Shown: in pieces, positions 1-64,000 of the stretch
How the letters are laid out: each line of letters begins with the position of its first letter
Numbering within the stretch: position 1 is the first letter of the stretch
Source of the DNA: Escherichia coli
GTDB lineage: Bacteria > Pseudomonadota > Gammaproteobacteria > Enterobacterales > Enterobacteriaceae
Length of the DNA: 64,000 nucleotides
Assembly: GCF_030013205.1 (NCBI RefSeq)
Contig: NZ_CP122648.1
Strand: one strand, 5' to 3'
Notes under the pieces: generated by a model
Databases searched by the model: none
Told to the model about the DNA's origin: nothing
The model's input: only the letters and a program-made list of their open reading frames with translations
Program-made: the position numbers and the translations under genes

Positions 1-146
1 GATTCATTCTTACCGCAGGCGCGGGTTCGAGGTTAAGAAAGCTCTCAGTCTCGACTATCGGCACTGGATAATCTCTGTCAGGCTGCCTTATTCCGAACGC
101 CCACCACGTGCGTCCCGCACTTTCCAGCAACGGATCTGGAGGTAAC

Positions 147-1196
147 GTGCGGGTATTACTTAGACCTGTTCTGGTGCCTGAGCTTGGGCTGGTGGTCCTT
201 AAGCCGGGCCGTGAATCCATACAGATATTTCATAATCCTCGAGTGCTGGTGGAACCGGAACCAAAAAGCATGCGTAATCTGCCATCCGGAGTCGTTCCTG
301 CCGTTCGCCAGCCGCTGGCGGAAGACAAAACATTGCTGCCGTTTTTTAGTAACGAACTGGTGATTCGTGCTGCTGGCGGCGTTGGCGCATTGTCCGACTG
401 GCTATTACGTCATGTTACATCCTGCCAGTGGCCTAATGGCGATTACCATCACACTGAAACAGTCATTCACCGTTATGGTACCGGCGCAATGGTGTTGTGC
501 TGGCACTGCGACAACCAACTGCGTGACCAGACATCGGAATCACTGGAGCTGCTTGCTCAACAAAATCTGACAGCATGGGTGATTGACGTCATCCGTCACG
601 CAATAAGCGGTACGCAGGAGCGGGAATTATCTTTGGCTGAATTATCCTGGTGGGCGGTCTGCAATCAGGTGGTGGATGCACTACCTGAGGCTGTATCGCG
701 TCGTTCGCTGGGATTACCAGCGGAAAAAATCTGCTCGGTGTACCGCGAAAGCGACATCGTACCGGGAGAGCAGACCGCCACCAGCATATTGAAACAACGC
801 ACAAAAAATCTTGCACCGTTGCCTTACGCCCACCAGCAACAAAAATCACCACAGGAAAAGACGGTGGTAAGAATCACCGTTGATCCAGAGTCTCCGGAAT
901 CTTTCATGAAGCTGCCTAAACGTCGCCGCTGGGTTAAGGAGAAATACACACGTTGGGTTAAGACACAGCCGTGTGCTTGCTGCGGTATGCCAGCCGACGA
1001 TCCGCATCATCTGATTGGTCACGGGCAGGGCGGAATGGGAACAAAAGCACATGATCTCTTTGTGTTGCCTTTGTGCAGAAAGCATCACAACGAGCTGCAT
1101 ACGGATACAGTGGCATTTGAAGATAAGTATGGCTCCCAACTGGAGCTGATATTTCGTTTTATCGATCGCGCGCTGGCAATTGGCGTACTGGCGTAA
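147..1196 (+). CDS. ydfU: DUF968-family prophage protein with C-terminal Cys/His cluster (HNH-like)
   Basis: ORF track 108..1196. GTG at 147 is preceded by GGAGGT and gives the 349 aa length recalled for K-12 YdfU. C-terminus carries CACCG...HH...CRKHH. Confidence 0.65.
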   Translation: MRVLLRPVLVPELGLVVLKPGRESIQIFHNPRVLVEPEPKSMRNLPSGVVPAVRQPLAEDKTLLPFFSNELVIRAAGGVGALSDWLLRHVTSCQWPNGDYHHTETVIHRYGTGAMVLCWHCDNQLRDQTSESLELLAQQNLTAWVIDVIRHAISGTQERELSLAELSWWAVCNQVVDALPEAVSRRSLGLPAEKICSVYRESDIVPGEQTATSILKQRTKNLAPLPYAHQQQKSPQEKTVVRITVDPESPESFMKLPKRRRWVKEKYTRWVKTQPCACCGMPADDPHHLIGHGQGGMGTKAHDLFVLPLCRKHHNELHTDTVAFEDKYGSQLELIFRFIDRALAIGVLA

Positions 1197-1209
1197 GTGG
1201 AGAACGAGC

Positions 1210-1962
1210 ATGAACCTTGAAGCCTTACCAAAATATTACTCCCCAAAATCTCCAAAATTGAGCGATGACGCTCCAGCGACAGGCACCGGTTGTTTAACAA
1301 TTACGGATGTAATGGCAGCGCAGGGGATGGTGCAGTCGAAAGCACCACTTGGGTTGGCCTTATTTCTGGCAAAAGTTGGTGTTCAGGACCCTCAGTTTGC
1401 GATTGAAGGCCTGCTAAATTACGCGATGGCACTGGATAACCCGACATTGAACAAATTGAGTGAAGAAATCCGGTTACAGATTATTCCTTACCTCGTGAGT
1501 TTTGCCTTTGCTGATTACTCCAGGTCTGCGGCAAGTAAGGCTCGCTGTGAGCATTGTTCAGGTACGGGATTTTATAATGTATTGCGCGAAGTGGTGAAAC
1601 ACTACAGACGCGGGGAATCTGTAATCAAGGAAGAATGGGTGAAGGAACTATGTCAGCATTGCCATGGTAAGGGCGAAGCCAGCACAGCGTGCAGAGGGTG
1701 TAAGGGTAAAGGGATTGTTCTGGATGAAAAAAGAACCCGGTTTCATGGCGTACCGGTATATAAGATTTGTGGGCGTTGTAATGGAAACCGGTTTAGTCGT
1801 TTACCGACCACGCTGGCACGACGTCATGTCCAGAAGCTGGTACCAGACCTGACCGATTATCAGTGGTATAAGGGGTATGCGGACGTCATTGGTAAACTGG
1901 TAACAAAGTGCTGGCAGGAAGAAGCATACGCGGAAGCGCAATTGAGGAAGGTGACGAGATAA
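1210..1962 (+). CDS. quuQ: Late-gene antitermination protein Q
   Basis: ORF 1180..1962; internal ATG at 1210 gives 250 aa. Cys-rich zinc-finger-like motifs (CEHCSGTG, CQHCHGKG, CRGCKGKG, CGRCNG). Position is immediately upstream of the late promoter/terminator and lysis genes. Confidence 0.8.
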   Translation: MNLEALPKYYSPKSPKLSDDAPATGTGCLTITDVMAAQGMVQSKAPLGLALFLAKVGVQDPQFAIEGLLNYAMALDNPTLNKLSEEIRLQIIPYLVSFAFADYSRSAASKARCEHCSGTGFYNVLREVVKHYRRGESVIKEEWVKELCQHCHGKGEASTACRGCKGKGIVLDEKRTRFHGVPVYKICGRCNGNRFSRLPTTLARRHVQKLVPDLTDYQWYKGYADVIGKLVTKCWQEEAYAEAQLRKVTR

Positions 1963-1993
1963 ATGATTTTTGCTGAAGATGGCGACATGATGT

Positions 1994-2022
1994 TTGCATT
2001 TTTCAAAAAATATGGATAAAAT
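1994..2022 (+). promoter_or_regulatory. Candidate PR-prime-like late promoter (-35 TTGCAT 1994-1999, 17 bp spacer, -10 TAAAAT 2017-2022)
   Basis: Sigma70-like hexamers read directly from the sequence, directly downstream of the Q gene and about 45 bp upstream of a strong intrinsic terminator, as in lambdoid late-control regions. Confidence 0.4.
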
Positions 2023-2066
2023 TTTTTCAACGATGGGCTTTGTATACCCGACGTTAAGAAAAAGTA

Positions 2067-2098
2067 GAAAACCCGCTGATGAGCGGGTTTTGTGCTTT
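2067..2098 (+). terminator. Intrinsic terminator (tR-prime-like) downstream of Q
   Basis: Stem ACCCGC / GCGGGT with loop TGATGA, followed by a T-rich tract TTTTGTGCTTT. Confidence 0.6.
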
Positions 2099-2383
2099 AA
2101 ATGGGGCAATGGTAATGTTGAATCTCATCCCGGGACTCATGTCTGTTAACTTATTATTTAGCTGGTGACTTGGTTATTTGCCTGATGTTTAAAATGTTTT
2201 CTTCCAGTACAATGTCCCTAAACACAATGAGTCTGCTTATTATATTATTAGCAGAGCTATTACGGCCAAAGTACAGCATAAGCTTTTAAAGCCAATCAAC
2301 CAGTCATCAAGACAGACGGGGTTATTCATAAAAACTCTCCATGTGTGATCCGATGGGGCCTGAAATTAAAGCTTTAATATAGC

Positions 2384-2596
2384 TCATGAAAGGTAAACAT
2401 TGGCAGCTGAAGGGCCACGCAGACCATTTATCCGGCAAAATTCCACGCGTAATCCGGTGGTAATTTCTTCTGCATCGCGGAGATTGAGCGCTGAAACATG
2501 AAGCTGGACATCGATACGACCATCGGATGGGGTGATAAGACCCTTGCCGCTTTTGCCGTCAAAGGTTTTGACAATTCCTGTCATTTTACGGGACAA
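2384..2596 (-). CDS. cspF: Cold-shock-domain protein CspF
   Basis: 70 aa [16 protein letters not shown]... with the cold-shock-domain fold pattern; matches recalled K-12 CspF. Confidence 0.9.
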
Positions 2597-2896
2597 AAAA
2601 ATTCCTTAATACTGATAACTTGGCGCACTATACACACGTTCCTGAAGAAAGCTATAGTTTTTTGATGGGGTTGAAGATGGCTGGATGTCTAAAATAAACA
2701 TTGCTTCATATGTTCAACTATGCGTTAATGATTGCGTCGGTTTGAAGAACAGACGATATACGAAGTAGTTTACTAAAGCAGTTCTCATTTCAGGTGTTAT
2801 TCACTTATTCCTTCTTTGAGTCTCTCCAATTAAGTACGAAGTCGTTTCTGTTATGCAAACCATTTATGCCGAAAGGCTCAAGTTAAGGAATGTAGA

Positions 2897-3112
2897 ATGT
2901 CAAATAAAATGACTGGTTTAGTAAAATGGTTTAACGCTGATAAAGGTTTCGGCTTTATTTCTCCTGTTGATGGTAGTAAAGATGTGTTTGTGCATTTTTC
3001 TGCGATTCAGAATGATAATTATCGAACCTTATTTGAAGGTCAAAAGGTTACCTTCTCTATAGAGAGTGGTGCTAAAGGTCCTGCAGCAGCAAATGTCATC
3101 ATTACTGATTAA
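2897..3112 (+). CDS. cspB: Cold-shock protein CspB
   Basis: 71 aa [24 protein letters not shown]... with RNP1-like motif (KGFGFI); long upstream leader typical of cold-shock genes. Confidence 0.9.
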
Positions 3113-3393
3113 AATTCATCGCTCGTCTGTATACGATAACGAAGAAGGCTGATGCCTGAGTAGAGATACGGACAGAGTAGTGAATATTGGATCTCTTTAA
3201 TAAAAAGTAAGGAGGTCCAATACATGAAACAATGGCTAGCATATTTGGCAAAATCTTAATCAGGAAAAGTATGCTAACCATTGTGGTGAAGTGCAGGTTT
3301 GCTGAATGAATAGTTTTACAGCAGAAGCTAACTGCTGGCATGGCAAAACAAAGTGCGTAAGTGGATGACTCCCACAAAAAGCACCACAATCTC

Positions 3394-3417
3394 AAACCCG
3401 CTCAGGCGGGTTTTTTA
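3394..3417 (+). terminator. Intrinsic terminator downstream of cspB
   Basis: Stem CCCGC / GCGGG with loop TCAG, followed by TTTTTT. Confidence 0.6.
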
Positions 3418-3475
3418 TTATCTGCTTTAAATATATTATTAAAATATAAAAAATACTTGTTACTAATAAAATCAA

Positions 3476-3646
3476 TCAGGCTACAGCTTTAAGATTTGTC
3501 TGGAATACTTTGTTGCAATGAGGGCAGATCAAAAGGGCACCTTTTTGTACTCTTGAAAAACTGTGTTCTGACTCTTGGGTGCAGTTTGGGCAGGAACATT
3601 TAACGAGATAATTACGGCGTGATTTTGAGTTTTTACGTTCTGACAT
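3476..3646 (-). CDS. ynfU: Small zinc-ribbon protein (CxCPxC ... CPxC), YnfU-like
   Basis: ORF 3476..3697; internal ATG at 3644-3646 with an AGGAAAAG Shine-Dalgarno-like sequence gives 56 aa MSERKNSKSRRNYLVKCSCPNCTQ...CPHCNKVF. The gene name is from memory and uncertain. Confidence 0.45.
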   Translation of the reverse strand: MSERKNSKSRRNYLVKCSCPNCTQESEHSFSRVQKGALLICPHCNKVFQTNLKAVA

Positions 3647-3865
3647 AGGCTTTTCCTGTATAAATGGCCGTATACAGTACACTAAATATGAAAACATTTC
3701 TCGTATTATTATTTTATATATGACTTTCTTTCAAAATAATTACCCACATTTTTAATGTGTATGTTTTTTTAGCGCCGTTGAGAACAACGTGTGCTGTCAA
3801 AACTACCCCGTAGACTCCGATCTTTTCAAACATATTGCACCATCCGTGTACATCGGGGTGAGGAT

Positions 3866-4081
3866 ATGAAATCAATGGATAAGTTAACAACAGGTGTTGC
3901 CTATGGCACATCGGCGGGTAATGCTGGTTTCTGGGCATTGCAGTTACTCGATAAAGTAACTCCGTCACAGTGGGCTGCAATCGGTGTGCTGGGTAGCCTG
4001 GTTTTTGGCCTGCTGACGTATCTGACAAATCTTTATTTCAAGATTAAAGAAGACAGGCGTAAGGCTGCGAGAGGAGAGTAA
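3866..4081 (+). CDS. essQ: Phage holin, phage-21 S-type (pinholin-like), with dual start motif MKSMDK
   Basis: ATG at 3866 preceded by GGGGTGAGGA; 71 aa with a hydrophobic transmembrane core and charged C-terminus; directly upstream of the endolysin. Confidence 0.8.
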
Positions 4082-4085
4082 TCCA

Positions 4086-4393
4086 ATGACTCAAGACTAT
4101 GAACTGGTTGTGAAAGGAGTCCGTAATTTTGAGAATAAAGTTACGGTAACTGTAGCCTTACAGGACAAAGAACGCTTTGACGGTGAAATTTTTGACCTGG
4201 ATGTCGCCATGGACCGTGTTGAAGGAGCTGCGCTGGAGTTTTATGAGGCAGCAGCCAGAAGGAGCGTCCGGCAAGTCTTCCTGGAAGTAGCAGAAAAATT
4301 GTCAGAAAAAGTTGAGTCTTATCTGCAGCATCAGTACTCCTTTAAGATTGAAAATCCTGCCAATAAGCACGAGCGTCCTCATCATAAATATCT

Positions 4394-4397
<4 letters not shown>
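4086..4397 (+). CDS. ydfR: Prophage protein of unknown function (DUF1327-like) located between holin and endolysin
   Basis: 103 aa ORF; its stop overlaps the endolysin start (4394..4397), suggesting translational coupling. Confidence 0.7.
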
Positions 4398-5421
<1,024 letters not shown>

Positions 5422-5782
5422 GGTAATATTAAATCGGAACATTTACATCGCGGAATGTAAAATTTAAATAAAAAGGACTCTTCCATGAGCCAAAATTCCT
5501 GAAATCTTAAGGGTAAGATAAAAGGTCTTAATCAGAATGACACGTTTTATTAATAAATAAAGCTATTCTTTCATTGCTGTGTTTTTCTTTACAAAAGTAA
5601 TCCTTGCTATGGGTGGTTAATCATGCGTTAATGGTGTTCTGGTTTGTTACAAATTTATCTGAAGCAGTCATTGTTATAATTTTATTATTTGTACCTCTTG
5701 AGATTTCCTTGTTGGTTTTTCTCTCTGATATTTTTTTCGGACCATTCTGCCCAAGGGCTAATTTCTTCAAAAGGTAATAATT

Positions 5783-5995
5783 ATGTCTAACAAAATGACT
5801 GGTTTAGTGAAATGGTTTAACCCTGAAAAAGGTTTTGGTTTCATCACGCCGAAAGATGGCAGCAAAGATGTGTTTGTCCATTTCTCAGCAATTCAGAGCA
5901 ACGATTTCAAAACATTAACTGAGAATCAGGAAGTTGAATTTGGTATTGAGAACGGACCTAAAGGTCCTGCCGCTGTTCATGTAGTGGCGCTTTGA
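5783..5995 (+). CDS. cspI: Cold-shock protein CspI
   Basis: 70 aa [26 protein letters not shown]..., a paralogue of cspB. Confidence 0.9.
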
Positions 5996-6194
5996 GGTAG
6001 ACAATATTACAAACCATATTCACTTTAGATGCCCGTGTTGTCATGGTTCCCAGTATAGAACATCATCTTTTGATGTTTCTGACATGAATCCTTTCGGGGC
6101 AAAATGTATCTTTTGTAAATCAATGATGATTACATTTGATAATATTTCACAATACTTAAATGCCAGCCGTCTGTCGTTGGATTTGAAAAAGTGA
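5985..6194 (+). other. Zinc-ribbon-like open frame (CPCC...CIFC) with no in-frame ATG/GTG/TTG upstream of the first Cys pair; possible pseudogene or unconventional start
   Basis: Frame is open from 5985 to the TGA at 6192-6194; encodes ...RCPCCHGSQYRTSSFDVSDMNPFGAKCIFCKSMMITF...; resembles the zinc-ribbon ORF at 3476..3646; followed by a hairpin plus T-run at about 6199-6226. Confidence 0.3.
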
Positions 6195-6341
6195 AAATGA
6201 AGGCTCCTTCGGGAGCTTTTTTGCTTGGTGTCTATTCGATGGATACTCACATACTACGGTAACATCATGAAAAAAATCATAGTTTTTTTTAACTCTGAAC
6301 CAGCAGTGGTAGTGCCAGCGATGACTGGAGTTAACACCATC

Positions 6342-6497
6342 ATGCGTGAATATCCAAATGGCGAAAAAACACACCTTACTGTAATGGCCGCAGGGTTTCC
6401 ATCTCTGACCGGAGATCATAAAGTCATTTATGTAGCCGCGGATCGACATGTTACTTCAGAAGAAATTCTGGAAGCAGCAATAAGGCTCTTGAGTTGA
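6342..6497 (+). CDS. ynfN: Small prophage protein (51 aa), YnfN-like
   Basis: ORF track 6225..6497; internal ATG at 6342 gives 51 aa MREYPNGEKTHLTVMAAGFPSLTGDH.... The start choice and the name are uncertain. Confidence 0.4.
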   Translation: MREYPNGEKTHLTVMAAGFPSLTGDHKVIYVAADRHVTSEEILEAAIRLLS

Positions 6498-6668
6498 TTT
6501 GATGCTATTGCATTGATAATTCAGGAAAATTCTCTTTGTCTGTTTGTGTAAAATTTAGACTATCGTATGTTGATTATTGCGATGTTTCATCTTATCTTTT
6601 ACACGTTTGCACCATATAATCGACTTACTGTGTAACTGGAAAGTCATAACAGACTAAAAGAGGAAATG

Positions 6669-6842
6669 ATGAATATTGAAAACTTAAAAACAAAAGCAGA
6701 AGCAGATATTTCTGAATATATAACAAAAAAAATTATTGAACTTAAGAAAAAGACCGGGAAAGAAGTTACCAGTATTCAGTTTACCGCACGGGAAAAAATG
6801 ACGGGTCTTGAAAGCTATGATGTCAAGATTAATTTAATCTGA
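6669..6842 (+). CDS. gnsB: GnsA/GnsB-family small protein (57 aa)
   Basis: Below the 60 aa track cut-off, so read by hand: ATGATG at 6666-6671, stop TGA at 6840-6842; MNIENLKTKAEADISEYITKKIIELKKKTGKEVTSIQFTAREKMTGLESYDVKINLI; AGGAAA Shine-Dalgarno-like sequence upstream. Confidence 0.65.
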   Translation: MNIENLKTKAEADISEYITKKIIELKKKTGKEVTSIQFTAREKMTGLESYDVKINLI

Positions 6843-6993
6843 TGTATTCAATAATAAAATTTATCCATAAACCTCGTTTTTACGGGGTTTTGTTATATTT
6901 GAATGGTTCCGAATATCTAAATCACAATTGTTGATGGTTTTTATTAAACCAATGCAGTCCGGCTCAGGAGTGAGAGAAGCCGGACGTTATGGT

Positions 6994-7419
6994 TTAGCGT
7001 GGTAAGATCTGTGTAGTTTTCTGGATGCTTTCAGTAAATAGTAATGAATTATCAAAGGTATAGTAATATCTTTTTTGTTCGTGGATATTTGTAACCCACC
7101 GAAAAACTCCTGCTTTAGCAAGGTTTCTTCTGTATTCCTGAAATGTGATCTCTCTGGATTTCAGCTTATTAGAGGTCGTTTCTATAAGATGCCTATCCTT
7201 TGAAAATTTGACAGACACAATGTTTTTTAGGCCCTTTAATAACACTGTATTATCATTTTTTAATACAATATGAACATTCTCTGTGGCTAAATAGTAAATG
7301 TAATGTGAGACATTGTGACGTTTTAGCTCAGAATAAAACCATTGATAGTTTAAATCGTTTCGAACTTTATCAAATATTTGTTTAAAAATGACTACCTGAT
7401 CCATAGATAAACCTTCCAT
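6994..7419 (-). CDS. ydfO: DUF1398-family prophage protein
   Basis: 141 aa ORF (alternative start at 7404 gives 136 aa); co-directional with and immediately downstream of the ribbon-helix-helix gene. Confidence 0.7.
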
Positions 7420-7461
7420 GTGATATGAGGGGGCGTAGTCTGCACGATTATCTAAATTGCT

Positions 7462-7695
7462 TCAATCTGGTCTGACCTGTTTTCTGAGCAATTCAGTAAT
7501 GTCACTCTTTTCTTTGTTTGCTTCAGAAGAAACTCTTTTTTCTGAGCACAGTCTCCGGCGGCAGGCTTCAATGACCCAGGCTGAGAAATTCCCGGACCCT
7601 TTTTGCTCAAGAGCGATGTTAATTTGTTCAATCATTTGGTTAGGAAAGCGGATGTTGCGGGTTGTTGTTCTGCGGGTTCTGTTCTTCGTTGACAT
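7462..7695 (-). CDS. ynfO: Small ribbon-helix-helix-like DNA-binding protein
   Basis: 77 aa; segment RNIRFPNQMIEQINIALEQKG...NFSAWVIEACRRRL fits a beta-strand plus two helices as in Arc/CopG-type proteins. Confidence 0.6.
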   Translation of the reverse strand: MSTKNRTRRTTTRNIRFPNQMIEQINIALEQKGSGNFSAWVIEACRRRLCSEKRVSSEANKEKSDITELLRKQVRPD

Positions 7696-7799
7696 GAGGT
7701 TGCCCCGTATTCAGTGTCGCTGATTTGTATTGTCTGAAGTTGTTTTTACGTTAAGTTGATGCAGATCAATTAATACGATACCTGCGTCATAATTGATTA

Positions 7800-8083
7800 T
7801 TTGACGTGGTTTGATGGCCTCCACGCACGTTGTGATATGTAGATGATAATCATTATCGCTTTACGGGTCCTTTCCGGTGATCCGACAGGTTACGGGGCGG
7901 CGACCTCGCGGGTTTTCGCTATTTATGAAAATTTTCCGGTTTAAGGTGTTTCCGTTCTTCTTCGTCGTAACTTAATGTTTTTATTTAAAATACCCCCTGA
8001 AAAGAAAGGAAACGACAGGTGCTGAAAGCGAGCTTTTTGGCCTCTGTCGTTTCCTTTCTCTGTTTTTGTCCGTGGAATGAGCA
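7800..8083 (+). other. Lambda-type cos site (cosQ/cosN/cosB); cosN 12-nt cohesive-end sequence GGGCGGCGACCT at 7895..7906
   Basis: The sequence around 7881-8083 matches the recalled junction of the lambda right and left ends (..TCCGACAGGTTACG | GGGCGGCGACCTCGCGGGTTTTCGCTATTTATGAAAATTTTCCGGTTTAAGG..), followed by the Nu1-like gene. Confidence 0.75.
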
Positions 8084-8629
8084 ATGGAAGTCAACAAAAA
8101 GCAGCTGGCTGACATTTTCGGTGCGAGTATCCGTACCATTCAGAACTGGCAGGAACAGGGAATGCCCGTTCTGCGAGGCGGTGGCAAGGGTAATGAGGTG
8201 CTTTATGACTCTGCCGCCGTTATAAGATGGTATGCCGAAAGGGATGCTGAAATTGAGAACGAAAAGCTGCGCCGGGAAGTTGAAGAACTGCGGCAGGCCA
8301 GCGAGACAGATCTCCAGCCAGGGACTATTGAGTACGAACGCCATCGACTTACGCGTGCGCAGGCCGACGCACAGGAGCTGAAAAATGCCAGAGACTCCGC
8401 TGAAGTGGTGGAAACCGCATTCTGTACTTTCGTGCTGTCGCGGATCGCAGGTGAAATTGCCAGTATTCTCGACGGGATCCCCCTGTCGGTGCAGCGGCGT
8501 TTTCCGGAACTGGAAAACCGACATGTTGATTTCCTGAAACGGGATATCATCAAAGCCATGAACAAAGCAGCCGCGCTGGATGAACTGATACCGGGGTTGC
8601 TGAGTGAATATATCGAACAGTCAGGTTAA
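8084..8629 (+). CDS. nohA: Terminase small subunit (lambda Nu1 homologue)
   Basis: 181 aa MEVNKKQLADIFGASIRTIQNWQEQGMPV..., essentially lambda Nu1 with a winged-HTH N-terminus. Confidence 0.85.
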   Translation: MEVNKKQLADIFGASIRTIQNWQEQGMPVLRGGGKGNEVLYDSAAVIRWYAERDAEIENEKLRREVEELRQASETDLQPGTIEYERHRLTRAQADAQELKNARDSAEVVETAFCTFVLSRIAGEIASILDGIPLSVQRRFPELENRHVDFLKRDIIKAMNKAAALDELIPGLLSEYIEQSG

Positions 8630-10088
8630 CAGGCTGCGGCATTTTGTCCGCGCCGGGCTTCGCTCACTGTTCAGGCCGGAGCCACAGACCGCCGTTGAAT
8701 GGGCGGATGCTAATTACTATCTCCCGAAAGAATCCGCATACCAGGAAGGGCGCTGGGAAACACTGCCCTTTCAGCGGGCCATCATGAATGCGATGGGCAG
8801 CGACTACATCCGTGAGGTGAATGTGGTGAAGTCTGCCCGTGTTGGTTATTCCAAAATGCTGCTGGGTGTTTATGCCTACTTCATAGAGCATAAGCAGCGC
8901 AACACCCTTATCTGGTTGCCGACGGATGGTGATGCCGAGAACTTTATGAAAACTCACGTTGAGCCGACCATCCGTGATATTCCTTCGCTGCTTGCGCTGG
9001 CCCCGTGGTATGGCAAAAAGCACCGGGATAACACGCTCACCATGAAGCGTTTCACCAATGGTCGTGGCTTCTGGTGCCTGGGCGGTAAAGCGGCAAAAAA
9101 CTACCGTGAAAAGTCGGTGGATGTGGCGGGTTATGATGAACTTGCTGCTTTTGATGATGATATTGAACAGGAAGGCTCTCCGACGTTCCTGGGTGACAAG
9201 CGTATTGAAGGCTCGGTCTGGCCAAAGTCCATCCGTGGCTCCACGCCCAAAGTGAGAGGCACCTGCCAGATTGAGCGTGCAGCCAGTGAATCCCCGCATT
9301 TTATGCGTTTTCATGTTGCCTGCCCGCACTGCGGGGAGGAGCAGTACCTTAAATTTGGCGATAAAGAGACGCCGTTTGGCCTCAAATGGACGCCGGATGA
9401 TCCCTCCAGCGTGTTTTATCTCTGCGAGCATAATGCCTGCGTCATCCGCCAGCAGGAGCTGGACTTTACTGATGCCCGTTATATCTGCGAAAAGACCGGG
9501 ATCTGGACCCGTGATGGCATTCTCTGGTTTTCGTCATCCGGTGAAGAGATTGAGCCGCCGGACAGTGTGACCTTTCACATCTGGACGGCGTACAGCCCGT
9601 TCACCACCTGGGTGCAGATTGTCAAAGACTGGATGAAAACGAAAGGGGATACGGGAAAACGTAAAACCTTCGTGAACACCACGCTCGGTGAGACGTGGGA
9701 AGCGAAAATCGGCGAACGTCCGGATGCTGAAGTGATGGCAGAGCGGAAAGAGCATTATTCAGCGCCCGTTCCTGACCGTGTGGCTTACCTGACCGCCGGT
9801 ATCGACTCCCAGCTGGACCGCTACGAAATGCGCGTATGGGGATGGGGGCCGGGTGAGGAAAGCTGGCTGATTGACCGGCAGATTATTATGGGCCGCCACG
9901 ACGATGAACAGACGCTGCTGCGTGTGGATGAGGCCATCAATAAAACCTATACCCGCCGGAATGGTGCAGAAATGTCGATATCCCGTATCTGCTGGGATAC
10001 TGGCGGGATTGACCCGACCATTGTGTATGAACGCTCGAAAAAGCATGGGCTGTTCCGGGTGATCCCCATTAAAGGGGCATCCGTCTAA
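8604..10088 (+). pseudogene. Terminase large subunit (lambda gpA homologue), N-terminal 494 codons only; truncated by an internal prophage deletion
   Basis: GTG start overlapping nohA; protein matches the recalled lambda gpA N-terminus up to ...[10 protein letters not shown], then a stop. Lambda continues YGKPVASMPRKRNKNG, which is absent here. Confidence 0.8.
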
Positions 10089-10149
10089 GGGACGCTTCCT
10101 GAACAACATTAACGCGGTCAGTAAAACAGACTTTGCTGATAAGCGTGGT

Positions 10150-11904
10150 ATGCGTTATGTGCGGGTTAACGCTCCTGCAGGTGCAACATCTGGAAAATAT
10201 TACCCTGTTGTTGTTATGCGTTCTGCTGGCTCAGTAAGCGAACTGGCATCAAGGGTCATTATCACCACGGCACCGCGAACCGCAGGCGATCCGATGAATA
10301 ACTGCGAGTTTAACGGATTTGTTATGCCTGGTGGCTGGACTGACAGGGGGCGTTATGCTTATGGAATGTTCTGGCAATATCAAAACAATGAACGAGCCAT
10401 CCACTCAATAATGATGAGTAATAAGGGCGATGATTTGCGCTCTGTGTTCTATGTTGATGGCGCTGCTTTCCCTGTTTTTGCGTTTATCGAAGATGGCCTG
10501 TCAATATCCGCACCTGGTGCTGATCTCGTTGTTAATGATACGACCTATAAGTTTGGGGCAACAAATCCAGCGACTGAATGTATCGCGGCGGACGTTATCC
10601 TTGATTTTAAGAGTGGGCGTGGTTTTTATGAGTCTCATTCGTTAATCGTTAACGATAACTTGTCGTGCAAAAAACTTTTTGCCACAGACGAAATTGTAGC
10701 GCGTGGTGGTAATCAGATTCGAATGATAGGTGGGGAGTATGGTGCATTATGGCGTAATGATGGCGCTAAAACTTACCTGCTGCTTACCAATCAAGGTGAT
10801 GTTTATGGTGGCTGGAATACATTAAGACCGTTTGCTATTGATAACGCAACCGGCGAACTGGTTATTGGAACCAAACTGTCCGCAAGTCTGAACGGTAATG
10901 CATTAACAGCAACAAAGCTGCAAACGCCAAGACTGGTTTCTGGTGTTGAGTTTGATGGTTCCAAAGATATTACTTTAACCGCCGCGCATGTGGCTGCTTT
11001 TGCCAGAAGGGCAACGGATACATATGCCGATGCGGATGGTGGCGTTCCCTGGAATGCCGAATCAGGCGCTTACAATGTCACCCGCTCTGGCAACAGCTAT
11101 ATTCTGGTTAACTTCTATACCGGAGTCGGAAGTTGCCGGACATTGCAGATGAAGGCGCATTACAGAAATGGAGGTCTGTTCTACCGTTCCTCAAGAGATG
11201 GCTATGGTTTTGAGGAAGACTGGGCAGAAGTTTATACCTCGAAAAATCTTCCACCAGAAAGCTACCCAGTCGGTGCACCAATCCCGTGGCCATCAGATAC
11301 CGTTCCGTCTGGTTATGCCCTGATGCAGGGGCAGACTTTTGACAAATCTGCTTACCCGAAACTTGCAGCCGCTTATCCGTCAGGCGTGATCCCTGATATG
11401 CGTGGCTGGACGATTAAGGGCAAACCTGCCAGTGGTCGGGCCGTATTGTCTCAGGAACAGGACGGCATTAAATCGCACACCCACAGCGCCAGCGCATCCA
11501 GTACGGATTTGGGGACGAAAACCACATCGTCGTTTGATTACGGCACTAAATCCACGAATAACACCGGGGCGCATACCCATAGTGTTAGCGGTACGGCTGC
11601 TTCAGCCGGTGCACATACCCATTCGATAACATTTGTTTCAGGTGGCACCAAAGGTGCTCCGGGAAGTGGATCACCTGATTATTCTAAATACAGTGTTAAC
11701 ACTTCTTCTGCAGGCGCTCATACGCACTCTGTATCGGGTACTGCTGCAAGCGCAGGTGCACACGCACATACTGTAGGTATTGGTGCGCATACGCACTCGG
11801 TTGCGATTGGTTCACATGGACACACCATCACCGTTAACGCTGCTGGTAACGCGGAAAACACCGTCAAAAACATCGCATTTAACTATATTGTGAGGCTTGC
11901 ATAA
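10150..11904 (+). CDS. stfQ: Side tail fibre protein fragment (Stf-like C-terminal region)
   Basis: 584 aa ORF with repeated GAHTHS motifs near the C-terminus, typical of lambda Stf / T-even long-tail-fibre tips; followed by a Tfa gene; upstream end abuts the terminase deletion junction. Confidence 0.6.
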
Positions 11905-12479
11905 TGGCATTCAGAATGAGTGAACAACCACGGACCATAAAAATTTATAATCTGCTGGCCGGAACTAATGAATTTATTGGTGAAGGTGATGCATATATTC
12001 CGCCTCATACAGGTCTGCCAGCAAACAGTACCGATATTGCACCGCCAGATATTCCGGCTGGCTTCGTGGCTGTTTTCAACAGTGATGAGTCATCGTGGCA
12101 TCTCGTTGAAGATCATCGGGGTAAAACGGTTTATGACGTGGCTTCCGGCGACGCGTTATTTATTTCTGAACTCGGTCCGTTACCGGAAAATGTTACCTGG
12201 TTATCGCCGGAAGGGGAGTTTCAGAAGTGGAACGGCACAGCCTGGGTGAAGGATACGGAAGCAGAAAAACTGTTCCGGATCCGGGAGGCGGAAGAAACAA
12301 AAAACAACCTGATGCAGGTAGCCAGTGAGCATATTGCGCCGCTTCAGGATGCTGCAGATCTGGAAATCGCAACGGAGGAAGAAATCTCGTTGCTGGAAGC
12401 ATGGAAAAAGTATCGGGTATTGCTGAACCGTGTTGATACGTCAACTGCACAGGATATTGAATGGCCAGCACTGCCGTAG
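11904..12479 (+). CDS. tfaQ: Tail fibre assembly protein (Tfa family)
   Basis: 191 aa; start overlaps the stf stop; conserved Tfa C-terminal region. Confidence 0.8.
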
Positions 12480-12576
12480 GGTAAAACATATAAATTCTAT
12501 AATTAGATGTATCTTTCCATTTACGGCAAGGAAGGGGGCTTGGAAGACGTAAAGCATCTCACACCGAGATTATTTT

Positions 12577-13167
12577 TTATATGTCAGGTGTCTGAAGTTT
12601 TGCTTTGGCTCTTAAAATGGTTTGCCGCGAGGTTTTGAATTCCCGGGCAATGGCACTTATACTTACACCTGACTTAATTCGTTCGAATACCGCCTGTTTC
12701 TGTTCTTCATTTAACACAGGTGGTCGACCAAAACGTTTCCCTGCGCCGCGGGCACTTACTATCCCGGAATGAGTGCGTTCAAGTAAAAGGTCTCGTTCAA
12801 ATTCAGCGACTGCTGAAATTACTTGCATCATCATTTTTCCTGTTGGACTGGTCAGGTCAATGCCCCCCAATGCTAAGCAATGCACTCTGATACCTGTTTC
12901 GGTCAGTTGTTCCACTGTTTTCCTGATATCCATTGCATTACAACCAAGGCGATCCAGTTTTGTCACAATCAATTGATCACCACATTTCAGGCGAGCAAGC
13001 AACCGGTTAAAACCAGGACGCTCACTGGTTGCTGCTGAGCCGCTAATGTGTTCTTCGATTATTTGCTGAGGTTTGATTTTAAAACCTGCACTTTCGATTT
13101 CCCGGCGTTGATTTTCGGTGGTCTGATCCAGCGTTGATATCCGACAGTAAGCAAAAATTCGAGACAT
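12577..13167 (-). CDS. pinQ: Serine recombinase / DNA invertase (Pin family)
   Basis: 196 aa; N-terminal resolvase catalytic domain (YCRISTLDQ with catalytic Ser) and C-terminal HTH; convergent with tfa. Confidence 0.8.
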
Positions 13168-13483
13168 AGTGAGACTCTATACGAAATTGGTGTTCATATC
13201 ATAATGCATCTCAGAAAATAATTATGATTATTTTTGTGCATATTTGTATGTACACGTTCGAAAATAAACGAATGCGTATGCAACCCCGTAATTTTGGTGA
13301 GACCCAAAATCGATTTTGTGAAAAATGGCTTTAACTCGGTTTGTTTTTCGAGTTCCGGGCGGACTCAAGGAAGAAGAATAGTGTTGCGTGTTATTTTAAC
13401 CAGATTTCAAGTTGTTTGGTCGTGGAAAAGTGGAGCAAAATGTTGTTAAAGTGGAAAAATGATAAAAAAGTAAGTTTATTATA

Positions 13484-13717
13484 TTACATTTTACCATTTA
13501 AATTTTGGTTGTCTTTAAGAACTGATATCGCTGTTTGTAATAATTCTTTGTTATCCAGCCATGATTTTTTCTTTATGTTTCCTTCAATGTAATCAAGCAA
13601 TGTTCTGGTATTGATAGGTCTTCCCTGTTTTGCTACTTCCACTACAGCATCCCCTAGGATAATTCTTACTTCAGGAAGCTGCGCAGGGAACCACTTTAGG
13701 GTGTCTTTTGATTTCAT
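13484..13717 (-). CDS. ydfK: Small prophage protein YdfK-like (77 aa)
   Basis: ORF 13484..13750; internal ATG at 13715-13717 with an AAGGAA Shine-Dalgarno-like sequence gives 77 aa. Confidence 0.55.
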   Translation of the reverse strand: MKSKDTLKWFPAQLPEVRIILGDAVVEVAKQGRPINTRTLLDYIEGNIKKKSWLDNKELLQTAISVLKDNQNLNGKM

Positions 13718-14502
13718 GAAGATATTCCTTAAAATATTATTGATTTTCATTGCGATATTGTATGTCTGATTCAGGATATGTTGACTTATACATCGGTTTT
13801 GTCTGGGTTATTGGATATGCCAATCCCTAATTTTATTAGGGCATGACTAAAAATGCTGAATATGATAAGGAGAGATGTGATTATCAGTATGCTGTTCATA
13901 TAGCCTCGAATTAGTAATGTGTTATATATGATATAGTTGACAATTTTTATCTTGGGTGTTCTTAAAGTTCGTAGATAAACATTGTCGTTTCAGGTATACA
14001 GGAATGCTAACAGGTGGCAGCAAAAATCAGGCGGTTTATGGCGCAAGCTGAAGCGGCAACTGCAAACTATCTTATGCAGAGACTCTACACGGATTGGGTT
14101 TAAAAGTATACATAGATAACAGTTTTTATCTGAAAAAGAAAAATATCAAGGTGATATAGCCTATATGCCTTTGATGCGGAGGAATGAATGTGATGGGAGT
14201 GATGTATCTGAATAGTTGAAAAACCGCAGACACGCCTTATGCAAGAACGTGCTGCGGTTGGCTGGTAAATTTTTCGATAGTGTGAGTATTGAATGATTTC
14301 CAGCCGTTCTTGATTTTACGCATAAATCCATGAAAAAACTACTTATCTGTTGGGGAGTTTTTTTGGGGCATATATGGGACAGAAATAGGCCCCAGATAGA
14401 CACTGAGATCGAACTTAGGATGCTTTTTAAAAAATGCAACTATCTGAAAAAACCTAGAAAACGCCAAGGAAACCACAGGATGGGAAAAAACACCTGTGAA
14501 TT

Positions 14503-15786
14503 ATGGATTTCCAGTTATATTCGCTCGGCGCAGCGTTAGTGTTTCATGAAATATTTTTTCCTGAATCATCAACGGCAATGGCGTTAATTCTGGCAATGGG
14601 AACCTACGGTGCAGGTTATGTGGCGCGTATTGTCGGAGCATTTATTTTCGGCAAAATGGGCGACAGAATCGGGCGTAAAAAAGTGCTCTTTATTACCATC
14701 ACTATGATGGGGATCTGTACTACCTTAATTGGTGTGCTGCCGACCTATGCACAAATTGGTGTGTTTGCGCCAATTTTGCTGGTGACGCTGCGTATTATTC
14801 AGGGGCTGGGGGCAGGCGCGGAAATTTCCGGTGCCGGCACGATGCTGGCGGAATATGCACCAAAAGGTAAGCGCGGAATTATCTCCTCATTTGTTGCTAT
14901 GGGGACTAACTGCGGAACCTTGAGCGCAACGGCAATCTGGGCCTTTATGTTCTTCATTCTCAGTAAAGAGGAACTGCTTGCGTGGGGATGGCGTATACCG
15001 TTCCTGGCGAGCGTTGTCGTGATGGTCTTTGCTATCTGGTTGCGTATGAATCTGAAAGAAAGCCCGGTCTTTGAGAAGGTTAACGACAGCAACCAACCGA
15101 CAGCAAAACCTGCACCTGCTGGTAGCATGTTCCAGAGCAAATCCTTCTGGCTGGCAACAGGGCTGCGTTTTGGTCAGGCTGGTAACTCCGGTTTAATTCA
15201 GACTTTCCTTGCAGGCTATTTAGTGCAGACGTTATTGTTTAACAAAGCAATTCCAACAGATGCATTGATGATCAGTTCGATTCTCGGCTTTATGACCATT
15301 CCGTTCCTTGGTTGGTTATCCGATAAAATAGGTCGCCGGATCCCGTATATTATTATGAATACCTCTGCGATTGTGCTGGCGTGGCCAATGCTTTCTATCA
15401 TCGTAGATAAAAGCTATGCCCCGAGCACCATTATGGTTGCACTGATTGTGATTCATAACTGTGCGGTGCTGGGATTATTTGCTCTGGAAAACATTACCAT
15501 GGCAGAAATGTTCGGCTGTAAAAACCGCTTTACCCGGATGGCGATTTCTAAAGAAATTGGTGGTCTTATCGCTTCCGGTTTTGGTCCTATCCTGGCGGGT
15601 ATTTTCTGCACCATGACGGAATCCTGGTATCCGATCGCCATTATGATCATGGCATATTCAGTGATTGGTTTAATCTCTGCGCTGAAAATGCCAGAAGTGA
15701 GAGACCGTGATTTAAGTGCACTGGAAGATGCCGCGGAAGATCAACCGCGTGTTGTAACAGCTGCGCAACCTTCAAGAAGTCTGTAA
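14503..15786 (+). CDS. ydfJ: MFS metabolite:H+ symporter-family transporter, apparently N-terminally truncated by the prophage insertion
   Basis: 427 aa polytopic membrane protein starting in what looks like the first transmembrane helix (MDFQLYSLGAALVFHEIFFP); an in-frame stop lies immediately upstream; a phage non-coding region precedes it. Confidence 0.7.
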   Translation: MDFQLYSLGAALVFHEIFFPESSTAMALILAMGTYGAGYVARIVGAFIFGKMGDRIGRKKVLFITITMMGICTTLIGVLPTYAQIGVFAPILLVTLRIIQGLGAGAEISGAGTMLAEYAPKGKRGIISSFVAMGTNCGTLSATAIWAFMFFILSKEELLAWGWRIPFLASVVVMVFAIWLRMNLKESPVFEKVNDSNQPTAKPAPAGSMFQSKSFWLATGLRFGQAGNSGLIQTFLAGYLVQTLLFNKAIPTDALMISSILGFMTIPFLGWLSDKIGRRIPYIIMNTSAIVLAWPMLSIIVDKSYAPSTIMVALIVIHNCAVLGLFALENITMAEMFGCKNRFTRMAISKEIGGLIASGFGPILAGIFCTMTESWYPIAIMIMAYSVIGLISALKMPEVRDRDLSALEDAAEDQPRVVTAAQPSRSL

Positions 15787-15875
15787 ATCCTCCATCCCTT
15801 CTCTTACCGGAGAGGGGATTTTTTATTCATATAACAAAACATGCAGCTTGCCATATTTAAATTTAAGGAATTGTT

Positions 15876-17336
15876 ATGGGAAATAATTTGTTATCAGCAA
15901 AAGCGACGCTCCCTGTTTATGATCGTAATAACCTGGCCCCAAGAATTGTTCATTTAGGCTTTGGCGCATTTCACCGTGCGCATCAGGGCGTGTATGCCGA
16001 TATTCTTGCTACAAAACATTTCAGTGATTGGGGATATTATGAGGTCAATTTAATCGGCGGCGAACAGCAAATTGCCGATTTACAACAGCAAGATAATCTT
16101 TATACCGTTGCGGAAATGTCGGCCGATGCGTGGACGGCTCGCGTCGTTGGCGTCGTTAAAAAAGCCTTGCACGTACAGATAGATGGCTTAGAAACCGTGT
16201 TGGCTGCGATGTGTGAACCGCAAATCGCGATTGTCTCTCTGACAATCACCGAAAAAGGGTATTTCCACTCTCCGGCGACCGGACAGTTAATGCTCGATCA
16301 CCCGATGGTCGCTGCCGACGTGCAAAATCCCCACCAGCCGAAAACTGCAACAGGGGTGATTGTTGAGGCGCTGGCTCGCCGTAAAGCGGCAGGACTTCCC
16401 GCATTTACCGTCATGTCATGTGACAACATGCCAGAAAACGGTCATGTTATGCGTGACGTTGTCACTTCCTACGCGCAAGCTGTTGATGTAAAACTGGCAC
16501 AATGGATCGAAGTAAACGTGACTTTCCCATCAACAATGGTGGACCGTATTGTGCCCGCAGTGACAGAGGATACGCTGGCGAAAATCGAACAACTTACCGG
16601 TGTGCGCGATCCTGCTGGCGTTGCCTGTGAACCTTTCCGCCAGTGGGTAATAGAAGATAACTTTGTTGCCGGACGTCCGGAATGGGAAAAAGCGGGAGCC
16701 GAACTGGTTAGTGATGTGCTGCCTTATGAAGAGATGAAGTTGCGCATGCTCAACGGCAGTCATTCATTCCTGGCGTATCTGGGGTATCTTGCTGGATATC
16801 AGCACATTAATGACTGCATGGAAGATGAACATTATCGTCATGCAGCGTATGCCTTGATGTTGCAGGAACAAGCGCCGACGTTGAAAGTGCAGGGCGTTGA
16901 TTTGCAAGATTACGCTAACCGATTAATTGAACGCTATAGCAACCCGGCGCTACGTCATCGAACCTGGCAGATTGCGATGGATGGCAGCCAGAAATTGCCA
17001 CAGCGGATGTTGGATTCTGTTCGCTGGCATCTGGCGCATGACAGCAAGTTCGATCTGCTGGCGCTGGGCGTCGCAGGTTGGATGCGTTATGTCGGTGGTG
17101 TTGATGAACAGGGAAATCCGATAGAAATCAGTGACCCACTGTTACCTGTTATTCAGAAGGCTGTACAAAGTAGTGCCGAAGGGAAAGCGCGCGTCCAGTC
17201 ATTGCTGGCGATTAAGGCGATCTTTGGTGATGATTTGCCAGACAATAGCTTGTTTACTGCAAAAGTGACGGAAGCGTACTTGTCTTTATTAGCGCATGGT
17301 GCGAAAGCGACCGTTGCGAAATATTCCGTGAAGTAA
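15876..17336 (+). CDS. ydfI: Mannitol-dehydrogenase-family oxidoreductase (D-mannonate oxidoreductase-like)
   Basis: 486 aa; N-terminal Rossmann motif ([10 protein letters not shown]); similar to UxuB/UxaB-type enzymes. Confidence 0.85.
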
Positions 17337-17371
17337 AAAAAGCAATGCCGCCATCGGCGGCATTCACACGC

Positions 17372-17575
17372 TTAGTTCATGCCGAGACGAATCAGGTCCA
17401 GAGGTGCCAGTTTCTCTTCACAACCTTCAACAACTACGGTTTTTCCGCGGCGGACTTGCTCAGCGGTCAGACCTTCAGTATCAATCGACAGGATCTTGCC
17501 AGTGTGACCGGTGCCGCTAACCATAACACGGCTGCCAGTGGTGATTGCGTTACGGTTACGATCGTAGGTCGTCAT
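17372..17575 (-). CDS. ydfZ: Small protein YdfZ (67 aa)
   Basis: 67 aa [30 protein letters not shown]...; position conserved between ydfI and ydfH. Confidence 0.7.
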
Positions 17576-17751
17576 AGGTGTTTTCTCCTTTCTGATTTAC
17601 AGTCGAAGCCCACGTAACGGGCGCAATATAAATACTCCTGTCGAGTGAAATATTTTTTGTTTTTGATCAAGCTCACATCTTTTTTGATGCATGCATGAGC
17701 CATAAGGCGGGGGGAGAGACTCTCACCCCGAATGGGATGAGAGGAAATGAA

Positions 17752-18438
17752 TTACTCTTCGCTAAACCAGTCGCTGTTTTCCTGGCGGATCTGGCGCACG
17801 GATTCGCTGATTTCCTGCAAATGTTGCGTCATTGCACGTTCTACCGCATCGCCATCACGTTTTTGCAGGGCAGAGAAAATATCAAGATGCTGGCGTAACA
17901 GCATTTCTGGTGGAGAAACGTGGTCGAAACACATATAGCGCACGCGATCAACGGTCGCTTTCAGGTTCTCAATGGTATCCCACGCCAGTTGACAGTCGGC
18001 AATCTGCGTCAGGAGTTGATGGAAGTTGTCATCAAGTTCAAAAAAATCATCCAGTTGCTTGCGCTCAATGGCAATGCGTTGCTGGTGAAGATTTTGTTCC
18101 AGTTGGTAGCACTGGCTTTCGGTAATCATGCTCGCCGCCCGACGCGCCACCGCGCACTCAATGGCCTGACGGATAAAACTGCCGTTGCGCACCTGGGCCA
18201 TGGAAATTTTGTTGACGTAGCTGCCACGCTGCGGACGAATTTGAATCAGGCCGTTTTCCGCCAGTTTAATAAAGGCTTCACGAACCGGCTGGCGTGACAC
18301 ATTGAAACGAACAGAAACTTCTTTTTCCGACAACGGTGTGCCTGGTGCAATCAGGCAATGGACAATGTCGCGACGAAGAATACGATAAATCTGCTGATTG
18401 ACAGGCTGTGTGGGATTAAGTTGCGTTTCGACGGTCAT
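17752..18438 (-). CDS. ydfH: GntR/FadR-family transcriptional regulator
   Basis: 228 aa; N-terminal winged HTH ([24 protein letters not shown]) and FCD-type C-terminal domain. Confidence 0.8.
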
Positions 18439-18526
18439 TCGTTCTTGCTTGTGAGTGAGTTAACTGCATGAGTCTACCACTTTTTTGTGACAAGCAATAA
18501 CCCGGCAGTTACGCCGGGTATAAAAA

Positions 18527-19273
18527 TTACTGACGGTGGACATTCAGTCCGGCATAGCTTTGGGTAACCGGCATCATTTCCAGGGTATTGATATTGACGT
18601 GAGCAGGCAGCGTTGATACCCACCAGACGGCTTCGCTGACATCTTCTGGCGTCAATGCAACGGTATTTTGATAGGTTTTTTCCGCTTTACCGTCATCGCC
18701 TTTAAAGCGGACATTGGAAAACTCGGTGCCACCCACCAGACCCGGTTCGATGTCGGTGACGCGCACCGCCGTACCATGCAGGTCCGTACGCAGATTCAGG
18801 CTAAACTGACGAACAAACGCTTTCGTCGCACCGTAAACGTTACCACCGGCATACGGCCAGCTACCTGCCGTTGAGCCAATGTTAATAATATGACCATGAT
18901 TACGTTCAACCATACCCGGTAAGACGGCGCGCGTCATATATACCAGGCCTTTATTGTTGGTATCAATCATCGTTTCCCAGTCTTCAACGCTGGCTTTATG
19001 CGCAGGCTCCATGCCCAACGCCAGGCCGGCATTATTTACCAGGATATCAATATTGCTCCACTCGGCAGGAAGCGATGCCAGCATCTCTTCAATAGCGGCG
19101 CGGTTGCGAACGTCCAGTTGGGCGATATAAAGATTATCTCCCAGTTCGTCTTTTAACTCCTGCAACCGCTCCTGGCGACGGCCAGTGGCGATAACTTTAT
19201 GCCCTTGTTGAATAAAACGACGAGTAATGCATTCACCAAAACCTGCCGTTGCTCCAGTTACTAAAACGATCAT
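18527..19273 (-). CDS. ydfG: NADP-dependent short-chain dehydrogenase (3-hydroxy acid dehydrogenase)
   Basis: Start at MIVLVTGATAGFG (Rossmann TGxxxGxG) gives 248 aa; catalytic YGATK motif is present. Confidence 0.85.
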   Translation of the reverse strand: MIVLVTGATAGFGECITRRFIQQGHKVIATGRRQERLQELKDELGDNLYIAQLDVRNRAAIEEMLASLPAEWSNIDILVNNAGLALGMEPAHKASVEDWETMIDTNNKGLVYMTRAVLPGMVERNHGHIINIGSTAGSWPYAGGNVYGATKAFVRQFSLNLRTDLHGTAVRVTDIEPGLVGGTEFSNVRFKGDDGKAEKTYQNTVALTPEDVSEAVWWVSTLPAHVNINTLEMMPVTQSYAGLNVHRQ

Positions 19274-19409
19274 CTCACTGTTCCTCAACGCTTTTGTGTG
19301 TCAATAACATAGCACGTGATGCTTAAGAGCGGGTAATACTGGTTTGCAAGATTGCACTCCGTTATCAGTAAGCCTACGCTATGGAACACCTCGCGTTCAG
19401 GAGAAGAAA

Positions 19410-21455
19410 ATGACAACAATGAATCCTTTCCTTGTGCAAAGCACACTGCCGTATCTGGCTCCCCATTTTGATCAAATTGCCAATCATCACTATCGCCCGG
19501 CATTCGATGAGGGAATGCAGCAAAAGCGGGCAGAAATTGCTGCCATCGCGCTTAACCCGCAAACACCTGATTTCAACAATACTATTCTGGCACTGGAACA
19601 AAGCGGAGAATTACTTACCCGCGTTACCAGCGTCTTTTTTGCGATGACTGCGGCGCATACTAATGATGAATTACAGCGTCTTGATGAACAGTTTTCCGCT
19701 GAACTGGCGGAACTGGCTAATGATATCTATCTGAACGGTGAATTATTCGCGCGGGTAGATGCTGTCTGGCAACGCCGTGAATCCCTGGGACTTGATAGTG
19801 AATCCATCCGCCTGGTGGAGGTCATTCATCAACGTTTTGTCCTTGCCGGAGCCAAACTTGCACAAGCTGATAAAGCAAAATTAAAAGTCCTGAATACAGA
19901 AGCTGCGACCCTGACCAGCCAGTTTAACCAGCGGTTACTGGCAGCAAATAAATCCGGCGGTCTGGTTGTGAACGATTTCGCGCAGCTGGCAGGAATGAGT
20001 GAGCAAGAGATTGCGCTGGCGGCAGAGGCGGCTCGCGAGAAAGGTCTGGATAACAAATGGCTGATTCCGTTGCTGAATACCACCCAGCAACCAGCGCTTG
20101 CTGAACTGCGCGATCGCGCGACGCGTGAAAAACTGTTCACTGCGGGCTGGACGCGAGCGGAAAAAAATGATGCCAATGATACCCGCGCTATCATTCAACG
20201 TCTGGTGGAGATCCGCGCGCAGCAGGCGAAACTGCTTGGTTTCCCTCATTATGCCGCATGGAAAATCGCCGATCAGATGGCAAAAACGCCAGAAGCAGCA
20301 CTCAACTTTATGCGGGAAATTGTTCCAGCGGCGCGTCAACGTGCGAGCGATGAATTAGCCTCCATACAGGCGGTTATCGATAAGCAGCAGGGCGGGTTTA
20401 GCGCGCAGCCGTGGGACTGGGCATTTTATGCCGAGCAGGTAAGACGTGAGAAATTCGATCTCGATGAATCGCAGCTCAAGCCATATTTTGAATTAAACAC
20501 GGTGTTGAATGAAGGTGTATTCTGGACCGCGAATCAGCTCTTCGGTATTAAGTTTGTCGAACGTTTTGATATTCCTGTCTACCATCCTGACGTTCGTGTA
20601 TGGGAAATTTTTGATCATAATGGCGTGGGGCTGGCGTTATTTTACGGTGATTTCTTCGCCCGTGATTCAAAAAGCGGCGGTGCATGGATGGGCAATTTTG
20701 TTGAGCAATCAACGCTTAATGAAACGCATCCGGTAATTTATAACGTCTGCAATTATCAGAAACCCGCTGCCGGTGAGCCTGCGTTGTTACTCTGGGATGA
20801 TGTCATAACCTTATTCCATGAATTTGGTCATACGTTGCACGGCCTCTTTGCCCGCCAGCGTTATGCCACACTTTCCGGCACCAACACGCCGCGTGATTTT
20901 GTCGAATTTCCGTCGCAAATCAACGAACACTGGGCAACGCATCCGCAGGTATTCGCTCGCTACGCCCGGCATTATCAGAGCGGGGCAGCAATGCCTGACG
21001 AACTGCAACAGAAAATGCGTAATGCCAGCCTGTTCAATAAAGGGTATGAGATGAGCGAACTGCTTAGCGCCGCACTTCTCGATATGCGCTGGCATTGCCT
21101 GGAAGAAAACGAAGCAATGCAGGATGTCGATGATTTCGAATTGCGGGCGCTGGTGGCAGAAAATATGGATCTTCCCGCTATACCGCCACGCTATCGCAGC
21201 AGTTATTTCGCCCATATTTTTGGTGGCGGATATGCCGCAGGTTATTACGCTTATCTGTGGACGCAAATGTTGGCCGATGATGGTTACCAGTGGTTTGTTG
21301 AGCAGGGCGGATTAACGCGTGAAAATGGGCGGCGTTTTCGCGAGGCGATTCTTTCCAGAGGTAACAGCGAAGATCTGGAACGCCTGTATCGACAATGGCG
21401 CGGTAAGGCACCTCAGATTATGACGATGCTGCAACATCGTGGCTTGAACGTATAA
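19410..21455 (+). CDS. dcp: Dipeptidyl carboxypeptidase II (M3-family zinc metallopeptidase)
   Basis: 681 aa from the ATG at 19410 (AGGAGAAG upstream); HEFGH zinc-binding motif present. Confidence 0.9.
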   Translation: MTTMNPFLVQSTLPYLAPHFDQIANHHYRPAFDEGMQQKRAEIAAIALNPQTPDFNNTILALEQSGELLTRVTSVFFAMTAAHTNDELQRLDEQFSAELAELANDIYLNGELFARVDAVWQRRESLGLDSESIRLVEVIHQRFVLAGAKLAQADKAKLKVLNTEAATLTSQFNQRLLAANKSGGLVVNDFAQLAGMSEQEIALAAEAAREKGLDNKWLIPLLNTTQQPALAELRDRATREKLFTAGWTRAEKNDANDTRAIIQRLVEIRAQQAKLLGFPHYAAWKIADQMAKTPEAALNFMREIVPAARQRASDELASIQAVIDKQQGGFSAQPWDWAFYAEQVRREKFDLDESQLKPYFELNTVLNEGVFWTANQLFGIKFVERFDIPVYHPDVRVWEIFDHNGVGLALFYGDFFARDSKSGGAWMGNFVEQSTLNETHPVIYNVCNYQKPAAGEPALLLWDDVITLFHEFGHTLHGLFARQRYATLSGTNTPRDFVEFPSQINEHWATHPQVFARYARHYQSGAAMPDELQQKMRNASLFNKGYEMSELLSAALLDMRWHCLEENEAMQDVDDFELRALVAENMDLPAIPPRYRSSYFAHIFGGGYAAGYYAYLWTQMLADDGYQWFVEQGGLTRENGRRFREAILSRGNSEDLERLYRQWRGKAPQIMTMLQHRGLNV

Positions 21456-21819
21456 ACACCACCAATGGCTGGCCTGGATTTATCGCCAGACCAGCCTCGT
21501 TATAGCAGTAATTGCAGCAGCTGGGTGAGGGCAAACTTCACCGCTAATGCGAATGCCGTTTCGCAGTCGCCAGCAAAATTACTTTTTTTGTATACCCTTC
21601 CGTTATAATAATTTTCAAATTTATAAATCTGATTGTTCTGAAATATGTTTAAGACTCTTTAATCTTCTTCTTACTTTAGTGAGTTAAATTCTCTTAATAT
21701 TTGACAGCTAGTTGCCTGATTTTAAATGCCTTATAACAATTGGCAGTATTCTTATTTGTCAATTATAAAAATAGCAACCAGACTTAATAAGTCAAACCAA
21801 ACGCAATTAAGGAGTCAGT

Positions 21820-22212
21820 ATGAAATTTCAGGCCATTGTATTAGCAAGTTTTCTTGTCATGCCTTATGCGTTGGCAGATGACCAGGGCGGATTAAAACAG
21901 GATGCAGCGCCACCGCCGCCTCATGCAATAGAAGATGGCTATCGCGGAACCGATGATGCAAAAAAAATGACCGTTGATTTCGCAAAAACCATGCATGATG
22001 GCGCTTCGGTTTCACTACGCGGTAATTTGATTTCTCACAAAGGAGAGGACCGTTACGTTTTTCGCGATAAGAGCGGTGAAATTAATGTTGTTATTCCTGC
22101 GGCAGTCTTTGATGGACGAGAAGTTCAGCCGGACCAGATGATCAACATTAGCGGTAGTCTGGATAAGAAAAGCGCTCCGGCCGTCGTTCGGGTCACTCAT
22201 TTGCAGAAATAA
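21820..22212 (+). CDS. ydeI: Periplasmic OB-fold (BOF/YgiW-family) stress protein
   Basis: 130 aa with signal peptide [19 protein letters not shown]. Confidence 0.8.
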
Positions 22213-22251
22213 AAATAAATTAGCCTGATGGCCTGAACTACTGGGCCATTA

Positions 22252-22290
22252 GGTTATTGGGTTATTGGGTTATTGGGTTATTGGGTTATG
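22252..22290. repeat. Short tandem repeat: four perfect copies of GGTTATTG plus a partial fifth
   Basis: Read directly from the sequence; lies in the intergenic region between ydeI and dgcZ. Confidence 0.9.
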
Positions 22291-22490
22291 CTATTTGTCA
22301 TCCTTTTAATTGCGATAATGCAGGCTTAATTTACAGAATTAAACACTTTTTTATCTGCTGATTTTGTTTCAAATCACAATGTTATCTCAGAGGTGATTCA
22401 TAACTTCGGATTTCTATGAAAATATTGACGTAATTTTGCTTTTCTCTCGTTAGAATAGCGCGCACAAGGAACTGTGAAAAAGGAGTGGCA

Positions 22491-23381
22491 ATGATCAAGA
22501 AGACAACGGAAATTGATGCCATCTTGTTAAATCTCAATAAGGCTATCGATGCCCACTACCAGTGGCTGGTAAGTATGTTTCGCAGCGTAGTCGCGAGAGA
22601 TGCCAGTAAGCCAGAAATAACGGATAACCATTCTTATGGACTGTGCCAGTTTGGTCGGTGGATTGATCATCTGGGACCACTCGATAACGATGAATTACCT
22701 TATGTTCGGCTAATGGATTCTGCCCATCAACATATGCATAACTGTGGTCGGGAATTAATGCTGGCTATTGTTGAAAATCACTGGCAGGACGCGCATTTCG
22801 ACGCCTTTCAGGAAGGGGTGCTTTCTTTTACTGCGGCATTAACCGATTACAAAATTTATTTGCTGACGATCCGTAGCAATATGGATGTTTTGACGGGATT
22901 GCCGGGTCGTCGGGTTCTTGATGAATCCTTTGATCATCAGTTACGCAACGCTGAGCCTCTGAATCTTTATTTAATGTTGTTGGATATTGACCGATTTAAA
23001 TTGGTTAATGATACCTACGGGCATTTAATCGGCGATGTAGTATTACGCACCCTGGCAACTTACTTAGCCAGTTGGACGCGCGATTACGAAACGGTTTATC
23101 GCTACGGTGGCGAAGAATTTATCATTATTGTCAAAGCGGCTAATGATGAAGAAGCATGTCGTGCAGGTATCAGAATTTGCCAGTTAGTCGATAACCATGC
23201 CATCACACATTCTGAAGGGCATATCAACATTACCGTGACAGCAGGTGTGAGTCGCGCATTTCCTGAAGAGCCTCTGGATGTGGTCATTGGAAGAGCGGAC
23301 CGGGCAATGTATGAGGGTAAGCAAACCGGAAGAAATCGCTGTATGTTTATTGACGAACAAAACGTGATTAACCGAGTTTAA
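22491..23381 (+). CDS. dgcZ: Zinc-regulated diguanylate cyclase (CZB domain plus GGDEF)
   Basis: 296 aa from the ATG at 22491; GGEEF active-site motif (RYGGEEF) present. Confidence 0.85.
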   Translation: MIKKTTEIDAILLNLNKAIDAHYQWLVSMFRSVVARDASKPEITDNHSYGLCQFGRWIDHLGPLDNDELPYVRLMDSAHQHMHNCGRELMLAIVENHWQDAHFDAFQEGVLSFTAALTDYKIYLLTIRSNMDVLTGLPGRRVLDESFDHQLRNAEPLNLYLMLLDIDRFKLVNDTYGHLIGDVVLRTLATYLASWTRDYETVYRYGGEEFIIIVKAANDEEACRAGIRICQLVDNHAITHSEGHINITVTAGVSRAFPEEPLDVVIGRADRAMYEGKQTGRNRCMFIDEQNVINRV

Positions 23382-23417
23382 GCTCCGTTTAACATTCATT
23401 GAGAAAACTGATGCTAC

Positions 23418-23524
23418 TGTGTCAACGATCCGTTATCAGTGCAGGAAAATGCCTGTTAGCGTAAAAGCAAAACACAAATCTATCCATGCAAGCATTCACC
23501 GCCGGTTTACTGGCGGTTTTTTTT
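23418..23524 (+). ncRNA. mgrR: Candidate small RNA (MgrR-like), ending at an intrinsic terminator
   Basis: PhoP-box-like direct repeat AGTTTA-N5-CGTTTA at 23375-23391, then an A/T-rich stretch, then a stem (ACCGCCGG / CTGGCGGT) followed by eight T at 23498-23524; no plausible ORF. Position between dgcZ and mgtS matches the recalled mgrR location. Start coordinate is approximate. Confidence 0.4.
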
Positions 23525-23599
23525 CGCCGTCATAAAAATCAGGCCCCTTGTACACAGTTGTAACAAGGGGCCGGTTAGGTGAGGGATTATCTCCGTTCA

Positions 23600-23695
23600 T
23601 TAGTCATCCCATTTGTGGCTGAAATACGCGGCCAGAAAACCAGAAAATAAAATTATTCCCAGTACGGCCATAAAAACATTCATATTACCCAGCAT
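23600..23695 (-). CDS. mgtS: Small membrane protein MgtS (31 aa)
   Basis: Not in the ORF track (below 60 aa); reverse strand reads ATG CTG GGT AAT ATG ... = MLGNMNVFMAVLGIILFSGFLAAYFSHKWDD, with a GGAGG Shine-Dalgarno sequence 7 nt upstream and a downstream hairpin. Confidence 0.8.
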   Translation of the reverse strand: MLGNMNVFMAVLGIILFSGFLAAYFSHKWDD

Positions 23696-23821
23696 TATTT
23701 GCCTCCGTTTATGGTGTGGTGTGTTTCCTCGCTTACCTTAATTTTCATCTCAATGAGAAAGATATTAGCAGAGGTAACCTAAACGAAGGCTGAATTAAAT
23801 TTTTATTGTGTTCGACTTAAA

Positions 23822-25009
23822 TCAACAAAGCGCGGGCTGCCCCCACGGTCTTGCACGAATTCCTTTTAACATAAGCACCCACGCAGCAATGATCACCAAC
23901 GCTAAGATGATAAACAGCGAGAAAGGCGGCAGACTGGTAAGCACTATGCCACTCACTAATGGGTTAATCGCCGCACCAAGCCAGCCTAAAGACTGGGCGG
24001 AAAAATAGCTGGCTTTCATTCCTGGCGGCGCAATATGGTCAATCAACATATACTCGCCCGGCGCATAAATGATTTCACCGACAGTAAATACCGCAGCTGA
24101 CATACCCCACAATAGCAGGCTGTTGCCGGAAAAAATAAAACCAACCAGACCGATGACGAAACAGAGGGTGCCTGCTGTCATCAGCGCGCGGATGTTAGCC
24201 GGGTTAAGGCGGCGGCCCACGGAATATTGCAACGTAACTACCATGGCAGCATTAACCGGAAGAACAACCGCAACCACCTTTTCGGCAAAATCCCCATCAG
24301 CAATCACCATCACATATTGTGAAATGCACGAGGCAAATGCGCCGCTAACAAAGGAAGCCAGAAAACCAGAGCAGGTAAACCACAACAGTGCTTTATCTTG
24401 TAATAAAACTGTCGGCGACCAGGCACTGCCTGTTTCCGTGGCGATGATTTTCTCGCTGCGCTTTACCCAAATTTGAATGAAAAGCATGGGAAACGCGGAA
24501 CAGATAGCTGCCAGCCAGAAGGGCAGATTGATGCTCTGCATCACCAACAACGTGCCGAGCGGCGGACCGATGGTCCAGCCAATGTTTAGCATGGTGTAGT
24601 TGATTGAGAAGATTTTCGTTTTGCTGGTGGAGGAAAGATTGTCGGCAAACCAGGCTTTCAACACGGTAGCAAAAACGGAATAGGCGCAGTTAATAAGGGC
24701 AAAAAAGAGCACCACCAGCGTCACGTTATTCACTAAAGGAATGGCAATAAAACCGCTGGCGAAGGCGGTAATTGCCAGTAACATATAGCGTTTCTTGTCG
24801 AACTTATCCGCCAGGATACCAAAACCGAGGCTAAAAACGACGCCAATAGTGAGCGCAATTGTCATCGCATAACCGATTAGATCGACACTCAGGCTGTACT
24901 GGCGACTCAAGTAAATGGTCATAAACGGCAGCGTAGCGCCGCGTCCGATGGTTAATAACAACGACGAGGCAAGAAGGGCGCTGGTAGAGCGTCGTAGGGA
25001 TAAGTTCAT
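23822..25009 (-). CDS. ydeE: MFS transporter
   Basis: 395 aa, 12-TM-like hydropathy pattern. Confidence 0.85.
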   Translation of the reverse strand: MNLSLRRSTSALLASSLLLTIGRGATLPFMTIYLSRQYSLSVDLIGYAMTIALTIGVVFSLGFGILADKFDKKRYMLLAITAFASGFIAIPLVNNVTLVVLFFALINCAYSVFATVLKAWFADNLSSTSKTKIFSINYTMLNIGWTIGPPLGTLLVMQSINLPFWLAAICSAFPMLFIQIWVKRSEKIIATETGSAWSPTVLLQDKALLWFTCSGFLASFVSGAFASCISQYVMVIADGDFAEKVVAVVLPVNAAMVVTLQYSVGRRLNPANIRALMTAGTLCFVIGLVGFIFSGNSLLLWGMSAAVFTVGEIIYAPGEYMLIDHIAPPGMKASYFSAQSLGWLGAAINPLVSGIVLTSLPPFSLFIILALVIIAAWVLMLKGIRARPWGQPALC

Positions 25010-25203
25010 TTGTCTGTCCGGCAGTGCGTTTCGTTATGTTTTGTTTTAGAGATGTAAAGAAATAGCATGGCAAAAATCCGAAGTATAGCGACTTATTTGC
25101 GCATTAATGCCGTCGTAATCGCCGACTAACGAATCAACTGTTAAAGAAAAGTAAATTCAGCTAAGTTGATTGCTTACAAAAGATGAAATTCAGAGGCGGT
25201 AGA

Positions 25204-26103
25204 ATGTCGCGAAAAGATGGGGTGTTGGCGCTACTGGTAGTGGTCGTATGGGGGCTAAATTTTGTGGTCATCAAAGTGGGGCTTCATAACATGCCACCGC
25301 TGATGTTGGCCGGTTTGCGCTTTATGCTGGTTGCTTTTCCGGCTATCTTTTTTGTCGCACGACCGAAAGTACCACTGAATTTGCTGCTGGGGTATGGATT
25401 AACCATCAGTTTTGCGCAGTTTGCTTTTCTTTTTTGTGCCATTAACTTCGGTATGCCTGCTGGACTGGCTTCGCTGGTGTTACAGGCACAGGCGTTTTTT
25501 ACTATCGTGCTTGGCGTGTTTACTTTTGGTGAGCGACTGCATGGCAAACAATTGGCGGGGATCGCCTTAGCGATTTTTGGCGTACTGGTGTTAATCGAAG
25601 ATAGTCTGAACGGTCAGCATGTGGCGATGTTCGGCTTTATGTTGACCCTGGCGGCAGCATTTAGTTGGGCGTGTGGCAACATCTTCAATAAAAAGATCAT
25701 GTCGCACTCAACGCGTCCGGCGGTGATGTCGCTGGTAATCTGGAGCGCATTAATCCCAATCATTCCCTTCTTTGTTGCCTCGCTGATTCTCGATGGTTCC
25801 GCAACCATGATTCACAGTCTGGTCACTATCGATATGACCACCATCTTGTCTCTGATGTATCTGGCGTTTGTGGCGACAATTGTTGGTTATGGGATCTGGG
25901 GGACGTTACTGGGACGCTATGAAACCTGGCGGGTTGCACCGTTATCGTTACTGGTGCCCGTAGTAGGACTGGCAAGTGCGGCACTATTGTTGGATGAACG
26001 CTTAACGGGTCTACAATTTTTCGGTGCGGTGCTCATTATGACCGGGCTGTATATCAATGTATTTGGCTTGCGGTGGCGTAAAGCGGTAAAGGTTAGAGGC
26101 TAA
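25204..26103 (+). CDS. eamA: Cysteine / O-acetylserine exporter (DMT superfamily, EamA)
   Basis: 299 aa from the ATG at 25204; two EamA-type repeats. Confidence 0.85.
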   Translation: MSRKDGVLALLVVVVWGLNFVVIKVGLHNMPPLMLAGLRFMLVAFPAIFFVARPKVPLNLLLGYGLTISFAQFAFLFCAINFGMPAGLASLVLQAQAFFTIVLGVFTFGERLHGKQLAGIALAIFGVLVLIEDSLNGQHVAMFGFMLTLAAAFSWACGNIFNKKIMSHSTRPAVMSLVIWSALIPIIPFFVASLILDGSATMIHSLVTIDMTTILSLMYLAFVATIVGYGIWGTLLGRYETWRVAPLSLLVPVVGLASAALLLDERLTGLQFFGAVLIMTGLYINVFGLRWRKAVKVRG

Positions 26104-26109
26104 ACCATA

Positions 26110-26149
26110 CGCACAGAATGTGATGTCAGCACTCTGTGCGTCTGCTTTT
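26110..26149 (+). terminator. Hairpin plus T-rich tract downstream of eamA, at the left edge of the PTS island
   Basis: Stem CGCACAGA / TCTGTGCG with a 15-nt loop, followed by TCTGCTTTTA. Confidence 0.4.
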
Positions 26150-26846
26150 ATCGCGGGAAAAAGTACTTTACCTGGAACTCGAAAATATTGCTGTAAAGTA
26201 ACGAATAATCCAGCGGAATAGAGTTACTGTCCACAGCCTGGGTCTGGATTTTAAGTATGGGATCCCGTGGGCTGATCCGTAAAATACTGGCGATTTCTGG
26301 GGTAGGAAAAGTAGGGGAGAAAGTTTCAAAGGTGCCAATGATTTTGATCCCGCATTCGTTCTCAATATACGAAAATTTGGATTTTTGCATATGTGCTACG
26401 GTTAAATCAGGAAAACGTGCCACTGACATCCACGTTTCTTCTAATTGTGCTGCATTATCCTCAATGAATCGCAGTCTCTTTATGTAATAAACCTGCTCAC
26501 CAGTCACTAAATTCAGCTCAGTCGCAATAGGGGGTGAAGCATCCTGCACTTCAAATTTCATAATCTGACTTCCTGCCTCCTTGCCGCTTTTATGCGCAAT
26601 TTCACTGAAGCTGTTCATGTGATCAATGTGTGCAACAAAATTCTTTTTTTGAATATATGTTCCTGAACCATGCTTTCTATGAATAATTCCTTCGCCTTCC
26701 AGCAAGGATAATGCCTTACGCAGGGTATTACGCGAAACATTATAACGAACAGCGAGTTCAGCTTCTGACGGCAACAAATCACCAACATGCCATGAATAGC
26801 CATTGATCTCGGATTTAAGTAAGCGGGCAATCTTTTGAAAAATCAC
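26148..26846 (-). CDS. GntR/HutC-family transcriptional regulator (HTH plus UTRA-like effector domain)
   Basis: 232 aa; N-terminal GntR HTH (LPSEAELAVRYNVSRNTLRKAL); divergent from the PTS operon. Confidence 0.8.
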   Translation of the reverse strand: MIFQKIARLLKSEINGYSWHVGDLLPSEAELAVRYNVSRNTLRKALSLLEGEGIIHRKHGSGTYIQKKNFVAHIDHMNSFSEIAHKSGKEAGSQIMKFEVQDASPPIATELNLVTGEQVYYIKRLRFIEDNAAQLEETWMSVARFPDLTVAHMQKSKFSYIENECGIKIIGTFETFSPTFPTPEIASILRISPRDPILKIQTQAVDSNSIPLDYSLLYSNIFEFQVKYFFPR

Positions 26847-27044
26847 TTTTGCACCTTTTAAGAGCCATTGAAAACAAGGAGTTGAGTCCTGATTGGTTTA
26901 TCGTATGGTCGAGTCGTTTAATTATCACCCTGATGTTGAACAACTTTAGTGCTGTATTACTGTGATCAATGTACCAGGACGTATAGCTACTGCGGGATAT
27001 GATATTTACACAATGTAATCTGTTATATACCAGTAAGGGAAAAT

Positions 27045-27356
27045 ATGAAAAAAATATTGTTAGTTTGCGCTGCGGGCATGTCAACCAGTATGCTGGTTAA
27101 ACGTATGATTGATCATGCTAACGCTATTTCACTTGAAGTTAATATTTCCGCATTGGCGATTGCAGAGGCTAAAGGGAAAATTAAAAATAACGAAGTTGAC
27201 GTTGTTTTACTTGGCCCGCAAGTTCGCTTTCAGAAACCAGAGATTGAAGCTGTTGCACAGGGGAAAATGCCTGTAGCTGTTATCGAGATGAAAGACTATG
27301 GCACCATGAACGGACAGGCAGTTCTTGAATTTGCGATGAAACTACTGCAAGAGTAA
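27045..27356 (+). CDS. PTS EIIB component, lactose/cellobiose family
   Basis: 103 aa; MKKILLVCAAGMSTSMLV with the phosphorylatable Cys near the N-terminus. Confidence 0.8.
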   Translation: MKKILLVCAAGMSTSMLVKRMIDHANAISLEVNISALAIAEAKGKIKNNEVDVVLLGPQVRFQKPEIEAVAQGKMPVAVIEMKDYGTMNGQAVLEFAMKLLQE

Positions 27357-27431
27357 GAATCTAATATTATTAAACTATTACCTGAACTAACTTTTCACAC
27401 ATCATAAAATGGCTATGGCATACATGCTTTA

Positions 27432-28793
27432 TTGGGATGTATAAATATCCAGAACAACAGGTATAAAAAAATGGGATTAATGACCTCATTCGAACGTGGA
27501 ATGGAACGTTTTCTTGTTCCAGTTGCTATCAAGTTAAACTCACAAAAACATGTTGCAGCGGTGAGAGATGGATTCGTTTTTACGTTTCCAATTATCATGG
27601 CAAGCTCATTAATTATATTAATAAACTTTGCCATATTATCGCCAGACGGCTTTATTGCCGGACTGCTGCATCTGAACAGCGTTTTTCCCAACCTTGAAAA
27701 AGCACAAGCTATTTTTACTCCGGTAATGAATGGCTCTGTAAATATCATGTCAATTATGATTGCTTTCCTGGTCGCCAGAAATATGGCGATTAGCTATGAG
27801 CAAGATGATCTTTTATGCGGATTAACGGCAATAGGCGCATTTTTTATTGTTTATACGCCATATCAGATGATAGATGGGCAAGCATTCCTGACGACCAAAT
27901 ATCTCGGCGCACAGGGGTTGTTTGTTGCTGTTATAGTTGCATTAATCACAAGTGAAATATTTTGTCGCTTAGCTCGAAACCCAAAAATCACCATAACGAT
28001 GCCGGCAGCTGTACCTCCTGCGGTAGCGCGTTCATTTAAAGTTTTATTGCCAATATTTTTTGTCATGGTGTTCTTTTCCGCACTTAATTATTGCCTGACA
28101 CTGATATCCCCGGCAGGATTAAACGATCTTATTTACACATTAATCCAGACGCCGCTCAAACATATGGGAACGAATATCTTTGCGGTAATTATCCTGGGGG
28201 CTGTGGGTAATTTCCTTTGGGTGCTGGGGATCCACGGACCTAATACCACCTCGGCAATTCGAGAAACTGTTTTTTCTGAGGCTAATCTGGAGAATCTCTC
28301 CTGGGCCGCTCAACACGGCACTACCTGGGGCGCGCCATATCCGATTACCTGGACTTCTATTAATGATGCATTCGCCAACTGCGGCGGTTCAGGTATGACG
28401 TTGGGGTTATTGTTGGCTATTTTTATCGCTTCTAAGCGTGCGGAATACCGTGATCTGGCAAAAATGTCGTTTATCCCCGGTATTTTCAATATCAATGAAC
28501 CGGTAATGTTCGGCCTTCCTATTGTACTTAACCCCATCATGATGGTGCCGTTTATTCTGGTTCCCATTGTTAACTGTGCCATTGGTTACTTCTTTGTTTC
28601 GATGGAAATTATTCCACCGGTTGCTTATGCCGTGCCCTGGACTACGCCCGGACCTTTAATTGCTTTCCTCGGAACCGGGGGAAACTGGCTGGCGTTACTG
28701 GTGGGTTTTTTATGTTTAGGTGTGGCGACAATGATCTATTTACCTTTTGTTATTGCCGCCAACAAGGTCAATAACATGACAACTAACGGATAA
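27432..28793 (+). CDS. PTS EIIC permease, lactose/cellobiose family
   Basis: 453 aa polytopic membrane protein between the IIB and IIA genes; alternative start at 27472. Confidence 0.8.
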   Translation: MGCINIQNNRYKKMGLMTSFERGMERFLVPVAIKLNSQKHVAAVRDGFVFTFPIIMASSLIILINFAILSPDGFIAGLLHLNSVFPNLEKAQAIFTPVMNGSVNIMSIMIAFLVARNMAISYEQDDLLCGLTAIGAFFIVYTPYQMIDGQAFLTTKYLGAQGLFVAVIVALITSEIFCRLARNPKITITMPAAVPPAVARSFKVLLPIFFVMVFFSALNYCLTLISPAGLNDLIYTLIQTPLKHMGTNIFAVIILGAVGNFLWVLGIHGPNTTSAIRETVFSEANLENLSWAAQHGTTWGAPYPITWTSINDAFANCGGSGMTLGLLLAIFIASKRAEYRDLAKMSFIPGIFNINEPVMFGLPIVLNPIMMVPFILVPIVNCAIGYFFVSMEIIPPVAYAVPWTTPGPLIAFLGTGGNWLALLVGFLCLGVATMIYLPFVIAANKVNNMTTNG

Positions 28794-28814
28794 TCCCATT
28801 TACACAGGAAGGAG

Positions 28815-29132
28815 ATGTTGATGTTTGCAGATGAAGAACTTGTTATGGAGTTACTGATCAACGCGGGACAGGCACGTTCTGATGCGATGGAAGCCATACG
28901 TTGTGCCGGGCAAAAAGACTGGCAGGGCGCAACTCAGCTAATGGCCAGTTCGGAATTAGCCTGTCTTCAGGCACATAAGATTCAGACCGCGTTAATTAGT
29001 CAGGATGAAGGTTGTGGCAAAATAGAAGTTAATTTAATTCTGGTTCATGCACAGGATCATTTGATGAATGCAATATTATGCCAGGATTTAGCCAGGGAAA
29101 TTATTTCATTAAGAAAAGAGCTCCATGCCTGA
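28815..29132 (+). CDS. PTS EIIA component, lactose/cellobiose family
   Basis: 105 aa helical protein with a conserved His (QAHKIQTAL) as in ChbA/CelC-type IIA. Confidence 0.75.
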   Translation: MLMFADEELVMELLINAGQARSDAMEAIRCAGQKDWQGATQLMASSELACLQAHKIQTALISQDEGCGKIEVNLILVHAQDHLMNAILCQDLAREIISLRKELHA

Positions 29133-29184
29133 TTTTTTCCTCCAGTGCGATAGCTGGAGGAAATTATTACACTCTTAAGGATAA

Positions 29185-32325
<3,141 letters not shown>

Positions 32326-32352
32326 GACTTCAGGAAGATATTACGGAGATAT

Positions 32353-32374
32353 CAGGCTCTGTGATCAGAGCCTG
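32353..32374. terminator. Perfect 9-bp hairpin (CAGGCTCTG tgat CAGAGCCTG) between the glucosidase gene and marB
   Basis: Read directly; lacks a clear U-tract, so its terminator function is uncertain. Confidence 0.35.
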
Positions 32375-32381
32375 ACAATAA

Positions 32382-32600
32382 CTACATAGCGTGTTGATTA
32401 TAATAGGGCACGCCGAGCGCATCCGACTTATCACTGCCAGTACCCATGTGATTTAAATCAAACGGTGGTTGTTCCTGCGATGGGGGAACAACCACGACAT
32501 TGGCACAGGAAGTAACAACCGGCTGCGTGGTTTGTTCCGCAATGCCCTGCGTGGAAAAGAGAATAAGCGCAGCTGCTATTGCGGATAAAAGTGGTTTCAT
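32382..32600 (-). CDS. marB: MarB periplasmic protein
   Basis: 72 aa with signal peptide MKPLLSAIAAALILFSTQGIA; located downstream of marA. Confidence 0.85.
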   Translation of the reverse strand: MKPLLSAIAAALILFSTQGIAEQTTQPVVTSCANVVVVPPSQEQPPFDLNHMGTGSDKSDALGVPYYNQHAM

Positions 32601-32631
32601 GATTGCCTCAGTGACGTTGTCACGTTATCAA

Positions 32632-33021
32632 CTAGCTGTTGTAATGATTTAATGGATGTAAAAAGCGCGATTCGCCCTGCATATTGGTCATCCGGTATTT
32701 ATGCGGCGGAACATCAAAGTAATTTTTGAAGGTTCGGGTCAGAGTTTGTTGCGACTCGAAGCCATATCGTTCTGCCAGATAGAGTATCGGCTCGTTACTT
32801 TCCTTCAGCTTTTGCGCGATTTCCGTCATCTTACGGCTGCGGATGTATTGGCCTAATGAATGACCGGTTTCTTTTTTAAACATCCGTTGCAGGTGCCATT
32901 TGGAGTAACCCGAACGCTCTGACACTTTCTCCAGTGACAGTGGCGATTCCAGGTTGTCCTCGATCCAGTCCAAAATGCTATGAATGGTAATAGCGTCAGT
33001 ATTGCGTCTGGACATCGTCAT
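32632..33021 (-). CDS. marA: AraC/XylS-family transcriptional activator MarA
   Basis: Two HTH motifs; matches the recalled MarA sequence ([22 protein letters not shown]...); the start may be at 33015. Confidence 0.9.
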
Positions 33022-33035
33022 ACCTCTTTTTTTGT

Positions 33036-33470
33036 TTACGGCAGGACTTTCTTAAGCAAATGCTCAAGTGTTGCCACTTCGTCCGCGGTCAGGTTTTTTG
33101 TTAATTCTTGATGCAGGTCCTGGCCAACTAATTGATGGCATTGTTCACATATTGCCGCGCCGCTGGTGGTAAGTTTTACCAGTACGCCGCGCTTGTCATT
33201 CGGGTTCGGCAACCTTTCCACCCAGCCTTTACAGACCAGGCGATCCAGCATACGGGTCAGCGCCCCCAGGTCGACCGATAACACTCTTTTCAGTTCAACC
33301 GGAGTAATACACGCCGCGCAGCGGATAGAGCAGAGCACCTTAAACTGTGCCGCGGTAATATCCAGCGGAGACAGATACTCGTTAAGCAGGCGATCTTTCT
33401 TCTGATTAACCATATGGATTAAGCGACCCAATGGAATAATTTCATTGAACAGATCGCTGGTACTTTTCAC
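33036..33470 (-). CDS. marR: MarR-family repressor MarR
   Basis: 144 aa winged-helix protein upstream of marA in the same operon. Confidence 0.9.
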
Positions 33471-33681
33471 ATTAGTTGCCCTGGCAAGTAATTAGTTGCA
33501 GGGGATAATATTGCCCAGGCAAGTATAAGTCAAATGAATGAATTGACCGATGCCACGTTTTGCTAAATCGGTTCAAGTTTTGGTCAGTGCGATGCAAGGC
33601 TAGCTAAAGAGTGACACTTTATCGTTGTTTACCCCTTATACTTTTCGCTGATAACCCAGATACACAGGATAACAACCACCA
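33471..33681. promoter_or_regulatory. marO control region (divergent marRAB and marC promoters; MarR operator palindromes containing TTGCC/GGCAA)
   Basis: GTTGCCCTGGCAAGTAATTAGTTGCAGGGGATAATATTGCCCAGGCAAG at about 33465-33520 contains TTGCC...GGCAA inverted repeats, as in the recalled marO. Confidence 0.6.
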
Positions 33682-34347
33682 ATGTTAGATTTGTTTAAAG
33701 CAATAGGCCTGGGGCTGGTGGTGTTACTGCCGTTAGCTAACCCATTAACAACTGTCGCGTTATTTCTTGGCCTGGCAGGCAACATGAACAGTGCCGAACG
33801 TAATCGTCAGTCGTTGATGGCCTCGGTGTACGTATTTGCCATCATGATGGTGGCGTATTACGCCGGGCAACTGGTGATGGATACATTTGGCATTTCGATT
33901 CCCGGTCTGCGAATTGCAGGCGGCTTAATCGTCGCGTTTATCGGTTTTCGGATGCTCTTTCCGCAACAGAAAGCGATTGATTCACCGGAGGCGAAAAGCA
34001 AGTCGGAAGAGCTGGAAGATGAACCCAGCGCCAATATTGCTTTTGTACCACTGGCAATGCCAAGTACCGCCGGTCCGGGAACCATTGCAATGATTATTAG
34101 CTCGGCGTCCACAGTGCGTCAGAGTTCAACCTTCGCTGATTGGGTGCTGATGGTTGCGCCGCCGCTGATCTTTTTCCTGGTGGCGGTTATTTTGTGGGGA
34201 AGTCTACGCAGCTCTGGCGCAATTATGCGGCTGGTGGGTAAGGGGGGCATTGAAGCGATCTCCCGTCTGATGGGATTCCTGCTGGTATGTATGGGGGTGC
34301 AGTTTATTATTAACGGCATCCTGGAAATCATTAAAACGTACCACTAA
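33682..34347 (+). CDS. marC: MarC-family inner membrane protein
   Basis: 221 aa membrane protein divergent from marRAB. Confidence 0.85.
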
Positions 34348-34368
34348 AAAAGGCCCAAATGGGCCTTT
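34346..34368. terminator. Bidirectional intrinsic terminator between the convergent genes marC and sotB
   Basis: AAAAAGGCCC aaat GGGCCTTT: GC stem flanked by an A-run and a T-run. Confidence 0.6.
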
Positions 34369-34371
34369 CAA

Positions 34372-35562
34372 CTATTGCGTCTGTTCTTCGAGTGTCACTG
34401 GCCAGCGGCGGAAAATGATGATTGACCATATTAACGCGGCAAAGGCAGGCACCGCGCCCACATAACCAATCATCGACATTGACCAGTGCAGACTTACCTG
34501 ATTACCTACCAACGCACCCGCGCCGATTCCAATATTAAATATCCCGGAGAATAGCGCCATCGCGACGTCGGTAGCATCTGGTGCCAGCGCCAGCACTTTA
34601 ACCTGCATACCAAGCCCGATGATCATCATCGCTATCCCCCAGAAAATACTCAGCACCCCGAGGTGTATTTCACTGTTCGCCGCAGGTAGCAGCAGTGCGA
34701 GGCACACCAGCAACAACGCAATCGCCGTACTCACCAACGCAGACGCATACTGATTACCCAGTTTACCGAAAATCACGCTGCCAATAATGCCCGCACCACC
34801 GAGTAATAACAGTAATGCCGTGGCAAAGTTGGCGCTGAATCCCGCAATGTTTTGCACAAAAGGCTCGATATAGCTGTATGCCGTGTAATGGGCGGTGACA
34901 ACCACCACAGTTAACAAATAAATGCTCATTAATGCCGGGCGGCGGAACAATAGCGGGAGGCTTTTCAATGAACCGGAATGCTCACTGGGCAGCAAGGGAA
35001 GTAACTTAATCAGGCACAAAAGGGTAATAAACGCCCCGATACCAATCGCGAAGAAGGTCATTCGCCAGCCAAAATACTGCCCCACAATGCGCCCGAGAGG
35101 TAAACCTAATACCATTGCCAGTGCTGTACCGGTGGCAATTAAACTCAACGCCTGCGCTCGCTTCCCGGCCGGAGCCATACGGATCGCCAGAGACGCCGTA
35201 ATCGACCAGAAAATCGCATGTGCAAAAGCCACACCAATGCGACTGATCACCAGAACGGTAAAGCTCCACGACAAAAACGACAGTACGTGGCTGGCAATAA
35301 ATACCACAAACAGGCAGATCAGTAATTTGCGTCGTTCAACCTGGCTGGTCATTAACATAAAAGGCAATGACATTAGCGCCACTACCCATGCATAAATCGT
35401 CAACATGATGCCGACCTGAGCGGTTTGCATGTGAAAACTTTGCGCAATGTCAGAGAGCAGGCCAACAGGGACAAATTCGGTGGTGTTGAAGATGAAGGCG
35501 GCGACTGCCAGCGTAACGACCCGTAGCCACGCCACTTTGCGGGAAACAGTGTTTGTTGTCAT
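34372..35562 (-). CDS. sotB: MFS sugar efflux transporter
   Basis: 396 aa, 12-TM MFS pattern. Confidence 0.8.
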
Positions 35563-35711
35563 AACAGATTATCGGGTGAGTTGCGAAAAAGTGATGAAAT
35601 GATCTTAAAACGGTTAATGATGTGAATACAATGCATTTGTGATCTGGATCGCGTTTTCCGTTTCTCTGACGCTGATTCTTTCACGCGTCAGAGAGTCGGT
35701 CACATCACGGT

Positions 35712-36827
35712 TTAATAACGTTCAGGGAGGTCTGGCGTTTTGGAGGTTGCGGGTATAGGTGGTCTGACAGGGGAGCGAGGCCTGTTTTTCACCAGGTCTT
35801 CATGAGTAACTTTTGGCGGCGTTTCATTTTTTACAAAAAGTTTGAGGGTCTTGCACGCCATATGTTTGATAATTTTATCATCACTTAATGATGCTGGCAT
35901 CAACACGTCAATCAAATCACTTTCATTGGGATTCATAAATTGGTGATAGTGCAATAACATATTGGCGAAAAATAAAAACAAGTCCTGAAAATGTGGAAAA
36001 TCTTGTTCTGCTAAAAGGGATAAAAAGCAGATGCAGACTTCGGGTAGTACATGTTTGTTAGAACCTAGTGAATCCATCAGACTTTGCAATAAATCCTCTT
36101 TTAATTCGCTGTCCGTTATGTCGAGAATAGCGGTGAGCAAGTTAGGTTCTTTATTCCCGAACCATCTGTGAACCTCAGAGTTATTCCATAATCGGGGGAG
36201 TATGACAAAATTACCGCGAGAGATAAAATTCAGGACAAGCAAATCAAACTGGCGTAAGTAATCTGCAGCGGTATGGTGATCCGGATGCAGGGGTTCAATA
36301 TGTGGCGTATGCGCTCTTTTGATAGGAACGCCAGGGTTGATTATTGGAAATTGTTCTATAAAGTCATTCAGAAACAGAAAGAGCACACGCTCGACGCCGG
36401 TCTGAAATACGCGCCCCATAGTGACAGGCTTTGGGTTGGGAGCGCAAAAAATATTAATTTCCCCATCATGGCGGAAATTATCTAAATAAATAGGGCTTAA
36501 ATTTATTACTACCTGAAATTCAATATTTTCTTTGTGTCTTCCATTCTTGACGGGATAAGTGAGTTTAAACTGAACCTTTTCATTGTATAGCGTGTCGTTA
36601 CCCCGAAAAGAAGTCCTCTGAATATATGATAAGTTGTCAAGGTTATTAAATATCTTTTTTGTGGCTGAGTTGATGTTTAAAGACGTGCGCCACTCTTCAT
36701 CACAGATTATTGTACTTAGCGCATCAATAAAATCCTTTAAAATTTCTTTTACCTGAGGAGCAATATTACGAACGGGAAAATCATCAGGAAGAGATATGTA
36801 ATTGCTGATGCTTACTGGCGTAACCAT
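35712..36827 (-). CDS. yneK: Uncharacterised protein (YneK-like), AT-rich gene with Pro-rich C-terminus
   Basis: 371 aa ORF with no recognisable domain; C-terminus RPRSPVRPPIPATSKTPDLPERY; visibly lower GC than its neighbours. Confidence 0.7.
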   Translation of the reverse strand: MVTPVSISNYISLPDDFPVRNIAPQVKEILKDFIDALSTIICDEEWRTSLNINSATKKIFNNLDNLSYIQRTSFRGNDTLYNEKVQFKLTYPVKNGRHKENIEFQVVINLSPIYLDNFRHDGEINIFCAPNPKPVTMGRVFQTGVERVLFLFLNDFIEQFPIINPGVPIKRAHTPHIEPLHPDHHTAADYLRQFDLLVLNFISRGNFVILPRLWNNSEVHRWFGNKEPNLLTAILDITDSELKEDLLQSLMDSLGSNKHVLPEVCICFLSLLAEQDFPHFQDLFLFFANMLLHYHQFMNPNESDLIDVLMPASLSDDKIIKHMACKTLKLFVKNETPPKVTHEDLVKNRPRSPVRPPIPATSKTPDLPERY

Positions 36828-36910
36828 ATTTGCCCCATATAGTCATAAGTCATCGGAGCATCACTATATAGAGCATATTAGCCGCAAGAACTATCAAAAA
36901 TAGCTCATTG

Positions 36911-37786
36911 CTAACTCTGTTTTGCCGAGTCAGACACATCCAGTAGTTGAATAAATGCCTCAAGCGGACGCGTTTTCGCACCGCGACGCCAGACCAGCCA
37001 GGTTGTTAACCAACGCCATTGCTCAGCTAACGGCCACGCTTCAACCTGGTGATGCCCCGGCATACTTTCCAGCATAGAGCGCGGAATAAGCGCAATACCT
37101 GCTCCTGCGACCACACAGGCCAACATTCCGTGATAAGACTCCATCTCATGGATAGTTCCCGGAGCGGCACCGTCAGCATGAAACCAGCTCTCGAAGTGGC
37201 GACGATACGAACAATTGGCGCGGAAGGCATAAATGTTACTGCCATTAACCTGACTGGCGCGGGTTACTGGCGCATGTCCTTGTGGCGTGACGATCATCAG
37301 CTCCTCGCGGTACACCGGTATCCCGTCAATGGCAGTATGGTTAATGGGCCCATCAATAAACGCTGCATTCAGTTTTCCCTCCAGCACACCTTCCAGCATA
37401 GTGCCGGAAGGGCCGGTGGAAAGTGAAAACTGAATTTTGGGATAACGACGGTTAAATTGCGCCAGCGTGGCCGGAATGCGCACCGCTGCGGTGCTTTCCA
37501 GCGAACCAAGAGAAAATAAACCTTGCGGCTCATCGCCAGCGACAACGCTCCGCGCTTCATCCACTAACGCGAGAATTTGTTGGCTATAGCGTAAAAAGTT
37601 ATGCCCGGCAGGCGAGAGACGTAAACGCTGATTCTCGCGAATAAACAGATCAACCCCCAGTTCTGTTTCCAGCTGGCGTAGACGGGTAGTGAGATTCGAC
37701 GGCACGCGATGCACTTTTGCTGCAGCCTGGGTAATGCTGCCAGCTTCGGCAACCGCGTTGAACATCTCCAGTTGGGTCAGATCCAT
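36911..37786 (-). CDS. yneJ: LysR-family transcriptional regulator
   Basis: 291 aa; N-terminal LysR HTH; divergent from sad. Confidence 0.8.
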
Positions 37787-37886
37787 AATATTCTCGATTC
37801 ATGAATAAGTGGCTTAATATTATTCATTTTCAAGCAAGAGTAAATCTGCGTATCTTTTTACCATAACTCATAAAGGAGATACCCCG

Positions 37887-39275
37887 ATGACCATTACTCC
37901 GGCAACTCATGCAATTTCGATAAATCCTGCCACCGGTGAACAACTTTCTGTGTTGCCGTGGGCTGGCGCTGATGATATCGAAAACGCACTTCAGCTGGCG
38001 GCAGCAGGCTTTCGCGACTGGCGCGAGACAAATATAGATTATCGTGCTGAAAAACTGCGTGATATCGGTAAGGCTCTGTGCGCCCGTAGCGAAGAAATGG
38101 CGCAAATGATCACCCGTGAAATGGGCAAACCGATCAACCAGGCGCGTGCTGAAGTGGCGAAATCGGCGAATTTGTGTGACTGGTATGCAGAACATGGTCC
38201 GGCGATGTTGAAGGCGGAACCTACGCTGGTGGAAAATCAGCAGGCGGTTATTGAGTATCGTCCGTTGGGGACGATTCTGGCGATTATGCCGTGGAACTTT
38301 CCGTTATGGCAGGTGATGCGTGGCGCTGTTCCCATCATTCTTGCAGGTAACGGTTACTTACTTAAACATGCGCCGAATGTGATGGGCTGTGCACAGCTCA
38401 TTGCCCAGGTGTTTAAAGATGCGGGTATCCCACAAGGCGTATATGGCTGGCTGAATGCCGACAACGACGGCGTCAGTCAGATGATTAAAGACTCGCGCAT
38501 TGCTGCTGTCACGGTGACCGGAAGTGTTCGTGCGGGAGCGGCTATTGGCGCACAGGCTGGAGCGGCACTGAAAAAATGCGTACTGGAACTGGGCGGTTCG
38601 GATCCATTTATTGTGCTTAACGATGCCGATCTGGAACTGGCGGTTAAAGCGGCGGTAGCCGGACGTTATCAGAATACCGGACAGGTTTGTGCAGCGGCAA
38701 AACGCTTTATCATCGAAGAGGGAATTGCTTCGGCATTTACCGAACGTTTTGTGGCAGCTGCGGCAGCCTTGAAAATGGGCGATCCCCGTGACGAAGAGAA
38801 CACTCTCGGACCAATGGCTCGTTTTGATTTACGTGATGAGCTGCATCATCAGGTGGAGAAAACCCTGGCGCAGGGTGCGCGTTTGTTACTGGGCGGGGAA
38901 AAGATGGCTGGGGCAGGTAACTACTATCCGCCAACGGTTCTGGCGAATGTTACCCCAGAAATGACCGCGTTTCGGGAAGAAATGTTTGGCCCCGTTGCGG
39001 CAATCACGATTGCGAAAGATGCAGAACATGCACTGGAACTGGCTAATGATAGCGAGTTCGGCCTTTCAGCGACCATTTTTACCACTGACGAAACACAGGC
39101 CGGACAGATGGCGGCACGTCTGGAATGCGGTGGGGTGTTTATCAATGGTTATTGTGCCAGCGACGCGCGAGTGGCCTTTGGTGGCGTGAAAAAGAGTGGC
39201 TTTGGTCGTGAGCTTTCCCATTTCGGCTTACACGAATTCTGTAATATCCAGACGGTGTGGAAAGACCGGATCTGA
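37887..39275 (+). CDS. sad: NAD(P)-dependent succinate-semialdehyde dehydrogenase
   Basis: 462 aa aldehyde dehydrogenase with catalytic Cys (GQVCAAAKR) and Glu (LELGGSDP). Confidence 0.85.
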
Positions 39276-39338
39276 CGCTACATATTCAGCTCTGATATAC
39301 TCGCAGGTCTTTTCAGACCTGCGGTCCAGGAGTAGAAA

Positions 39339-40265
39339 GTGGCAGTCGCCATGGATAATGCAATTTTAGAAAACATCTTGCGGCAAGTGCGGCCGCTCAT
39401 TGGTCAGGGTAAAGTCGCGGATTATATTCCGGCGCTGGCTACGGTAGACGGTTCCCGATTGGGCATTGCTATCTGTACCGTTGACGGACAGCTTTTTCAG
39501 GCCGGAGACGCGCAAGAACGTTTTTCCATTCAGTCTATTTCCAAAGTGCTGAGTCTCGTTGTCGCCATGCGTCATTACTCCGAAGAGGAAATCTGGCAAC
39601 GCGTCGGCAAAGATCCGTCTGGATCACCGTTCAATTCTTTAGTGCAACTGGAAATGGAGCAGGGTATTCCGCGTAATCCGTTTATTAATGCCGGTGCGCT
39701 GGTGGTCTGCGATATGTTGCAAGGGCGATTAAGCGCTCCTCGGCAACGTATGCTGGAAGTCGTGCGCGGCTTAAGCGGTGTGTCTGATATTTCCTACGAT
39801 ACGGTGGTAGCGCGTTCCGAATTTGAACACTCCGCGCGAAATGCGGCTATCGCCTGGCTGATGAAGTCGTTTGGCAATTTCCATCATGACGTGACAACCG
39901 TTCTGCAAAACTACTTTCATTACTGCGCTCTGAAAATGAGCTGTGTAGAGCTGGCCCGGACGTTTGTCTTTCTGGCTAATCAGGGGAAAGCTATTCATAT
40001 TGATGAACCTGTGGTGACGCCAATGCAGGCGCGGCAAATTAACGCACTGATGGCGACCAGTGGTATGTACCAGAACGCGGGGGAGTTTGCCTGGCGGGTG
40101 GGACTACCGGCGAAATCTGGCGTTGGTGGCGGTATTGTGGCGATTGTTCCGCATGAAATGGCCATCGCAGTCTGGAGCCCGGAACTGGATGATGCCGGTA
40201 ACTCGCTTGCGGGCATTGCTGTCCTTGAACAATTGACGAAACAACTAGGGCGTTCGGTTTATTAA
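39339..40265 (+). CDS. glsB: Glutaminase 2
   Basis: 308 aa serine-dependent glutaminase (beta-lactamase-like fold, SISKV motif). Confidence 0.85.
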
Positions 40266-40624
40266 TGCAGTCTCTCGATCCACTCTTCGCGCGTTTATCC
40301 CGTTCAAAATTTCGCTCTCGGTTTCGTTTGGGCATGAAAGAGCGTCAGTATTGTCTGGAGAAAGGCGCGCCAGTCATCGAACAACATGCGGCGGATTTTG
40401 TCGCTAAACGTCTTGCTCCGGCATTACCGACTAATGACGGTAAGCAAACCCCCATGCGCGGGCATCCGGTGTTTATCGCTCAGCACGCCACTGCAACCTG
40501 TTGTCGCGGTTGTCTGGCTAAGTGGCATAACATTCCGCAGGGTGTTTCGTTAAGCGAGGAACAACAACGTTATATCGTGGCGGTAATCTATCACTGGTTG
40601 GTTATACAGATGAATCAGCCATGA
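40265..40624 (+). CDS. yneG: Small protein YneG-like (DUF4186-like)
   Basis: 119 aa ORF translationally coupled to glsB (overlapping stop/start). Confidence 0.7.
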   Translation: MQSLDPLFARLSRSKFRSRFRLGMKERQYCLEKGAPVIEQHAADFVAKRLAPALPTNDGKQTPMRGHPVFIAQHATATCCRGCLAKWHNIPQGVSLSEEQQRYIVAVIYHWLVIQMNQP

Positions 40625-40762
40625 TAATTGCGGAAAACGATAAAATAGCATTCCCAGGATATCTTTATTTGCTGCCGCTGTCAGCGAACATGCTATCCTT
40701 TATAAGAATTTACTTATTACGTTGAGATAATTGCCACCCGCAATTGTATGGACAGATAATTA

Positions 40763-42181
40763 ATGCATGTACAGCCCATTTCAACTTTCCGTTTGTTCCA
40801 GGAAGGTCATCTGCTACGTAATAGCATCGCTATTTTTGCGCTAACCACGCTGTTCTATTTTATTGGTGCAGAGTTACGGCTGGTTCACGAACTTTCTCTT
40901 TTCTGGCCGCTGAATGGCGTAATGGCGGGGGTGTTTGCCCGCTATGTCTGGCTTAATCGACTGCATTACTATGCGATCAGTTATGTGGCAATGCTGGTTT
41001 ATGATGCCATAACCACCGAATGGGGGCTGGTTTCACTGGCTATCAATTTCTCCAATATGATGTTTATTGTTACCGTCGCCTTACTGGTCGCGCGGGATAA
41101 GCGTCTGGGGAAAAATAAGTACGAGCCAGTAAGTGCCTTACGGCTATTTAATTACTGTCTGATTGCCGCATTATTATGCGCTATTGTCGGGGCGATTGGT
41201 TCGGTCAGTATTGATAGTCTGGATTTCTGGCCTTTGCTTGCCGACTGGTTCAGTGAGCAATTCTCAACGGGCGTGTTGATAGTGCCTTGTATGCTGACGT
41301 TGGCAATTCCTGGAGTGCTGCCGCGCTTTAAAGCAGAACAGATGATGCCCGCTATCGCGCTTATTGTGTCGGTTATTGCCTCGGTAGTCATTGGCGGAGC
41401 GGGGAGTCTGGCGTTCCCGCTGCCTGCATTAATCTGGTGTGCCGTGCGCTATACGCCGCAGGTAACATGTCTGTTGACCTTTGTCACCGGTGCGGTGGAA
41501 ATCGTACTGGTGGCAAATTCGGTGATTGATATCTCGGTCGGTTCGCCGTTCTCCATTCCGCAAATGTTCTCCGCACGTCTCGGTATTGCCACGATGGCGA
41601 TATGCCCAATTATGGTTTCTTTTAGCGTGGCAGCGATCAATTCGCTAATGAAGCAAGTTGCGCTGCGAGCCGACTTTGATTTTCTGACTCAGGTTTACTC
41701 ACGGTCCGGTCTTTATGAGGCGCTGAAAAGTCCATCGCTGAAACAGACACAACATCTGACTGTCATGCTGCTTGATATCGACTATTTCAAAAGCATTAAC
41801 GATAACTATGGACATGAATGTGGCGATAAAGTGTTAAGCGTGTTTGCCCAGCATATTCAGAAGATTGTCGGTGATAAGGGGCTGGTGGCGCGAATGGGCG
41901 GCGAAGAATTTGCTGTTGCAGTGCCATCGGTGAATCCTGTCGATGGTCTGCTAATGGCGGAAAAAATCCGTAAAGGCGTTGAACTGCAACCGTTCACCTG
42001 GCAACAAAAAACGCTTTATCTCACGGTAAGTATTGGCGTCGGTAGTGGTTGCGCATCGTACCGAACGCTGACCGATGACTTTAATAAATTGATGGTCGAA
42101 GCCGATACATGTCTGTATCGCTCGAAGAAAGATGGGCGCAACCGTACCAGCACTATGCGTTACGGTGAGGAAGTTGTCTGA
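40763..42181 (+). CDS. dgcF: Membrane-anchored diguanylate cyclase (GGDEF)
   Basis: 472 aa; N-terminal multi-TM sensor region; C-terminal GGDEF domain with a GGEEF motif (RMGGEEF). Confidence 0.75.
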   Translation: MHVQPISTFRLFQEGHLLRNSIAIFALTTLFYFIGAELRLVHELSLFWPLNGVMAGVFARYVWLNRLHYYAISYVAMLVYDAITTEWGLVSLAINFSNMMFIVTVALLVARDKRLGKNKYEPVSALRLFNYCLIAALLCAIVGAIGSVSIDSLDFWPLLADWFSEQFSTGVLIVPCMLTLAIPGVLPRFKAEQMMPAIALIVSVIASVVIGGAGSLAFPLPALIWCAVRYTPQVTCLLTFVTGAVEIVLVANSVIDISVGSPFSIPQMFSARLGIATMAICPIMVSFSVAAINSLMKQVALRADFDFLTQVYSRSGLYEALKSPSLKQTQHLTVMLLDIDYFKSINDNYGHECGDKVLSVFAQHIQKIVGDKGLVARMGGEEFAVAVPSVNPVDGLLMAEKIRKGVELQPFTWQQKTLYLTVSIGVGSGCASYRTLTDDFNKLMVEADTCLYRSKKDGRNRTSTMRYGEEVV

Positions 42182-42407
42182 CATCTTTATTCATTCACAG
42201 CGAATTAAATGCAATGTGTTCTACCACTTTATGTTCGAAGAAAAGGCGTATTTCCTCAATTAAACCATGATCCGCGCCACACTTTTCTCATAAAACTGCT
42301 CATTAATCATCAGGAGTTGATCAAAACAGGGGTTCGGCGTATTAAAGCTTGCTAACCTGTCGTACCAATTCAAACAGGTTGTATGACTAATCAGAAGGGA
42401 ACCCATT

Positions 42408-43859
42408 GTGAAAACACTAAATCGTCGCGATTTTCCCGGTGCACAGTATCCAGAACGTATCATTCAGTTTGGTGAAGGTAACTTCCTGCGCGCCTTTGTT
42501 GACTGGCAAATCGATCTCCTGAATGAGCACACCGATCTGAATTCTGGCGTGGTCGTTGTTCGTCCGATTGAAACTTCATTCCCGCCGTCATTGAGCACGC
42601 AGGATGGTCTGTACACCACCATTATCCGTGGTTTGAATGAGAAGGGGGAGGCGGTCAGCGACGCGCGTCTGATTCGCTCGGTTAATCGTGAAATCAGCGT
42701 CTACAGTGAATACGATGAATTCCTGAAACTGGCGCACAACCCGGAAATGCGCTTTGTTTTCTCTAACACCACCGAAGCGGGTATCAGCTACCATGCGGGC
42801 GATAAATTCGATGACGCGCCAGCGGTAAGTTATCCGGCAAAACTGACCCGTCTGCTGTTCGAACGTTTTAGCCATTTCAACGGAGCGCAGGATAAAGGTT
42901 GGATCATCATCCCATGTGAACTGATCGACTATAACGGCGATGCACTGCGTGAACTGGTGCTGCGCTACGCGCAAGAGTGGGCACTACCAGAAGCATTTAT
43001 TCAATGGCTGGATCAGGCTAACAGCTTCTGTTCTACGCTGGTGGACCGTATCGTTACCGGTTATCCGCGTGATGAAGTGGCTAAACTGGAAGAAGAACTG
43101 GGTTATCACGATGGTTTCCTCGACACCGCTGAACACTTTTACCTGTTTGTGATTCAGGGTCCGAAATCCTTAGCGACTGAACTGCGTCTGGACAAATATC
43201 CGCTCAACGTGCTGATTGTTGACGATATTAAACCGTACAAAGAACGCAAAGTGGCAATCCTCAACGGTGCGCACACCGCGCTGGTTCCGGTGGCGTTCCA
43301 GGCAGGGCTGGATACCGTAGGTGAAGCGATGAACGATGCTGAAATTTGCGCATTCGTTGAAAAGGCCATCTACGAAGAAATTATTCCGGTACTGGATTTG
43401 CCACGTGATGAACTGGAATCTTTCGCCAGTGCAGTCACCGGACGTTTCCGTAACCCGTACATCAAACATCAGTTGCTATCTATCGCCCTCAACGGTATGA
43501 CCAAGTTCCGCACCCGCATCCTGCCGCAACTGCTGGCAGGGCAGAAGGCAAACGGCACACTTCCGGCGCGCCTTACTTTCGCATTAGCGGCATTGATTGC
43601 GTTTTATCGCGGTGAGCGTAATGGAGAAACATATCCGGTACAGGACGATGCACATTGGCTGGAACGTTATCAGCAACTCTGGAGCCAGCATCGTGACCGT
43701 GTTATCGGTACCCAGGAACTGGTAGCGATTGTTTTGGCAGAAAAAGACCACTGGGAGCAGGACCTGACGCAAGTGCCTGGTCTGGTCGAGCAGGTGGCTA
43801 ATGACCTGGATGCGATTCTCGAAAAAGGAATGCGCGAAGCTGTACGTCCGTTGTGCTAA
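42408..43859 (+). CDS. uxaB: Altronate oxidoreductase (tagaturonate reductase)
   Basis: 483 aa mannitol-dehydrogenase-family enzyme. Confidence 0.9.
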
Positions 43860-44055
43860 TACTCTGAACCCGGTTTCGACCGGGTTTCTTATTTTACTAT
43901 ATTAGTTACAACATCCTATGTGCCTTTATCATTAACGGGTGCCATATGCCACACCTGTAAATGTTGTAAGCTTGTAGGTAATTTGTACGTAGCGTCTTGA
44001 GAATGTGATCGTAATCACGTTTAATAGGGCGACTTTTCCACGCCTGAAGATAACC

Positions 44056-44970
44056 ATGATAGTTCGTCCACAACAACACTGGCTGCGCCGTATTTTTGTC
44101 TGGCATGGCTCAGTATTATCCAAGATATCCTCGCGCTTACTACTCAATTTTCTCTTTTCTATCGCTGTTATTTTCATGCTGCCCTGGTACACGCATTTGG
44201 GCATCAAATTCACCCTCGCACCGTTCAGCATTCTCGGTGTCGCCATCGCCATTTTTCTTGGTTTTCGTAATAATGCCGGGTACGCCCGTTACGTTGAAGC
44301 GCGAAAACTTTGGGGGCAGTTGATGATTGCCTCACGGTCGTTACTGCGGGAGGTAAAAACGACATTGCCGGATTCGGCAAGTGTAAGGGAGTTTGCCCGG
44401 CTGCAAATTGCCTTCGCCCATTGTTTACGCATGACATTACGCAAACAGCCACAGGCGGAAGTGCTGGCACATTATCTCAAGACTGAAGATCTTCAGCGTG
44501 TACTGGCTTCGAACTCTCCAGCTAACCGTATCTTGTTAATAATGGGAGAATGGTTGGCGGTTCAGCGCCGCAATGGACAGCTTTCAGATATCCTGTTTAT
44601 TAGCCTCAACGATCGGCTTAACGATATTTCAGCGGTTCTGGCAGGCTGCGAGCGCATTGCCTATACGCCAATTCCCTTTGCCTACACCCTGATTTTGCAT
44701 CGTACCGTTTATCTGTTTTGTATCATGCTGCCGTTCGCGCTGGTCGTGGACCTGCATTACATGACGCCTTTTATCTCTGTGCTGATTTCCTACACTTTTA
44801 TTTCGCTGGATTGTCTGGCGGAAGAACTGGAAGATCCCTTCGGTACTGAAAACAATGATTTACCGCTGGATGCCATCTGCAACGCTATTGAAATTGACCT
44901 GTTACAGATGAACGATGAAGCAGAAATTCCGGCAAAAATTCTTCCCGATCGTCATTACCAGCTGACGTAA
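44056..44970 (+). CDS. yneE: Bestrophin-like (UPF0187) membrane protein
   Basis: ORF 44005..44970; ATG at 44056 gives 304 aa. Confidence 0.75.
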   Translation: MIVRPQQHWLRRIFVWHGSVLSKISSRLLLNFLFSIAVIFMLPWYTHLGIKFTLAPFSILGVAIAIFLGFRNNAGYARYVEARKLWGQLMIASRSLLREVKTTLPDSASVREFARLQIAFAHCLRMTLRKQPQAEVLAHYLKTEDLQRVLASNSPANRILLIMGEWLAVQRRNGQLSDILFISLNDRLNDISAVLAGCERIAYTPIPFAYTLILHRTVYLFCIMLPFALVVDLHYMTPFISVLISYTFISLDCLAEELEDPFGTENNDLPLDAICNAIEIDLLQMNDEAEIPAKILPDRHYQLT

Positions 44971-44973
44971 GAT

Positions 44974-45732
44974 TTACTCCGTACGCCGGGCAACAATAAA
45001 CAGACGCGGAAATGCCAGCAGTATCTGTCCGTTCTCTTGCAGTGGATACTGCTCTTCCAGCATCTGATGGTAGCGCGTAAGAAAATGCTGCTGTTCGCTC
45101 TCGGTCAGATCCTGTAACCACGGACGTAATCCAGTGGCGGTCACCCAATCGATAATCGCCTGGTGCGACGGCATCTGGTGATAGTAGGTGGTTCGCCAGA
45201 TATCGACCTCACATCCGGCTTCGCTCAAAATATCGTAGTAAGCATGAACGCCAGCCAGCGGCTCACGCCCGCGATCCGGATAATTTTGTTCCCAGGCAAC
45301 TTCGCGCATGAGCACATGGGTTGGCTCTAGCCAGTTATCTGGCATCTGTACTGCCAACACACCATGCGAATTAAGTAAAGAAACCAGATGAGGGAACAAT
45401 TCGTAGTGGTCGGGCAGCCATTGCAGTGAGGCATTAGCAAAAATCAGATCGAGTGCCTGTTCCGGTTGCCAGTTGCGGATGTCTGCTTCCACGAACTGGC
45501 AGTCTGGCAAAGCACTGCGCGCTTCAGCAATCATCGCCGGAGACGAGTCGATGCCTGTTATCCTGGCCGCAGGCCAACGTTGATGCAGCAGGGCGGTGCT
45601 GTTACCTGGGCCACAGCCAAGATCGGCAACGTATTCGATATTCTCCAGCGGCACTCTGGCAAGCAACTCCACCGCCGGACGCGATCGTTCAGCGGCAAAG
45701 TGCAGATATAAAGAGGGGTTCCAGTCAGACAT
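44974..45732 (-). CDS. tam: Trans-aconitate 2-methyltransferase
   Basis: 252 aa SAM-dependent methyltransferase (DLGCGPGN motif). Confidence 0.85.
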
Positions 45733-45788
45733 TTTTTTACTCCCGTCAGCGCGTTACCCCAATTGTAGATAAAACTGATAAATTCGCC

Positions 45789-46079
45789 TCACGGCATCAA
45801 CCCATTGAACAGACGTTTTTTACGCGGCCCGGTCATTAAAGATTCCAGTTTCGCGACACAGGTTTTGTAGTGGGGCGTGGTTTTATGGAATGCCACTGCG
45901 TCTTCATCTTTATAGGCTTCGTAGATATAAAAGCGCGAATTCACTTCCGGGTCCTGTAAGACATCGAAGCGCAAATTGCCTTCTTCCTGTACAGAGCCCA
46001 GGTGGTTCTGGCGAAAAACTTCGATAAACTCGTCAACCTTGTCTTCATGAACGTTAATTTCAACCAGTGTGACGTGCAT
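45789..46079 (-). CDS. lsrG: (4S)-4-hydroxy-5-phosphonooxypentane-2,3-dione isomerase (AI-2 degradation)
   Basis: 96 aa ABM-type monooxygenase-like fold; last gene of the lsr operon. Confidence 0.85.
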
Positions 46080-46102
46080 AATTCTTCTCCTTAAATCCGC
46101 AG

Positions 46103-46978
46103 TTACTGTTTTTCACTCAGATAGAGTTCATATGCCCGATCAGCCGTTTCGTTATGGTGAACCACCGCCTGTACGGCTTTCATCATCGCCACCGGATGGT
46201 CAGACTGGAAAATATTCCGCCCCATATCCACACCAGAAGCGCCCTGATCGATAGCCTGCCAGCACATTTCCAGCGCCTCGCGCTCCGGTAGTTTTTTACC
46301 GCCAGCAATAACAATGGGTACCGGACATCCGGCAACAATCCGTTCAAAACCTTTTTCGACATAATAAGTTTTGATAATCTGCGCCCCCATTTCAGCGGCG
46401 ATTCGAGTCGCGAGCGAGAAATAACGCTGATCGCGCACCATATCTTTGCCCACGCCAGTCACGGCCATGGTCGGCATTCCCACTTTCATTCCGGCATCGA
46501 CCAGCTGAATAATATTTTTGATCGACTGATGTTCATATTCGCTGCCGATATAAACCTGCGCCGCCACCGCGCAACTGTTCAGGCGCACGGCGTCATCCAT
46601 CGATAACGCCACGGCTTCATTACTTAATTCCGCCAGAATAGAGTTCGCACCTGACGCCCGCAGTACCACTGGCTTATTAGTCGCCGGGGGGACTACGCTG
46701 CGCAAAATGCCGCGCGTACACATTAATACATCGGCATGTTCAAACAGCGGGGCGATATTTATATCAATGCGTTCAAGTCCGGTAGTCGGCCCCTGAAAAT
46801 AACCATGGTCAAAGGCCAGCATCACGGTGTTACCCGTTTTCGGATTAAATATCCGTGATAAGCGTGACTGCATTCCCCAATCCAGCGCACCGCAACCTTT
46901 CAGGGTAAAAGGGATATTTTGTTGCGGTTGATCGGTACGAAAATCTTTACCATCTTTAATATCGTCTAAATCTGCCAT
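46103..46978 (-). CDS. lsrF: 3-hydroxy-5-phosphonooxypentane-2,4-dione thiolase (aldolase-like)
   Basis: 291 aa class I aldolase-like protein. Confidence 0.85.
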
Positions 46979-47004
46979 AACGTACTCCGGTTAAGTAATG
47001 CACA

Positions 47005-48027
47005 TCAGAAATCGTATTTGCCGATATTCTCTTTGTTGAATATCACGCGCTCCGGTAACAGTACGATGCCATTACCATCCGCTTCGTAGTCATAGCCCTG
47101 AACGCTGTTTGGCGAGACTTCCACCTGACCTACGCCCTGAATATCCAGCTTGTCGCCCGTTTTCATTGATCCTTTTTTCAATAATTCATCCGCGACATAA
47201 ACTGAAATTTTGCCTTGCTGAACCACATCCCACAGGCCAAATTCTTTCACCGTGCCGCGTTCCACATACGGACGCATCACGTTTGGCGTACTGAATCCGA
47301 CAATCGCAACTTTGTCATTTTTCAGGTTTTCTGCGGCTTGTGCGGCAGCGGGCAGGGCGTTGGCGTCGGGGGCGATAATGGCGTCGAGATCGCTATACGC
47401 TTTTAATATTCCTTCTGCGGTTTGTAATGATTTAGTGGCATCGTTATAGCCAAACTGCGTAGTGACAATTTCCCAGCCAGGATGCTCTTTGGCGATTTTC
47501 GCTTTCGCTTCTTTCACCCACTGGTTTTGGTCCGTAACGGTGGGGCTTGAGTAGAAAAACGCGACTTTGGCTTTGTCTTTATTTACCTGACGCGCCGCCA
47601 TATCCACCAACATACCTCCCAACTGGGCGGGCGTTCCCTGATTAATGTAGTAAGAGCGGCACTCCGGTTTAGTATCAGAGTCCCAGGTCAGCACTCTCAC
47701 ACCACGTTGCATGGCGCGTTTCAGTGCCGGACACAAGCCATCAGGCGAAACCGCAGAAACGATAATGGCGTTATAACCCTGATTAACGAAGTTATTAATC
47801 AACTGTACCTGACCAGAAACACTGGGTTCTGTCGGCCCGTCGTAGGTCACATCAACGCCCAGCTCTTTACCCGCTTGTTGTGCGCCGTTGCCACCGCTGG
47901 TAAAAAATCCCACGCCAACCAGTTTGGGAATAAATGCAATACGCTCTGCGGCCTGCACATTCATAGAGATTGCGGCAATGCCAAGCGCGCTAAGTAAGGC
48001 GATTTTCTTAAAGCGATGAAGTGTCAT
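47005..48027 (-). CDS. lsrB: AI-2 periplasmic binding protein
   Basis: 340 aa with signal peptide; ribose-binding-protein-like fold. Confidence 0.85.
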
Positions 48028-48038
48028 GAAGATATCCT

Positions 48039-49031
48039 TTATGGCAATGGGTTATTGGCCCGACGCGCCAGCCACTCTTTAATTTGCTGGCGATGCAGGC
48101 TAACGGAACGACCTACGACAACGACGATAAGTAGCGCACCGGAAAGGGCGCTGGACACCTGATTTGGCACTCCTGCCATTTGCAAACCTTGTTGCAAATA
48201 TCCCACTAATAAAACCGCAATGGCGGTGCCGATAATGGAACCGGAACCACCATAAATATTGGCACCGCCAAGCACCACGGCGGTGATGGCGGGCATCAGA
48301 AACGACGCACCGAGATCGGAACGTGCTGAACCAAAATACGACACCAGCAGCACAGCGGCGACCGCAGACGCCAGCCCCGTCATGGCATAGAGCGCACATA
48401 AGGTACGGTTAACTGGAATCGCGCTATAAAGCGCCACGCGCGGGCTTTGCCCAATCAAAAACACGTTACGTCCGGCATGGGTTTTATGCAGCCAGAGCCA
48501 GAAAACGAGGAGACATATCAGGAAGATAATCAGCGGAACGGGGAGTCCCAGTACATCCAGGTTAGCGAAATCTGTAAACGCCATCGGGAATCCACCAATA
48601 CCTTCGTACCCCGTCGCTCCGGCCATCCCGGAAAGCAGCAGGGCACTTCCGGCAAACAGATACAGCGTGCCAAGCGTAATCACCAGCGGGTTAACTTTGG
48701 TATAGATAATTAATCCGGCGTTGATCAGCCCGCACAATGCGCCGAGCAGTAAGGTCAGAAGAATCGCCAGCGGCATCGGCACACCACTTTGAAACAGTAC
48801 GCCCAATGCAATGGCGCAGAGGCCGATAGTCGAACCAAACGAAATATCGATCCCGCCACTGACAATCACCATCGTCAGCGGTAGGGCGACAATGCCAATG
48901 CAAATAAAGTCACTGGTGCTGAACAGCAACATATTGAGATCTAACATCCGCGGGTTAATTGCACCAAATGCAACAATCTCAATAACGAGCAGTGCGGCAA
49001 GAGCCAGTTCCCAACCGTAGCGAATACGCAT
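48039..49031 (-). CDS. lsrD: AI-2 ABC transporter permease
   Basis: 330 aa membrane permease. Confidence 0.85.
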
Positions 49032-50059
49032 TACGCGGCCTCCCGTTTTTTACCTGACGAAGCGGGTTTAACGGATGGCGGTGGCGTCATAAAGCGGGCA
49101 TATTTTTGCCGCCGCAGATTACGTTCCAGCGCACAACGCAGGCGTCCATCAAACACCAGCACCGCCAGCAGCACGAGGCCCGCGATAAAATCGTTCCACC
49201 ATGCCGGAATGCGCAACAGCACCAGTACACTATCGATCTGCGTCAGGAACCATGCGCCGAGTACCGCACCGATGATCGCGCCGGAACCGCCGAGCAAACT
49301 AATGCCGCCCAGCACGCAGGCTGCAATTGCTTTCATCTCCAGCCCGGTACCGGTCTGGTTGGGGATAAAACCAATCTGCGAAGCAAACACAATTCCCGCC
49401 AGTGCCGCCATGCAGCCGTTCAACGAAAATGCCACAATGCGAATGGCTTCCGTACGAACGCCCAGTTGACGAGCGCCCTGTAAATTATCGCCCGTGACAT
49501 AAAAACTGCGTCCAAACGCCGTCTTTGCCAGCAGCCAGGCCATAAATGCCACCAGAATTATCGTCAACCAACCAATCGCGGAAACGCCAAACAGCAGCGG
49601 TGCGGAGAGCTGTTTCAGTTCGGCGGGTAACCCTTCAATCCATTTGCCGCCAGTCCACAGCAACATGATGCCTCTGTACAACCCTAACGTGCCAAGGGTG
49701 GCAACAATGGCAGGGATCTTTAGCCACGCGACCAGGACACCGTTGAAAAATCCCGCGAGCAAACCAAGCAGTAAAGTCGCGACACAGGCAACAGGTAGTG
49801 AATATCCTGCGTTCAGTAACATCCCCAACAGCACCGCGCACATTCCGGTAATCGAACCCACTGAAACATCAATATTGCGCGTAAGCATTACCAGCGTCGC
49901 GCCCATTGCCAGCAGGATCAGGATTTGCGCGCTGCTATAAACCATGGTCAGCGTTTGCACACTTAAATACTGGCGGTCGAGAAAACCGGGTAATACAAAC
50001 AGCAGCACCACCGCCAGCAGTGCTGTGATTTCACGGTTGTTCTGAATAAATTTCAGCAT
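49031..50059 (-). CDS. lsrC: AI-2 ABC transporter permease
   Basis: 342 aa membrane permease overlapping lsrD and lsrA ends. Confidence 0.85.
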
Positions 50060-51588
50060 GACGCCTCCTGACGCTGACTATCGCCGAAGGCAACGCGCAT
50101 AATGGTCTCGACATTAATATCGCGTCCGGTCAGTGCAGAGTGGGCAATTTCGCCCTGATGCATCACATATACGCGATCTGCCATCAGTTCGATCTCTTCC
50201 AGATCAGAGGAGATAAGCAGCACTGCCACATTCTGTGCGGCGATGCTGCGCAACAGCTGGTAGATATCATTACGGGCTGAGACATCCACGCCGCGCGTCG
50301 GCTCATCGACAATCAATACTTGCGGCGAGGCTTCCAGACATTTGGCAATCAGGATTTTTTGCTGGTTGCCGCCGGATAAGGTCCGCGCAGCTTGTTCCGG
50401 TTGGTTAAATTTAATATTCAGCGCCCGACGATAACGTTCCAGTGTGGCGCTATCTTTCGCGGTTTTCGCCCAGAATCCACGAAGGTTATGAGTAAGGGCG
50501 CAGACGTTCCAGGCCAGCGAAGCATCGAGATTCAGTCCGGATGACTGGCGATCTTCCGGCAGATAAACCAGACCGCGCAGTAAACGTTCTCCAGTGGATA
50601 ATTTATTGATCTCTTTACCATTCAGCATAATGCGTCCGCCACGCAAAGTACGCAGACCATAGAGCGTCTCGGCCAGTTCTGTGCGTCCGGCCCCCACCAG
50701 CCCAGCCAGACCCAGAATTTCTCCGGCATTAAGCGTCAGGCTGACATTCATAAAACCTTCGCCGGTCAGGTTTTCCAGTGTCAGCACCGGCGTTCCGGCG
50801 GCATGTTGTGGGCGGTTGCCAGGTAACTCCAGCCATAATTTTTGGCTGGCAGAGAGCGATTTTTCCCGTAGCGCTGGCGTGATGGCCTGAATAATGTCGT
50901 CGGTAGACAGTTCGCTGGTTTTGCCGCTTAAGGCGATAGTTCCGTCGCGCATCACGCTAATCCGATCGGCAATCTGGCGAATTTCCGGCAGCTTATGCGA
51001 GATAAAAACAATACCCACGCCAGTAGCAAGCAGCTCTTGCAAGCGAGTAAACAAGCGTTCGGTTTCCGCAGGGGTAAGCGAGGCGGTAGGTTCATCGAGG
51101 ATCAGAATCCGCGAGTCGCGCATCAGCCCGCGGAGGATTTCCACCATTTGGCGATCGGCGACATCCAGAGATCCTGCCAGACTATGCAGATCAAACTGGC
51201 AGCCCAGAGCCGCCAGCAAGTTCTTCATTTTCTGCATGGAGAGCTGTTTTTTTGCCAGCCCAAACAGAATGTTTTCTTTTATCGACAGGCTTGGGAAAAG
51301 CAGCGGTTCCTGGGGAACGAGATAAATACCCAACTGATGAGCATGAACTGGCGTTAATCTGGTGTAGTTGTTGCCCCCAATCTCAAGCGTACCGCTATCA
51401 GCAGGGGTAATACCGGCAATAATCTTCATTAACGTCGATTTACCGGCACCATTGCCGCCGAGCAGGGCGTGGACCTCCCCCTGGTGCAACGTAAAATCGA
51501 TGCCTTTCAGGACATTAACCCCTGAATACTGTTTATAAACCGAGCGGGCGCAAAGTAGCGGTAACGCGCGGGTATCACTCGTTTGCAT
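50053..51588 (-). CDS. lsrA: AI-2 ABC transporter ATP-binding protein (tandem ABC domains)
   Basis: 511 aa with two Walker A motifs ([17 protein letters not shown]). Confidence 0.85.
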
Positions 51589-51836
51589 ATTTCCCCCGTT
51601 CAGTTTTGCAGGTGAGTTTTGAACAAATGTATTTCTGCTTTTAATTTGTTCATAACCTTAGGTGGACATTGCACATATTTCCGACGAATAGATCACAATT
51701 TATGCTATTTTGATTTTCACGGTTGCGTTTGTTCATGCTCGTAGAGTCAAACTGTGGTTGCCATCACAGATATAAATGCGCAAGAACTGAACAATTGCAT
51801 TAAAGATTTAAGTATGTTCAAAGTGAAGAATGAATT
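51589..51836. promoter_or_regulatory. Divergent lsrA / lsrR promoter and operator region
   Basis: AT-rich 248-bp intergenic region between the divergent lsrACDBFG and lsrRK operons; individual sites not resolved. Confidence 0.4.
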
Positions 51837-52790
51837 ATGACAATCAACGATTCGGTAATTTCAGAACAGGGAATGTGTGAAGAAGAACAGGTCGCGCGGA
51901 TTGCGTGGTTTTACTACCACGACGGGCTGACCCAGAGTGAGATCAGCGATCGTCTCGGCCTGACCCGTTTGAAAGTGTCGCGATTACTGGAGAAAGGGCA
52001 TCAGTCCGGCATTATTCGCGTACAGATTAATTCTCGCTTTGAAGGCTGTCTGGAATATGAAACACAATTACGTCGTCAGTTTTCGCTGCAACATGTCCGG
52101 GTGATCCCAGGGCTTGCGGATGCTGATGTCGGCGGGCGACTAGGGATAGGCGCGGCGCATATGTTGATGAGTTTACTTCAACCACAACAGATGCTGGCGA
52201 TTGGTTTTGGCGAGGCAACCATGAATACGCTGCAACGCTTAAGTGGTTTTATTTCGTCACAGCAAATTCGCCTGGTCACGCTCTCCGGTGGAGTCGGTTC
52301 TTATATGACGGGTATCGGGCAGCTTAACGCGGCGTGCAGTGTGAATATTATTCCGGCTCCGTTGCGGGCATCCTCCGCTGACATTGCCCGTACGCTAAAA
52401 AATGAAAATTGCGTCAAAGATGTTCTGCTAGCCGCGCAAGCAGCGGATGTGGCGATTGTCGGCATTGGGGCTGTGAGTCAACAAGACGACGCAACAATCA
52501 TTCGCTCCGGCTATATCAGCCAGGGCGAACAGTTAATGATTGGTCGAAAAGGGGCTGTTGGCGACATTTTAGGCTACTTTTTTGATGCAAAAGGTGACGT
52601 TGTCACGGATATCAAAATACATAACGAACTGATTGGCTTACCTTTAAGCGCGCTGAAGACTATTCCCGTCCGGGTTGGCGTTGCAGGGGGAGAAAATAAA
52701 GCCGAAGCAATTGCCGCTGCAATGAAAGGCGGTTATATCAACGCACTGGTTACCGATCAGGATACAGCAGCGGCGATTTTACGTAGTTAA
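51837..52790 (+). CDS. lsrR: SorC-family repressor of the lsr operon
   Basis: 317 aa; N-terminal HTH and sugar-phosphate-binding C-terminal domain. Confidence 0.85.
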
Positions 52791-52868
52791 ATTTGCATGA
52801 CCTTATTACCGGGAATGATGGAGAACGTACAGAGGAACAGACAGAACGCATAAGCCGAGGATAATCTA

Positions 52869-54461
52869 ATGGCTCGACTCTTTACCCCTTCTGAATCAAA
52901 GAACTACCTGATGGCGCTGGATGCAGGTACCGGAAGTATTCGGGCTGTGATATTCGACCTGGAAGGCAATCAAATAGCCGTGGGACAGGCGGAGTGGCGG
53001 CACCTGGCAGTACCGGACGTTCCTGGTTCTATGGAATTTGATCTCAACAAAAACTGGCAACTGGCGTGTGAGTGTATGCGCCAGGCGCTGCACAACGCCG
53101 GCATAGCCCCGGAGTATATCGCTGCCGTTTCGGCATGTTCGATGCGCGAAGGTATTGTTTTATATAACAATGAAGGAACACCGATCTGGGCCTGCGCCAA
53201 TGTGGATGCCAGAGCGGCGCGCGAAGTTAGCGAACTTAAAGAACTGCACAACAATACCTTTGAAAACGAAGTTTATCGCGCCACCGGACAAACGCTGGCT
53301 TTAAGCGCTATTCCCAGATTACTTTGGCTGGCGCACCATCGTTCTGATATCTACCGACAGGCGTCGACCATCACCATGATCAGCGACTGGCTGGCCTATA
53401 TGCTCAGCGGCGAACTGGCGGTGGATCCCTCTAACGCTGGCACCACGGGACTTCTTGATCTAACCACCCGTGACTGGAAACCTGCATTGCTGGATATGGC
53501 CGGACTGCGGGCCGATATTCTTTCTCCTGTCAAAGAAACCGGCACATTGCTGGGCGTGGTAAGTTCACAAGCGGCGGAACTCTGCGGTCTGAAGGCGGGC
53601 ACTCCGGTGGTCGTTGGAGGAGGCGACGTGCAACTTGGTTGCCTGGGGTTAGGTGTTGTCCGTCCGGCACAAACCGCTGTTCTTGGCGGTACATTCTGGC
53701 AGCAAGTTGTAAACTTAGCCGCGCCGGTGACAGACCCAGAAATGAACGTGCGCGTTAATCCTCATGTTATTCCTGGCATGGTACAAGCTGAATCTATAAG
53801 CTTTTTTACCGGACTCACCATGCGCTGGTTCCGCGATGCTTTCTGTGCCGAAGAAAAACTGATTGCCGAACGTTTAGGCATCGACACCTATACGCTGCTG
53901 GAAGAGATGGCCAGTCGGGTGCCGCCTGGGTCGTGGGGCGTAATGCCGATATTCTCCGACAGAATGCGCTTTAAAACCTGGTATCACGCTGCGCCTTCCT
54001 TTATTAACTTGTCCATTGACCCGGATAAATGTAACAAAGCGACATTGTTCCGTGCGCTGGAAGAAAATGCGGCGATTGTATCAGCGTGTAACTTGCAGCA
54101 AATTGCTGATTTCTCGAATATTCATCCCACCTCTCTGGTCTTTGCAGGCGGAGGTTCAAAAGGGAAATTATGGAGTCAAATTCTCGCTGATGTCTCGGGA
54201 TTACCCATCAATATTCCAGTGGTCAAAGAAGCCACTGCATTAGGATGTGCCATTGCAGCTGGCGTCGGTGCCGGAATTTTTTCATCAATGGCAGAAACCG
54301 GAGAACGCCTGGTTCGCTGGGAACGGACGCACACACCAGACCCGGAAAAGCATGAACTTTATCAGGATTCACGCGATAAGTGGCAGGCAGTTTATCAGGA
54401 TCAGCTGGGGCTGGTTGATCATGGACTGACGACGTCGTTATGGAAAGCACCTGGGTTATAG
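52869..54461 (+). CDS. lsrK: Autoinducer-2 kinase (FGGY carbohydrate kinase family)
   Basis: 530 aa FGGY-kinase pattern. Confidence 0.85.
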
Positions 54462-54984
54462 TTTCATTGACAGCCACATCATGATGACCGTGGCTGTTAG
54501 TTTTTGAGTATTCTTATTTCCCTTCTTTTAGAGCTGGCTTGTTAAATGCCAGCTTGCAGATTCATCGTTCCATCGCCAGTAATATATTCAAGGGGAAATT
54601 GCTATTTTTCTTAAAACATTAAGCATAACCCTTATTTTATAGCGAATATTCCTAAAGGCATAAATGAATGAAAAAGAGTTTTAATAGAGTTCTTTTTTAG
54701 CAATTAATGCTATTCTTTGTTAAATATGATGATGGTAATATTCTTATTCACAGAAACAGTTTTCTTATTAAGCAACAATAACTCATGGTTCATTTTTAAA
54801 TAAAATAAGAACTATGCAATTTTTAATCTATCAATTCGAAAGTATTAGCAAATTAGCCAAATTGACACCTTCCCACCTCCAACCAACACTCAATACAGAC
54901 CTCTGACAATTTAATAAGTTTCATTTTTAATGTCTGACGACTCATCTCTTTCGTGGCTGTATTGTTTGTATATGGAGCGTTTAT

Positions 54985-57900
54985 ATGAATAGAATCTATC
55001 GCGTGATATGGAATTGCACCCTACAGGTATTTCAGGCCTGCTCGGAATTGACTCGCAGGGTAGGTAAAACATCAACGGTTAATTTGCGTAAATCCTCTGG
55101 ACTGACAACGAAATTCAGTAGATTGACGCTGGGTGTTTTGCTGGCACTAAGCGGTTCAGCGTCTGGTGCGAGTCTGGAAGTTGATAATGATCAGATTACC
55201 AATATTGATACTGATGTTGCTTATGATGCCTACCTGGTTGGCTGGTATGGCACTGGAGTGCTTAATATTTGGGCTGGCGGTAATGCCTCCTTAACCACTA
55301 TTACTACCAGCGTCATTGGTGGTAATGAGAACTCGAAGGGCACCGTTAATGTTTTGGGTGGCACCTGGCGATTGTATGAACGGGCGAAGCTTTCCGCTAT
55401 ATCTATATCGGTGATGCTGGCGATGGTGAACTTAATGTCTCGAGTGAAGGCAAAGTAGATTCGGGAATTATCACTGCGGGGATGAAAGAAACAGGCACAG
55501 GCAACATTACTGTTAAGGATAAGAACTCCGTTATCACTAATCTCGGAACTAATCTTGGTTATGACGGCCACGGCGAAATGAATATCAGTAATGAGGGGCT
55601 TGTTGTCAGCAACGGAGGAAGCTCACTCGGTTATGGAGAAACCGGCGTCGGGAAGGTTAGCATCACCACGGGGGGGATGTGGGAGGTCAATAAGAATGTC
55701 TATACCACTATTGGTGTTGCGGGCGTCGGAAACCTCAATATCAGCGATGGCGGTAAGTTCGTATCGCAAAATATTACTTTTTTGGGCGATAAAGCAAGCG
55801 GTATCGGCACACTGAACCTGATGGATGCGACATCATTGTTCGATACTGTAGGTATCAATGTCGGTAATTTTGGTAGCGGCATCGTAAATGTCAGTAATGG
55901 TGCCACTCTTAATTCAACGGGCTATGGATTTATCGGAGGAAATGCCTCCGGTAAGGGGATAGTTAATATTTCAACGGATAGTCTCTGGAATTTAAAAACG
56001 TCATCTACTAACGCCCAATTGCTACAGGTCGGTGTATTAGGCGCGGGTGAACTGAATATTACCACCGGAGGTATAGTTAAAGCACGTGATACACAAATAG
56101 CTCTCAATGACAAAAGTAAGGGCGACGTGCGGGTGGATGGGCAGAACTCTCTTCTTGAAACATTCAATATGAACGTAGGGACGACTGGCACAGGTACGTT
56201 AACCCTGACGAATAACGGTACGCTGAATGTCGAAGGTGGAGAAGTTTACTTAGGTGTTTTTGCGCTTGCTGTAGGAACGCTAAACATTGGTGCTGCTCAC
56301 GGTGAGGCGGCGGCAGATGCCGGATTTATCACCAATGCGACGAAAGTGGAGTTTGGTCTTGGCGAAGGCGTTTTTGTCTTTAATCATACCAATAACAGTG
56401 ATGCCGGCTACCAGGTCGATATGCTGATTACGGGTGACGATAAAGACGGAAAAGTGATGCATGATGCAGGCCATACGGTGTTCAATGCAGGGAATACTTA
56501 TAGCGGTAAAACGTTGGTCAATGGCGGCCTCCTGACCATTGCGTCACATACGGCAGATGGGGTAACTGGCATGGGTTCGAGTGAAGTAACCATTGCAAGC
56601 CCCGGTACGCTCGACATTCTCGCATCAACGAACAGTGCGGGAGATTACACGCTGACCAATGCGCTCAAAGGCGATGGCTTGATGCGAGTGCAGCTGTCAT
56701 CCTCCGACAAAATGTTTGGCTTTACCCATGCAGCAGGGACTGAATTCGCCGGTGTTGCCCAACTGAAAGACAGTACCTTCGCACTGGAACGCGACAACAC
56801 CGCTGCGCTTACTCACGCGATGCTGCAGTCTGACAGTGAAAATACCACATCGGTAAAAGTGGGAGAGCAATCCATTGGTGGACTAGCCATGAATGGCGGT
56901 ACGCTCACTTTCGATACGGATATACCTGCTGCGACGCTTGCGGAGGGATATATCAGCGTCGATACACTGGTTGTCGGCGCGGGTGACTACACCTGGAAAG
57001 GCCGTAACTATCAGGTAAACGGGACGGGCGACGTGCTTATCGACGTGCCTAAACCGTGGAATGATCCCATGGCGAATAACCCTCTGACGACGCTCAATTT
57101 GCTGGAACACGATGATAGCCATGTCGGCGTTCAACTGGTGAAGGCGCAAACGGTTATTGGGTCGGGTGGCTCATTAACGTTACGTGATTTACAGGGCGAC
57201 GAGGTGGAAGCGGACAAAACGTTACACATTGCACAAAACGGAATAGTGGTCGCCGAGGGTGATTATGGATTCCGCCTCACGACCGCACCAGGTGATGGTT
57301 TGTACGTTAACTATGGGCTGAAAGCGCTGAACATCCATGGTGGGCAAAAGCTGACGTTAGCCGAACATGGCGGAGCCTATGGCGCAACGGCCGATATGTC
57401 GGCAAAAATCGGTGGTGAAGGGGATCTGGCAATCAATACGGTGCGACAGGTTTCGCTTTCTAACGGTCAGAACGACTATCAGGGGGCAACCTACGTTCAG
57501 ATGGGGACATTACGTACCGATGCGGATGGCGCGCTGGGCAATACTCGGGAACTGAACATCAGCAACGCGGCCATCGTCGATCTTAATGGATCGGCCCAGA
57601 CGGTAGAGACATTCACCGGGCTGATGGGTTCGACTGTTTTGTTTAAAGAGGGGTCGCTGACGGTGAATAAAGGTGGGATCAGTCAGGGCGAACTGACAGG
57701 TGGCGGAAACCTGAATGTTACAGGGGGAACACTGGCTATCGAGGGGCTTAATGCACGCTACAATGCGTTAACCAGCATTAGCCCAAATGCCGAAGTCAGC
57801 CTCGATAATACGCAGGGGTTAGGCAGAGGAAATATTGCCAATGACGGTCTGTTAACGCTAAAAAATGTGACCGGCGAACTGCGTAATAGCATAAGCGGGA

Positions 57901-59777
57901 AGGGTATCGTGAGCGCAACCGCCAGGACAGATGTAGAGCTGGATGGCGATAATAGCCGCTTTGTGGGGCAATTCAACATTGATACAGGCAGCGCGCTCAG
58001 CGTCAACGAGCAGAAAAACCTGGGTGATGCTTCCGTTATCAATAATGGCCTGCTCACCATCTCCACTGAGCGTAGCTGGGCGATGACGCACAATATCAGC
58101 GGTAGCGGTGATGTGACAAAACTGGGTACCGGGATCCTGACTCTTAACAAAGATTCCGCGGCGTATCAGGGTACGACGGATATCGTGGGTGGTGAAATTG
58201 CTTTCGGTTCCGACTCTGCCATTAATATGGCAAGTCAGCACATTAATATCCATAACAGCGGTGTGATGTCGGGAAATGTCACCACTGCAGGTGATGTGAA
58301 CGTTATGCCAGGGGGGACACTGCGTGTCGCTAAAACCACTGTCGGCGGTAACCTGGAGAATGGTGGCACGGTTCAAATGAACAGCGAAGGGGGGAAACCG
58401 GGGAATGTACTGACCGTTAACGGTAACTATACCGGAAACAATGGCCTGATGACGTTCAACGCGACGCTGGGCGGCGATAATTCGCCCACCGATAAGATGA
58501 ACGTGAAAGGCGATACCCAAGGGAATACTCGCGTTCGGGTTGATAACATTGGCGGCGTCGGTGCACAAACGGTCAACGGTATTGAACTCATTGAGGTTGG
58601 CGGTAATTCTGCAGGTAACTTCGCGCTGACCACCGGAACTGTCGAAGCTGGGGCTTACGTCTACACGCTGGCTAAAGGGAAGGGGAATGACGAGAAAAAC
58701 TGGTATCTGACCAGTAAATGGGACGGCGTAACGCCAGCGGATACACCCGATCCCATCAATAATCCCCCTGTTGTGGATCCGGAAGGCCCATCAGTTTATC
58801 GCCCGGAGGCCGGAAGCTATATCAGCAACATTGCCGCAGCCAACTCGCTGTTTAGCCATCGCTTACACGACCGTCTGGGTGAGCCGCAGTATACAGATTC
58901 ACTGCATTCTCAGGGTTCGGCAAGCAGTATGTGGATGCGTCATGTCGGGGGGCACGAACGTTTCAGGACCGGTGACGGGCAGCTAAATACTCAGGCTAAC
59001 CGCTATGTATTGCAGCTAGGAGGCGATTTGGCGCAGTGGAGTAGCAACGCGCAGGATCGCTGGCATCTTGGCGTGATGGCAGGCTACGCCAATCAGCACA
59101 GTAATACTCAGAGTAATCGTGTGGGTTATAAATCGGATGGGCGCATCAGCGGTTACAGCGCAGGACTGTACGCGACCTGGTATCAGAACGATGCGAATAA
59201 GACCGGCGCTTATGTTGACAGCTGGGCGCTGTATAACTGGTTTGATAACAGCGTCAGTTCCGATAACCGTTCTGCTGTCGACTATGATTCTCGCGGTGTG
59301 ACGGCCTCTGTTGAGGGTGGGTATACCTTTGAAGCGGGAACATTTAGCGGCAGCGAAGGGACGCTGAATACCTGGTACGTCCAGCCACAGGCGCAAATCA
59401 CCTGGATGGGTGTGAAAGATTCTGACCATACCCGGAAAGACGGAACACGCATTGAAACGGAAGGCGGCGGAAACGTGCAAACGCGACTTGGGGTGAAAAC
59501 CTACCTGAACAGTCATCACCAGCGTGACAATGGTAAACAGCGTGAGTTCCAGCCTTACATTGAAGCGAACTGGATCAACAACAGCAAAGTCTACGCCGTG
59601 AAGATGAATGGTCAAACCGTAAGCCGTGATGGTGCGCGTAATCTCGGTGAAGTACGTACCGGGGTTGAGGCGAAAGTAAATAACAACCTTAGCCTGTGGG
59701 GGAATGTCGGTGTGCAACTAGGTGATAAAGGCTATAGCGATACTCAGGGCATGCTGGGTGTGAAATATAGCTGGTAA
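54985..59777 (+). pseudogene. yneO: AIDA/Ag43-like autotransporter adhesin disrupted by a frameshift (yneO-like)
   Basis: Extended autotransporter signal peptide (MNRIYRVIWN...) in ORF 54985..55458; the passenger and beta-barrel continue in another frame (ORF 55482..59777, frame open from 55380); C-terminus ends in an aromatic-rich beta-barrel (...GMLGVKYSW). Confidence 0.8.
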
Positions 59778-59852
59778 ACCGTATAAGCCGCATGTCGAAG
59801 ATGCATGCGGCTTAATATTGCCGACTTCAAACGACTTTTAAATCCTCCTTTT

Positions 59853-59966
59853 TATCCGCGATCGCGGATATCGCAGCGTTTATCCCGTAGAGCGGATAAG
59901 ATGTGTTTCCATATTGACTTTATCCTCACTAAAGGATAAAACTGATAATATCCCCTTGAGCGGATA
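59853..59966. promoter_or_regulatory. hipBA operator array: four TATCC-N8-GGATA palindromes (59853-59870, 59881-59898, 59921-59938, 59949-59966)
   Basis: Four exact matches to the HipB operator consensus, read directly from the sequence upstream of hipB. Confidence 0.8.
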
Positions 59967-59987
59967 AATTTGCTGTGGACGTATGAC

Positions 59988-60254
59988 ATGATGAGCTTTC
60001 AGAAGATCTATAGCCCAACGCAATTAGCGAATGCAATGAAACTGGTTCGTCAGCAAAATGGCTGGACGCAGAGCGAGCTGGCGAAAAAAATCGGCATTAA
60101 GCAGGCGACAATTTCCAATTTCGAAAACAACCCTGACAATACCACGCTGACGACATTTTTTAAGATTTTACAGTCGCTTGAACTCTCAATGACGCTATGC
60201 GACACGAAAAATGCCTCGCCAGAATCAACAGAACAGCAAGATCTGGAGTGGTAA
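59988..60254 (+). CDS. hipB: Antitoxin HipB (Xre-type HTH)
   Basis: 88 aa MMSFQKIYSPTQLANAMKLVRQQNGWTQSELAKKIG...; stop overlaps the hipA start. Confidence 0.9.
   Translation: MMSFQKIYSPTQLANAMKLVRQQNGWTQSELAKKIGIKQATISNFENNPDNTTLTTFFKILQSLELSMTLCDTKNASPESTEQQDLEW

Positions 60255-64000: not shown

Follow-up and report, generated by a model that had tools for sequence, protein, structure and literature searches.

The 0.8 kb between the cold shock gene ydfK and the host gene ydfJ in this Escherichia coli DNA is very probably the attR-side end of a lambdoid prophage of the Qin/mEp460 type, inserted in ydfJ and made of a row of ordinary modules on the minus strand. None of the parts is of a new kind: there are the core and one arm of a lambda-type att site, a predicted intrinsic terminator, the remains of an accessory gene, the gene of a small membrane protein from a family already described, and a promoter followed by a long leader. 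For K-12, the ynfT gene, the prophage boundary, and the RNA 5′ ends are already public, either in the annotation or in supplements. What is new here is a base-level att map, the reading of a conspicuous hairpin as the orphaned terminator of a dinI-like gene, and a covariation analysis of the family to which that hairpin belongs.

The window, by which we mean the whole stretch of 64,000 nucleotides that was analyzed, is E. coli chromosome, 100% identical to strain K_EC180 and 99.6% identical to K-12. It includes one end of a lambdoid prophage of the Qin type, for which the transporter gene ydfJ is the insertion site, and it runs in the reverse orientation with respect to K-12. The 779 nt of interest (13718-14496) lie between the start codon of ydfK (13717) and the ydfJ junction. 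A previous sequence-only reading described them as an AT-rich, non-coding stretch of about 0.8 kb at the prophage edge with no convincing open reading frame, which could hold the att site, promoters, or an unannotated small RNA. The position and the composition are as described, with a GC content of 36.8% against 47.3% for the window, and only about 4% of the same-size windows are as low. The non-coding premise, on the other hand, is wrong because the stretch contains a validated small-protein gene, ynfT, a minus-strand frame of 37 codons that is annotated both in RefSeq and in the curated K-12 record (NC_000913.3). That record has the same genes, and its "cryptic prophage Qin" ends at the equivalent of window positions 14511-14512; it annotates no RNA gene between ynfT and that boundary. 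The features of the locus are collected in Table 1.

Table 1. Features at the ydfJ-side end of the Qin-type prophage, in window coordinates
Feature	Position	Strand	Basis or detail
pinQ	12577-13167	minus	RefSeq annotation of matching records
ydfK	13484-13717	minus	RefSeq annotation; start codon at 13717
ynfT-ydfK spacer	13718-13785	minus	predicted Fur-box cluster (~13742); TCAACA-16-TACAAT (13784-13757); ydfK SD AAGGA
ynfT (37 aa)	13786-13899	minus	ORF, RefSeq and K-12 annotation (b4748); SD GAGG at 13907-13904
ynfT 5′ leader (176 nt)	13900-14075	minus	from 5′ end 14075 to ynfT ATG at 13899
ynfT-ydfK promoter block	14076-14158	minus	conservation, published 5′ end; ends at mapped 5′ end 14075
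Hairpin B and run of five U, predicted intrinsic terminator	14219-14259 (stem-loop 14222-14259)	minus	fold, covariation
Hairpin A (GGCUGG...CCAGCC), conserved 3′ flank of prophage dinI-like genes	14260-14305	minus	predicted fold and conservation
dinI-like remnant	14339-14371	minus	start codon (14371-14369) and 10 codons; alignment with E2863 prophage
P arm of attR (of attP in the free phage)	~14351-14500	.	conservation and WTGGGGCA-type repeats
Arm-type repeat TTGGGGCA	14363-14370		P arm
Arm-type repeat ATGGGACA	14374-14381		P arm
Arm-type repeat CTGGGGCC, inverted	14395-14388		P arm
Promoter-like TTGCAT (14439-14434), 16-nt spacer, TAAGTT (14417-14412)	14404-14439	minus	hexamers read from sequence
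att core TTATGGATTTC, crossover region, prophage/host junction inside ydfJ	14501-14511	.	junction comparison
Truncated ydfJ	from 14503	plus	RefSeq annotation of matching records

The attachment site and the dinI-like remnant

Alignment with the other end of the prophage, which had been suggested as the way to find the att repeat, produces an 11-bp common core, TTATGGATTTC, present in attR, in attL, and in intact ydfJ. The comparison is three-way, and it uses the intact ydfJ of AREA_499, the window, and the integrase-side junction of K_EC180 (core at about 3096-3106 of the junction sequence). Outside of the core, intact ydfJ agrees with the window rightwards only, and with the integrase-side junction leftwards only. 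The annotated Qin boundary of K-12 falls at the position equivalent to the core, homology to phage mEp460 ends at window position 14514, and the ATG that starts the truncated ydfJ frame (14503) is inside the core. The expectation of an att site within the stretch was right for the P arm, which is inside, and wrong for the core, which starts 5 nt past 14496.

The same arrangement can be observed in free phage. In mEp460_ev081, which is 99.7% identical, the order arm, core, arm, int, xis is uninterrupted. More generally, the plaque-forming phages mEp460_ev081, HannyBb, and Tritos carry the whole stretch in the middle of their genomes at 98-99.7% identity, followed directly by the core, the integrase, and the excisionase, that is, by an uninterrupted attP. 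In the present strain, the far end of the prophage keeps both int and xis intact.

We read the 150 nt before the core as the P arm from the clustering of a motif, the arm-binding domain of the integrase, and a lambda-like spacing. The motif is WTGGGGCA. The three repeats listed in Table 1 are 110-140 bp from the core, and the copies in the P arm include two with one mismatch each; the P′ arm of mEp460 has a tandem of ATGGGGCA and TTGGGGCA, 65-80 bp from the core and inside the 3′ end of int. Exact WTGGGGCA occurs three times in 6 kb of mEp460, always within about 140 bp of the core, where 0.5 copies are expected, an enrichment that is indicative only, since we picked the motif with the sequence already in view. 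Across the whole 64-kb window there is no overall enrichment of WTGGGGCA. The roughly 150 bp beside the core are kept in three different prophages inserted in ydfJ (the Qin type, BKQWHE, and E2863), and the integrase has both an arm-DNA-binding domain (PF12167, 84 bits) and a catalytic tyrosine-recombinase domain (PF00589). The integrase would then probably bind the WTGGGGCA-type repeats of the P arm and, for excision, it would assemble together with Xis on the core and on the P arm. The one IHF consensus that we found is in the P′ arm.

One of the two RNA 5′ ends that map to the stretch, at 14404 on the minus strand, is inside the arm. It is backed by 16 reads from one data set (Kim et al. 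2012, PMC3415461, supplement file 2). Three 5′ ends are assigned to ydfK or ynaE in that supplement, together with the 51 nt that precede each of them, and it is by locating these upstream sequences that we placed the ends in the window. The 14404 end is preceded by promoter-like hexamers, whose equivalents in the E2863 prophage are TTGTAT and TAATCT; we see no LexA box by eye near this promoter. Presumably, it is the promoter of a former dinI-like gene. When compared to E2863, the window keeps the start codon and first codons (from 14371 downwards) and also the last codons of that gene, and it is missing the 198 bp in between. The intact counterpart in E2863 encodes a protein of 80 amino acids that scores 56 bits against Pfam DinI. 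The BKQWHE prophage shares the 198-bp deletion junction with the window. Membership in the DinI-like family (PF06183) requires an intact frame of about 80 codons, compared with the 10 codons that are left here, and no Pfam family matches the ORFs of the remnant. The module would thus consist of the promoter of an accessory gene sitting inside the att arm, with most of the gene itself gone.

Two other ORFs in this region were considered and set aside, one of 28 amino acids on the minus strand (14237-14323), and one of 69 amino acids on the plus strand that crosses the junction (14330-14539). Neither one has a family match, and both are frameshifted in the BKQWHE relative.

The hairpins and their possible roles

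The hairpin AACCGCAG...CTGCGGTT, which the sequence-only reading had singled out, is found exactly at 14222-14259. We refer to it as hairpin B. As RNA it is stable on the minus strand, with a folding energy of -20.7 kcal/mol, a z-score of -3.8, and 0 out of 200 shuffles as stable. When folded together with the adjacent hairpin A (141 nt in total), the energy is -34.3 kcal/mol and the z-score is -4.8. On the minus strand, a stem of 12-13 bp is followed by UUUUUC; on the plus strand there is no U-run. A GC-rich stem-loop directly before a U-run is the form of a rho-independent terminator, and transcription is predicted to terminate at 14219, at the U-run of hairpin B. The supplements of PMC7815308 include no RNA 3′ ends for the genes of the locus.

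Which transcript would such a terminator end? In 2H10, CFT073, 2022H047, O157 Z892, and E2863, hairpins A and B follow an intact dinI-like gene on the same strand, at a distance of about 65 nt; the proteins score between 56 and 71 bits on Pfam DinI. From the gene order of these relatives and the 198-bp deletion in the window, we take hairpin B to be the probable terminator of a dinI-like gene now lost from this prophage. In its present context, hairpin B with its U-run would stop transcripts that start at 14404 or that come from outside. The 3′ flank of the chromosomal dinI gene was considered as a source of the hairpins, and rejected, as the terminator there is unrelated.

The hairpin belongs to a widespread family. 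Searching viral contigs for the conserved flank of the hairpin gives more than 120 loci and 78 distinct variants. Among 5,426 complete E. coli genomes, 5,411 have the hairpin region, and the median number of places per genome is about three. There is evidence for conservation of the structure. For 35 distinct sequences, 90.7% of the alignment cells can pair, and 8 of the 12 base pairs have changed on both sides; controls in which the pairing was slid are 24-54% paired. The apical loop CUUGCAUA remains nearly invariant while the stem varies. On the other hand, only about half of the hairpin B variants from other prophages keep a clear U-run, which means that termination may not be the sole role of hairpin B. 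As a minus-strand RNA, this hairpin family appears not to have been described before.

The alternative with most in its favor is that hairpins A and B are mainly a retroregulator similar to lambda sib, and not a plain terminator. Being downstream of int across attP in the phage when it infects or is circular, the hairpins would make the mRNA that reads through from int (and dinI) less stable, and integration would move them to the far end of the prophage, so that int expression would be freed on induction. The topology of mEp460 fits: on the minus strand we find int, the P′ arm, the core, the P arm, and the hairpins, the same as lambda int, attP, and tI/sib. A covarying stem with a nearly invariant loop is also unusual for a simple terminator, and the U-run appears dispensable in many variants. 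However, by reading we see no sequence similarity of the hairpins to lambda sib, and in most relatives the dinI-like gene sits between attP and the hairpins, so the simplest role for the hairpins is that of dinI terminator. Moreover, the position expected of a sib-type element (past attP from int, and split off by integration) is that of the hairpins in mEp460 but not in phage 2H10, whose int gene has the opposite orientation relative to the hairpins; the analogy with tI/sib thus fails for some of the carriers of the hairpin. A sib-type element is also defined by a read-through RNA that is a substrate of RNase III and triggers the decay of int mRNA; folding predicts no extended stem beyond hairpins A and B. 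All considered, we find a mainly sib-like role unlikely. Under the preferred terminator reading, hairpin B would still be, in the circular phage, the first strong terminator downstream of int across attP, which is the tI/sib position in lambda.

A second alternative is that a stable orphan RNA of about 186 nt (from 14404 to about 14219, minus strand) starts from the promoter in the att arm and takes in the dinI remnant and both hairpins, and that hairpin B within it is an undescribed cis-acting RNA element and not a plain terminator. If that were true, hairpin B could serve for sib-like processing, for RNA stability, or for binding a protein, and it could tie the expression of int or dinI to whether the phage is integrated or excised. 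The putative transcript has a folding z-score of -3.8. It is deduced from a single 5′-end data set and a predicted terminator, and it is the only candidate for the unannotated small RNA that had been suggested: in the covariance-model scan that had been recommended, no Rfam family reaches threshold in the stretch, and the gathering-level scan of the whole window reports nothing there either. A small RNA predictor based on RIL-seq data assigns very low probability to the ydfK.5UTR and ynaE nodes, and has no entry that contains ydfJ (PMC8175672). We regard an orphan RNA with such an element as quite unlikely, next to the interpretation of a terminator that has outlived its gene.

The ynfT-ydfK module

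YnfT is a membrane protein of 37 amino acids. It is a single-helix small protein, identical in sequence to Rac YnaM and to the K-12 protein, and its hydropathy profile has one strongly hydrophobic segment (up to 2.5 over 19 residues). It matches in full length both Pfam PF23676 (YnaM), with 96.2 bits for a cut-off of 27, and NCBIfam NF041477, with 63.9 bits for a cut-off of 35. Under the name ynfQ, the chromosomally SPA-tagged protein has been detected, and the gene is listed as positive in a ribosome-profiling screen (PMC6001520). The codon differences within E. coli are 5 synonymous versus 1 non-synonymous, and in a Salmonella-type lineage with only 75% DNA identity, a ynfT homologue also of 37 amino acids is found upstream of a ydfK homologue. 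The homology to this Salmonella-type module ends at 13948-13952, in a motif of 20 nt of which the promoter block has a further copy.

That the stretch could hold promoters is supported, as two published minus-strand 5′ ends (14075 and 14404) are inside of it, and in vitro RNA polymerase binding peaks fall in the same area. At 14075, the read count is 24 for Qin and 113 for Rac, whose copy is distinguished by a SNP (PMC3415461). In an alignment of six lineages (88-100% identical), a nearly invariant block (14158-14078) stops at this 5′ end, and the approximately 100 nt that follow are the most variable part of the alignment. SELEX peaks for the RNA polymerase holoenzyme correspond to window positions around 14073 and 14175 (PMC5493296, PMC3946193). 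The best match to a promoter consensus, TTCAGA-18-TATACT at 14134-14105, predicts a start near 14098 and not at 14075. The 14075 end may then be a processed end, or it may come from a weaker -10, TAGAGT at 14087-14082, which by reading the sequence has the correct spacing. The Cappable-seq supplements (PMC4782308, PMC6131387) and PMC5145812 report nothing for the locus.

In PMC3415461, no 5′ end is reported between ynfT and ydfK, and from this we infer a single ynfT-ydfK transcript. A separate promoter would then produce the 5′ end at 14075, the 176-nt leader, ynfT, and the cold-shock gene ydfK, the last two probably as one message. Promoters closer to the genes were considered and rejected. 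Directly before ydfK, no 5′ end maps to TCAACA-16-TACAAT, and the Salmonella-type lineage does not conserve the -10 of this match; directly before ynfT, there is no acceptable -10/-35 pair near 13900-13960. Just before ydfK, there is a predicted Fur-box cluster with a score of 17.1 bits (K-12 position 1631071; PMC2189734), and the AT-rich spacers around ydfK and ynaE have been flagged as bound by H-NS (PMC3946193).

Any regulatory role of the ynfT leader is putative. A node named ydfK.5UTR appears among the Hfq RIL-seq nodes (PMC8175672 supplement). Because ydfK is annotated as a cold shock protein, and because the levels of ydfK and ynaE increase along with those of the csp genes (PMC7430671), we compared the leader with the cspA thermosensor. 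The proposition is that the leader is a cspA-type RNA thermosensor, and that ynfT-ydfK is cold-inducible post-transcriptionally. The name of ydfK, its csp-like behavior, and the length of the leader are all in agreement with it, and the consensus fold pairs the invariant 5′ end of the leader, CGUGUAGAGUCUC, with the SD and AUG of ynfT. This pairing is uninformative either way because the 5′ end of the leader and the SD/AUG are both invariant. Against the proposition, the Rfam cspA model (RF01766) finds cspB with 159 bits and cspI with 114 bits in this same window, but it does not match the ynfT leader up to an E-value of 10. The local alignment of the leader to csp leaders is no better than that of shuffles, the folding z-score of the leader is -0.69, and 0 of its 39 predicted pairs have a compensatory change. 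In addition, the least conserved part of the leader is its first 100 nt. A thermosensor of the cspA type is therefore a distinctly improbable reading of this leader. Separately, a 14-bp inverted repeat in the leader (13939-13952 / 13973-13986) was examined by reading as an RNA hairpin, and discarded as a conserved structure, because the 88-91% lineage breaks three of its pairs.

With permissive E-values, the Rfam scan of the stretch returns a sub-threshold match to CssrB that covers the hairpin only, and two chance matches. One more reading has a plus-strand small RNA, a relative of Shigella CssrB, ending at the hairpin. CssrB was seen in S. flexneri with a size of about 180 nt (PMC3071730). 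The reading would agree with the well-aligned 3′ hairpin in the weak plus-strand match to Rfam RF02799 (14119-14256), but it has hardly any chance of being correct given a score of 25.3 bits (E = 0.022) against a gathering score of 76, an alignment limited to that hairpin, a plus-strand stem that is followed by GGCUGG and not by a U-run (which is on the minus strand), and the lack of any plus-strand 5′ end reported in PMC3415461; the 3′ end of CssrB was itself set by terminator prediction (PMC3071730).

Could the whole stretch be simply decaying prophage DNA, with no function beyond an att scar? Qin is cryptic in K-12, the dinI-like gene is destroyed, and AT-rich spacers flagged as H-NS-bound surround ydfK and ynaE, all of which speak for this reading. 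But the same sequence is carried by plaque-forming phages, int and xis are intact in the prophage of the present strain, ynfT is both conserved and translated, the stretch has two mapped RNA 5′ ends, and the stem of the hairpin covaries. The published expression data and the conservation seen in this analysis already contradict decay, and we give it next to no credence compared with a functional attR-side prophage end.

The stakes are modest. A false non-coding call has been corrected, and it shows that prophage edges should be screened for short ORFs. The Qin/mEp460 attachment site is now mapped to the base, which helps in engineering or curing the prophage, and a conspicuous hairpin is accounted for as the terminator of a deleted dinI-like gene. 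The residual lead is the family of hairpins with a conserved loop, together with the possible 186-nt RNA.

Comparison with known systems

The leaders of the cspA family (RF01766) resemble the ynfT leader in being long 5′ leaders before a cold-induced gene, here a prophage gene, but there is no match between them in sequence or structure. For CssrB (RF02799), the 3′ hairpin is homologous to hairpin B on the opposite strand, and the rest of the model remains unaligned.

The lambda tI/sib region is, like the one described here, a first strong hairpin with a U-run downstream of int and on the far side of attP, so that integration separates the hairpin from int. The core is about 285 nt away here, compared with about 170 nt for lambda, the hairpins are not similar in sequence, and in most relatives the hairpin terminates a dinI-like gene.

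The attachment site follows lambda closely. Both have a short common core between arms with repeated sites, two or three P-side sites at about 110-140 bp from the core, and tandem P′-side sites at 65-80 bp that overlap the 3′ end of int. In both, the integrase has a separate arm-binding domain, and the excisionase gene adjoins int. The Qin/mEp460 site differs from lambda in its core (TTATGGATTTC, in ydfJ) and in its arm motif (WTGGGGCA), in the absence of a detectable IHF consensus in the P arm, and in an integrase binding that is predicted from sequence. Also unlike lambda, the Qin P arm has a promoter and the start of a dinI-like gene overlapping the arm sites.

The small protein is a member of the YnaM/YnfT family (PF23676, NF041477), with a full-length match above both cut-offs and no difference found. 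Another close relative is the ynaE-ynaM module of the Rac prophage of K-12. Past the hairpin, Rac has its own att region at ttcA/ttcC, and it is without the dinI remnant and the ydfJ-specific arm. Up to 14261, just past hairpin B, where the homology ends, the two prophages are near-identical in ydfK/ynaE, ynfT/ynaM, the leader, the promoter, and hairpin B itself; the mapped 5′ end at 14075 and the predicted Fur cluster are common to both.

The loop of hairpin B and the edge of homology

In hairpin B, the predicted intrinsic terminator of the deleted dinI-like gene, the stem covaries across 35 distinct variants (loci L043-L122) and the apical loop, CUUGCAUA (14238-14245), is nearly invariant. 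Homology from prophage to prophage often stops directly after the hairpin B stem, which suggests that this point is a module boundary or that the hairpin has a sequence-specific role.

RNA families were found elsewhere in the window by Rfam (see the table). The two cspA thermoregulator matches, one ahead of cspB and one ahead of cspI in this prophage, were used as our positive control.

Features of the window, with Rfam scores where reported
Feature	Position	Strand	Remark
cspA thermoregulator (Rfam)	2736-3128	plus	above gathering score
cspA thermoregulator (Rfam)	5638-6022	plus	above gathering score
IS009 (Rfam)	12247-12445	plus	222 bits; overlaps tfaQ 3′ end
20-nt direct repeat AGATAAAAAYTGTYAWCTAT, ynfT-proximal copy	13952-13933	minus
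20-nt direct repeat AGATAAAAAYTGTYAWCTAT, promoter copy	14131-14112	minus
Truncated ydfJ ORF, 427 aa	14503 onwards	plus	ATG start inside att core
STnc560 (Rfam)	23393-23606	plus	280 bits; host part of window

A direct repeat upstream of ynfT

The repeat AGATAAAAAYTGTYAWCTAT could be a binding site for a regulator. One copy lies within the promoter block, upstream of the published RNA 5′ end at 14075. The second precedes the ATG of ynfT by 45 nt and sits at the very position where the homology to the ynfT-ydfK module of the Salmonella type starts. In the Salmonella-type viral contig L026, two ORFs (1143-1753) are found upstream of the ynfT homologue: one of 133 aa is lipoprotein-like, and one of 70 aa is similar to the C-terminal half of YdfK. 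This arrangement suggests that the module has been duplicated or expanded in that lineage.

On the other side of ydfK, the spacer to pinQ contains a GC-rich inverted repeat, GAGTTCCGGGCGGACTC (approximately 13330-13370). A published 5′ end is located 24 nt upstream of pinQ.

The junction and the state of the prophage

The start ATG of the truncated ydfJ corresponds to an internal methionine codon of the intact gene (...LEFMDFQLY). The ydfJ fragment is annotated as a protein-coding gene in K-12, whereas PGAP calls it a pseudogene.

In strain K_EC180 the opposite end of this prophage (L006, 3143-4709) has intact integrase and excisionase genes, unlike the Qin prophage of K-12. Given these genes, and the 99.7% identity over the end studied here to the plaque-forming phage mEp460, the prophage may still be excisable.

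Follow-up and report, generated by a model that had tools for sequence, protein, structure and literature searches.

The 364-bp interval between dcp and ydeI in the Escherichia coli DNA analyzed here (a stretch of 64 kb, called the window throughout) almost certainly holds a dead remnant of ydeJ, left behind by a single ancient deletion of 475 bp. The interval (21456-21819) runs from the dcp stop codon, which ends at 21455, to the ydeI ATG at 21820, the same span as that measured in the earlier note. On its left lies dcp (19410-21455, plus strand), which encodes the peptidyl-dipeptidase Dcp, is intact in both the list of open reading frames and the RefSeq annotation of strain K_EC180, and is convergent with ydeJ. 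On its right lies ydeI (21820-22212, plus strand), an intact frame in the same list for a YdeI family OB-fold stress protein whose product is that of K-12, with the same RefSeq entry (WP_000671737.1) in K_EC180 and BW25113. The gene order that the earlier note gave for K-12, with a CinA-domain gene of about 170 aa between these two, is indeed that of BW25113, where dcp (+), ydeJ (-), and ydeI (+) follow one another and ydeJ encodes a 172-aa protein matching the Pfam CinA domain (PF02464) at E 9e-48. The window keeps the order and strands of BW25113, with ydeJ convergent with dcp, and these recur in O157:H7, O111:H8, FMU073332, and MFDS1019527.

The window belongs to the porcine O139:H1/ETEC4079 lineage of E. 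coli. K_EC180 is collinear with it over all 64 kb at 99.97% identity, the porcine strain ETEC4079 is 100% identical to it over 24 kb, and O139:H1 strains are nearly so. O139:H1 ST1 has been typed as phylogroup D (PMC11052496).

A truncated ydeJ reading frame

The remnant comprises 79 bases on the minus strand (21500-21578) and is recognized by alignment, by a profile match, by BLASTP, and as a RefSeq pseudogene in K_EC180. It consists of the last base of codon 147 (21578), codons 148-172 (21503-21577), and the stop codon (21500-21502). A minus-strand frame ending there in TAA, with its final 25 codons (FAGDCETAFALAVKFALTQLLQLLL) resembling a CinA/PncC-type C-terminus, was what had first been noted from the letters; the frame is exactly as described, and the likeness has turned out to be homology to the C-terminus of YdeJ, on the combined evidence of nucleotide identity, BLASTP, and a match to the NCBIfam model NF002972. 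At the DNA level, 74 of the 79 bases (94%) are identical to the 3' end of K-12 ydeJ. BLASTP aligns the remnant peptide with residues 147-162 of K-12 YdeJ at E 1e-7, and the 26-residue peptide matches positions 148-172 of the 175 in NF002972 (E 4.5e-6, 26.5 bits). This model is the YdeJ equivalog, with a whole-protein cutoff of 201 bits, and full-length K-12 YdeJ scores 329 bits against it; the score of the peptide, far under the cutoff, is to be read as homology of a fragment and not as membership as a gene. Taken together, the resemblance to YdeJ is homology, well beyond what chance would give.

K-12 YdeJ spans positions 3-155 of the CinA domain, and just its last 25 residues survive in the window; the remnant peptide has no match in Pfam, and the complete domain (about 155 positions) is absent. 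No in-frame ATG, GTG, or TTG lies between the upstream stop codon and the remnant, the list of open reading frames has no minus-strand frame of at least 25 aa ending at 21500, and a search of 21400-21900 against Rfam gave no family match, even at E 1. Because there is neither an in-frame start codon nor an Rfam match, the remnant is dead DNA, a non-coding relic. A small open reading frame or sRNA within it was rejected on the same two grounds, with Rfam matches sought at E up to 1.

The remnant is already known, in that the standard annotation pipeline flags it: in K_EC180, RefSeq lists the same sequence as an 81-base (21500-21580) partial pseudogene, "incomplete; missing N-terminus," and a "missing N-terminus" partial pseudogene is annotated in every deletion locus that we examined. 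It is, in this sense, an ordinary small pseudogene. We found no paper in the literature that describes this deletion.

The deletion and its junction

In a three-way alignment with the dcp-ydeI region of K-12, the interval has one gap, of 475 bp, with collinear sequence on either side, a result that supports the earlier note's suggestion that most of the gene had been deleted. The missing K-12 segment (3279-3753 of the K-12 locus, L002) covers 35 bp ahead of the start codon, the first 146 codons, of which the start codon is GTG by the K-12 sequence and its translation, and two of the three bases of codon 147. Because all of these are gone, a YdeJ protein should not be possible, and the strain would make none. 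The junction (21578-21579; GCAAAA joined to TTACTTTTTTTG) can be placed with an ambiguity of 1 bp, a shared T. Its string is identical in the five deletion loci that we sampled, three of the window type and two of the B2 type described below, and the four intact loci have exactly the 475 bp.

One element of the earlier description has to be revised. What lies upstream of the remnant had been taken for unrelated sequence, yet it is not foreign: it is the native divergent ydeJ-ydeI spacer (21579-21819, 241 bp), 90.5% identical to positions 3754-3993 of the K-12 locus. In K-12 terms, what is retained starts 36 bp before the GTG of ydeJ.

The deletion extends from the interior of codon 147 to 35 bp 5' of the GTG start and fuses the remnant, 25 codons and a stop, directly to the ydeJ-ydeI spacer; we propose that it was illegitimate (non-homologous). 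A repeat- or IS-mediated event was considered and rejected: the shared T is all that the endpoints have in common, and there is no repeat or IS scar, with the K-12-like loci and the MFDS1019527 haplotype taken into account. The deletion probably arose once and spread by descent, possibly aided by recombination.

A probable single event on one haplotype

Comparison of dcp at nine loci gave divergences of 0.9-2.4% among the deletion-bearing loci and of 2.3-3.5% between these and the intact loci (K-12, O157:H7, O111:H8, and FMU073332). A single old event on one branch agrees with both these divergences and the identity of the junction, and we infer that this is how the deletion arose. Between the sampled deletion and intact loci there are 29 fixed differences, 10 of which are crowded into the 63 bp immediately to the right of the junction (21579-21641). 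Deletion-associated mutagenesis or relaxed constraint might be invoked for this patch; both were rejected, as MFDS1019527, which has an intact ydeJ, carries the same upstream haplotype (its counterpart of the patch lies at 3504-3570 of its locus, L012). Since the same haplotype sits upstream of an intact ydeJ, the patch predates the deletion, which fell on a promoter-region haplotype that was already there.

Expression signals around the remnant

The retained spacer contains the ydeI upstream region and whatever is left of the ydeJ promoter. Scans for promoters and terminators gave matches not above the shuffled expectation; on the minus strand, two promoter-like matches (21795-21768 and 21746-21719) were found against 1.4 expected by chance. 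For K-12, binding of RcdA to the ydeI-ydeJ spacer and an effect of RcdA on ydeI expression have been reported (PMC3535384). A search for the RcdA box (TTGTNNACA) returned sites with one mismatch only. As the 241 bp upstream of ydeI are kept and the YdeI protein is unchanged, ydeI is probably still expressed and working.

Between the convergent stop codons of dcp and ydeJ, RNA folding predicts a GC-rich hairpin (21467-21496; -18.2 kcal/mol, z -3.8), and none of 200 shuffled sequences folds as well. The alignment places the same hairpin in K-12. It lacks a T-run and is not called by the consensus terminator scan; it could function as a transcript end.

Alternative explanations

The direction of the change, loss and not gain, follows in our reading from the truncated reading frame and the reported presence of ydeJ in Salmonella. 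When genome contigs were scanned for outgroups with a degenerate DNA pattern built on the YdeJ motif ITGYGGPEGGEDGT, there were 0 matches. The converse scheme would make the short form ancestral, with ydeJ inserted in K-12-like lineages and the C-terminal likeness a coincidence or the edge of the insertion. We consider this extremely improbable: the remnant is in frame, its stop codon is that of full-length ydeJ and lies equally far from dcp, and its DNA is 94% identical to the final 79 bases of the gene. Moreover, a CinA domain cut at residue 147, with no Pfam match, cannot be an ancestral gene, neither boundary in the intact alleles shows a target-sequence duplication, and Salmonella has ydeJ (PMC7387798). 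Even less credible, to the point of being negligible, is an artefact of assembly or sequencing in this single genome, given that about 1,800 complete genomes, each assembled independently, contain the junction unbroken, among them PacBio plus Illumina assemblies such as that of K_EC180.

A different objection accepts the deletion and holds that what was left has been kept for a function, as a small peptide, as the 3' end of a transcript from the orphan ydeJ promoter, which would be antisense to nothing as far as the dcp hairpin, or as a structure at the end of the dcp transcript. Its appeal lies in the 25 codons still being open in all sampled loci, in the minus-strand promoter-like hexamers that survive in the spacer, and in the stable hairpin directly beyond the 3' end of the remnant, before the dcp stop. 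However, with no in-frame ATG, GTG, or TTG upstream, the sole internal GTG would yield 13 residues; no Rfam family is detectable in the region even at the loosest cutoff used; the promoter-like matches are close to their chance number (2 versus 1.4); and the hairpin is outside the remnant. The 5 of 79 bases that differ from K-12 exceed the 2.8% of dcp, a small sample in which no extra constraint is visible. Such retention for function is thus very unlikely, and a dead relic of a single 475-bp deletion remains the preferred reading.

Distribution in E. coli and a nested second deletion

Of the 5,426 complete E. coli genomes in which prevalence was assessed, 3,618 contain the 475-bp segment and 1,796-1,800 have a one-piece match to a 96-bp probe spanning the junction; the intact and junction classes together account for 5,418 of the 5,426. 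The window type, with the ydeJ junction and an intact ydeI, is represented by 759 genomes. The remaining junction-bearing genomes, about 1,040 by subtraction, match the window only up to 21621 and include O25b:H4-ST131, ATCC 25922, and APEC O1:K1:H7, which we take to be B2 strains. They have a second deletion of 504 bp, corresponding to window 21622-22125 (seen at L003 3318-3409 and L006 3088-3179 in two of the extracted loci), through which the rest of the spacer and codons 1-102 of ydeI are lost, so that what is annotated there is a fragment of ydeI; the endpoints of this deletion share an imperfect AA(A/G)TT. Because it is nested on the same first junction, this second deletion arose on a haplotype already without ydeJ. 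In the B2-type genomes, the 504-bp deletion would be the later of the two.

It is tempting to see here a divergent gene pair being eroded step by step in a way that marks lineages: ydeJ would have gone first, in the lineage to which the phylogroup D O139:H1 strains belong, and ydeI second, on the same haplotype, in B2 strains, with the loss of ydeJ possibly selected. As a whole, we regard this broader scheme as unlikely.

Other features of the window

Beyond the interval, the window has several features that deserve record. Positions 1-13900 hold a Qin-like defective prophage with ydfU/ydfT, essD, rrrQ, nohA, and pinQ, a terminase/tail-fibre fusion pseudogene at 8605-11905, two cspA-type thermoregulator RNAs (2736-3128 and 5638-6022), and a match to the IS009 RNA (12247-12445); ydfJ is truncated at 14504. 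Just after dgcZ, the Hfq-binding sRNA STnc560 has a full-length Rfam match (280 bits, 23393-23606, plus strand), which is antisense to mgtT and the end of mgtS (23496-23695, minus strand). Between eamA and marB, the segment 26148-32325 is annotated with a GntR regulator, PTS IIB, IIC, and IIA components, a carbohydrate porin, and a 6-phospho-beta-glucosidase, a block that is presumably missing from K-12. At least 80% of window 14000-38000 is covered in just 2,514 of the 5,426 genomes, so some part of this stretch is variable in E. coli.

Two genes differ in sequence between the window and K_EC180. The marR gene is intact in the window (33036-33470, minus strand, a 144-aa frame), whereas its K_EC180 counterpart is 8 bases shorter (gaps of 7 bases and 1 base at 33076-33094) and is annotated as frameshifted. 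An autotransporter of the ECSE_1600 family (54977-59777) is annotated as frameshifted in K_EC180, from which the window differs by three single-base homopolymer indels (55670, 55955, and 57860). Its longest open reading frame in the window is 55482-59777 (1,431 aa), and a disruption at the 5' end of the gene may persist.

Significance and comparison with known systems

By itself, the loss of ydeJ carries little weight, as it amounts to an ordinary annotated pseudogene. The junction has a modest use as a clean presence/absence marker, dividing complete E. coli genomes approximately 2:1, with the nested ydeI deletion marking the B2-type subset. It is also relevant to any work on YdeJ/RdsA or YdeI in K-12: ydeJ is missing from about 33% of complete E. 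coli genomes, and both genes are missing from about 19%.

The product name attached to these sequences calls for comment. Both ydeJ (L002 3200-3718) and the remnant carry the RefSeq/NCBIfam (NF002972) name "2-oxo-tetronate isomerase." In the papers that we found, this activity (EC 5.3.1.35) is attached to YgbM/b2739. The name is a misfit with the CinA domain of YdeJ and looks like a misnaming; we regard it as doubtful, and its use on ydeJ and its remnants merits a curator's check. As to enzymatic function, even intact E. coli YdeJ reportedly has no NMN deamidase activity and carries the changes Y58F and N60D in catalytic residues (PMC3855486). That question is irrelevant to the 25-codon remnant.

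The named orthologue of the lost gene is Salmonella RdsA, which lowers negative supercoiling (PMC7387798). In that organism, negative supercoiling represses the ydeJ promoter and increases when the gene is deleted, which is the origin of the name (PMC7387798). This work was done in Salmonella and not in E. coli, for which we found no supercoiling data on YdeJ. Should YdeJ act in E. coli like RdsA, its natural absence from a third of the species, the major extraintestinal pathogenic clones among them, would put these lineages at a different supercoiling set-point, and the loss of ydeJ could then have been selected and not neutral; we consider this reading unlikely.

Among E. coli loci, the counterpart of the remnant is K-12 ydeJ itself (b1537; UniProt P31131), a single-domain CinA/PncC-like gene in the same position and orientation, whose residues 148-172 and stop codon correspond to the remnant and the rest of which is lacking in the window. 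The RefSeq pseudogenes IGX36_RS24605 of K_EC180 and BE939_RS27130 of Ecol_AZ159 coincide with the remnant (as 21500-21580) in both coordinates and call. The B2-type double remnant of ST131, ATCC 25922, APEC O1:K1:H7, and Ecol_AZ159 shares the first junction of the window base for base and differs from it in the extra 504-bp deletion that truncates ydeI, a gene that the window keeps intact; the window is the intermediate state between the intact locus and this double deletion.

Follow-up and report, generated by a model that had tools for sequence, protein, structure and literature searches.

A lineage-restricted, variable-number octanucleotide repeat between ydeI and dgcZ in Escherichia coli

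Does a short tandem repeat upstream of a diguanylate cyclase gene vary in length among strains of Escherichia coli, and does such variation matter to the genes on either side? The question is raised by an array of 8-bp direct repeats in a stretch of E. coli DNA of 64,000 nucleotides (hereafter the window, to which all coordinates refer). The original prediction placed the array in the ydeI-dgcZ intergenic region, about 200 bp upstream of dgcZ and within a promoter region, and proposed that its copy number might vary, modulate expression and serve as a strain-typing marker. The location is correct: the array lies between the ydeI CDS (21820-22212) and the dgcZ ATG (22491), and 202 bp separate its end from the dgcZ start codon. 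The repeat is delimited as follows:

22252-22289, no strand assigned: tandem array, (GGTTATTG)x4 + GGTTAT, from the sequence, Tandem Repeats Finder, simulations and the allelic series
22248-22251, no strand assigned: imperfect leading partial unit ATTA, from the Tandem Repeats Finder start at 22248

The perfect array is 38 bp long and consists of four full units of GGTTATTG followed by the 6-base partial unit GGTTAT, i.e., 4.75 copies. The four perfect copies and one partial copy described at first can thus be read directly from the sequence, and the array is real, while the limits given for it (22252-22290, 4.9 copies) are one base too long: the unit would continue with T at 22290, but the base there is G and falls outside the perfect array. 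The flanks read GGGCCATTA on the 5' side and GCTATTTG on the 3' side, or, in longer readings, CTGGGCCATTA before the first GGTTATTG and GCTATTTGTC after GGTTAT. Tandem Repeats Finder reports 22248-22289 with a period of 8, 5.2 copies and 97% matches, a span that takes in the imperfect leading ATTA; its score of 77 is the highest in the 64-kb window. The run of positions at which a base equals the base eight positions further on is 30 long at the array, and the next-best run in the window, for any period from 4 to 12, is 8. As a chance baseline we used 300 first-order Markov simulations of the window, in which the longest run was 13 (mean 9.5, sd 0.9). These head-to-tail copies of one short unit are far beyond chance.

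To compare copy number across the species we used a 401-bp query centred on the array, which found the locus in 5,381 of the 5,426 complete E. coli genomes. In 23 of these 5,381 the array has two or more full units, so that copy number is not identical in all strains. The alleles are distributed as follows:

5 full units (span 409 bp), 5 genomes: ETEC1748, ETEC4067, ETEC4069, ETEC4070, ETEC4071
4 full units (span 401 bp), 2 genomes: K_EC180 and ETEC4079, both 100% identical to the window
3 full units (span 393 bp), 10 genomes: O139:H1 W13-16, P15-25, EC556, EC571, EC581, ETEC1738, ETEC6333, ETEC6334, ETEC1701, GMF054
2 full units (span 385 bp), 6 genomes: CFSAN018748, ETEC4068, ETEC4075, HCP5S3_I2, LCP30S3_I5, O169:H41 Res13
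1 full unit (span 377 bp): every other full-length match listed

The proposed variation therefore exists, with two, three, four and five full units found, but it is confined to these few genomes and to one pig-associated haplotype family. By direct alignment the length differences are always whole 8-bp units with otherwise identical flanks, giving whole-unit alleles of 1-5 full units in conserved surroundings. Swine or wild boar are the source of 22 of the 23 expanded genomes, and GMF054 is the sole human isolate. The pig-associated strains are O139:H1 ST1 edema-disease strains, such as W13-16 and P15-25 (PMC8798679), and porcine ETEC; K_EC180 is an Stx2e-positive pig isolate (PMC8071739).

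Are the extra copies real? Long-read assemblies can err in repeats, and a sequencing or assembly artefact has to be considered. However, the alleles recur in independent projects from different countries and on different platforms (K_EC180, for example, is a hybrid PacBio+Illumina assembly), and every difference is an exact 8-bp unit and not an error of the homopolymer type. Recurrence in independent projects together with exact 8-bp steps excludes an artefact in practice, and we give this explanation next to no weight. In a larger assembly collection, the exact DgcZ variant of this lineage occurs in 338 blocks; the three places shown carry four, three and two units, and these arrays come from independent assemblies.

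Elsewhere in the species, one full unit followed by GGTTAT, a 14-bp proto-repeat, is the fixed state. The first unit of this proto-repeat is usually imperfect, e.g., GGGTATTG in K-12 and GGGTACTG in strain 9000, and is the perfect GGTTATTGGGTTAT in PCN033 and in the B2 strain NU14. The perfect 14-mer is a minority state: a 42-mer containing it is found in 160 genomes only. About 160 genomes thus hold the perfect proto-repeat without expanding it, and expansion occurs only in part of this minority. We also looked for gain or loss of units in other backgrounds, using synthetic alleles of about 370 bp as queries. A B2 allele with one extra unit had no full-length match at 99% identity or above, and its best same-background matches carried an 8-bp gap. 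Likewise, the best matches of a K-12 allele with one extra unit reached 97.9%, i.e., an 8-bp gap, and a K-12 allele with one unit fewer had, like that with an extra unit, no full-length match at 99% or above. For outgroup species, exact-pattern scans of a genome contig collection with the sequence of the hairpin next to the array (described below) returned no matches. The cause probably lies in the collection or its index and not in biology; the sequence adjoining the hairpin occurs in thousands of E. coli genomes, among them the type strain ATCC 11775.

How are the expanded alleles related to one another? Below we compare units and single-nucleotide differences from the window:

K_EC180 and ETEC4079, 4 units: 0 SNPs over 20.4 kb of flank
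ETEC1748, 5 units: 0 SNPs over 20.4 kb of flank
O139:H1 W13-16, 3 units: 1 SNP over a 10.3-kb core (ydfI to eamA)
CFSAN018748, 2 units: 5 SNPs over the 10.3-kb core
GMF054, 3 units, and O169:H41 Res13, 2 units: 51 and 58 SNPs, respectively, over the 10.3-kb core
PCN033, 1 unit, the nearest one-unit strain: 83 SNPs over the 10.3-kb core
K-12, 1 unit: 152 SNPs over 5.9 kb

Judged by these flanks, the expanded alleles all fall into a single local haplotype family. Since no SNP separates the four-unit from the five-unit alleles and only one separates the window from a three-unit allele, array length changes much faster than substitutions accumulate, and among close relatives copy number outpaces point substitution. 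At the same time, the same allele is shared within apparent epidemiological clusters, as represented by consensus assemblies (e.g., ETEC4067/4069/4070/4071 and EC556/571/581). O169:H41 Res13 and GMF054 both have G instead of A at 22251, so that the leading partial unit ATTA reads ATTG and the perfect array grows leftward by half a unit; this A>G change marks a second sub-haplotype, likewise with expanded arrays.

The wider neighbourhood differs between these strains in other ways. In the window, ydfJ is 5'-truncated (approximately 12100-15790) beside the Qin-like prophage remnant genes tfaQ, pinQ, ydfK and ynfT; GMF054 and PCN033 have an intact rspA-rspB-ydfJ at this site. An accessory island of approximately 6.2 kb (approximately 26150-32330) lies between eamA and marB and encodes a GntR-family regulator, PTS IIB/IIC/IIA, a carbohydrate porin and a 6-phospho-beta-glucosidase. 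PCN033 lacks the island and has marB immediately after eamA.

What process could have produced this pattern? The likely explanation, in our view, is a variable-number tandem repeat (VNTR) that arose by slipped-strand mispairing, is restricted to one lineage and has little or no effect on ydeI or dgcZ. The anatomy of the array, its allelic series, its restriction to one lineage and its speed relative to SNPs are observations; slippage and neutrality are what we infer from them. All E. coli carry the proto-repeat of one 8-bp unit plus GGTTAT, its first unit imperfect in most strains and the perfect GGTTATTGGGTTAT in a minority. In this scenario, in one haplotype family, represented almost only by pig strains (the O139:H1 ST1 clone and porcine ETEC), the perfect proto-repeat would have gained a unit, and after this first gain whole units would have been gained and lost faster than point mutations build up. 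The proto-repeat would thus be stable at 1.75 copies and unstable from 2.75 copies upward. The approximately 160 genomes with a perfect but unexpanded proto-repeat fit such a length threshold for slippage. Perfect units, whole-unit changes, a stable proto-repeat and a length uncoupled from SNPs form together the established signature of replication slippage at a simple-sequence repeat.

An alternative is that the repeat encodes something, either a small protein or iterons for a DNA-binding protein. A mechanical ORF of 34 codons with a TTG start (22257-22361) does begin inside the array, and direct repeats can be response-regulator sites. However, the ORF has no Shine-Dalgarno sequence, and we reject it as a small gene because its reading frame shifts with every 8-bp change in copy number. 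Known binders of direct repeats use a spacing of 10-11 bp, which the 8-bp period does not match. Nor is the unit peculiar to this locus: a metagenome scan for GGTTATTGGGTTATTGGGTTAT returned at least 120 stretches, and those listed all lie on unrelated contigs, in separate arrays of 2-11 full units that lack the E. coli flank. Arrays of the unit in so many unrelated contigs argue against a coding or iteron role, which we consider very improbable; they show only that GGTTATTG is a generic microsatellite motif. An Rfam scan of 21400-23900 gave no match at the repeat.

Could extra units nevertheless affect the neighbouring genes? The features on either side of the array are as follows:

21820-22212, + strand: ydeI CDS, the upstream neighbour, encoding an OB-fold stress-tolerance protein; from the ORF and from the RefSeq annotation (ydeI, WP_000671737.1) of K_EC180 and ETEC4079, where the locus is identical
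22221-22256, + strand: hairpin 9 nt past the ydeI stop, with arms at 22221-22234 and 22243-22256, an 8-nt loop and a 14-bp stem
22283-22325 (approximate limits from nested primers), + strand: region of the "proposed CysB box" of dgcZ in EPEC, which abuts or overlaps the last repeat unit (PMC13131220)
22330-22344, - strand: CpxR-box-like direct repeat GTTTA-N5-GTAAA, read from the sequence and invariant in eight strains
22451-22456, + strand: likely dgcZ -10 element TAGAAT, from the sequence; the reverse primer of the "no CsrA site" fusion ends in GCGCGC (22463) directly after it
22464-22490, + strand: short leader of dgcZ, a CsrA target, whose two GGA motifs are CAAGGAAC and the AAAGGAG Shine-Dalgarno sequence; from the sequence
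22491-23381, + strand: dgcZ (ydeH) CDS, encoding a zinc-regulated diguanylate cyclase; from the ORF and annotation, with Pfam CZB and GGDEF domains on the exact protein

On the ydeI side, the hairpin is stable (RNA fold -22.5 kcal/mol, z = -4.46; also scored as an inverted repeat), and its stem core is unchanged in eight divergent E. coli. The final five nucleotides of its 3' arm, GGTTA (22252-22256), are also the first five of repeat unit 1. With a stable, G+C-containing hairpin right after the ydeI stop, conserved across E. coli, the structure resembles intrinsic (Rho-independent) terminators, but unlike them it is followed by a tail, TTGGGTTATTGGG (UUGGGUUAUUGGG...), that is not a U-tract. 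A terminator scan did not call it, its loop and T-tail rules being unsatisfied, and we describe it as what looks like a terminator-like 3' hairpin and not as a proven terminator. Does the array act on the ydeI 3' end, through termination, mRNA 3'-end stability or read-through into dgcZ? The shared GGTTA, which ends the 3' arm, and the replacement of the downstream tail by later units would give it the means, and the minimum-free-energy fold of a 101-nt RNA with more units shows alternative registers. Yet the centroid structure of the expanded allele retains the hairpin, the tail is U-poor with and without expansion and yields no call in the terminator scan, and the first 14 nt past the hairpin core are the same in one-unit perfect alleles. 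We find an effect of this kind improbable.

Several changes upstream of the array are visible in the same region. In the window, ydeJ is an 81-bp pseudogene remnant (approximately 21500-21580, - strand), and the dcp-ydeI gap (21456-21819) is 365 bp; in K-12, which has an intact ydeJ, it measures 838 bp. In NU14, a B2 strain, the 5' part of ydeI is missing as well. In strain B27 (749-1446 in the numbering of its own locus, not of the window), an IS1B between ydeJ and dgcZ replaces ydeI, the hairpin and the repeat, and the only remaining match to the window is the last 94 bp before and into dgcZ.

On the dgcZ side, the likely -10 element and the fusion end point place the transcription start at about 22463-22465, as far as can be inferred. 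A simple sigma-70 scan did not call TAGAAT, its closest TTGACG being 20 bp off, and sigma-70 and terminator consensus scans found no promoter-like hexamers and nothing inside the array. The array thus lies approximately 175-212 bp 5' of the inferred start, outside the core promoter and not between a -35 and a -10 element. To call its surroundings a promoter region was too generous, for it also lies beyond the short fragment from 22386, which suffices for activity in reporter fusions.

These fusions come from a 2026 study of dgcZ in EPEC (PMC13131220), whose constructs we mapped to the window. Long fusions start at GCCTGATGGCC... (22223 here) and short ones at 22386, those without CsrA sites end at 22463, and the fragment from 22386 already drives the reporter (PMC13131220). 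Fusions that include the leader 22464-22490 are nearly silent, consistent with CsrA repression (PMC13131220). The fragment 22223-22385 changes the basal activity of dgcZ-cat and is required for copper induction: compared with the short fusion, the long one has lower activity in LB and a different activity in DMEM and M9, and only the long one is copper-inducible (PMC13131220). In the sequence, the nested cysB primers map to 22283-22304 (dgcZcysB1Bam) and 22302-23 (cysB3, mapped without its last two or three bases, which differ in the source strain), with cysB2 starting at 22290. The CysB box itself is a database prediction, and cysteine or sulfate gave no effect (PMC13131220), so that the site is unconfirmed.

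Approximately 40 bp beyond the proposed CysB box lies the CpxR-like box listed above. The CpxR consensus with which we compare it is GTAAA-N5-GTAAA. Judged by its sequence, this box might explain why only the long fragment responds to copper.

These data bear on the possibility that the array tunes dgcZ transcription, with the number of units altering upstream regulator sites and thereby the level of DgcZ and c-di-GMP/PGA-dependent adhesion. Each added unit, whose 8 bp amount to some three quarters of a helical turn, would be inserted beside or into the proposed CysB box, with the CpxR-like box 40 bp further on; alternatively, units could supply extra half-sites or displace whatever binds at the 5' side of the array. 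Three observations speak for such tuning: in EPEC the long fusion, the one that takes in the repeat region, behaves unlike the short one (PMC13131220); the nested "CysB" primers begin at the last repeat unit; and it is just in a pathogenic lineage that copy number varies. Against it, the array is at about -175 to -212, there is nothing 5' of it to displace apart from the ydeI hairpin, the CysB site lacks a cysteine or sulfate effect (PMC13131220), and the alleles appear stable within epidemiological clusters, unlike rapid on/off switching. Moreover, the EPEC fusions hold repeat number constant and leave the repeat joined to the other 95 bp of the upstream fragment (PMC13131220). Tuning is therefore unlikely in our estimate, and we keep it open because adjacent upstream DNA matters in the EPEC reporters and the proposed regulator site touches the last unit. 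It is tempting to go further and to see in the array of porcine edema-disease strains and ETEC a heritable, slippage-driven rheostat of DgcZ that would act through the copper/Cpx- or CysB-linked upstream region and, by way of DgcZ, on c-di-GMP-dependent PGA production and adhesion; we regard this more specific idea as a long shot.

Slippage with little or no effect on the neighbours remains the explanation that we favour. The array is flanked by the ydeI hairpin and the dgcZ upstream region, so that extra units for the most part make the spacer longer. What may count against neutrality is that the DNA directly 3' of the array is not inert in EPEC, with the proposed CysB box at the 3' edge of the repeat. 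Its restriction to one host-associated pathogenic lineage could also reflect selection rather than drift.

Downstream of dgcZ, a full-length Rfam match to the Hfq-binding sRNA STnc560 (280 bits, E = 2e-65) covers 23393-23606 on the + strand. It starts 12 nt past the dgcZ stop and is antisense to two genes for small proteins, mgtT (23496-23600, - strand) and mgtS (23600-23695, - strand). By position, it looks like an sRNA from the dgcZ 3' UTR that overlaps mgtS/mgtT.

How does the array compare with known repeat systems? Short-period VNTR loci are used in MLVA of E. coli O157 and generic E. coli. Like these loci, the array has perfect short head-to-tail units, whole-unit alleles, conserved flanks and variation between near-identical genomes; unlike them, it is polymorphic in one haplotype family only and monomorphic elsewhere, with 23 deviating genomes among 5,381 and not variation across lineages. 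Repeats upstream of promoters that grade expression include the 7-bp repeats of Haemophilus influenzae hmw1A/hmw2A and the TAAA tract of Neisseria meningitidis nadA. Like them, the dgcZ array is a short repeat whose copy number varies and which precedes a gene with a surface- or adhesion-related function, but it differs in lying well upstream of the promoter and outside verified binding sites, and in being known here from sequence alone. Tandem repeats have also been described in promoters of M. tuberculosis (PMC12817950). In a full-text literature search for the repeat sequence, no publication mentioned this repeat, and the sole match was an unrelated paper on an insect B chromosome.

As for strain typing, the array is of no use as a species-wide marker, because it is fixed outside one haplotype family. 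Within O139:H1/ST1-like porcine strains the earlier suggestion of a typing marker holds some promise: four alleles among the 23 complete genomes (Nei diversity about 0.7, hand-computed) make it a cheap PCR-length marker. It could help to subtype the edema-disease strains of O139:H1 ST1, which are otherwise very clonal, and porcine E. coli related to them, not E. coli in general.

In summary, the array is a real, fast-evolving VNTR, ordinary in kind and modestly useful for subtyping porcine O139:H1/ST1-like strains; any regulatory role is unproven. It offers a small, clean example of the birth of a bacterial microsatellite, in which a conserved proto-repeat would have become perfect, passed a length threshold in one lineage and turned hypervariable. 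If copy number affected dgcZ, replication slippage would be linked to c-di-GMP signalling and biofilm in a veterinary pathogen. E. coli mostly switches by DNA inversion and Dam methylation rather than by simple-sequence repeats, and a rheostat at dgcZ, if true, would represent simple-sequence "contingency" control of second-messenger signalling in this species.

Follow-up and report, generated by a model that had tools for sequence, protein, structure and literature searches.

At promoters of the phoP/mgtA type, the PhoP box overlaps the -35 region and ends approximately 12 bp before the -10 hexamer. The consensus of this box has been quoted as (T/G)GTTTA-N5-(T/G)GTTTA (PMC7667037). For the small RNA MgrR, dependence on PhoQ/PhoP and on Hfq has been reported (PMC6239178, PMC3536696), and mgtS, formerly yneM, was reported to be directly activated by PhoP (PMC3536696; PMC11429745). 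MgtS was described as a membrane protein that binds MgtA and PitA and has a low-Mg2+ phenotype (PMC10710835; 10.1101/511675). The roles of these genes in the PhoQ/PhoP low-magnesium response are already published, and regulation and function of the module have been treated in several studies (PMC6239178, PMC3536696, PMC12721325, PMC10710835, PMC11429745). In K-12, mgrR, mgtS and a further small gene, mgtT, are annotated; mgtS and mgtT are also part of the routine RefSeq annotation, whereas the ncRNA mgrR is not.

The window analysed, a stretch of 64,000 nucleotides, is part of the E. coli chromosome, and its dgcZ–ydeE spacer almost certainly carries the low-magnesium module mgrR / mgtS-mgtT, arranged as two convergent units, each with a PhoP-box promoter of its own (Table 1). 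Over the 551 bp comprising mgrR, mgtT and mgtS, many RefSeq E. coli genomes show 100% identity, the features beneath the match being dgcZ, mgtT, mgtS and ydeE; of 5426 complete genomes, 5416 have the locus. The K-12 stretch is collinear over the 551 bp, with seven substitutions and no indels, and is annotated with the gene order dgcZ, mgrR, mgtT, mgtS, ydeE. By this collinearity the identities and boundaries of mgrR, mgtT and mgtS are established here, and we met no evidence contradicting the gene identities. The convergent arrangement of mgrR and mgtS/yneM in the ydeI-ydeE region is the context expected for MgrR; it is also present in Salmonella, Citrobacter, Kosakonia and others, and in Enterobacter, Leclercia and Lelliottia MgrR occurs with no mgtS beside it. 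Across the Enterobacteriaceae, the promoter elements, the layout of the RNA and the mgtS reading frame are conserved. Since all three genes are already known and well studied or annotated in K-12, the stretch is an ordinary one. The initial annotation had reported two small genes as missed by a list of open reading frames with a 60-aa cut-off. All the sequence features it described are present where it had placed them and both genes were correctly recognised, but a third one, mgtT, was overlooked; neither MgtS nor MgtT would pass such a cut-off.

Table 1. Features of the mgrR / mgtS-mgtT locus (positions in the window)
Feature	Position	Strand	Basis or remark
Initially annotated direct repeat AGTTTA-N5-CGTTTA	23375-23391	+	only the downstream hexamer belongs to the conserved box
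dgcZ stop codon TAA	23379-23381	+	overlapped by the upstream AGTTTA
PhoP-box-like repeat of mgrR, CGTTTA-ACATT-CATTGA	23386-23402	+	67 enterobacterial sequences
Extended -10 of mgrR, TGcTACTGT (TGnTAnnnT)	23412-23420	+	conservation in 67 sequences
mgrR sRNA	23427-23524	+	98 nt; K-12 b4698 mapped without indels; Rfam RF01407
mgrR 5' hairpin	23431-23461	+	predicted fold
mgrR single-stranded A-rich stretch	~23463-23478	+	predicted fold
mgrR target-pairing region U55-A68	23481-23494	+	published pairing site (PMC6239178)
mgrR terminator stem and U tail	23498-23517, U tail to 23524	+	stem of 8 pairs (6 G-C) before a run of 8 T
mgtT, 34 aa, MNGDNPSPNRPLVTTVYKGPDFYDGEKKPPVNRR	23496-23600	-	ORF; RefSeq E. 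coli strain 104, K-12 b4775
mgtS terminator-like hairpin with UUUUU	23534-23572 (stem-loop 23542-23572, U-run 23534-23538)	-	fold
mgtS (formerly yneM), 31 aa, MLGNMNVFMAVLGIILFSGFLAAYFSHKWDD	23600-23695	-	ORF; identical to K-12 b4599
mgtS Shine-Dalgarno sequence GGAGG	23702-23706	-	6 nt before the ATG
mgtS promoter	23762-23796	-	conserved in 40 distinct upstream regions
mgtS -10 hexamer TAATAT	23762-23767	-	TAnnnT conserved
PhoP-box-like repeat of mgtS, AATTCA-GCCTT-CGTTTA	23780-23796	-	12-bp spacer to the -10

The proposal that the plus strand encodes the sRNA MgrR was borne out by a covariance-model search, in which positions 23393-23606 matched RF01407 over model positions 1-214 with 280.2 bits (E = 4.9e-64; gathering score 55 bits), and by K-12, where the 98-nt ncRNA mgrR is collinear. 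No Rfam family is named MgrR; RF01407 is listed as STnc560, a name given to an RNA of approximately 90 nt bound by Hfq and encoded in the Salmonella ydeI/ydeE spacer (PMC2515195). With 214 nt, compared with 98 nt for MgrR, the Rfam model is longer than the RNA at both ends: 34 nt of promoter are included at the 5' end, and at the 3' end another 82 nt, which are antisense to the 3' region of mgtS. The first "helix" of the model (positions 18-31) is in reality the -10 region of the mgrR promoter. MgrR is identical to K-12 b4698 in 97 of 98 nucleotides, and the two are alike in position, length, hairpin, A-rich strand, pairing region and terminator; the sole difference is the unpaired position +4, a C here (the majority base of the family, 73%) and a U in K-12. 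In the initial annotation, the box preceded a non-coding segment of roughly 100 nt. The segment exists, but its first 35 nt or so are promoter, MgrR begins at 23427 and not immediately behind the box, and the last 29 nt of the 98-nt RNA are overlapped in antisense by mgtT. The strong terminator described at 23498-23524 was confirmed, stem and T-run, by a terminator scan.

The minimum-free-energy fold of MgrR (-25.9 kcal/mol, z = -2.9) consists of a 5' stem-loop, a central single-stranded region with the A-rich and pairing sequences, and a 3' intrinsic terminator with its U tail, and RNase probing of MgrR (PMC6239178) agrees with this predicted layout. Homologues were collected with one DNA-pattern scan of genome contigs, in which the pattern preset part of the pairing core. 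Matches outside the enterobacteria (L013, L025, L075) look like contaminant contigs; a chance match (L038) was left out of the alignments. When the 5' domains were folded separately, the 5' hairpin formed in all 65 distinct homologues, from differing sequences. RNAalifold, applied to the MAFFT alignment of the homologues, recovered the terminator alone because the 5' hairpins differ by indels; one terminator pair shows covariation (AU 39, GC 18, GU 5). The pairing core AAAUCUAUCCAUGCAAGCAUU is essentially invariant in the 65 homologues, with 15 of its 21 positions preset by the search pattern, and U55-A68 is intact and identical to K-12. If the search was restricted to the single-stranded core, nucleotides 54-69 of MgrR were predicted to pair with positions -8 to +9 of eptB (-17.6 kcal/mol), using the same region as the published pairing site (PMC6239178). 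Since 69 of 1000 shuffled cores reached this energy, the duplex is consistent with pairing to eptB, not significant in itself. A whole-molecule duplexfold of MgrR against eptB was uninformative, shuffles scoring equally well.

The promoter of mgrR contains a box with the family consensus yGTTTA-N5-yrTTGA. GTTTA-N6-yrTT, the TGnTAnnnT element and the pairing core (the latter partly preset by the search pattern) are common to 67 enterobacterial sequences. Among these 67 distinct sequences, GTTTA at 23387-23391 is conserved to 100/100/100/97/100%, and in the downstream half TT at 23399-23400 reaches 100%, G at 23401 79% and A at 23402 82%. The extended -10 is also kept (T 94%, G 100%, TA 100%, final T 100%), and the annotated 5' end of MgrR lies 7 nt downstream of it. 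The conserved box ends at 23402 and the -10 hexamer begins at 23415, leaving 12 bp between them. As in the canonical PhoP-activated promoters of phoP and mgtA, the hexamer repeats of both mgrR and mgtS have an 11-bp periodicity and end 12 bp before the -10. Unlike the canonical box, each of them combines one strong CGTTTA with one degenerate hexamer (CATTGA in mgrR, AATTCA in mgtS), the strong one being promoter-distal in mgrR and promoter-proximal in mgtS, and the mgrR -10 differs from canonical PhoP-activated promoters in its extended TG. The downstream mgrR hexamer CATTGA is weak. Judging from the sequence, 23386-23402 is a putative PhoP binding site.

On the opposite strand, the translation of the mgtS frame is exactly as the initial annotation had quoted it, with GGAGG in front. 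The identification as MgtS is confirmed by the same sequence in K-12 b4599 and by profile searches, in which residues 1-31 matched profile positions 1-31 with 80.6 bits for the NCBIfam equivalog NF033842 (cut-off 35 bits) and 88.2 bits for Pfam PF22865 (cut-off 27 bits), approximately two- to three-fold above the cut-offs. The exact sequences of MgtS and MgtT are already on record under these names, the latter as "protein MgtT". MgtS consists of a single hydrophobic helix, its hydrophobic stretch covering some 20 residues (N6-F25), and a polar HKWDD tail. Homologues were sought in an exhaustive representative search, followed by exact-sequence contig look-ups and one DNA-pattern contig scan; the representative search yielded 22 matches and showed MgtS to be a narrow enterobacterial family. 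In 43 loci, nearly all of them from other enterobacterial species, the 31-codon frame is preserved, the others being mostly closed; variable sites are distributed 16/12/28 over the three codon positions, and 274 codon differences are synonymous compared with 101 non-synonymous ones. The mgtS frame is evidently under purifying selection. Together with the Rfam match, this conserved frame runs counter to the refuting conditions named in the initial annotation. At the place of the Shine-Dalgarno sequence, nearly all of 40 species retain GGAG(G)/AGGAG.

In 40 distinct upstream regions, the mgtS promoter is conserved as xxTTxA-N5-yGTTTA, a spacer and TAnnnT. Transcription is likely to start near 23754, as judged by the position of the -10 hexamer alone. 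Protein, Shine-Dalgarno sequence and PhoP-type promoter geometry are the same as for K-12 b4599, without any protein difference, and one substitution (23809) lies in the spacer upstream of the promoter. The terminator region of mgtS (23490-23605, minus strand) folds with -37 kcal/mol (z = -3.9). The hairpin arms GGCCCCUUG and CAAGGGGCC are conserved in Salmonella and in two further loci (L005 and L006), and the two differences from K-12 in this hairpin, at 23565-23566, are both in the loop.

The ATG of mgtT and the stop codon of mgtS have one base in common (TAATG), and the mgtT frame crosses the mgtS terminator before it reaches the 3' end of mgrR. K-12 b4775 agrees in the 34-codon frame and in the overlap by one base; the two adjacent substitutions in the hairpin loop change residue 15 of MgtT, a T here and a V in K-12. 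An ATG overlapping the mgtS stop was found in 38 of 39 distinct loci, with codons 1-6 fairly conserved. Beyond Escherichia, MgtT was not found to be conserved as a protein: only the start and the first six or so codons are kept, frames in other genera vary in length between 7 and more than 50 codons, and only Escherichia has the 34-aa form. The coupled start is conserved across genera and the length is not.

That the locus consists of chance look-alikes in an ordinary intergenic spacer, with small genes that are not expressed, has virtually no probability. The direct repeat would by itself allow it, being only about five-fold above expectation: GTTTA-N6-GTTTA occurs once in the 64-kb window compared with 0.22 expected, and at least one match was present in 19 of 100 shuffles, so that the repeat alone is weakly surprising and derives its meaning from its position. 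The Rfam and profile matches, the RefSeq annotation, the conservation across genera and the extensive experimental literature refute a chance origin. More has to be said about which hexamers form the mgrR box. The initial annotation had seen the PhoP box in a direct repeat of AGTTTA (23375-23380) and CGTTTA (23386-23391), separated by AGCTC and overlapping the dgcZ stop. The letters are as described and the downstream hexamer is part of the box, but its upstream partner is not conserved, and the register was off by one half-site. It is nevertheless conceivable, though we regard it as unlikely, that this repeat is the functional PhoP site of E. coli mgrR, either alone, in a position shifted upstream by one helical turn from the usual one, or as part of an array of hexamers at 23375, 23386 and 23397 to which two or more PhoP dimers would bind. 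The repeat matches the consensus in 10 of 12 positions and the conserved box only in 8 of 12, the three hexamers are spaced by exactly 11 bp, the four Escherichia sequences, among them that of E. albertii with its differing upstream flank, all have AGTTT(A/T), and PhoP has been reported to act from boxes whose distance to the promoter varies (PMC7667037). However, outside Escherichia positions 23375-23380 are at background, the major base reaching only 33-45% in the 67 enterobacterial sequences, and the repeat leaves a gap of 23 bp to the -10 hexamer. Only the pair at 23386-23402 combines conservation with the 12-bp spacing, and the neighbouring mgtS promoter has the same geometry. A third hexamer conserved across genera was rejected, since the upstream GTT motifs of Citrobacter, Salmonella and Enterobacter are in registers that differ between genera. 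Next to the conserved box at 23386-23402, E. coli may, as a smaller possibility, add a lineage-specific third hexamer (23375-23380) inside the end of dgcZ.

For mgtT, the uneven conservation could also mean that it is not selected as a protein, and that conservation instead concerns re-initiation coupled to the mgtS stop, by which ribosomes would enter the mgtS terminator hairpin and affect mRNA stability, the formation of 3' ends or antisense read-through towards mgrR. The constancy of the stop-overlapping ATG, set beside the variable length of the frame, speaks for this, as does the fact that the two hairpin arms dictate the sequence in the middle of the peptide. The full-length E. coli frame ends 36 nt past the U-run and therefore needs read-through of the terminator, and a deletion or overexpression phenotype has not been reported (PMC11429745). 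On the other hand, the tagged protein is detectable by epitope tagging (10.1101/511675), and codons 2-8 show a weak three-base periodicity (major-allele frequency 0.82/0.79/0.70 at positions 1/2/3), which is compatible with some selection on the peptide. We consider it improbable that mgtT serves only to guide ribosomes in this way. A still more doubtful idea is that the stop-start overlap is a conserved device which sets the level of antisense read-through over the mgrR 3' end and in this way couples the convergent genes, with the MgtT peptide being incidental.

For the module mgrR / mgtS-mgtT as a whole, we infer PhoP binding, Hfq dependence, targets and protein partners or take them from the literature. 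According to published work, low Mg2+ would activate PhoQ/PhoP, and PhoP, bound to the hexamer repeats 12 bp upstream of each -10, would switch on both promoters. From the plus strand the 98-nt, Hfq-dependent MgrR would be made, which would bind Hfq with its A-rich stretch and U tail and repress target mRNAs, among them eptB, ygdQ and pitA, by pairing through the invariant single strand U55-A68. The minus strand would yield the mgtS mRNA, encoding a 31-residue, single-helix inner-membrane protein that may raise intracellular Mg2+ by shielding the importer MgtA from FtsH and by an effect on PitA; the translationally coupled 34-codon mgtT would be part of the mgtS mRNA, too.

Genes below 60 aa and sRNAs can thus be recovered from raw sequence by a careful reader. 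A match to the consensus of a transcription factor box can be wrong by one half-site, an error that comparative alignment corrects. For mgrR, Rfam uses another name, STnc560, and sets boundaries that do not coincide with the true ends of the RNA. In this locus, only the unevenly conserved mgtT might lead to something new.

Many RefSeq E. coli chromosomes match the 551 bp around the locus at 100% identity, and of 5426 complete E. coli genomes 5416 contain the region. RefSeq annotates ydeI, dgcZ, mgtT, mgtS, ydeE and eamA across it in strain 104, and the flanking genes encode a CZB-GGDEF diguanylate cyclase and an MFS transporter. The collinear stretch of K-12 MG1655 carries mgtS (b4599), mgtT (b4775), the ncRNA mgrR (b4698, 98 nt) and dgcZ. 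Over the 551 bp the window differs from K-12 by seven substitutions and no indels, thus the K-12 gene boundaries carry over directly.

Features of the mgrR-mgtS locus, with conservation in the aligned homologues
Feature	Position	Strand	Remark
mgrR	23427-23524	+	98 nt, K-12 boundary
mgtT	23496-23600	-	34 aa, K-12 boundary
mgtS	23600-23695	-	31 aa, K-12 boundary
Upstream hexamer AGTTTA	23375-23380	+	major base just 33-45% per column, n=67
dgcZ stop codon TAA	23379-23381		
Downstream hexamer CGTTTA	23386-23391	+	
Conserved mgrR box	23386-23402	+	CGTTTA-ACATT-CATTGA
GTTTA	23387-23391	+	100/100/100/97/100% conserved, n=67
TT	23399-23400	+	100% conserved, n=67
G	23401	+	79% conserved, n=67
A	23402	+	82% conserved, n=67
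mgrR extended -10	23412-23420	+	
TG	23412-23413	+	94/100% conserved, n=67
TA	23415-23416	+	100% conserved, n=67
T	23420	+	100% conserved, n=67
mgrR terminator stem	23498-23517	+	8 pairs (6 G-C), then eight T ending at 23524
U-run of mgtS hairpin	23534-23538	-	
mgtS terminator-like hairpin	23542-23572	-	
mgtS Shine-Dalgarno GGAGG	23702-23706	-	6 nt upstream of ATG
AAGGTAAGnGAGG	23727-23739	-	mgtS 5' UTR
mgtS -10 TAATAT	23762-23767	-	12 bp from box; conserved, 40 distinct upstream regions
mgtS PhoP-box-like repeat AATTCA-GCCTT-CGTTTA	23780-23796	-	conserved, 40 distinct upstream regions

The candidate sRNA MgrR of the initial annotation was confirmed by the collinear K-12 ncRNA and by an Rfam covariance match, though the family is called STnc560 (RF01407) and not MgrR. 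The match is full length (23393-23606, 280.2 bits, gathering score 55, E = 4.9e-64). STnc560 is the name given to an Hfq-bound RNA of about 90 nt in the Salmonella ydeI/ydeE spacer, and STnc570 that given to the yneM (mgtS) transcript on the opposite strand (PMC2515195). The limits of the 214-nt model do not fit the 98-nt RNA: model positions 1-34 are promoter, so that the first model 'helix' is the -10 region, and positions 133-214 (82 nt) run antisense to the end of mgtS (its last codons and 3' region). Because of this extension, homologues without mgtS score barely above the gathering score. Elsewhere in the window, on the plus strand, Rfam gave a full-length match to RF02111 'IS009' (12247-12445, 221.7 bits) and two to the cspA thermoregulator RF01766 (2736-3128 and 5638-6022, 158.8 and 114.2 bits), presumably leaders of cold-shock-protein paralogues.

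The strong terminator proposed for MgrR is present. The predicted fold of the 98-nt RNA (-25.9 kcal/mol, z = -2.9, equalled by none of 200 shuffles) has a 5' hairpin (nt 5-35) and the terminator, separated by a long open centre. The layout matches that obtained by RNase probing, a study that also located in the centre both the pairing region U55-A68 and an A-rich, (ARN)5-like Hfq site (PMC6239178). When duplex prediction against the K-12 eptB leader was limited to this open centre, the best duplex joined MgrR nt 54-69 to eptB -8..+9, spanning the AUG (-17.6 kcal/mol). It falls on the published pairing site, and since 69 of 1000 shuffled cores were equally good, the eptB pairing is consistent rather than significant. 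Another MgrR target is pitA (PMC12721325). The only difference to K-12 MgrR is a C for U at the unpaired position +4, where C is the family majority base.

The initial annotation had placed the PhoP box at a direct repeat, AGTTTA-AGCTC-CGTTTA, which is indeed present and overlaps the dgcZ stop codon. Taken alone, the repeat is only mildly unusual: for its exact core, GTTTA-N6-GTTTA, the 64-kb window holds a single match versus 0.22 expected, with at least one match in 19 of 100 shuffles. As the PhoP box it is improbable, since its upstream hexamer is not conserved. Column conservation in 67 distinct sequences, aligned gap-free over this stretch, instead defines the mgrR promoter as yGTTTA-N5-yrTTGA, 12 bp and an extended -10 TGnTAnnnT, with the annotated 5' end of MgrR 7 nt downstream. 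The classical PhoP-activated promoters (phoP, mgtA) have this 12-bp distance between box and -10. The box first proposed shares CGTTTA with the conserved one and lies one half-site (11 bp) further upstream, 23 bp from the -10. AGTTT(A/T) is retained at the upstream hexamer within Escherichia; that it serves as a third hexamer specific to this lineage is a reading we consider improbable. With the conserved box as the preferred register, we infer that PhoP binds the mgrR promoter; PhoP-dependence has been reported for mgrR and yneM fusions (PMC3536696). The mgtS promoter on the minus strand is alike in architecture (hexamer repeat, 12 bp, -10). Most of 40 species retain the block AAGGTAAGnGAGG, and a second conserved one, AAATAA(T)TCAC, is located upstream of the PhoP box of mgtS.

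The 31-codon minus-strand frame translates, as initially quoted, to MLGNMNVFMAVLGIILFSGFLAAYFSHKWDD, is preceded by the expected GGAGG and is identical to K-12 MgtS in the collinear alignment. All 31 positions are covered by the NCBIfam equivalog model NF033842 (80.6 bits, cut-off 35) and by Pfam PF22865 (88.2 bits, cut-off 27), and over 1000 contigs carry the exact sequence under the name 'protein MgtS'. Intact copies of the frame occur in 43 loci, which comprise 34 distinct coding sequences and 22 distinct proteins. Variable sites are distributed 16/12/28 over the codon positions, and relative to the window allele there are 274 synonymous versus 101 non-synonymous codon differences; the alternative frames are for the most part closed. 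The consensus MlgNMnvF.aVLGiIlFSGFLAAYfSHkWDD is a single hydrophobic helix followed by a polar tail that is conserved. MgtS shields the Mg2+ importer MgtA from FtsH and also acts on PitA (PMC10710835).

A third gene, mgtT, was overlooked initially. This 34-codon frame is in the ORF list and annotated in RefSeq, and its exact product is on record as MgtT. Ribosome profiling led to its discovery, and the protein was detected by tagging (10.1101/511675). Its expression depends on PhoQP, it shares an operon with mgtS, its product is not membrane-bound, and neither deletion nor overexpression gave a phenotype (PMC11429745). The mgtS stop codon and the mgtT ATG overlap by one base (TAATG), and the 3' end of mgtT reaches 29 nt into mgrR in antisense. 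The frame crosses the mgtS terminator-like hairpin (116-nt region, -37 kcal/mol, z = -3.9), hence the full-length product needs read-through. Selection here may act on the peptide, on coupled translation into the terminator or on an RNA element. Of 39 distinct enterobacterial loci, 38 have the overlapping ATG, and across genera there is fair conservation of codons 1-6 (M-N-x-D-x-P). The ORF varies in length from 7 to over 50 codons, the 34-aa form occurring only in Escherichia, and the central RPL...KGP residues are just the translation of the two hairpin arms.

When 1.84 billion representatives were searched exhaustively with MgtS, only 22 matched, all of them either enterobacterial-type variants or calls that are frame-shifted or fused. 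Four divergent variants (Salmonella; Kosakonia arachidis, loci L005/L048; a metagenome; locus L008) each lie on a contig with an STnc560 match convergent with mgtS, also where the flanking genes differ. The pattern AAAWCTATCCATGCANNNNTNNACCG, derived from the alignment of these contigs and scanned against one genome per species, found 70 loci, about 66 of them in Enterobacteriaceae (Escherichia, Salmonella, Citrobacter, Enterobacter, Kosakonia, Leclercia, Lelliottia, Pluralibacter, Phytobacter, Silvania, Yokenella, Huaxiibacter). The MgrR core AAAUCUAUCCAUGCAAGCAUU is essentially invariant, which is partly circular since 15 of its 21 positions were preset by the pattern. One terminator pair covaries (AU 39, GC 18, GU 5), and the 5' hairpin folds in 65 of 65 distinct homologues with quite different sequences (medians -11.8 kcal/mol and z = -2.1).

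No mgtS was found within the available flanking DNA of several MgrR homologues (L011, L014, L018, L022, L035, L061, L071, L076 and others), from Enterobacter, Leclercia, Lelliottia, Silvania and Huaxiibacter, thus the pairing is not universal. The Pluralibacter MAG L033 has mgtS 4 kb from its MgrR homologue. Enterobacteriaceae bacterium RIT691 (L016) carries two MgrR-like copies 1.6 kb apart (1310-1531 and 2972-3136), both exceeding the gathering score (84.2 and 58.8 bits), and just one adjoins mgtS. Enterobacterial mgrR and/or mgtS also appeared in assemblies labelled as other taxa (L013, a Caldithrix MAG whose MgtS is identical to that of E. coli; L075, Chryseobacterium; L025; L062), which are probably contaminating or mis-binned contigs.

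The initial finding is correct and its features are real, all of them already known and annotated. Added here are the exact anatomy of the locus, the corrected register of the PhoP box, the caveat on the Rfam name and boundaries, and the third gene, mgtT.

What the first reader, a model, noticed from the sequence alone, without database searches (positions are those of the whole stretch)
54462..59777. Large AIDA/Ag43-type autotransporter inactivated by a frameshift just after the signal peptide, behind a roughly 500-bp AT-rich upstream region
The extended signal peptide (MNRIYRVIWN...) is in one frame (to 55458), while the passenger domain (YIGDAGDGELNVSSEGKVDSG... and about 1400 further residues ending in a beta-barrel) is in another frame open from 55380. 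The shift therefore lies within 55380-55458, probably a single-base indel. The 523-bp upstream region (54462-54984) is strongly AT-rich, as expected for a xenogeneically silenced locus.
Basis: seen in the sequence. Interest (0 to 1): 0.4.

Follow-up and report, generated by a model that had tools for sequence, protein, structure and literature searches.

The report
Autotransporter gene killed by 628-bp deletion
This is the E. coli yneO/ECSE_1600 surface-adhesin gene, inactivated by a 628-base deletion (not a single-base slip) that is shared by one pig-associated lineage; it is an ordinary pseudogene that public annotation already flags.

Summary
The two-frame layout is real. ORF1 (54985-55458) carries an ESPR extended signal peptide. 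The passenger, autochaperone and beta-barrel continue in another frame, open from 55380 to 59777. The cause is not a single-base indel. Alignment with an intact 5421-bp allele shows a 628-bp deletion (gene positions 394-1021, 209 codons plus 1 nt). Its junction lies at window 55378-55380 and has only a 2-nt GA microhomology. The identical junction occurs in 17 of 5426 complete E. coli genomes, all from pigs or wild boar (ETEC, O139:H1). It is therefore a real, lineage-specific lesion and not a sequencing error. RefSeq already annotates it as a "frameshifted" ECSE_1600 family autotransporter. The gene is the orthologue of the K-12 pseudogene yneO (ydeK/ydeU), between lsrK and hipB. In a sample of 15 other genomes, 10 carry other lesions and 5 are intact. 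The upstream spacer (GC 0.316) is the most AT-rich stretch of the window. It contains the K-12 yneO promoter motif, and the K-12 spacer is a reported H-NS binding site. The coding region has GC 0.509 and sits at a fixed chromosomal position, so "xenogeneic" is not supported. Verdict: already known, low interest.

The parts
54462..54984 (.). AT-rich lsrK-autotransporter intergenic spacer (GC 0.316; core 54600-54860 GC 0.241)
   Evidence: lowest-GC 523-bp stretch of the 64-kb window. It is 94.8% identical to the K-12 lsrK-yneO spacer. That K-12 spacer is listed as holding an H-NS site and an RpoD promoter (PMC3946193) and an RpoS holoenzyme site (PMC5493296).
54903..54931 (+). Promoter motif CTGACA-17-TTTAAT, identical to the one reported for K-12 yneO
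   Evidence: the only match in the window, with 0 expected in shuffles. The motif as written is in PMC3946193. Activity in this strain was not tested. The simple consensus scan did not list it; I count 8 of 12 hexamer matches, below that scan's threshold of 9.
54974..54977 (+). GGAG Shine-Dalgarno-like motif 7 nt before the ATG
   Evidence: Read directly from the sequence; inference.
54985..55458 (+). ORF1: 157 codons. Residues 1-131 are native (ESPR signal peptide plus the first ~70 passenger residues); 26 out-of-frame residues follow, then TAG.
   Evidence: Pfam ESPR covers residues 1-48. NF011422 profile positions 1-134 are matched.
55378..55380 (+). Deletion junction. GA (55378-55379) is the 2-nt microhomology. 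628 bp of the intact allele are missing between it and 55380.
   Evidence: window 48906-55379 aligns to L001 1-6480 and window 55378-61652 aligns to L001 7107-13355. MAFFT gives a deletion of gene positions 394-1021.
55380..59777 (+). Remaining passenger, autochaperone and beta-barrel in the shifted frame (1465 codons; first ATG at 55482 gives a 1431-aa ORF with no signal peptide)
   Evidence: NF011422 positions 342-1806 matched, 3362 bits. No other indel relative to the intact allele.
58350..58670 (+). Autochaperone (AC_1) / pertactin-like junction region
   Evidence: PF18883 at residues 991-1097 of the 55380-frame translation, PF03212 at 994-1111. PDB IcsA autochaperone hits 3ml3 and 5ke1.
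58929..59708 (+). Autotransporter beta-barrel translocator domain
   Evidence: PF03797 at residues 1184-1443, E 1.4e-41. TIGR01414 scores 410 bits. PDB 4mee (annotated 'Diffuse adherence adhesin') matches at E 3.5e-87.

Best explanation
The locus is the E. coli chromosomal autotransporter gene of the ECSE_1600 family (K-12 yneO, formerly ydeK/ydeU), lying between lsrK and hipBA. The intact gene encodes an 1806-aa type Va autotransporter. Its parts are an ESPR extended signal peptide, a long repeat-rich passenger presumed to be a beta-helix, an autochaperone, and a 12-stranded beta-barrel like that of AIDA-I. By homology it is a surface adhesin, but I found no functional study. In this window an ancestor of a pig-associated lineage (O139:H1 and ETEC isolates) lost 628 bp of the N-terminal passenger. 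The event was an illegitimate deletion with only a GA microhomology. Because 628 = 3 x 209 + 1, everything downstream is out of frame. Translation from the ATG at 54985 stops at 55456-55458 and yields a 157-aa fragment. The remaining 1465 codons have no signal peptide, so even if translation restarts at the ATG at 55482 the product cannot be exported. The gene is an irreversible pseudogene. The AT-rich spacer upstream is the gene's native promoter region and is conserved with K-12, where RpoD and H-NS binding are reported. H-NS repression in this strain is inferred, not shown.
For: A deletion rather than an indel: 628-bp gap at gene positions 394-1021, no other indel; junction sequences. NF011422 profile positions 135-341 are missing. 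Real and lineage-specific: one search finds the identical 161-bp junction in 17 of 5426 genomes, all pig or wild boar, while about 4100 genomes match the two halves separately. One search shows the 17 alleles are 99.9-100% identical to the window. One search shows the window is 99.97% identical to O139:H1 W13-16 over 50 kb. Polarity: the nearest undeleted allele (CFSAN018748) differs at only 2 of the shared 4793 bases. PGAP marks the gene 'frameshifted' in K_EC180 and W13-16. Identity and architecture. Synteny with K-12 yneO b4696. Recurrent decay elsewhere: 10 of 15 sampled genomes are disrupted, by G-run frameshifts, an IS3 insertion, a truncation and internal stops. SE11 paper Table 4 agrees. 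Promoter and H-NS.
Against: No expression or protein data exist for this strain. The signal-peptide cleavage site and the beta-helix fold are inferred, not computed. H-NS binding is reported only for K-12, from in vitro genomic SELEX. The nearest undeleted relative carries its own G7-to-G6 frameshift inside the deleted stretch. The gene may therefore already have been dead when the deletion occurred, or that frameshift may be an assembly error.
Confidence: 0.93

Rival explanations
1. A single-base indel within 55380-55458 causes the frameshift.
For: The two open frames overlap by 79 nt, which is what a small indel would also produce. Other alleles of this gene do carry 1-bp G-run frameshifts: K-12 at position 3953 and CFSAN018748 at position 774.
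Against: Alignment with three undeleted alleles shows one 628-bp gap and no other indel in the window's gene. The gene is 4793 bp here against 5421 bp when intact.
Confidence: 0.01
2. The gap is a sequencing or assembly artefact, such as collapse of passenger repeats, and the real gene is continuous.
For: The passenger is repetitive (9 TIGR04393 repeat matches in the intact protein), and repeats can collapse in assemblies.
Against: Seventeen independent complete assemblies, with France and South Korea confirmed for the two records opened, have the identical junction at 100% identity. The flanks of the deletion share only 2 nt and about 29% identity over 80 nt, which is chance level. That gives no basis for repeat collapse.
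Confidence: 0.02
3. The split gene is still functional, through ribosomal frameshifting in the 55380-55458 overlap or as a two-part system.
For: ORF2 is fully open for 1465 codons with no further lesion. ORF1 ends ...GCA AAG TAG, and A-AAG next to a stop codon can support low-level -1 slippage (my own knowledge, not tested).
Against: There is no X-XXY-YYZ slippery heptamer in the ORF1 frame of the overlap (read). ORF2 from the ATG at 55482 starts MKETGTGNITVKD..., with no hydrophobic signal sequence. The deletion is too recent for an open ORF2 to indicate selection: only 2 differences from the nearest undeleted allele. K_EC180's gene is a further 3 bp shorter (4790 against 4793 bp). The matched span in ETEC1701 is 1 bp shorter, position not examined.
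Confidence: 0.02
4. The locus is a horizontally acquired (xenogeneic) island kept silent by H-NS, and the pseudogenisation follows from long-term silencing.
For: The spacer is the most AT-rich part of the window. The K-12 spacer is marked as an H-NS site. The gene is absent from the B2 strains CFT073, UTI89 and 536 and from about 24% of complete genomes. It decays often.
Against: The coding region has GC 0.509, with no AT bias. The gene occupies the same lsrK-hipB position in every genome examined and has no flanking mobile genes or tRNA. AT-rich, H-NS-bound promoter regions are also common for native E. coli adhesin genes (my own knowledge).
Confidence: 0.15

Closest known systems
E. coli K-12 yneO (b4696; formerly ydeK b1510 / ydeU b1509) pseudogene
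   Same: Orthologous locus between lsrK and hipB, about 97% DNA identity. It is also a pseudogene of the same autotransporter and has the same AT-rich spacer with the CTGACA-17-TTTAAT promoter motif.
   Different: K-12 is inactivated by a 1-bp gain in a G-run at gene position 3953 and keeps the full 5422 bp. The window's allele has the intact sequence at that site but lacks positions 394-1021.
ECSE_1600 of E. coli SE11, and NCBIfam NF011422 'ECSE_1600 family autotransporter' (1806 aa, intact)
   Same: The window's two frames together match profile positions 1-134 and 342-1806. The downstream frame alone scores 3362 bits against a cut-off of 2335.
   Different: Profile positions 135-341 are absent and the two parts are in different frames. 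The SE11 protein is intact; it was proposed to be an adhesin only on the basis of its pertactin motif (PMC2608844).
AIDA-I (diffuse adherence adhesin; PDB 4mee, annotated 'Diffuse adherence adhesin'; NCBIfam NF033176)
   Same: The C-terminal autochaperone plus beta-barrel unit is clearly homologous (E 3.5e-87 to 4mee over residues 1345-1806 of the intact protein). Overall type Va architecture is the same.
   Different: Scores 343-358 bits against the AIDA-I model (cut-off 1200), with the match confined to the C-terminal third or so. The passenger is not AIDA-I-like by sequence. No adjacent glycosyltransferase gene is present.
Salmonella MisL (NF011841) and ShdA (NF011847); E. coli YfaL/EhaC (NF007285)
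   Same: Homologous translocator domains, with partial matches of 204-470 bits.
   Different: All score far below their curated cut-offs (1297, 2249 and 1459), with the best matched stretches confined to the C-terminal region.

Membership tests
Type Va (classical, AIDA-I-type) autotransporter | N-terminal Sec signal peptide (here the extended ESPR type) | tested here: met
   PF13018 ESPR, 58.1 bits (cut-off 25), residues 1-48 of ORF1. The hydrophobic core LTLGVLLALSG and an SASG/A cleavage motif were read from the sequence.
Type Va (classical, AIDA-I-type) autotransporter | C-terminal beta-barrel translocator domain | tested here: met
   PF03797 at 143 bits and TIGR01414 at 410 bits. PDB 4mee at E 3.5e-87.
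Type Va (classical, AIDA-I-type) autotransporter | Autochaperone / pertactin-like junction and a repeat-rich beta-helical passenger | tested here: met
   PF18883 at 91 bits, PF03212 at 40 bits, PATR at 29 bits, and TIGR04393 repeats in 4 stretches. The beta-helix fold itself was not modelled.
Type Va (classical, AIDA-I-type) autotransporter | Signal peptide, passenger and barrel in one polypeptide (needed for secretion) | tested here: not met
   The signal peptide is in the 54985 frame, which ends at 55458. The passenger and barrel are in the frame open from 55380. It is a pseudogene of this family, not a functional member.
ECSE_1600 family autotransporter (NCBIfam NF011422) / K-12 yneO orthologue | Whole-protein score above the curated cut-off of 2335 bits | tested here: met
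   3362.5 bits for the 55380-59774 translation; the intact allele scores 4135.6.
ECSE_1600 family autotransporter (NCBIfam NF011422) / K-12 yneO orthologue | Full-length coverage of the 1806-position profile | tested here: not met
   Positions 1-134 and 342-1806 are covered; positions 135-341 are deleted.
ECSE_1600 family autotransporter (NCBIfam NF011422) / K-12 yneO orthologue | Conserved position between lsrK and hipB | tested here: met
AIDA-I proper (NF033176) | Score of at least 1200 bits over the full length | tested here: not met
   342.6 bits, confined to the C-terminal region.
Ag43 / self-associating autotransporters | Sequence match to an Ag43 passenger | tested here: inconclusive
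   No Ag43-named family appears among the 8 NCBIfam hits at E<=0.01, and no Ag43 structure appears among the PDB hits at E<=1e-5. I did not verify that an Ag43 model is in the library.
H-NS-silenced xenogeneic locus | AT-rich relative to the host genome | tested here: inconclusive
   Spacer GC 0.316 meets this; coding region GC 0.509 does not.
H-NS-silenced xenogeneic locus | H-NS occupancy and derepression in an hns mutant | not testable with these tools
   The only evidence is that the K-12 lsrK-yneO spacer is marked HNS by genomic SELEX (PMC3946193).
H-NS-silenced xenogeneic locus | Signs of horizontal acquisition (mobile-element or tRNA flanks, variable position) | tested here: not met
   Same lsrK-hipB position in all genomes examined and no mobile genes at the flanks. 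Present in 4144 of 5426 genomes.

The most novel reading that the evidence does not exclude
The repeated, independent destruction of this autotransporter could reflect selection for its loss rather than neutral decay, for example escape from host immunity or a cost of expression. The lesions seen are the 628-bp deletion here, G-run slips in K-12 and CFSAN018748, an IS3 insertion, truncations and stops, together affecting 10 of 15 other genomes sampled. The 628-bp deletion would then be a pathoadaptive marker, not merely a clonal one, of the pig edema-disease/ETEC O139:H1 lineage.
Probability: 0.1. Interest if true: 0.3.

Novelty: already known. Interest (0 to 1): 0.1.

Why it matters
It matters little biologically. 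Cryptic and decayed autotransporter genes are common in E. coli. This one is a named pseudogene in K-12 (yneO) and is flagged "frameshifted" by PGAP in the genomes that share this allele. The useful results are a correction and a marker. The lesion is a 628-bp out-of-frame deletion, so it cannot revert and is not a candidate phase switch. Its exact junction (TTGTATGA|ACGGGCG at 55378-55380) is a simple PCR-sized marker, 161 bp against 789 bp, for a clonal pig-associated lineage: 17 of 5426 complete genomes. The function of the intact 1806-aa protein appears not to have been studied in the literature I could search.

Tried and rejected
1. Single-base indel. Rejected by alignment.

2. Repeat-mediated in-frame recombination. 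The breakpoints fall at roughly equivalent positions of two passenger repeats (GGTWRLYD|S and KGHWNFLG|T). However, DNA identity around them is at chance level (21-26 of 80 at any offset) and only GA is shared. This is illegitimate microhomology joining, not homologous recombination.

3. A phase-variable G tract as the general cause of frameshifts. The G7 tract at gene positions 768-774 is G7 in 10 of the 11 alleles where it could be scored, whether intact or frameshifted. Only CFSAN018748 has G6. This is not supported, and the tract is deleted in the window anyway.

4. Programmed -1 frameshifting. No slippery heptamer is present in the overlap.

5. A known RNA element in the spacer. The Rfam gathering-threshold scan of the whole window found nothing between 54462 and 54984.

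6. The consensus promoter/terminator scan gave no more sites than shuffles and missed the published 8-of-12 promoter.

7. Literature on function. Searches for yneO, ydeK, ydeU and ECSE_1600 with 'autotransporter' returned only genome-scale papers. One search failed on syntax.

8. The large protein and metagenome searches and structure prediction were not used. The E. coli genome collection answered the question.
Full report
**What is in the sequence**

- An ATG at 54985, preceded by GGAG at 54974-54977, opens a 157-codon ORF ending at TAG 55456-55458.
- A second frame is open from 55380, just after a TGA at 55377-55379, to the stop at 59775-59777. That is 1465 codons, with the first ATG at 55482.
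- Pfam finds ESPR (residues 1-48, 58 bits) in the first ORF. In the second frame it finds PATR, autochaperone AC_1, Pertactin and the Autotransporter beta-domain.
- NCBIfam places both parts in NF011422, 'ECSE_1600 family autotransporter'. ORF1 covers profile positions 1-134. The second frame covers 342-1806 at 3362 bits, against a cut-off of 2335.
- Profile positions 135-341 are missing. That was the first sign that the lesion is not a point indel.

**The lesion is a 628-bp deletion**

- An 801-bp probe across the region matched about 4100 E. coli genomes, but always as two pieces spanning 1429 bp.
- BLAST against the intact allele of strain CFSAN061763 (L001, gene 6086-11506, 5421 bp, 1806 aa) aligns window 48906-55379 to L001 1-6480. 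It aligns window 55378-61652 to L001 7107-13355.
- A MAFFT alignment of four alleles gives a single gap in the window, at gene positions 394-1021 (628 bp), and no other indel.
- The junction reads TTGTATGA|ACGGGCG. The left parental flank is TTGTATGA|TAGCGG and the right is CTCGGA|ACGGGC, so only GA is shared.
- Sequence identity around the two breakpoints is at chance level (21-26 of 80). This is an illegitimate microhomology deletion, although at the protein level both breakpoints fall just after a conserved G-x-W-x-x-x motif of the passenger repeat.
- 628 = 3 x 209 + 1, which explains the frameshift.
- The deletion removes about five of the nine TIGR04393 repeat matches of the intact passenger.

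**Real or artefact, and whose allele is it**

- A 161-bp probe across the junction matched as a single full-length piece at 100% identity in 17 of 5426 complete genomes.
- All 17 are from pigs or wild boar: O139:H1 strains W13-16 and P15-25, K_EC180, EC556, EC571, EC581 and eleven 'ETEC' isolates. About 4100 other genomes match the two halves as separate places.
- Over the whole 5316-bp finding these 17 are 99.9-100% identical to the window. The window is 99.97% identical to W13-16 over 50 kb.
- Seventeen independent assemblies exclude an assembly artefact.
- PGAP already annotates the gene as 'ECSE_1600 family autotransporter, frameshifted' in the two of these genomes I opened.
- The nearest undeleted allele is the pig isolate CFSAN018748, which differs at 2 of the shared 4793 bases. 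It carries its own G7-to-G6 frameshift at gene position 774, inside the deleted stretch.
- I cannot tell whether that frameshift is real or a long-read error. I therefore cannot tell whether the gene was already dead when the deletion happened.

**Identity of the gene**

- The gene lies between lsrK (52869-54461) and hipBA (59988-61576).
- It is the orthologue of the K-12 pseudogene yneO (b4696, formerly ydeK/ydeU).
- K-12 is inactivated differently, by a 1-bp gain in a G-run at gene position 3953.
- The name ECSE_1600 comes from the commensal strain SE11, where the 1806-aa gene is intact. Its authors proposed it as an adhesin only because it contains a pertactin motif. Their Table 4 lists it as disrupted in MG1655, E24377A and O157 Sakai, intact in HS, and absent from three B2 strains (PMC2608844).
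- My own sample of 15 other genomes gives 5 intact and 10 disrupted. The sample was picked by spread down the similarity ranking, so it is neither random nor phylogenetically balanced.
- The disrupted alleles include frameshifts with gene lengths of 5419, 5420, 5422 and 5429 bp, an IS3 insertion, a C-terminal truncation and internal stops.
- The G7 tract at positions 768-774 is unchanged in 10 of 11 scorable alleles. There is no general phase-variation tract.

**Relation to AIDA-I and Ag43**

- By sequence, the only solved relatives are PDB 4mee (annotated 'Diffuse adherence adhesin'; E 3.5e-87 over residues 1345-1806 of the intact protein) and the IcsA autochaperone. My identification of 4mee as the AIDA-I translocation unit comes from my own knowledge.
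- Against NCBIfam's AIDA-I model the score is 343-358 bits, with a cut-off of 1200, and the match is confined to the C-terminal part. MisL, ShdA and YfaL/EhaC likewise score far below their cut-offs, with their best matched stretches in the C-terminal region.
- 'AIDA-type' is therefore correct for the secretion architecture. The gene is not an orthologue of AIDA-I, and nothing links its passenger to Ag43.

**The upstream region**

- GC is 0.316 for 54462-54984 and 0.241 for the core 54600-54860. The window averages 0.474 and the gene 0.509.
- The lowest-GC 523-bp window of all 64 kb starts at 54493.
- The spacer is 94.8% identical to that of K-12.
- It contains, once and at 54903-54931, the motif CTGACA-17-TTTAAT. 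Shimada et al. list this as the RpoD constitutive promoter of yneO, in a spacer they mark as an H-NS binding site by genomic SELEX (PMC3946193).
- The same spacer is listed among RpoS holoenzyme sites (PMC5493296).
- No Rfam family matches the spacer.
- H-NS repression of this promoter is a reasonable inference, but it has not been shown for this strain.
- The 'xenogeneic' part is not supported. The coding sequence has typical E. coli composition and no mobile genes flank it. The gene sits at the same position in every genome examined, and a match is present in 4144 of 5426 genomes.

**Mechanistic consequence (inferred)**

- Transcription from the native promoter, if not silenced, gives an mRNA whose first ORF yields a 157-aa product. 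That product is the signal peptide, about 70 native passenger residues and 26 missense residues.
- The downstream 1431-aa ORF (ATG at 55482, 24 nt after the ORF1 stop) begins MKETGTGNITVKD... and has no signal sequence. Any product would stay in the cytoplasm and could not reach the Bam machinery.
- The overlap holds no X-XXY-YYZ slippery heptamer. Only a weak A-AAG next to the stop is present.
- K_EC180's gene is 3 bp shorter (4790 against 4793 bp). The matched span in ETEC1701 is 1 bp shorter, and I did not locate that indel.
- The gene is an irreversible pseudogene.

**Verdict**

- The feature is already known and annotated, and it is of low interest.
- The one modestly useful product is the exact deletion junction, which marks a clonal pig-associated E. 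coli lineage.

Noticed in passing
window 1-14000 (approx.): Qin-like cryptic prophage remnant, going by the annotation of the near-identical genome W13-16. It includes cspB, cspF, cspI, ydfK, pinQ, tfaQ, nohA, rrrQ and essD. An IS66 element (tnpA, tnpB, tnpC) lies between a truncated tail-fibre gene and a truncated terminase gene. Rfam cspA thermoregulator hits at 2736-3128 and 5638-6022, and an IS009 RNA at 12247-12445.
   Followed up: partly
window 23393-23606 (+): Full-length Rfam STnc560 Hfq-binding sRNA, 280 bits. It lies next to the mgtS/mgtT small-protein genes annotated in W13-16. I believe this is MgrR, from my own knowledge; I did not check.
   Followed up: no
window ~61973-62871 (-): A LysR-family regulator gene just beyond hipA is annotated 'frameshifted' in W13-16 and K_EC180, which share the deletion allele, but intact in CFSAN018748. 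This is a second pseudogene close to the finding.
   Followed up: no
window ~26150-32320: A cluster of cellobiose-type PTS subunits IIA, IIB and IIC, a carbohydrate porin, a 6-phospho-beta-glucosidase and a GntR regulator sits between marB and eamA (annotation of W13-16). From memory K-12 has no such cluster there, so it may be an accessory insertion. I did not check.
   Followed up: no
L004 (CFSAN018748) 530-1329 and 9420-10461: The nearest undeleted relative has lost most of lsrA and lsrR (only fragments remain, directly abutting) and has a frameshifted hipA. The neighbourhood is decaying in different ways in closely related pig strains.
   Followed up: no
window 59988-61576: The hipBA toxin-antitoxin module immediately downstream is intact here: hipB 59988-60254 and hipA 60254-61576, overlapping by 1 nt. 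The K-12 hipB-yneO spacer is listed as holding an RpoD promoter for hipBA and a strong RpoS holoenzyme site (value 94.4).
   Followed up: no
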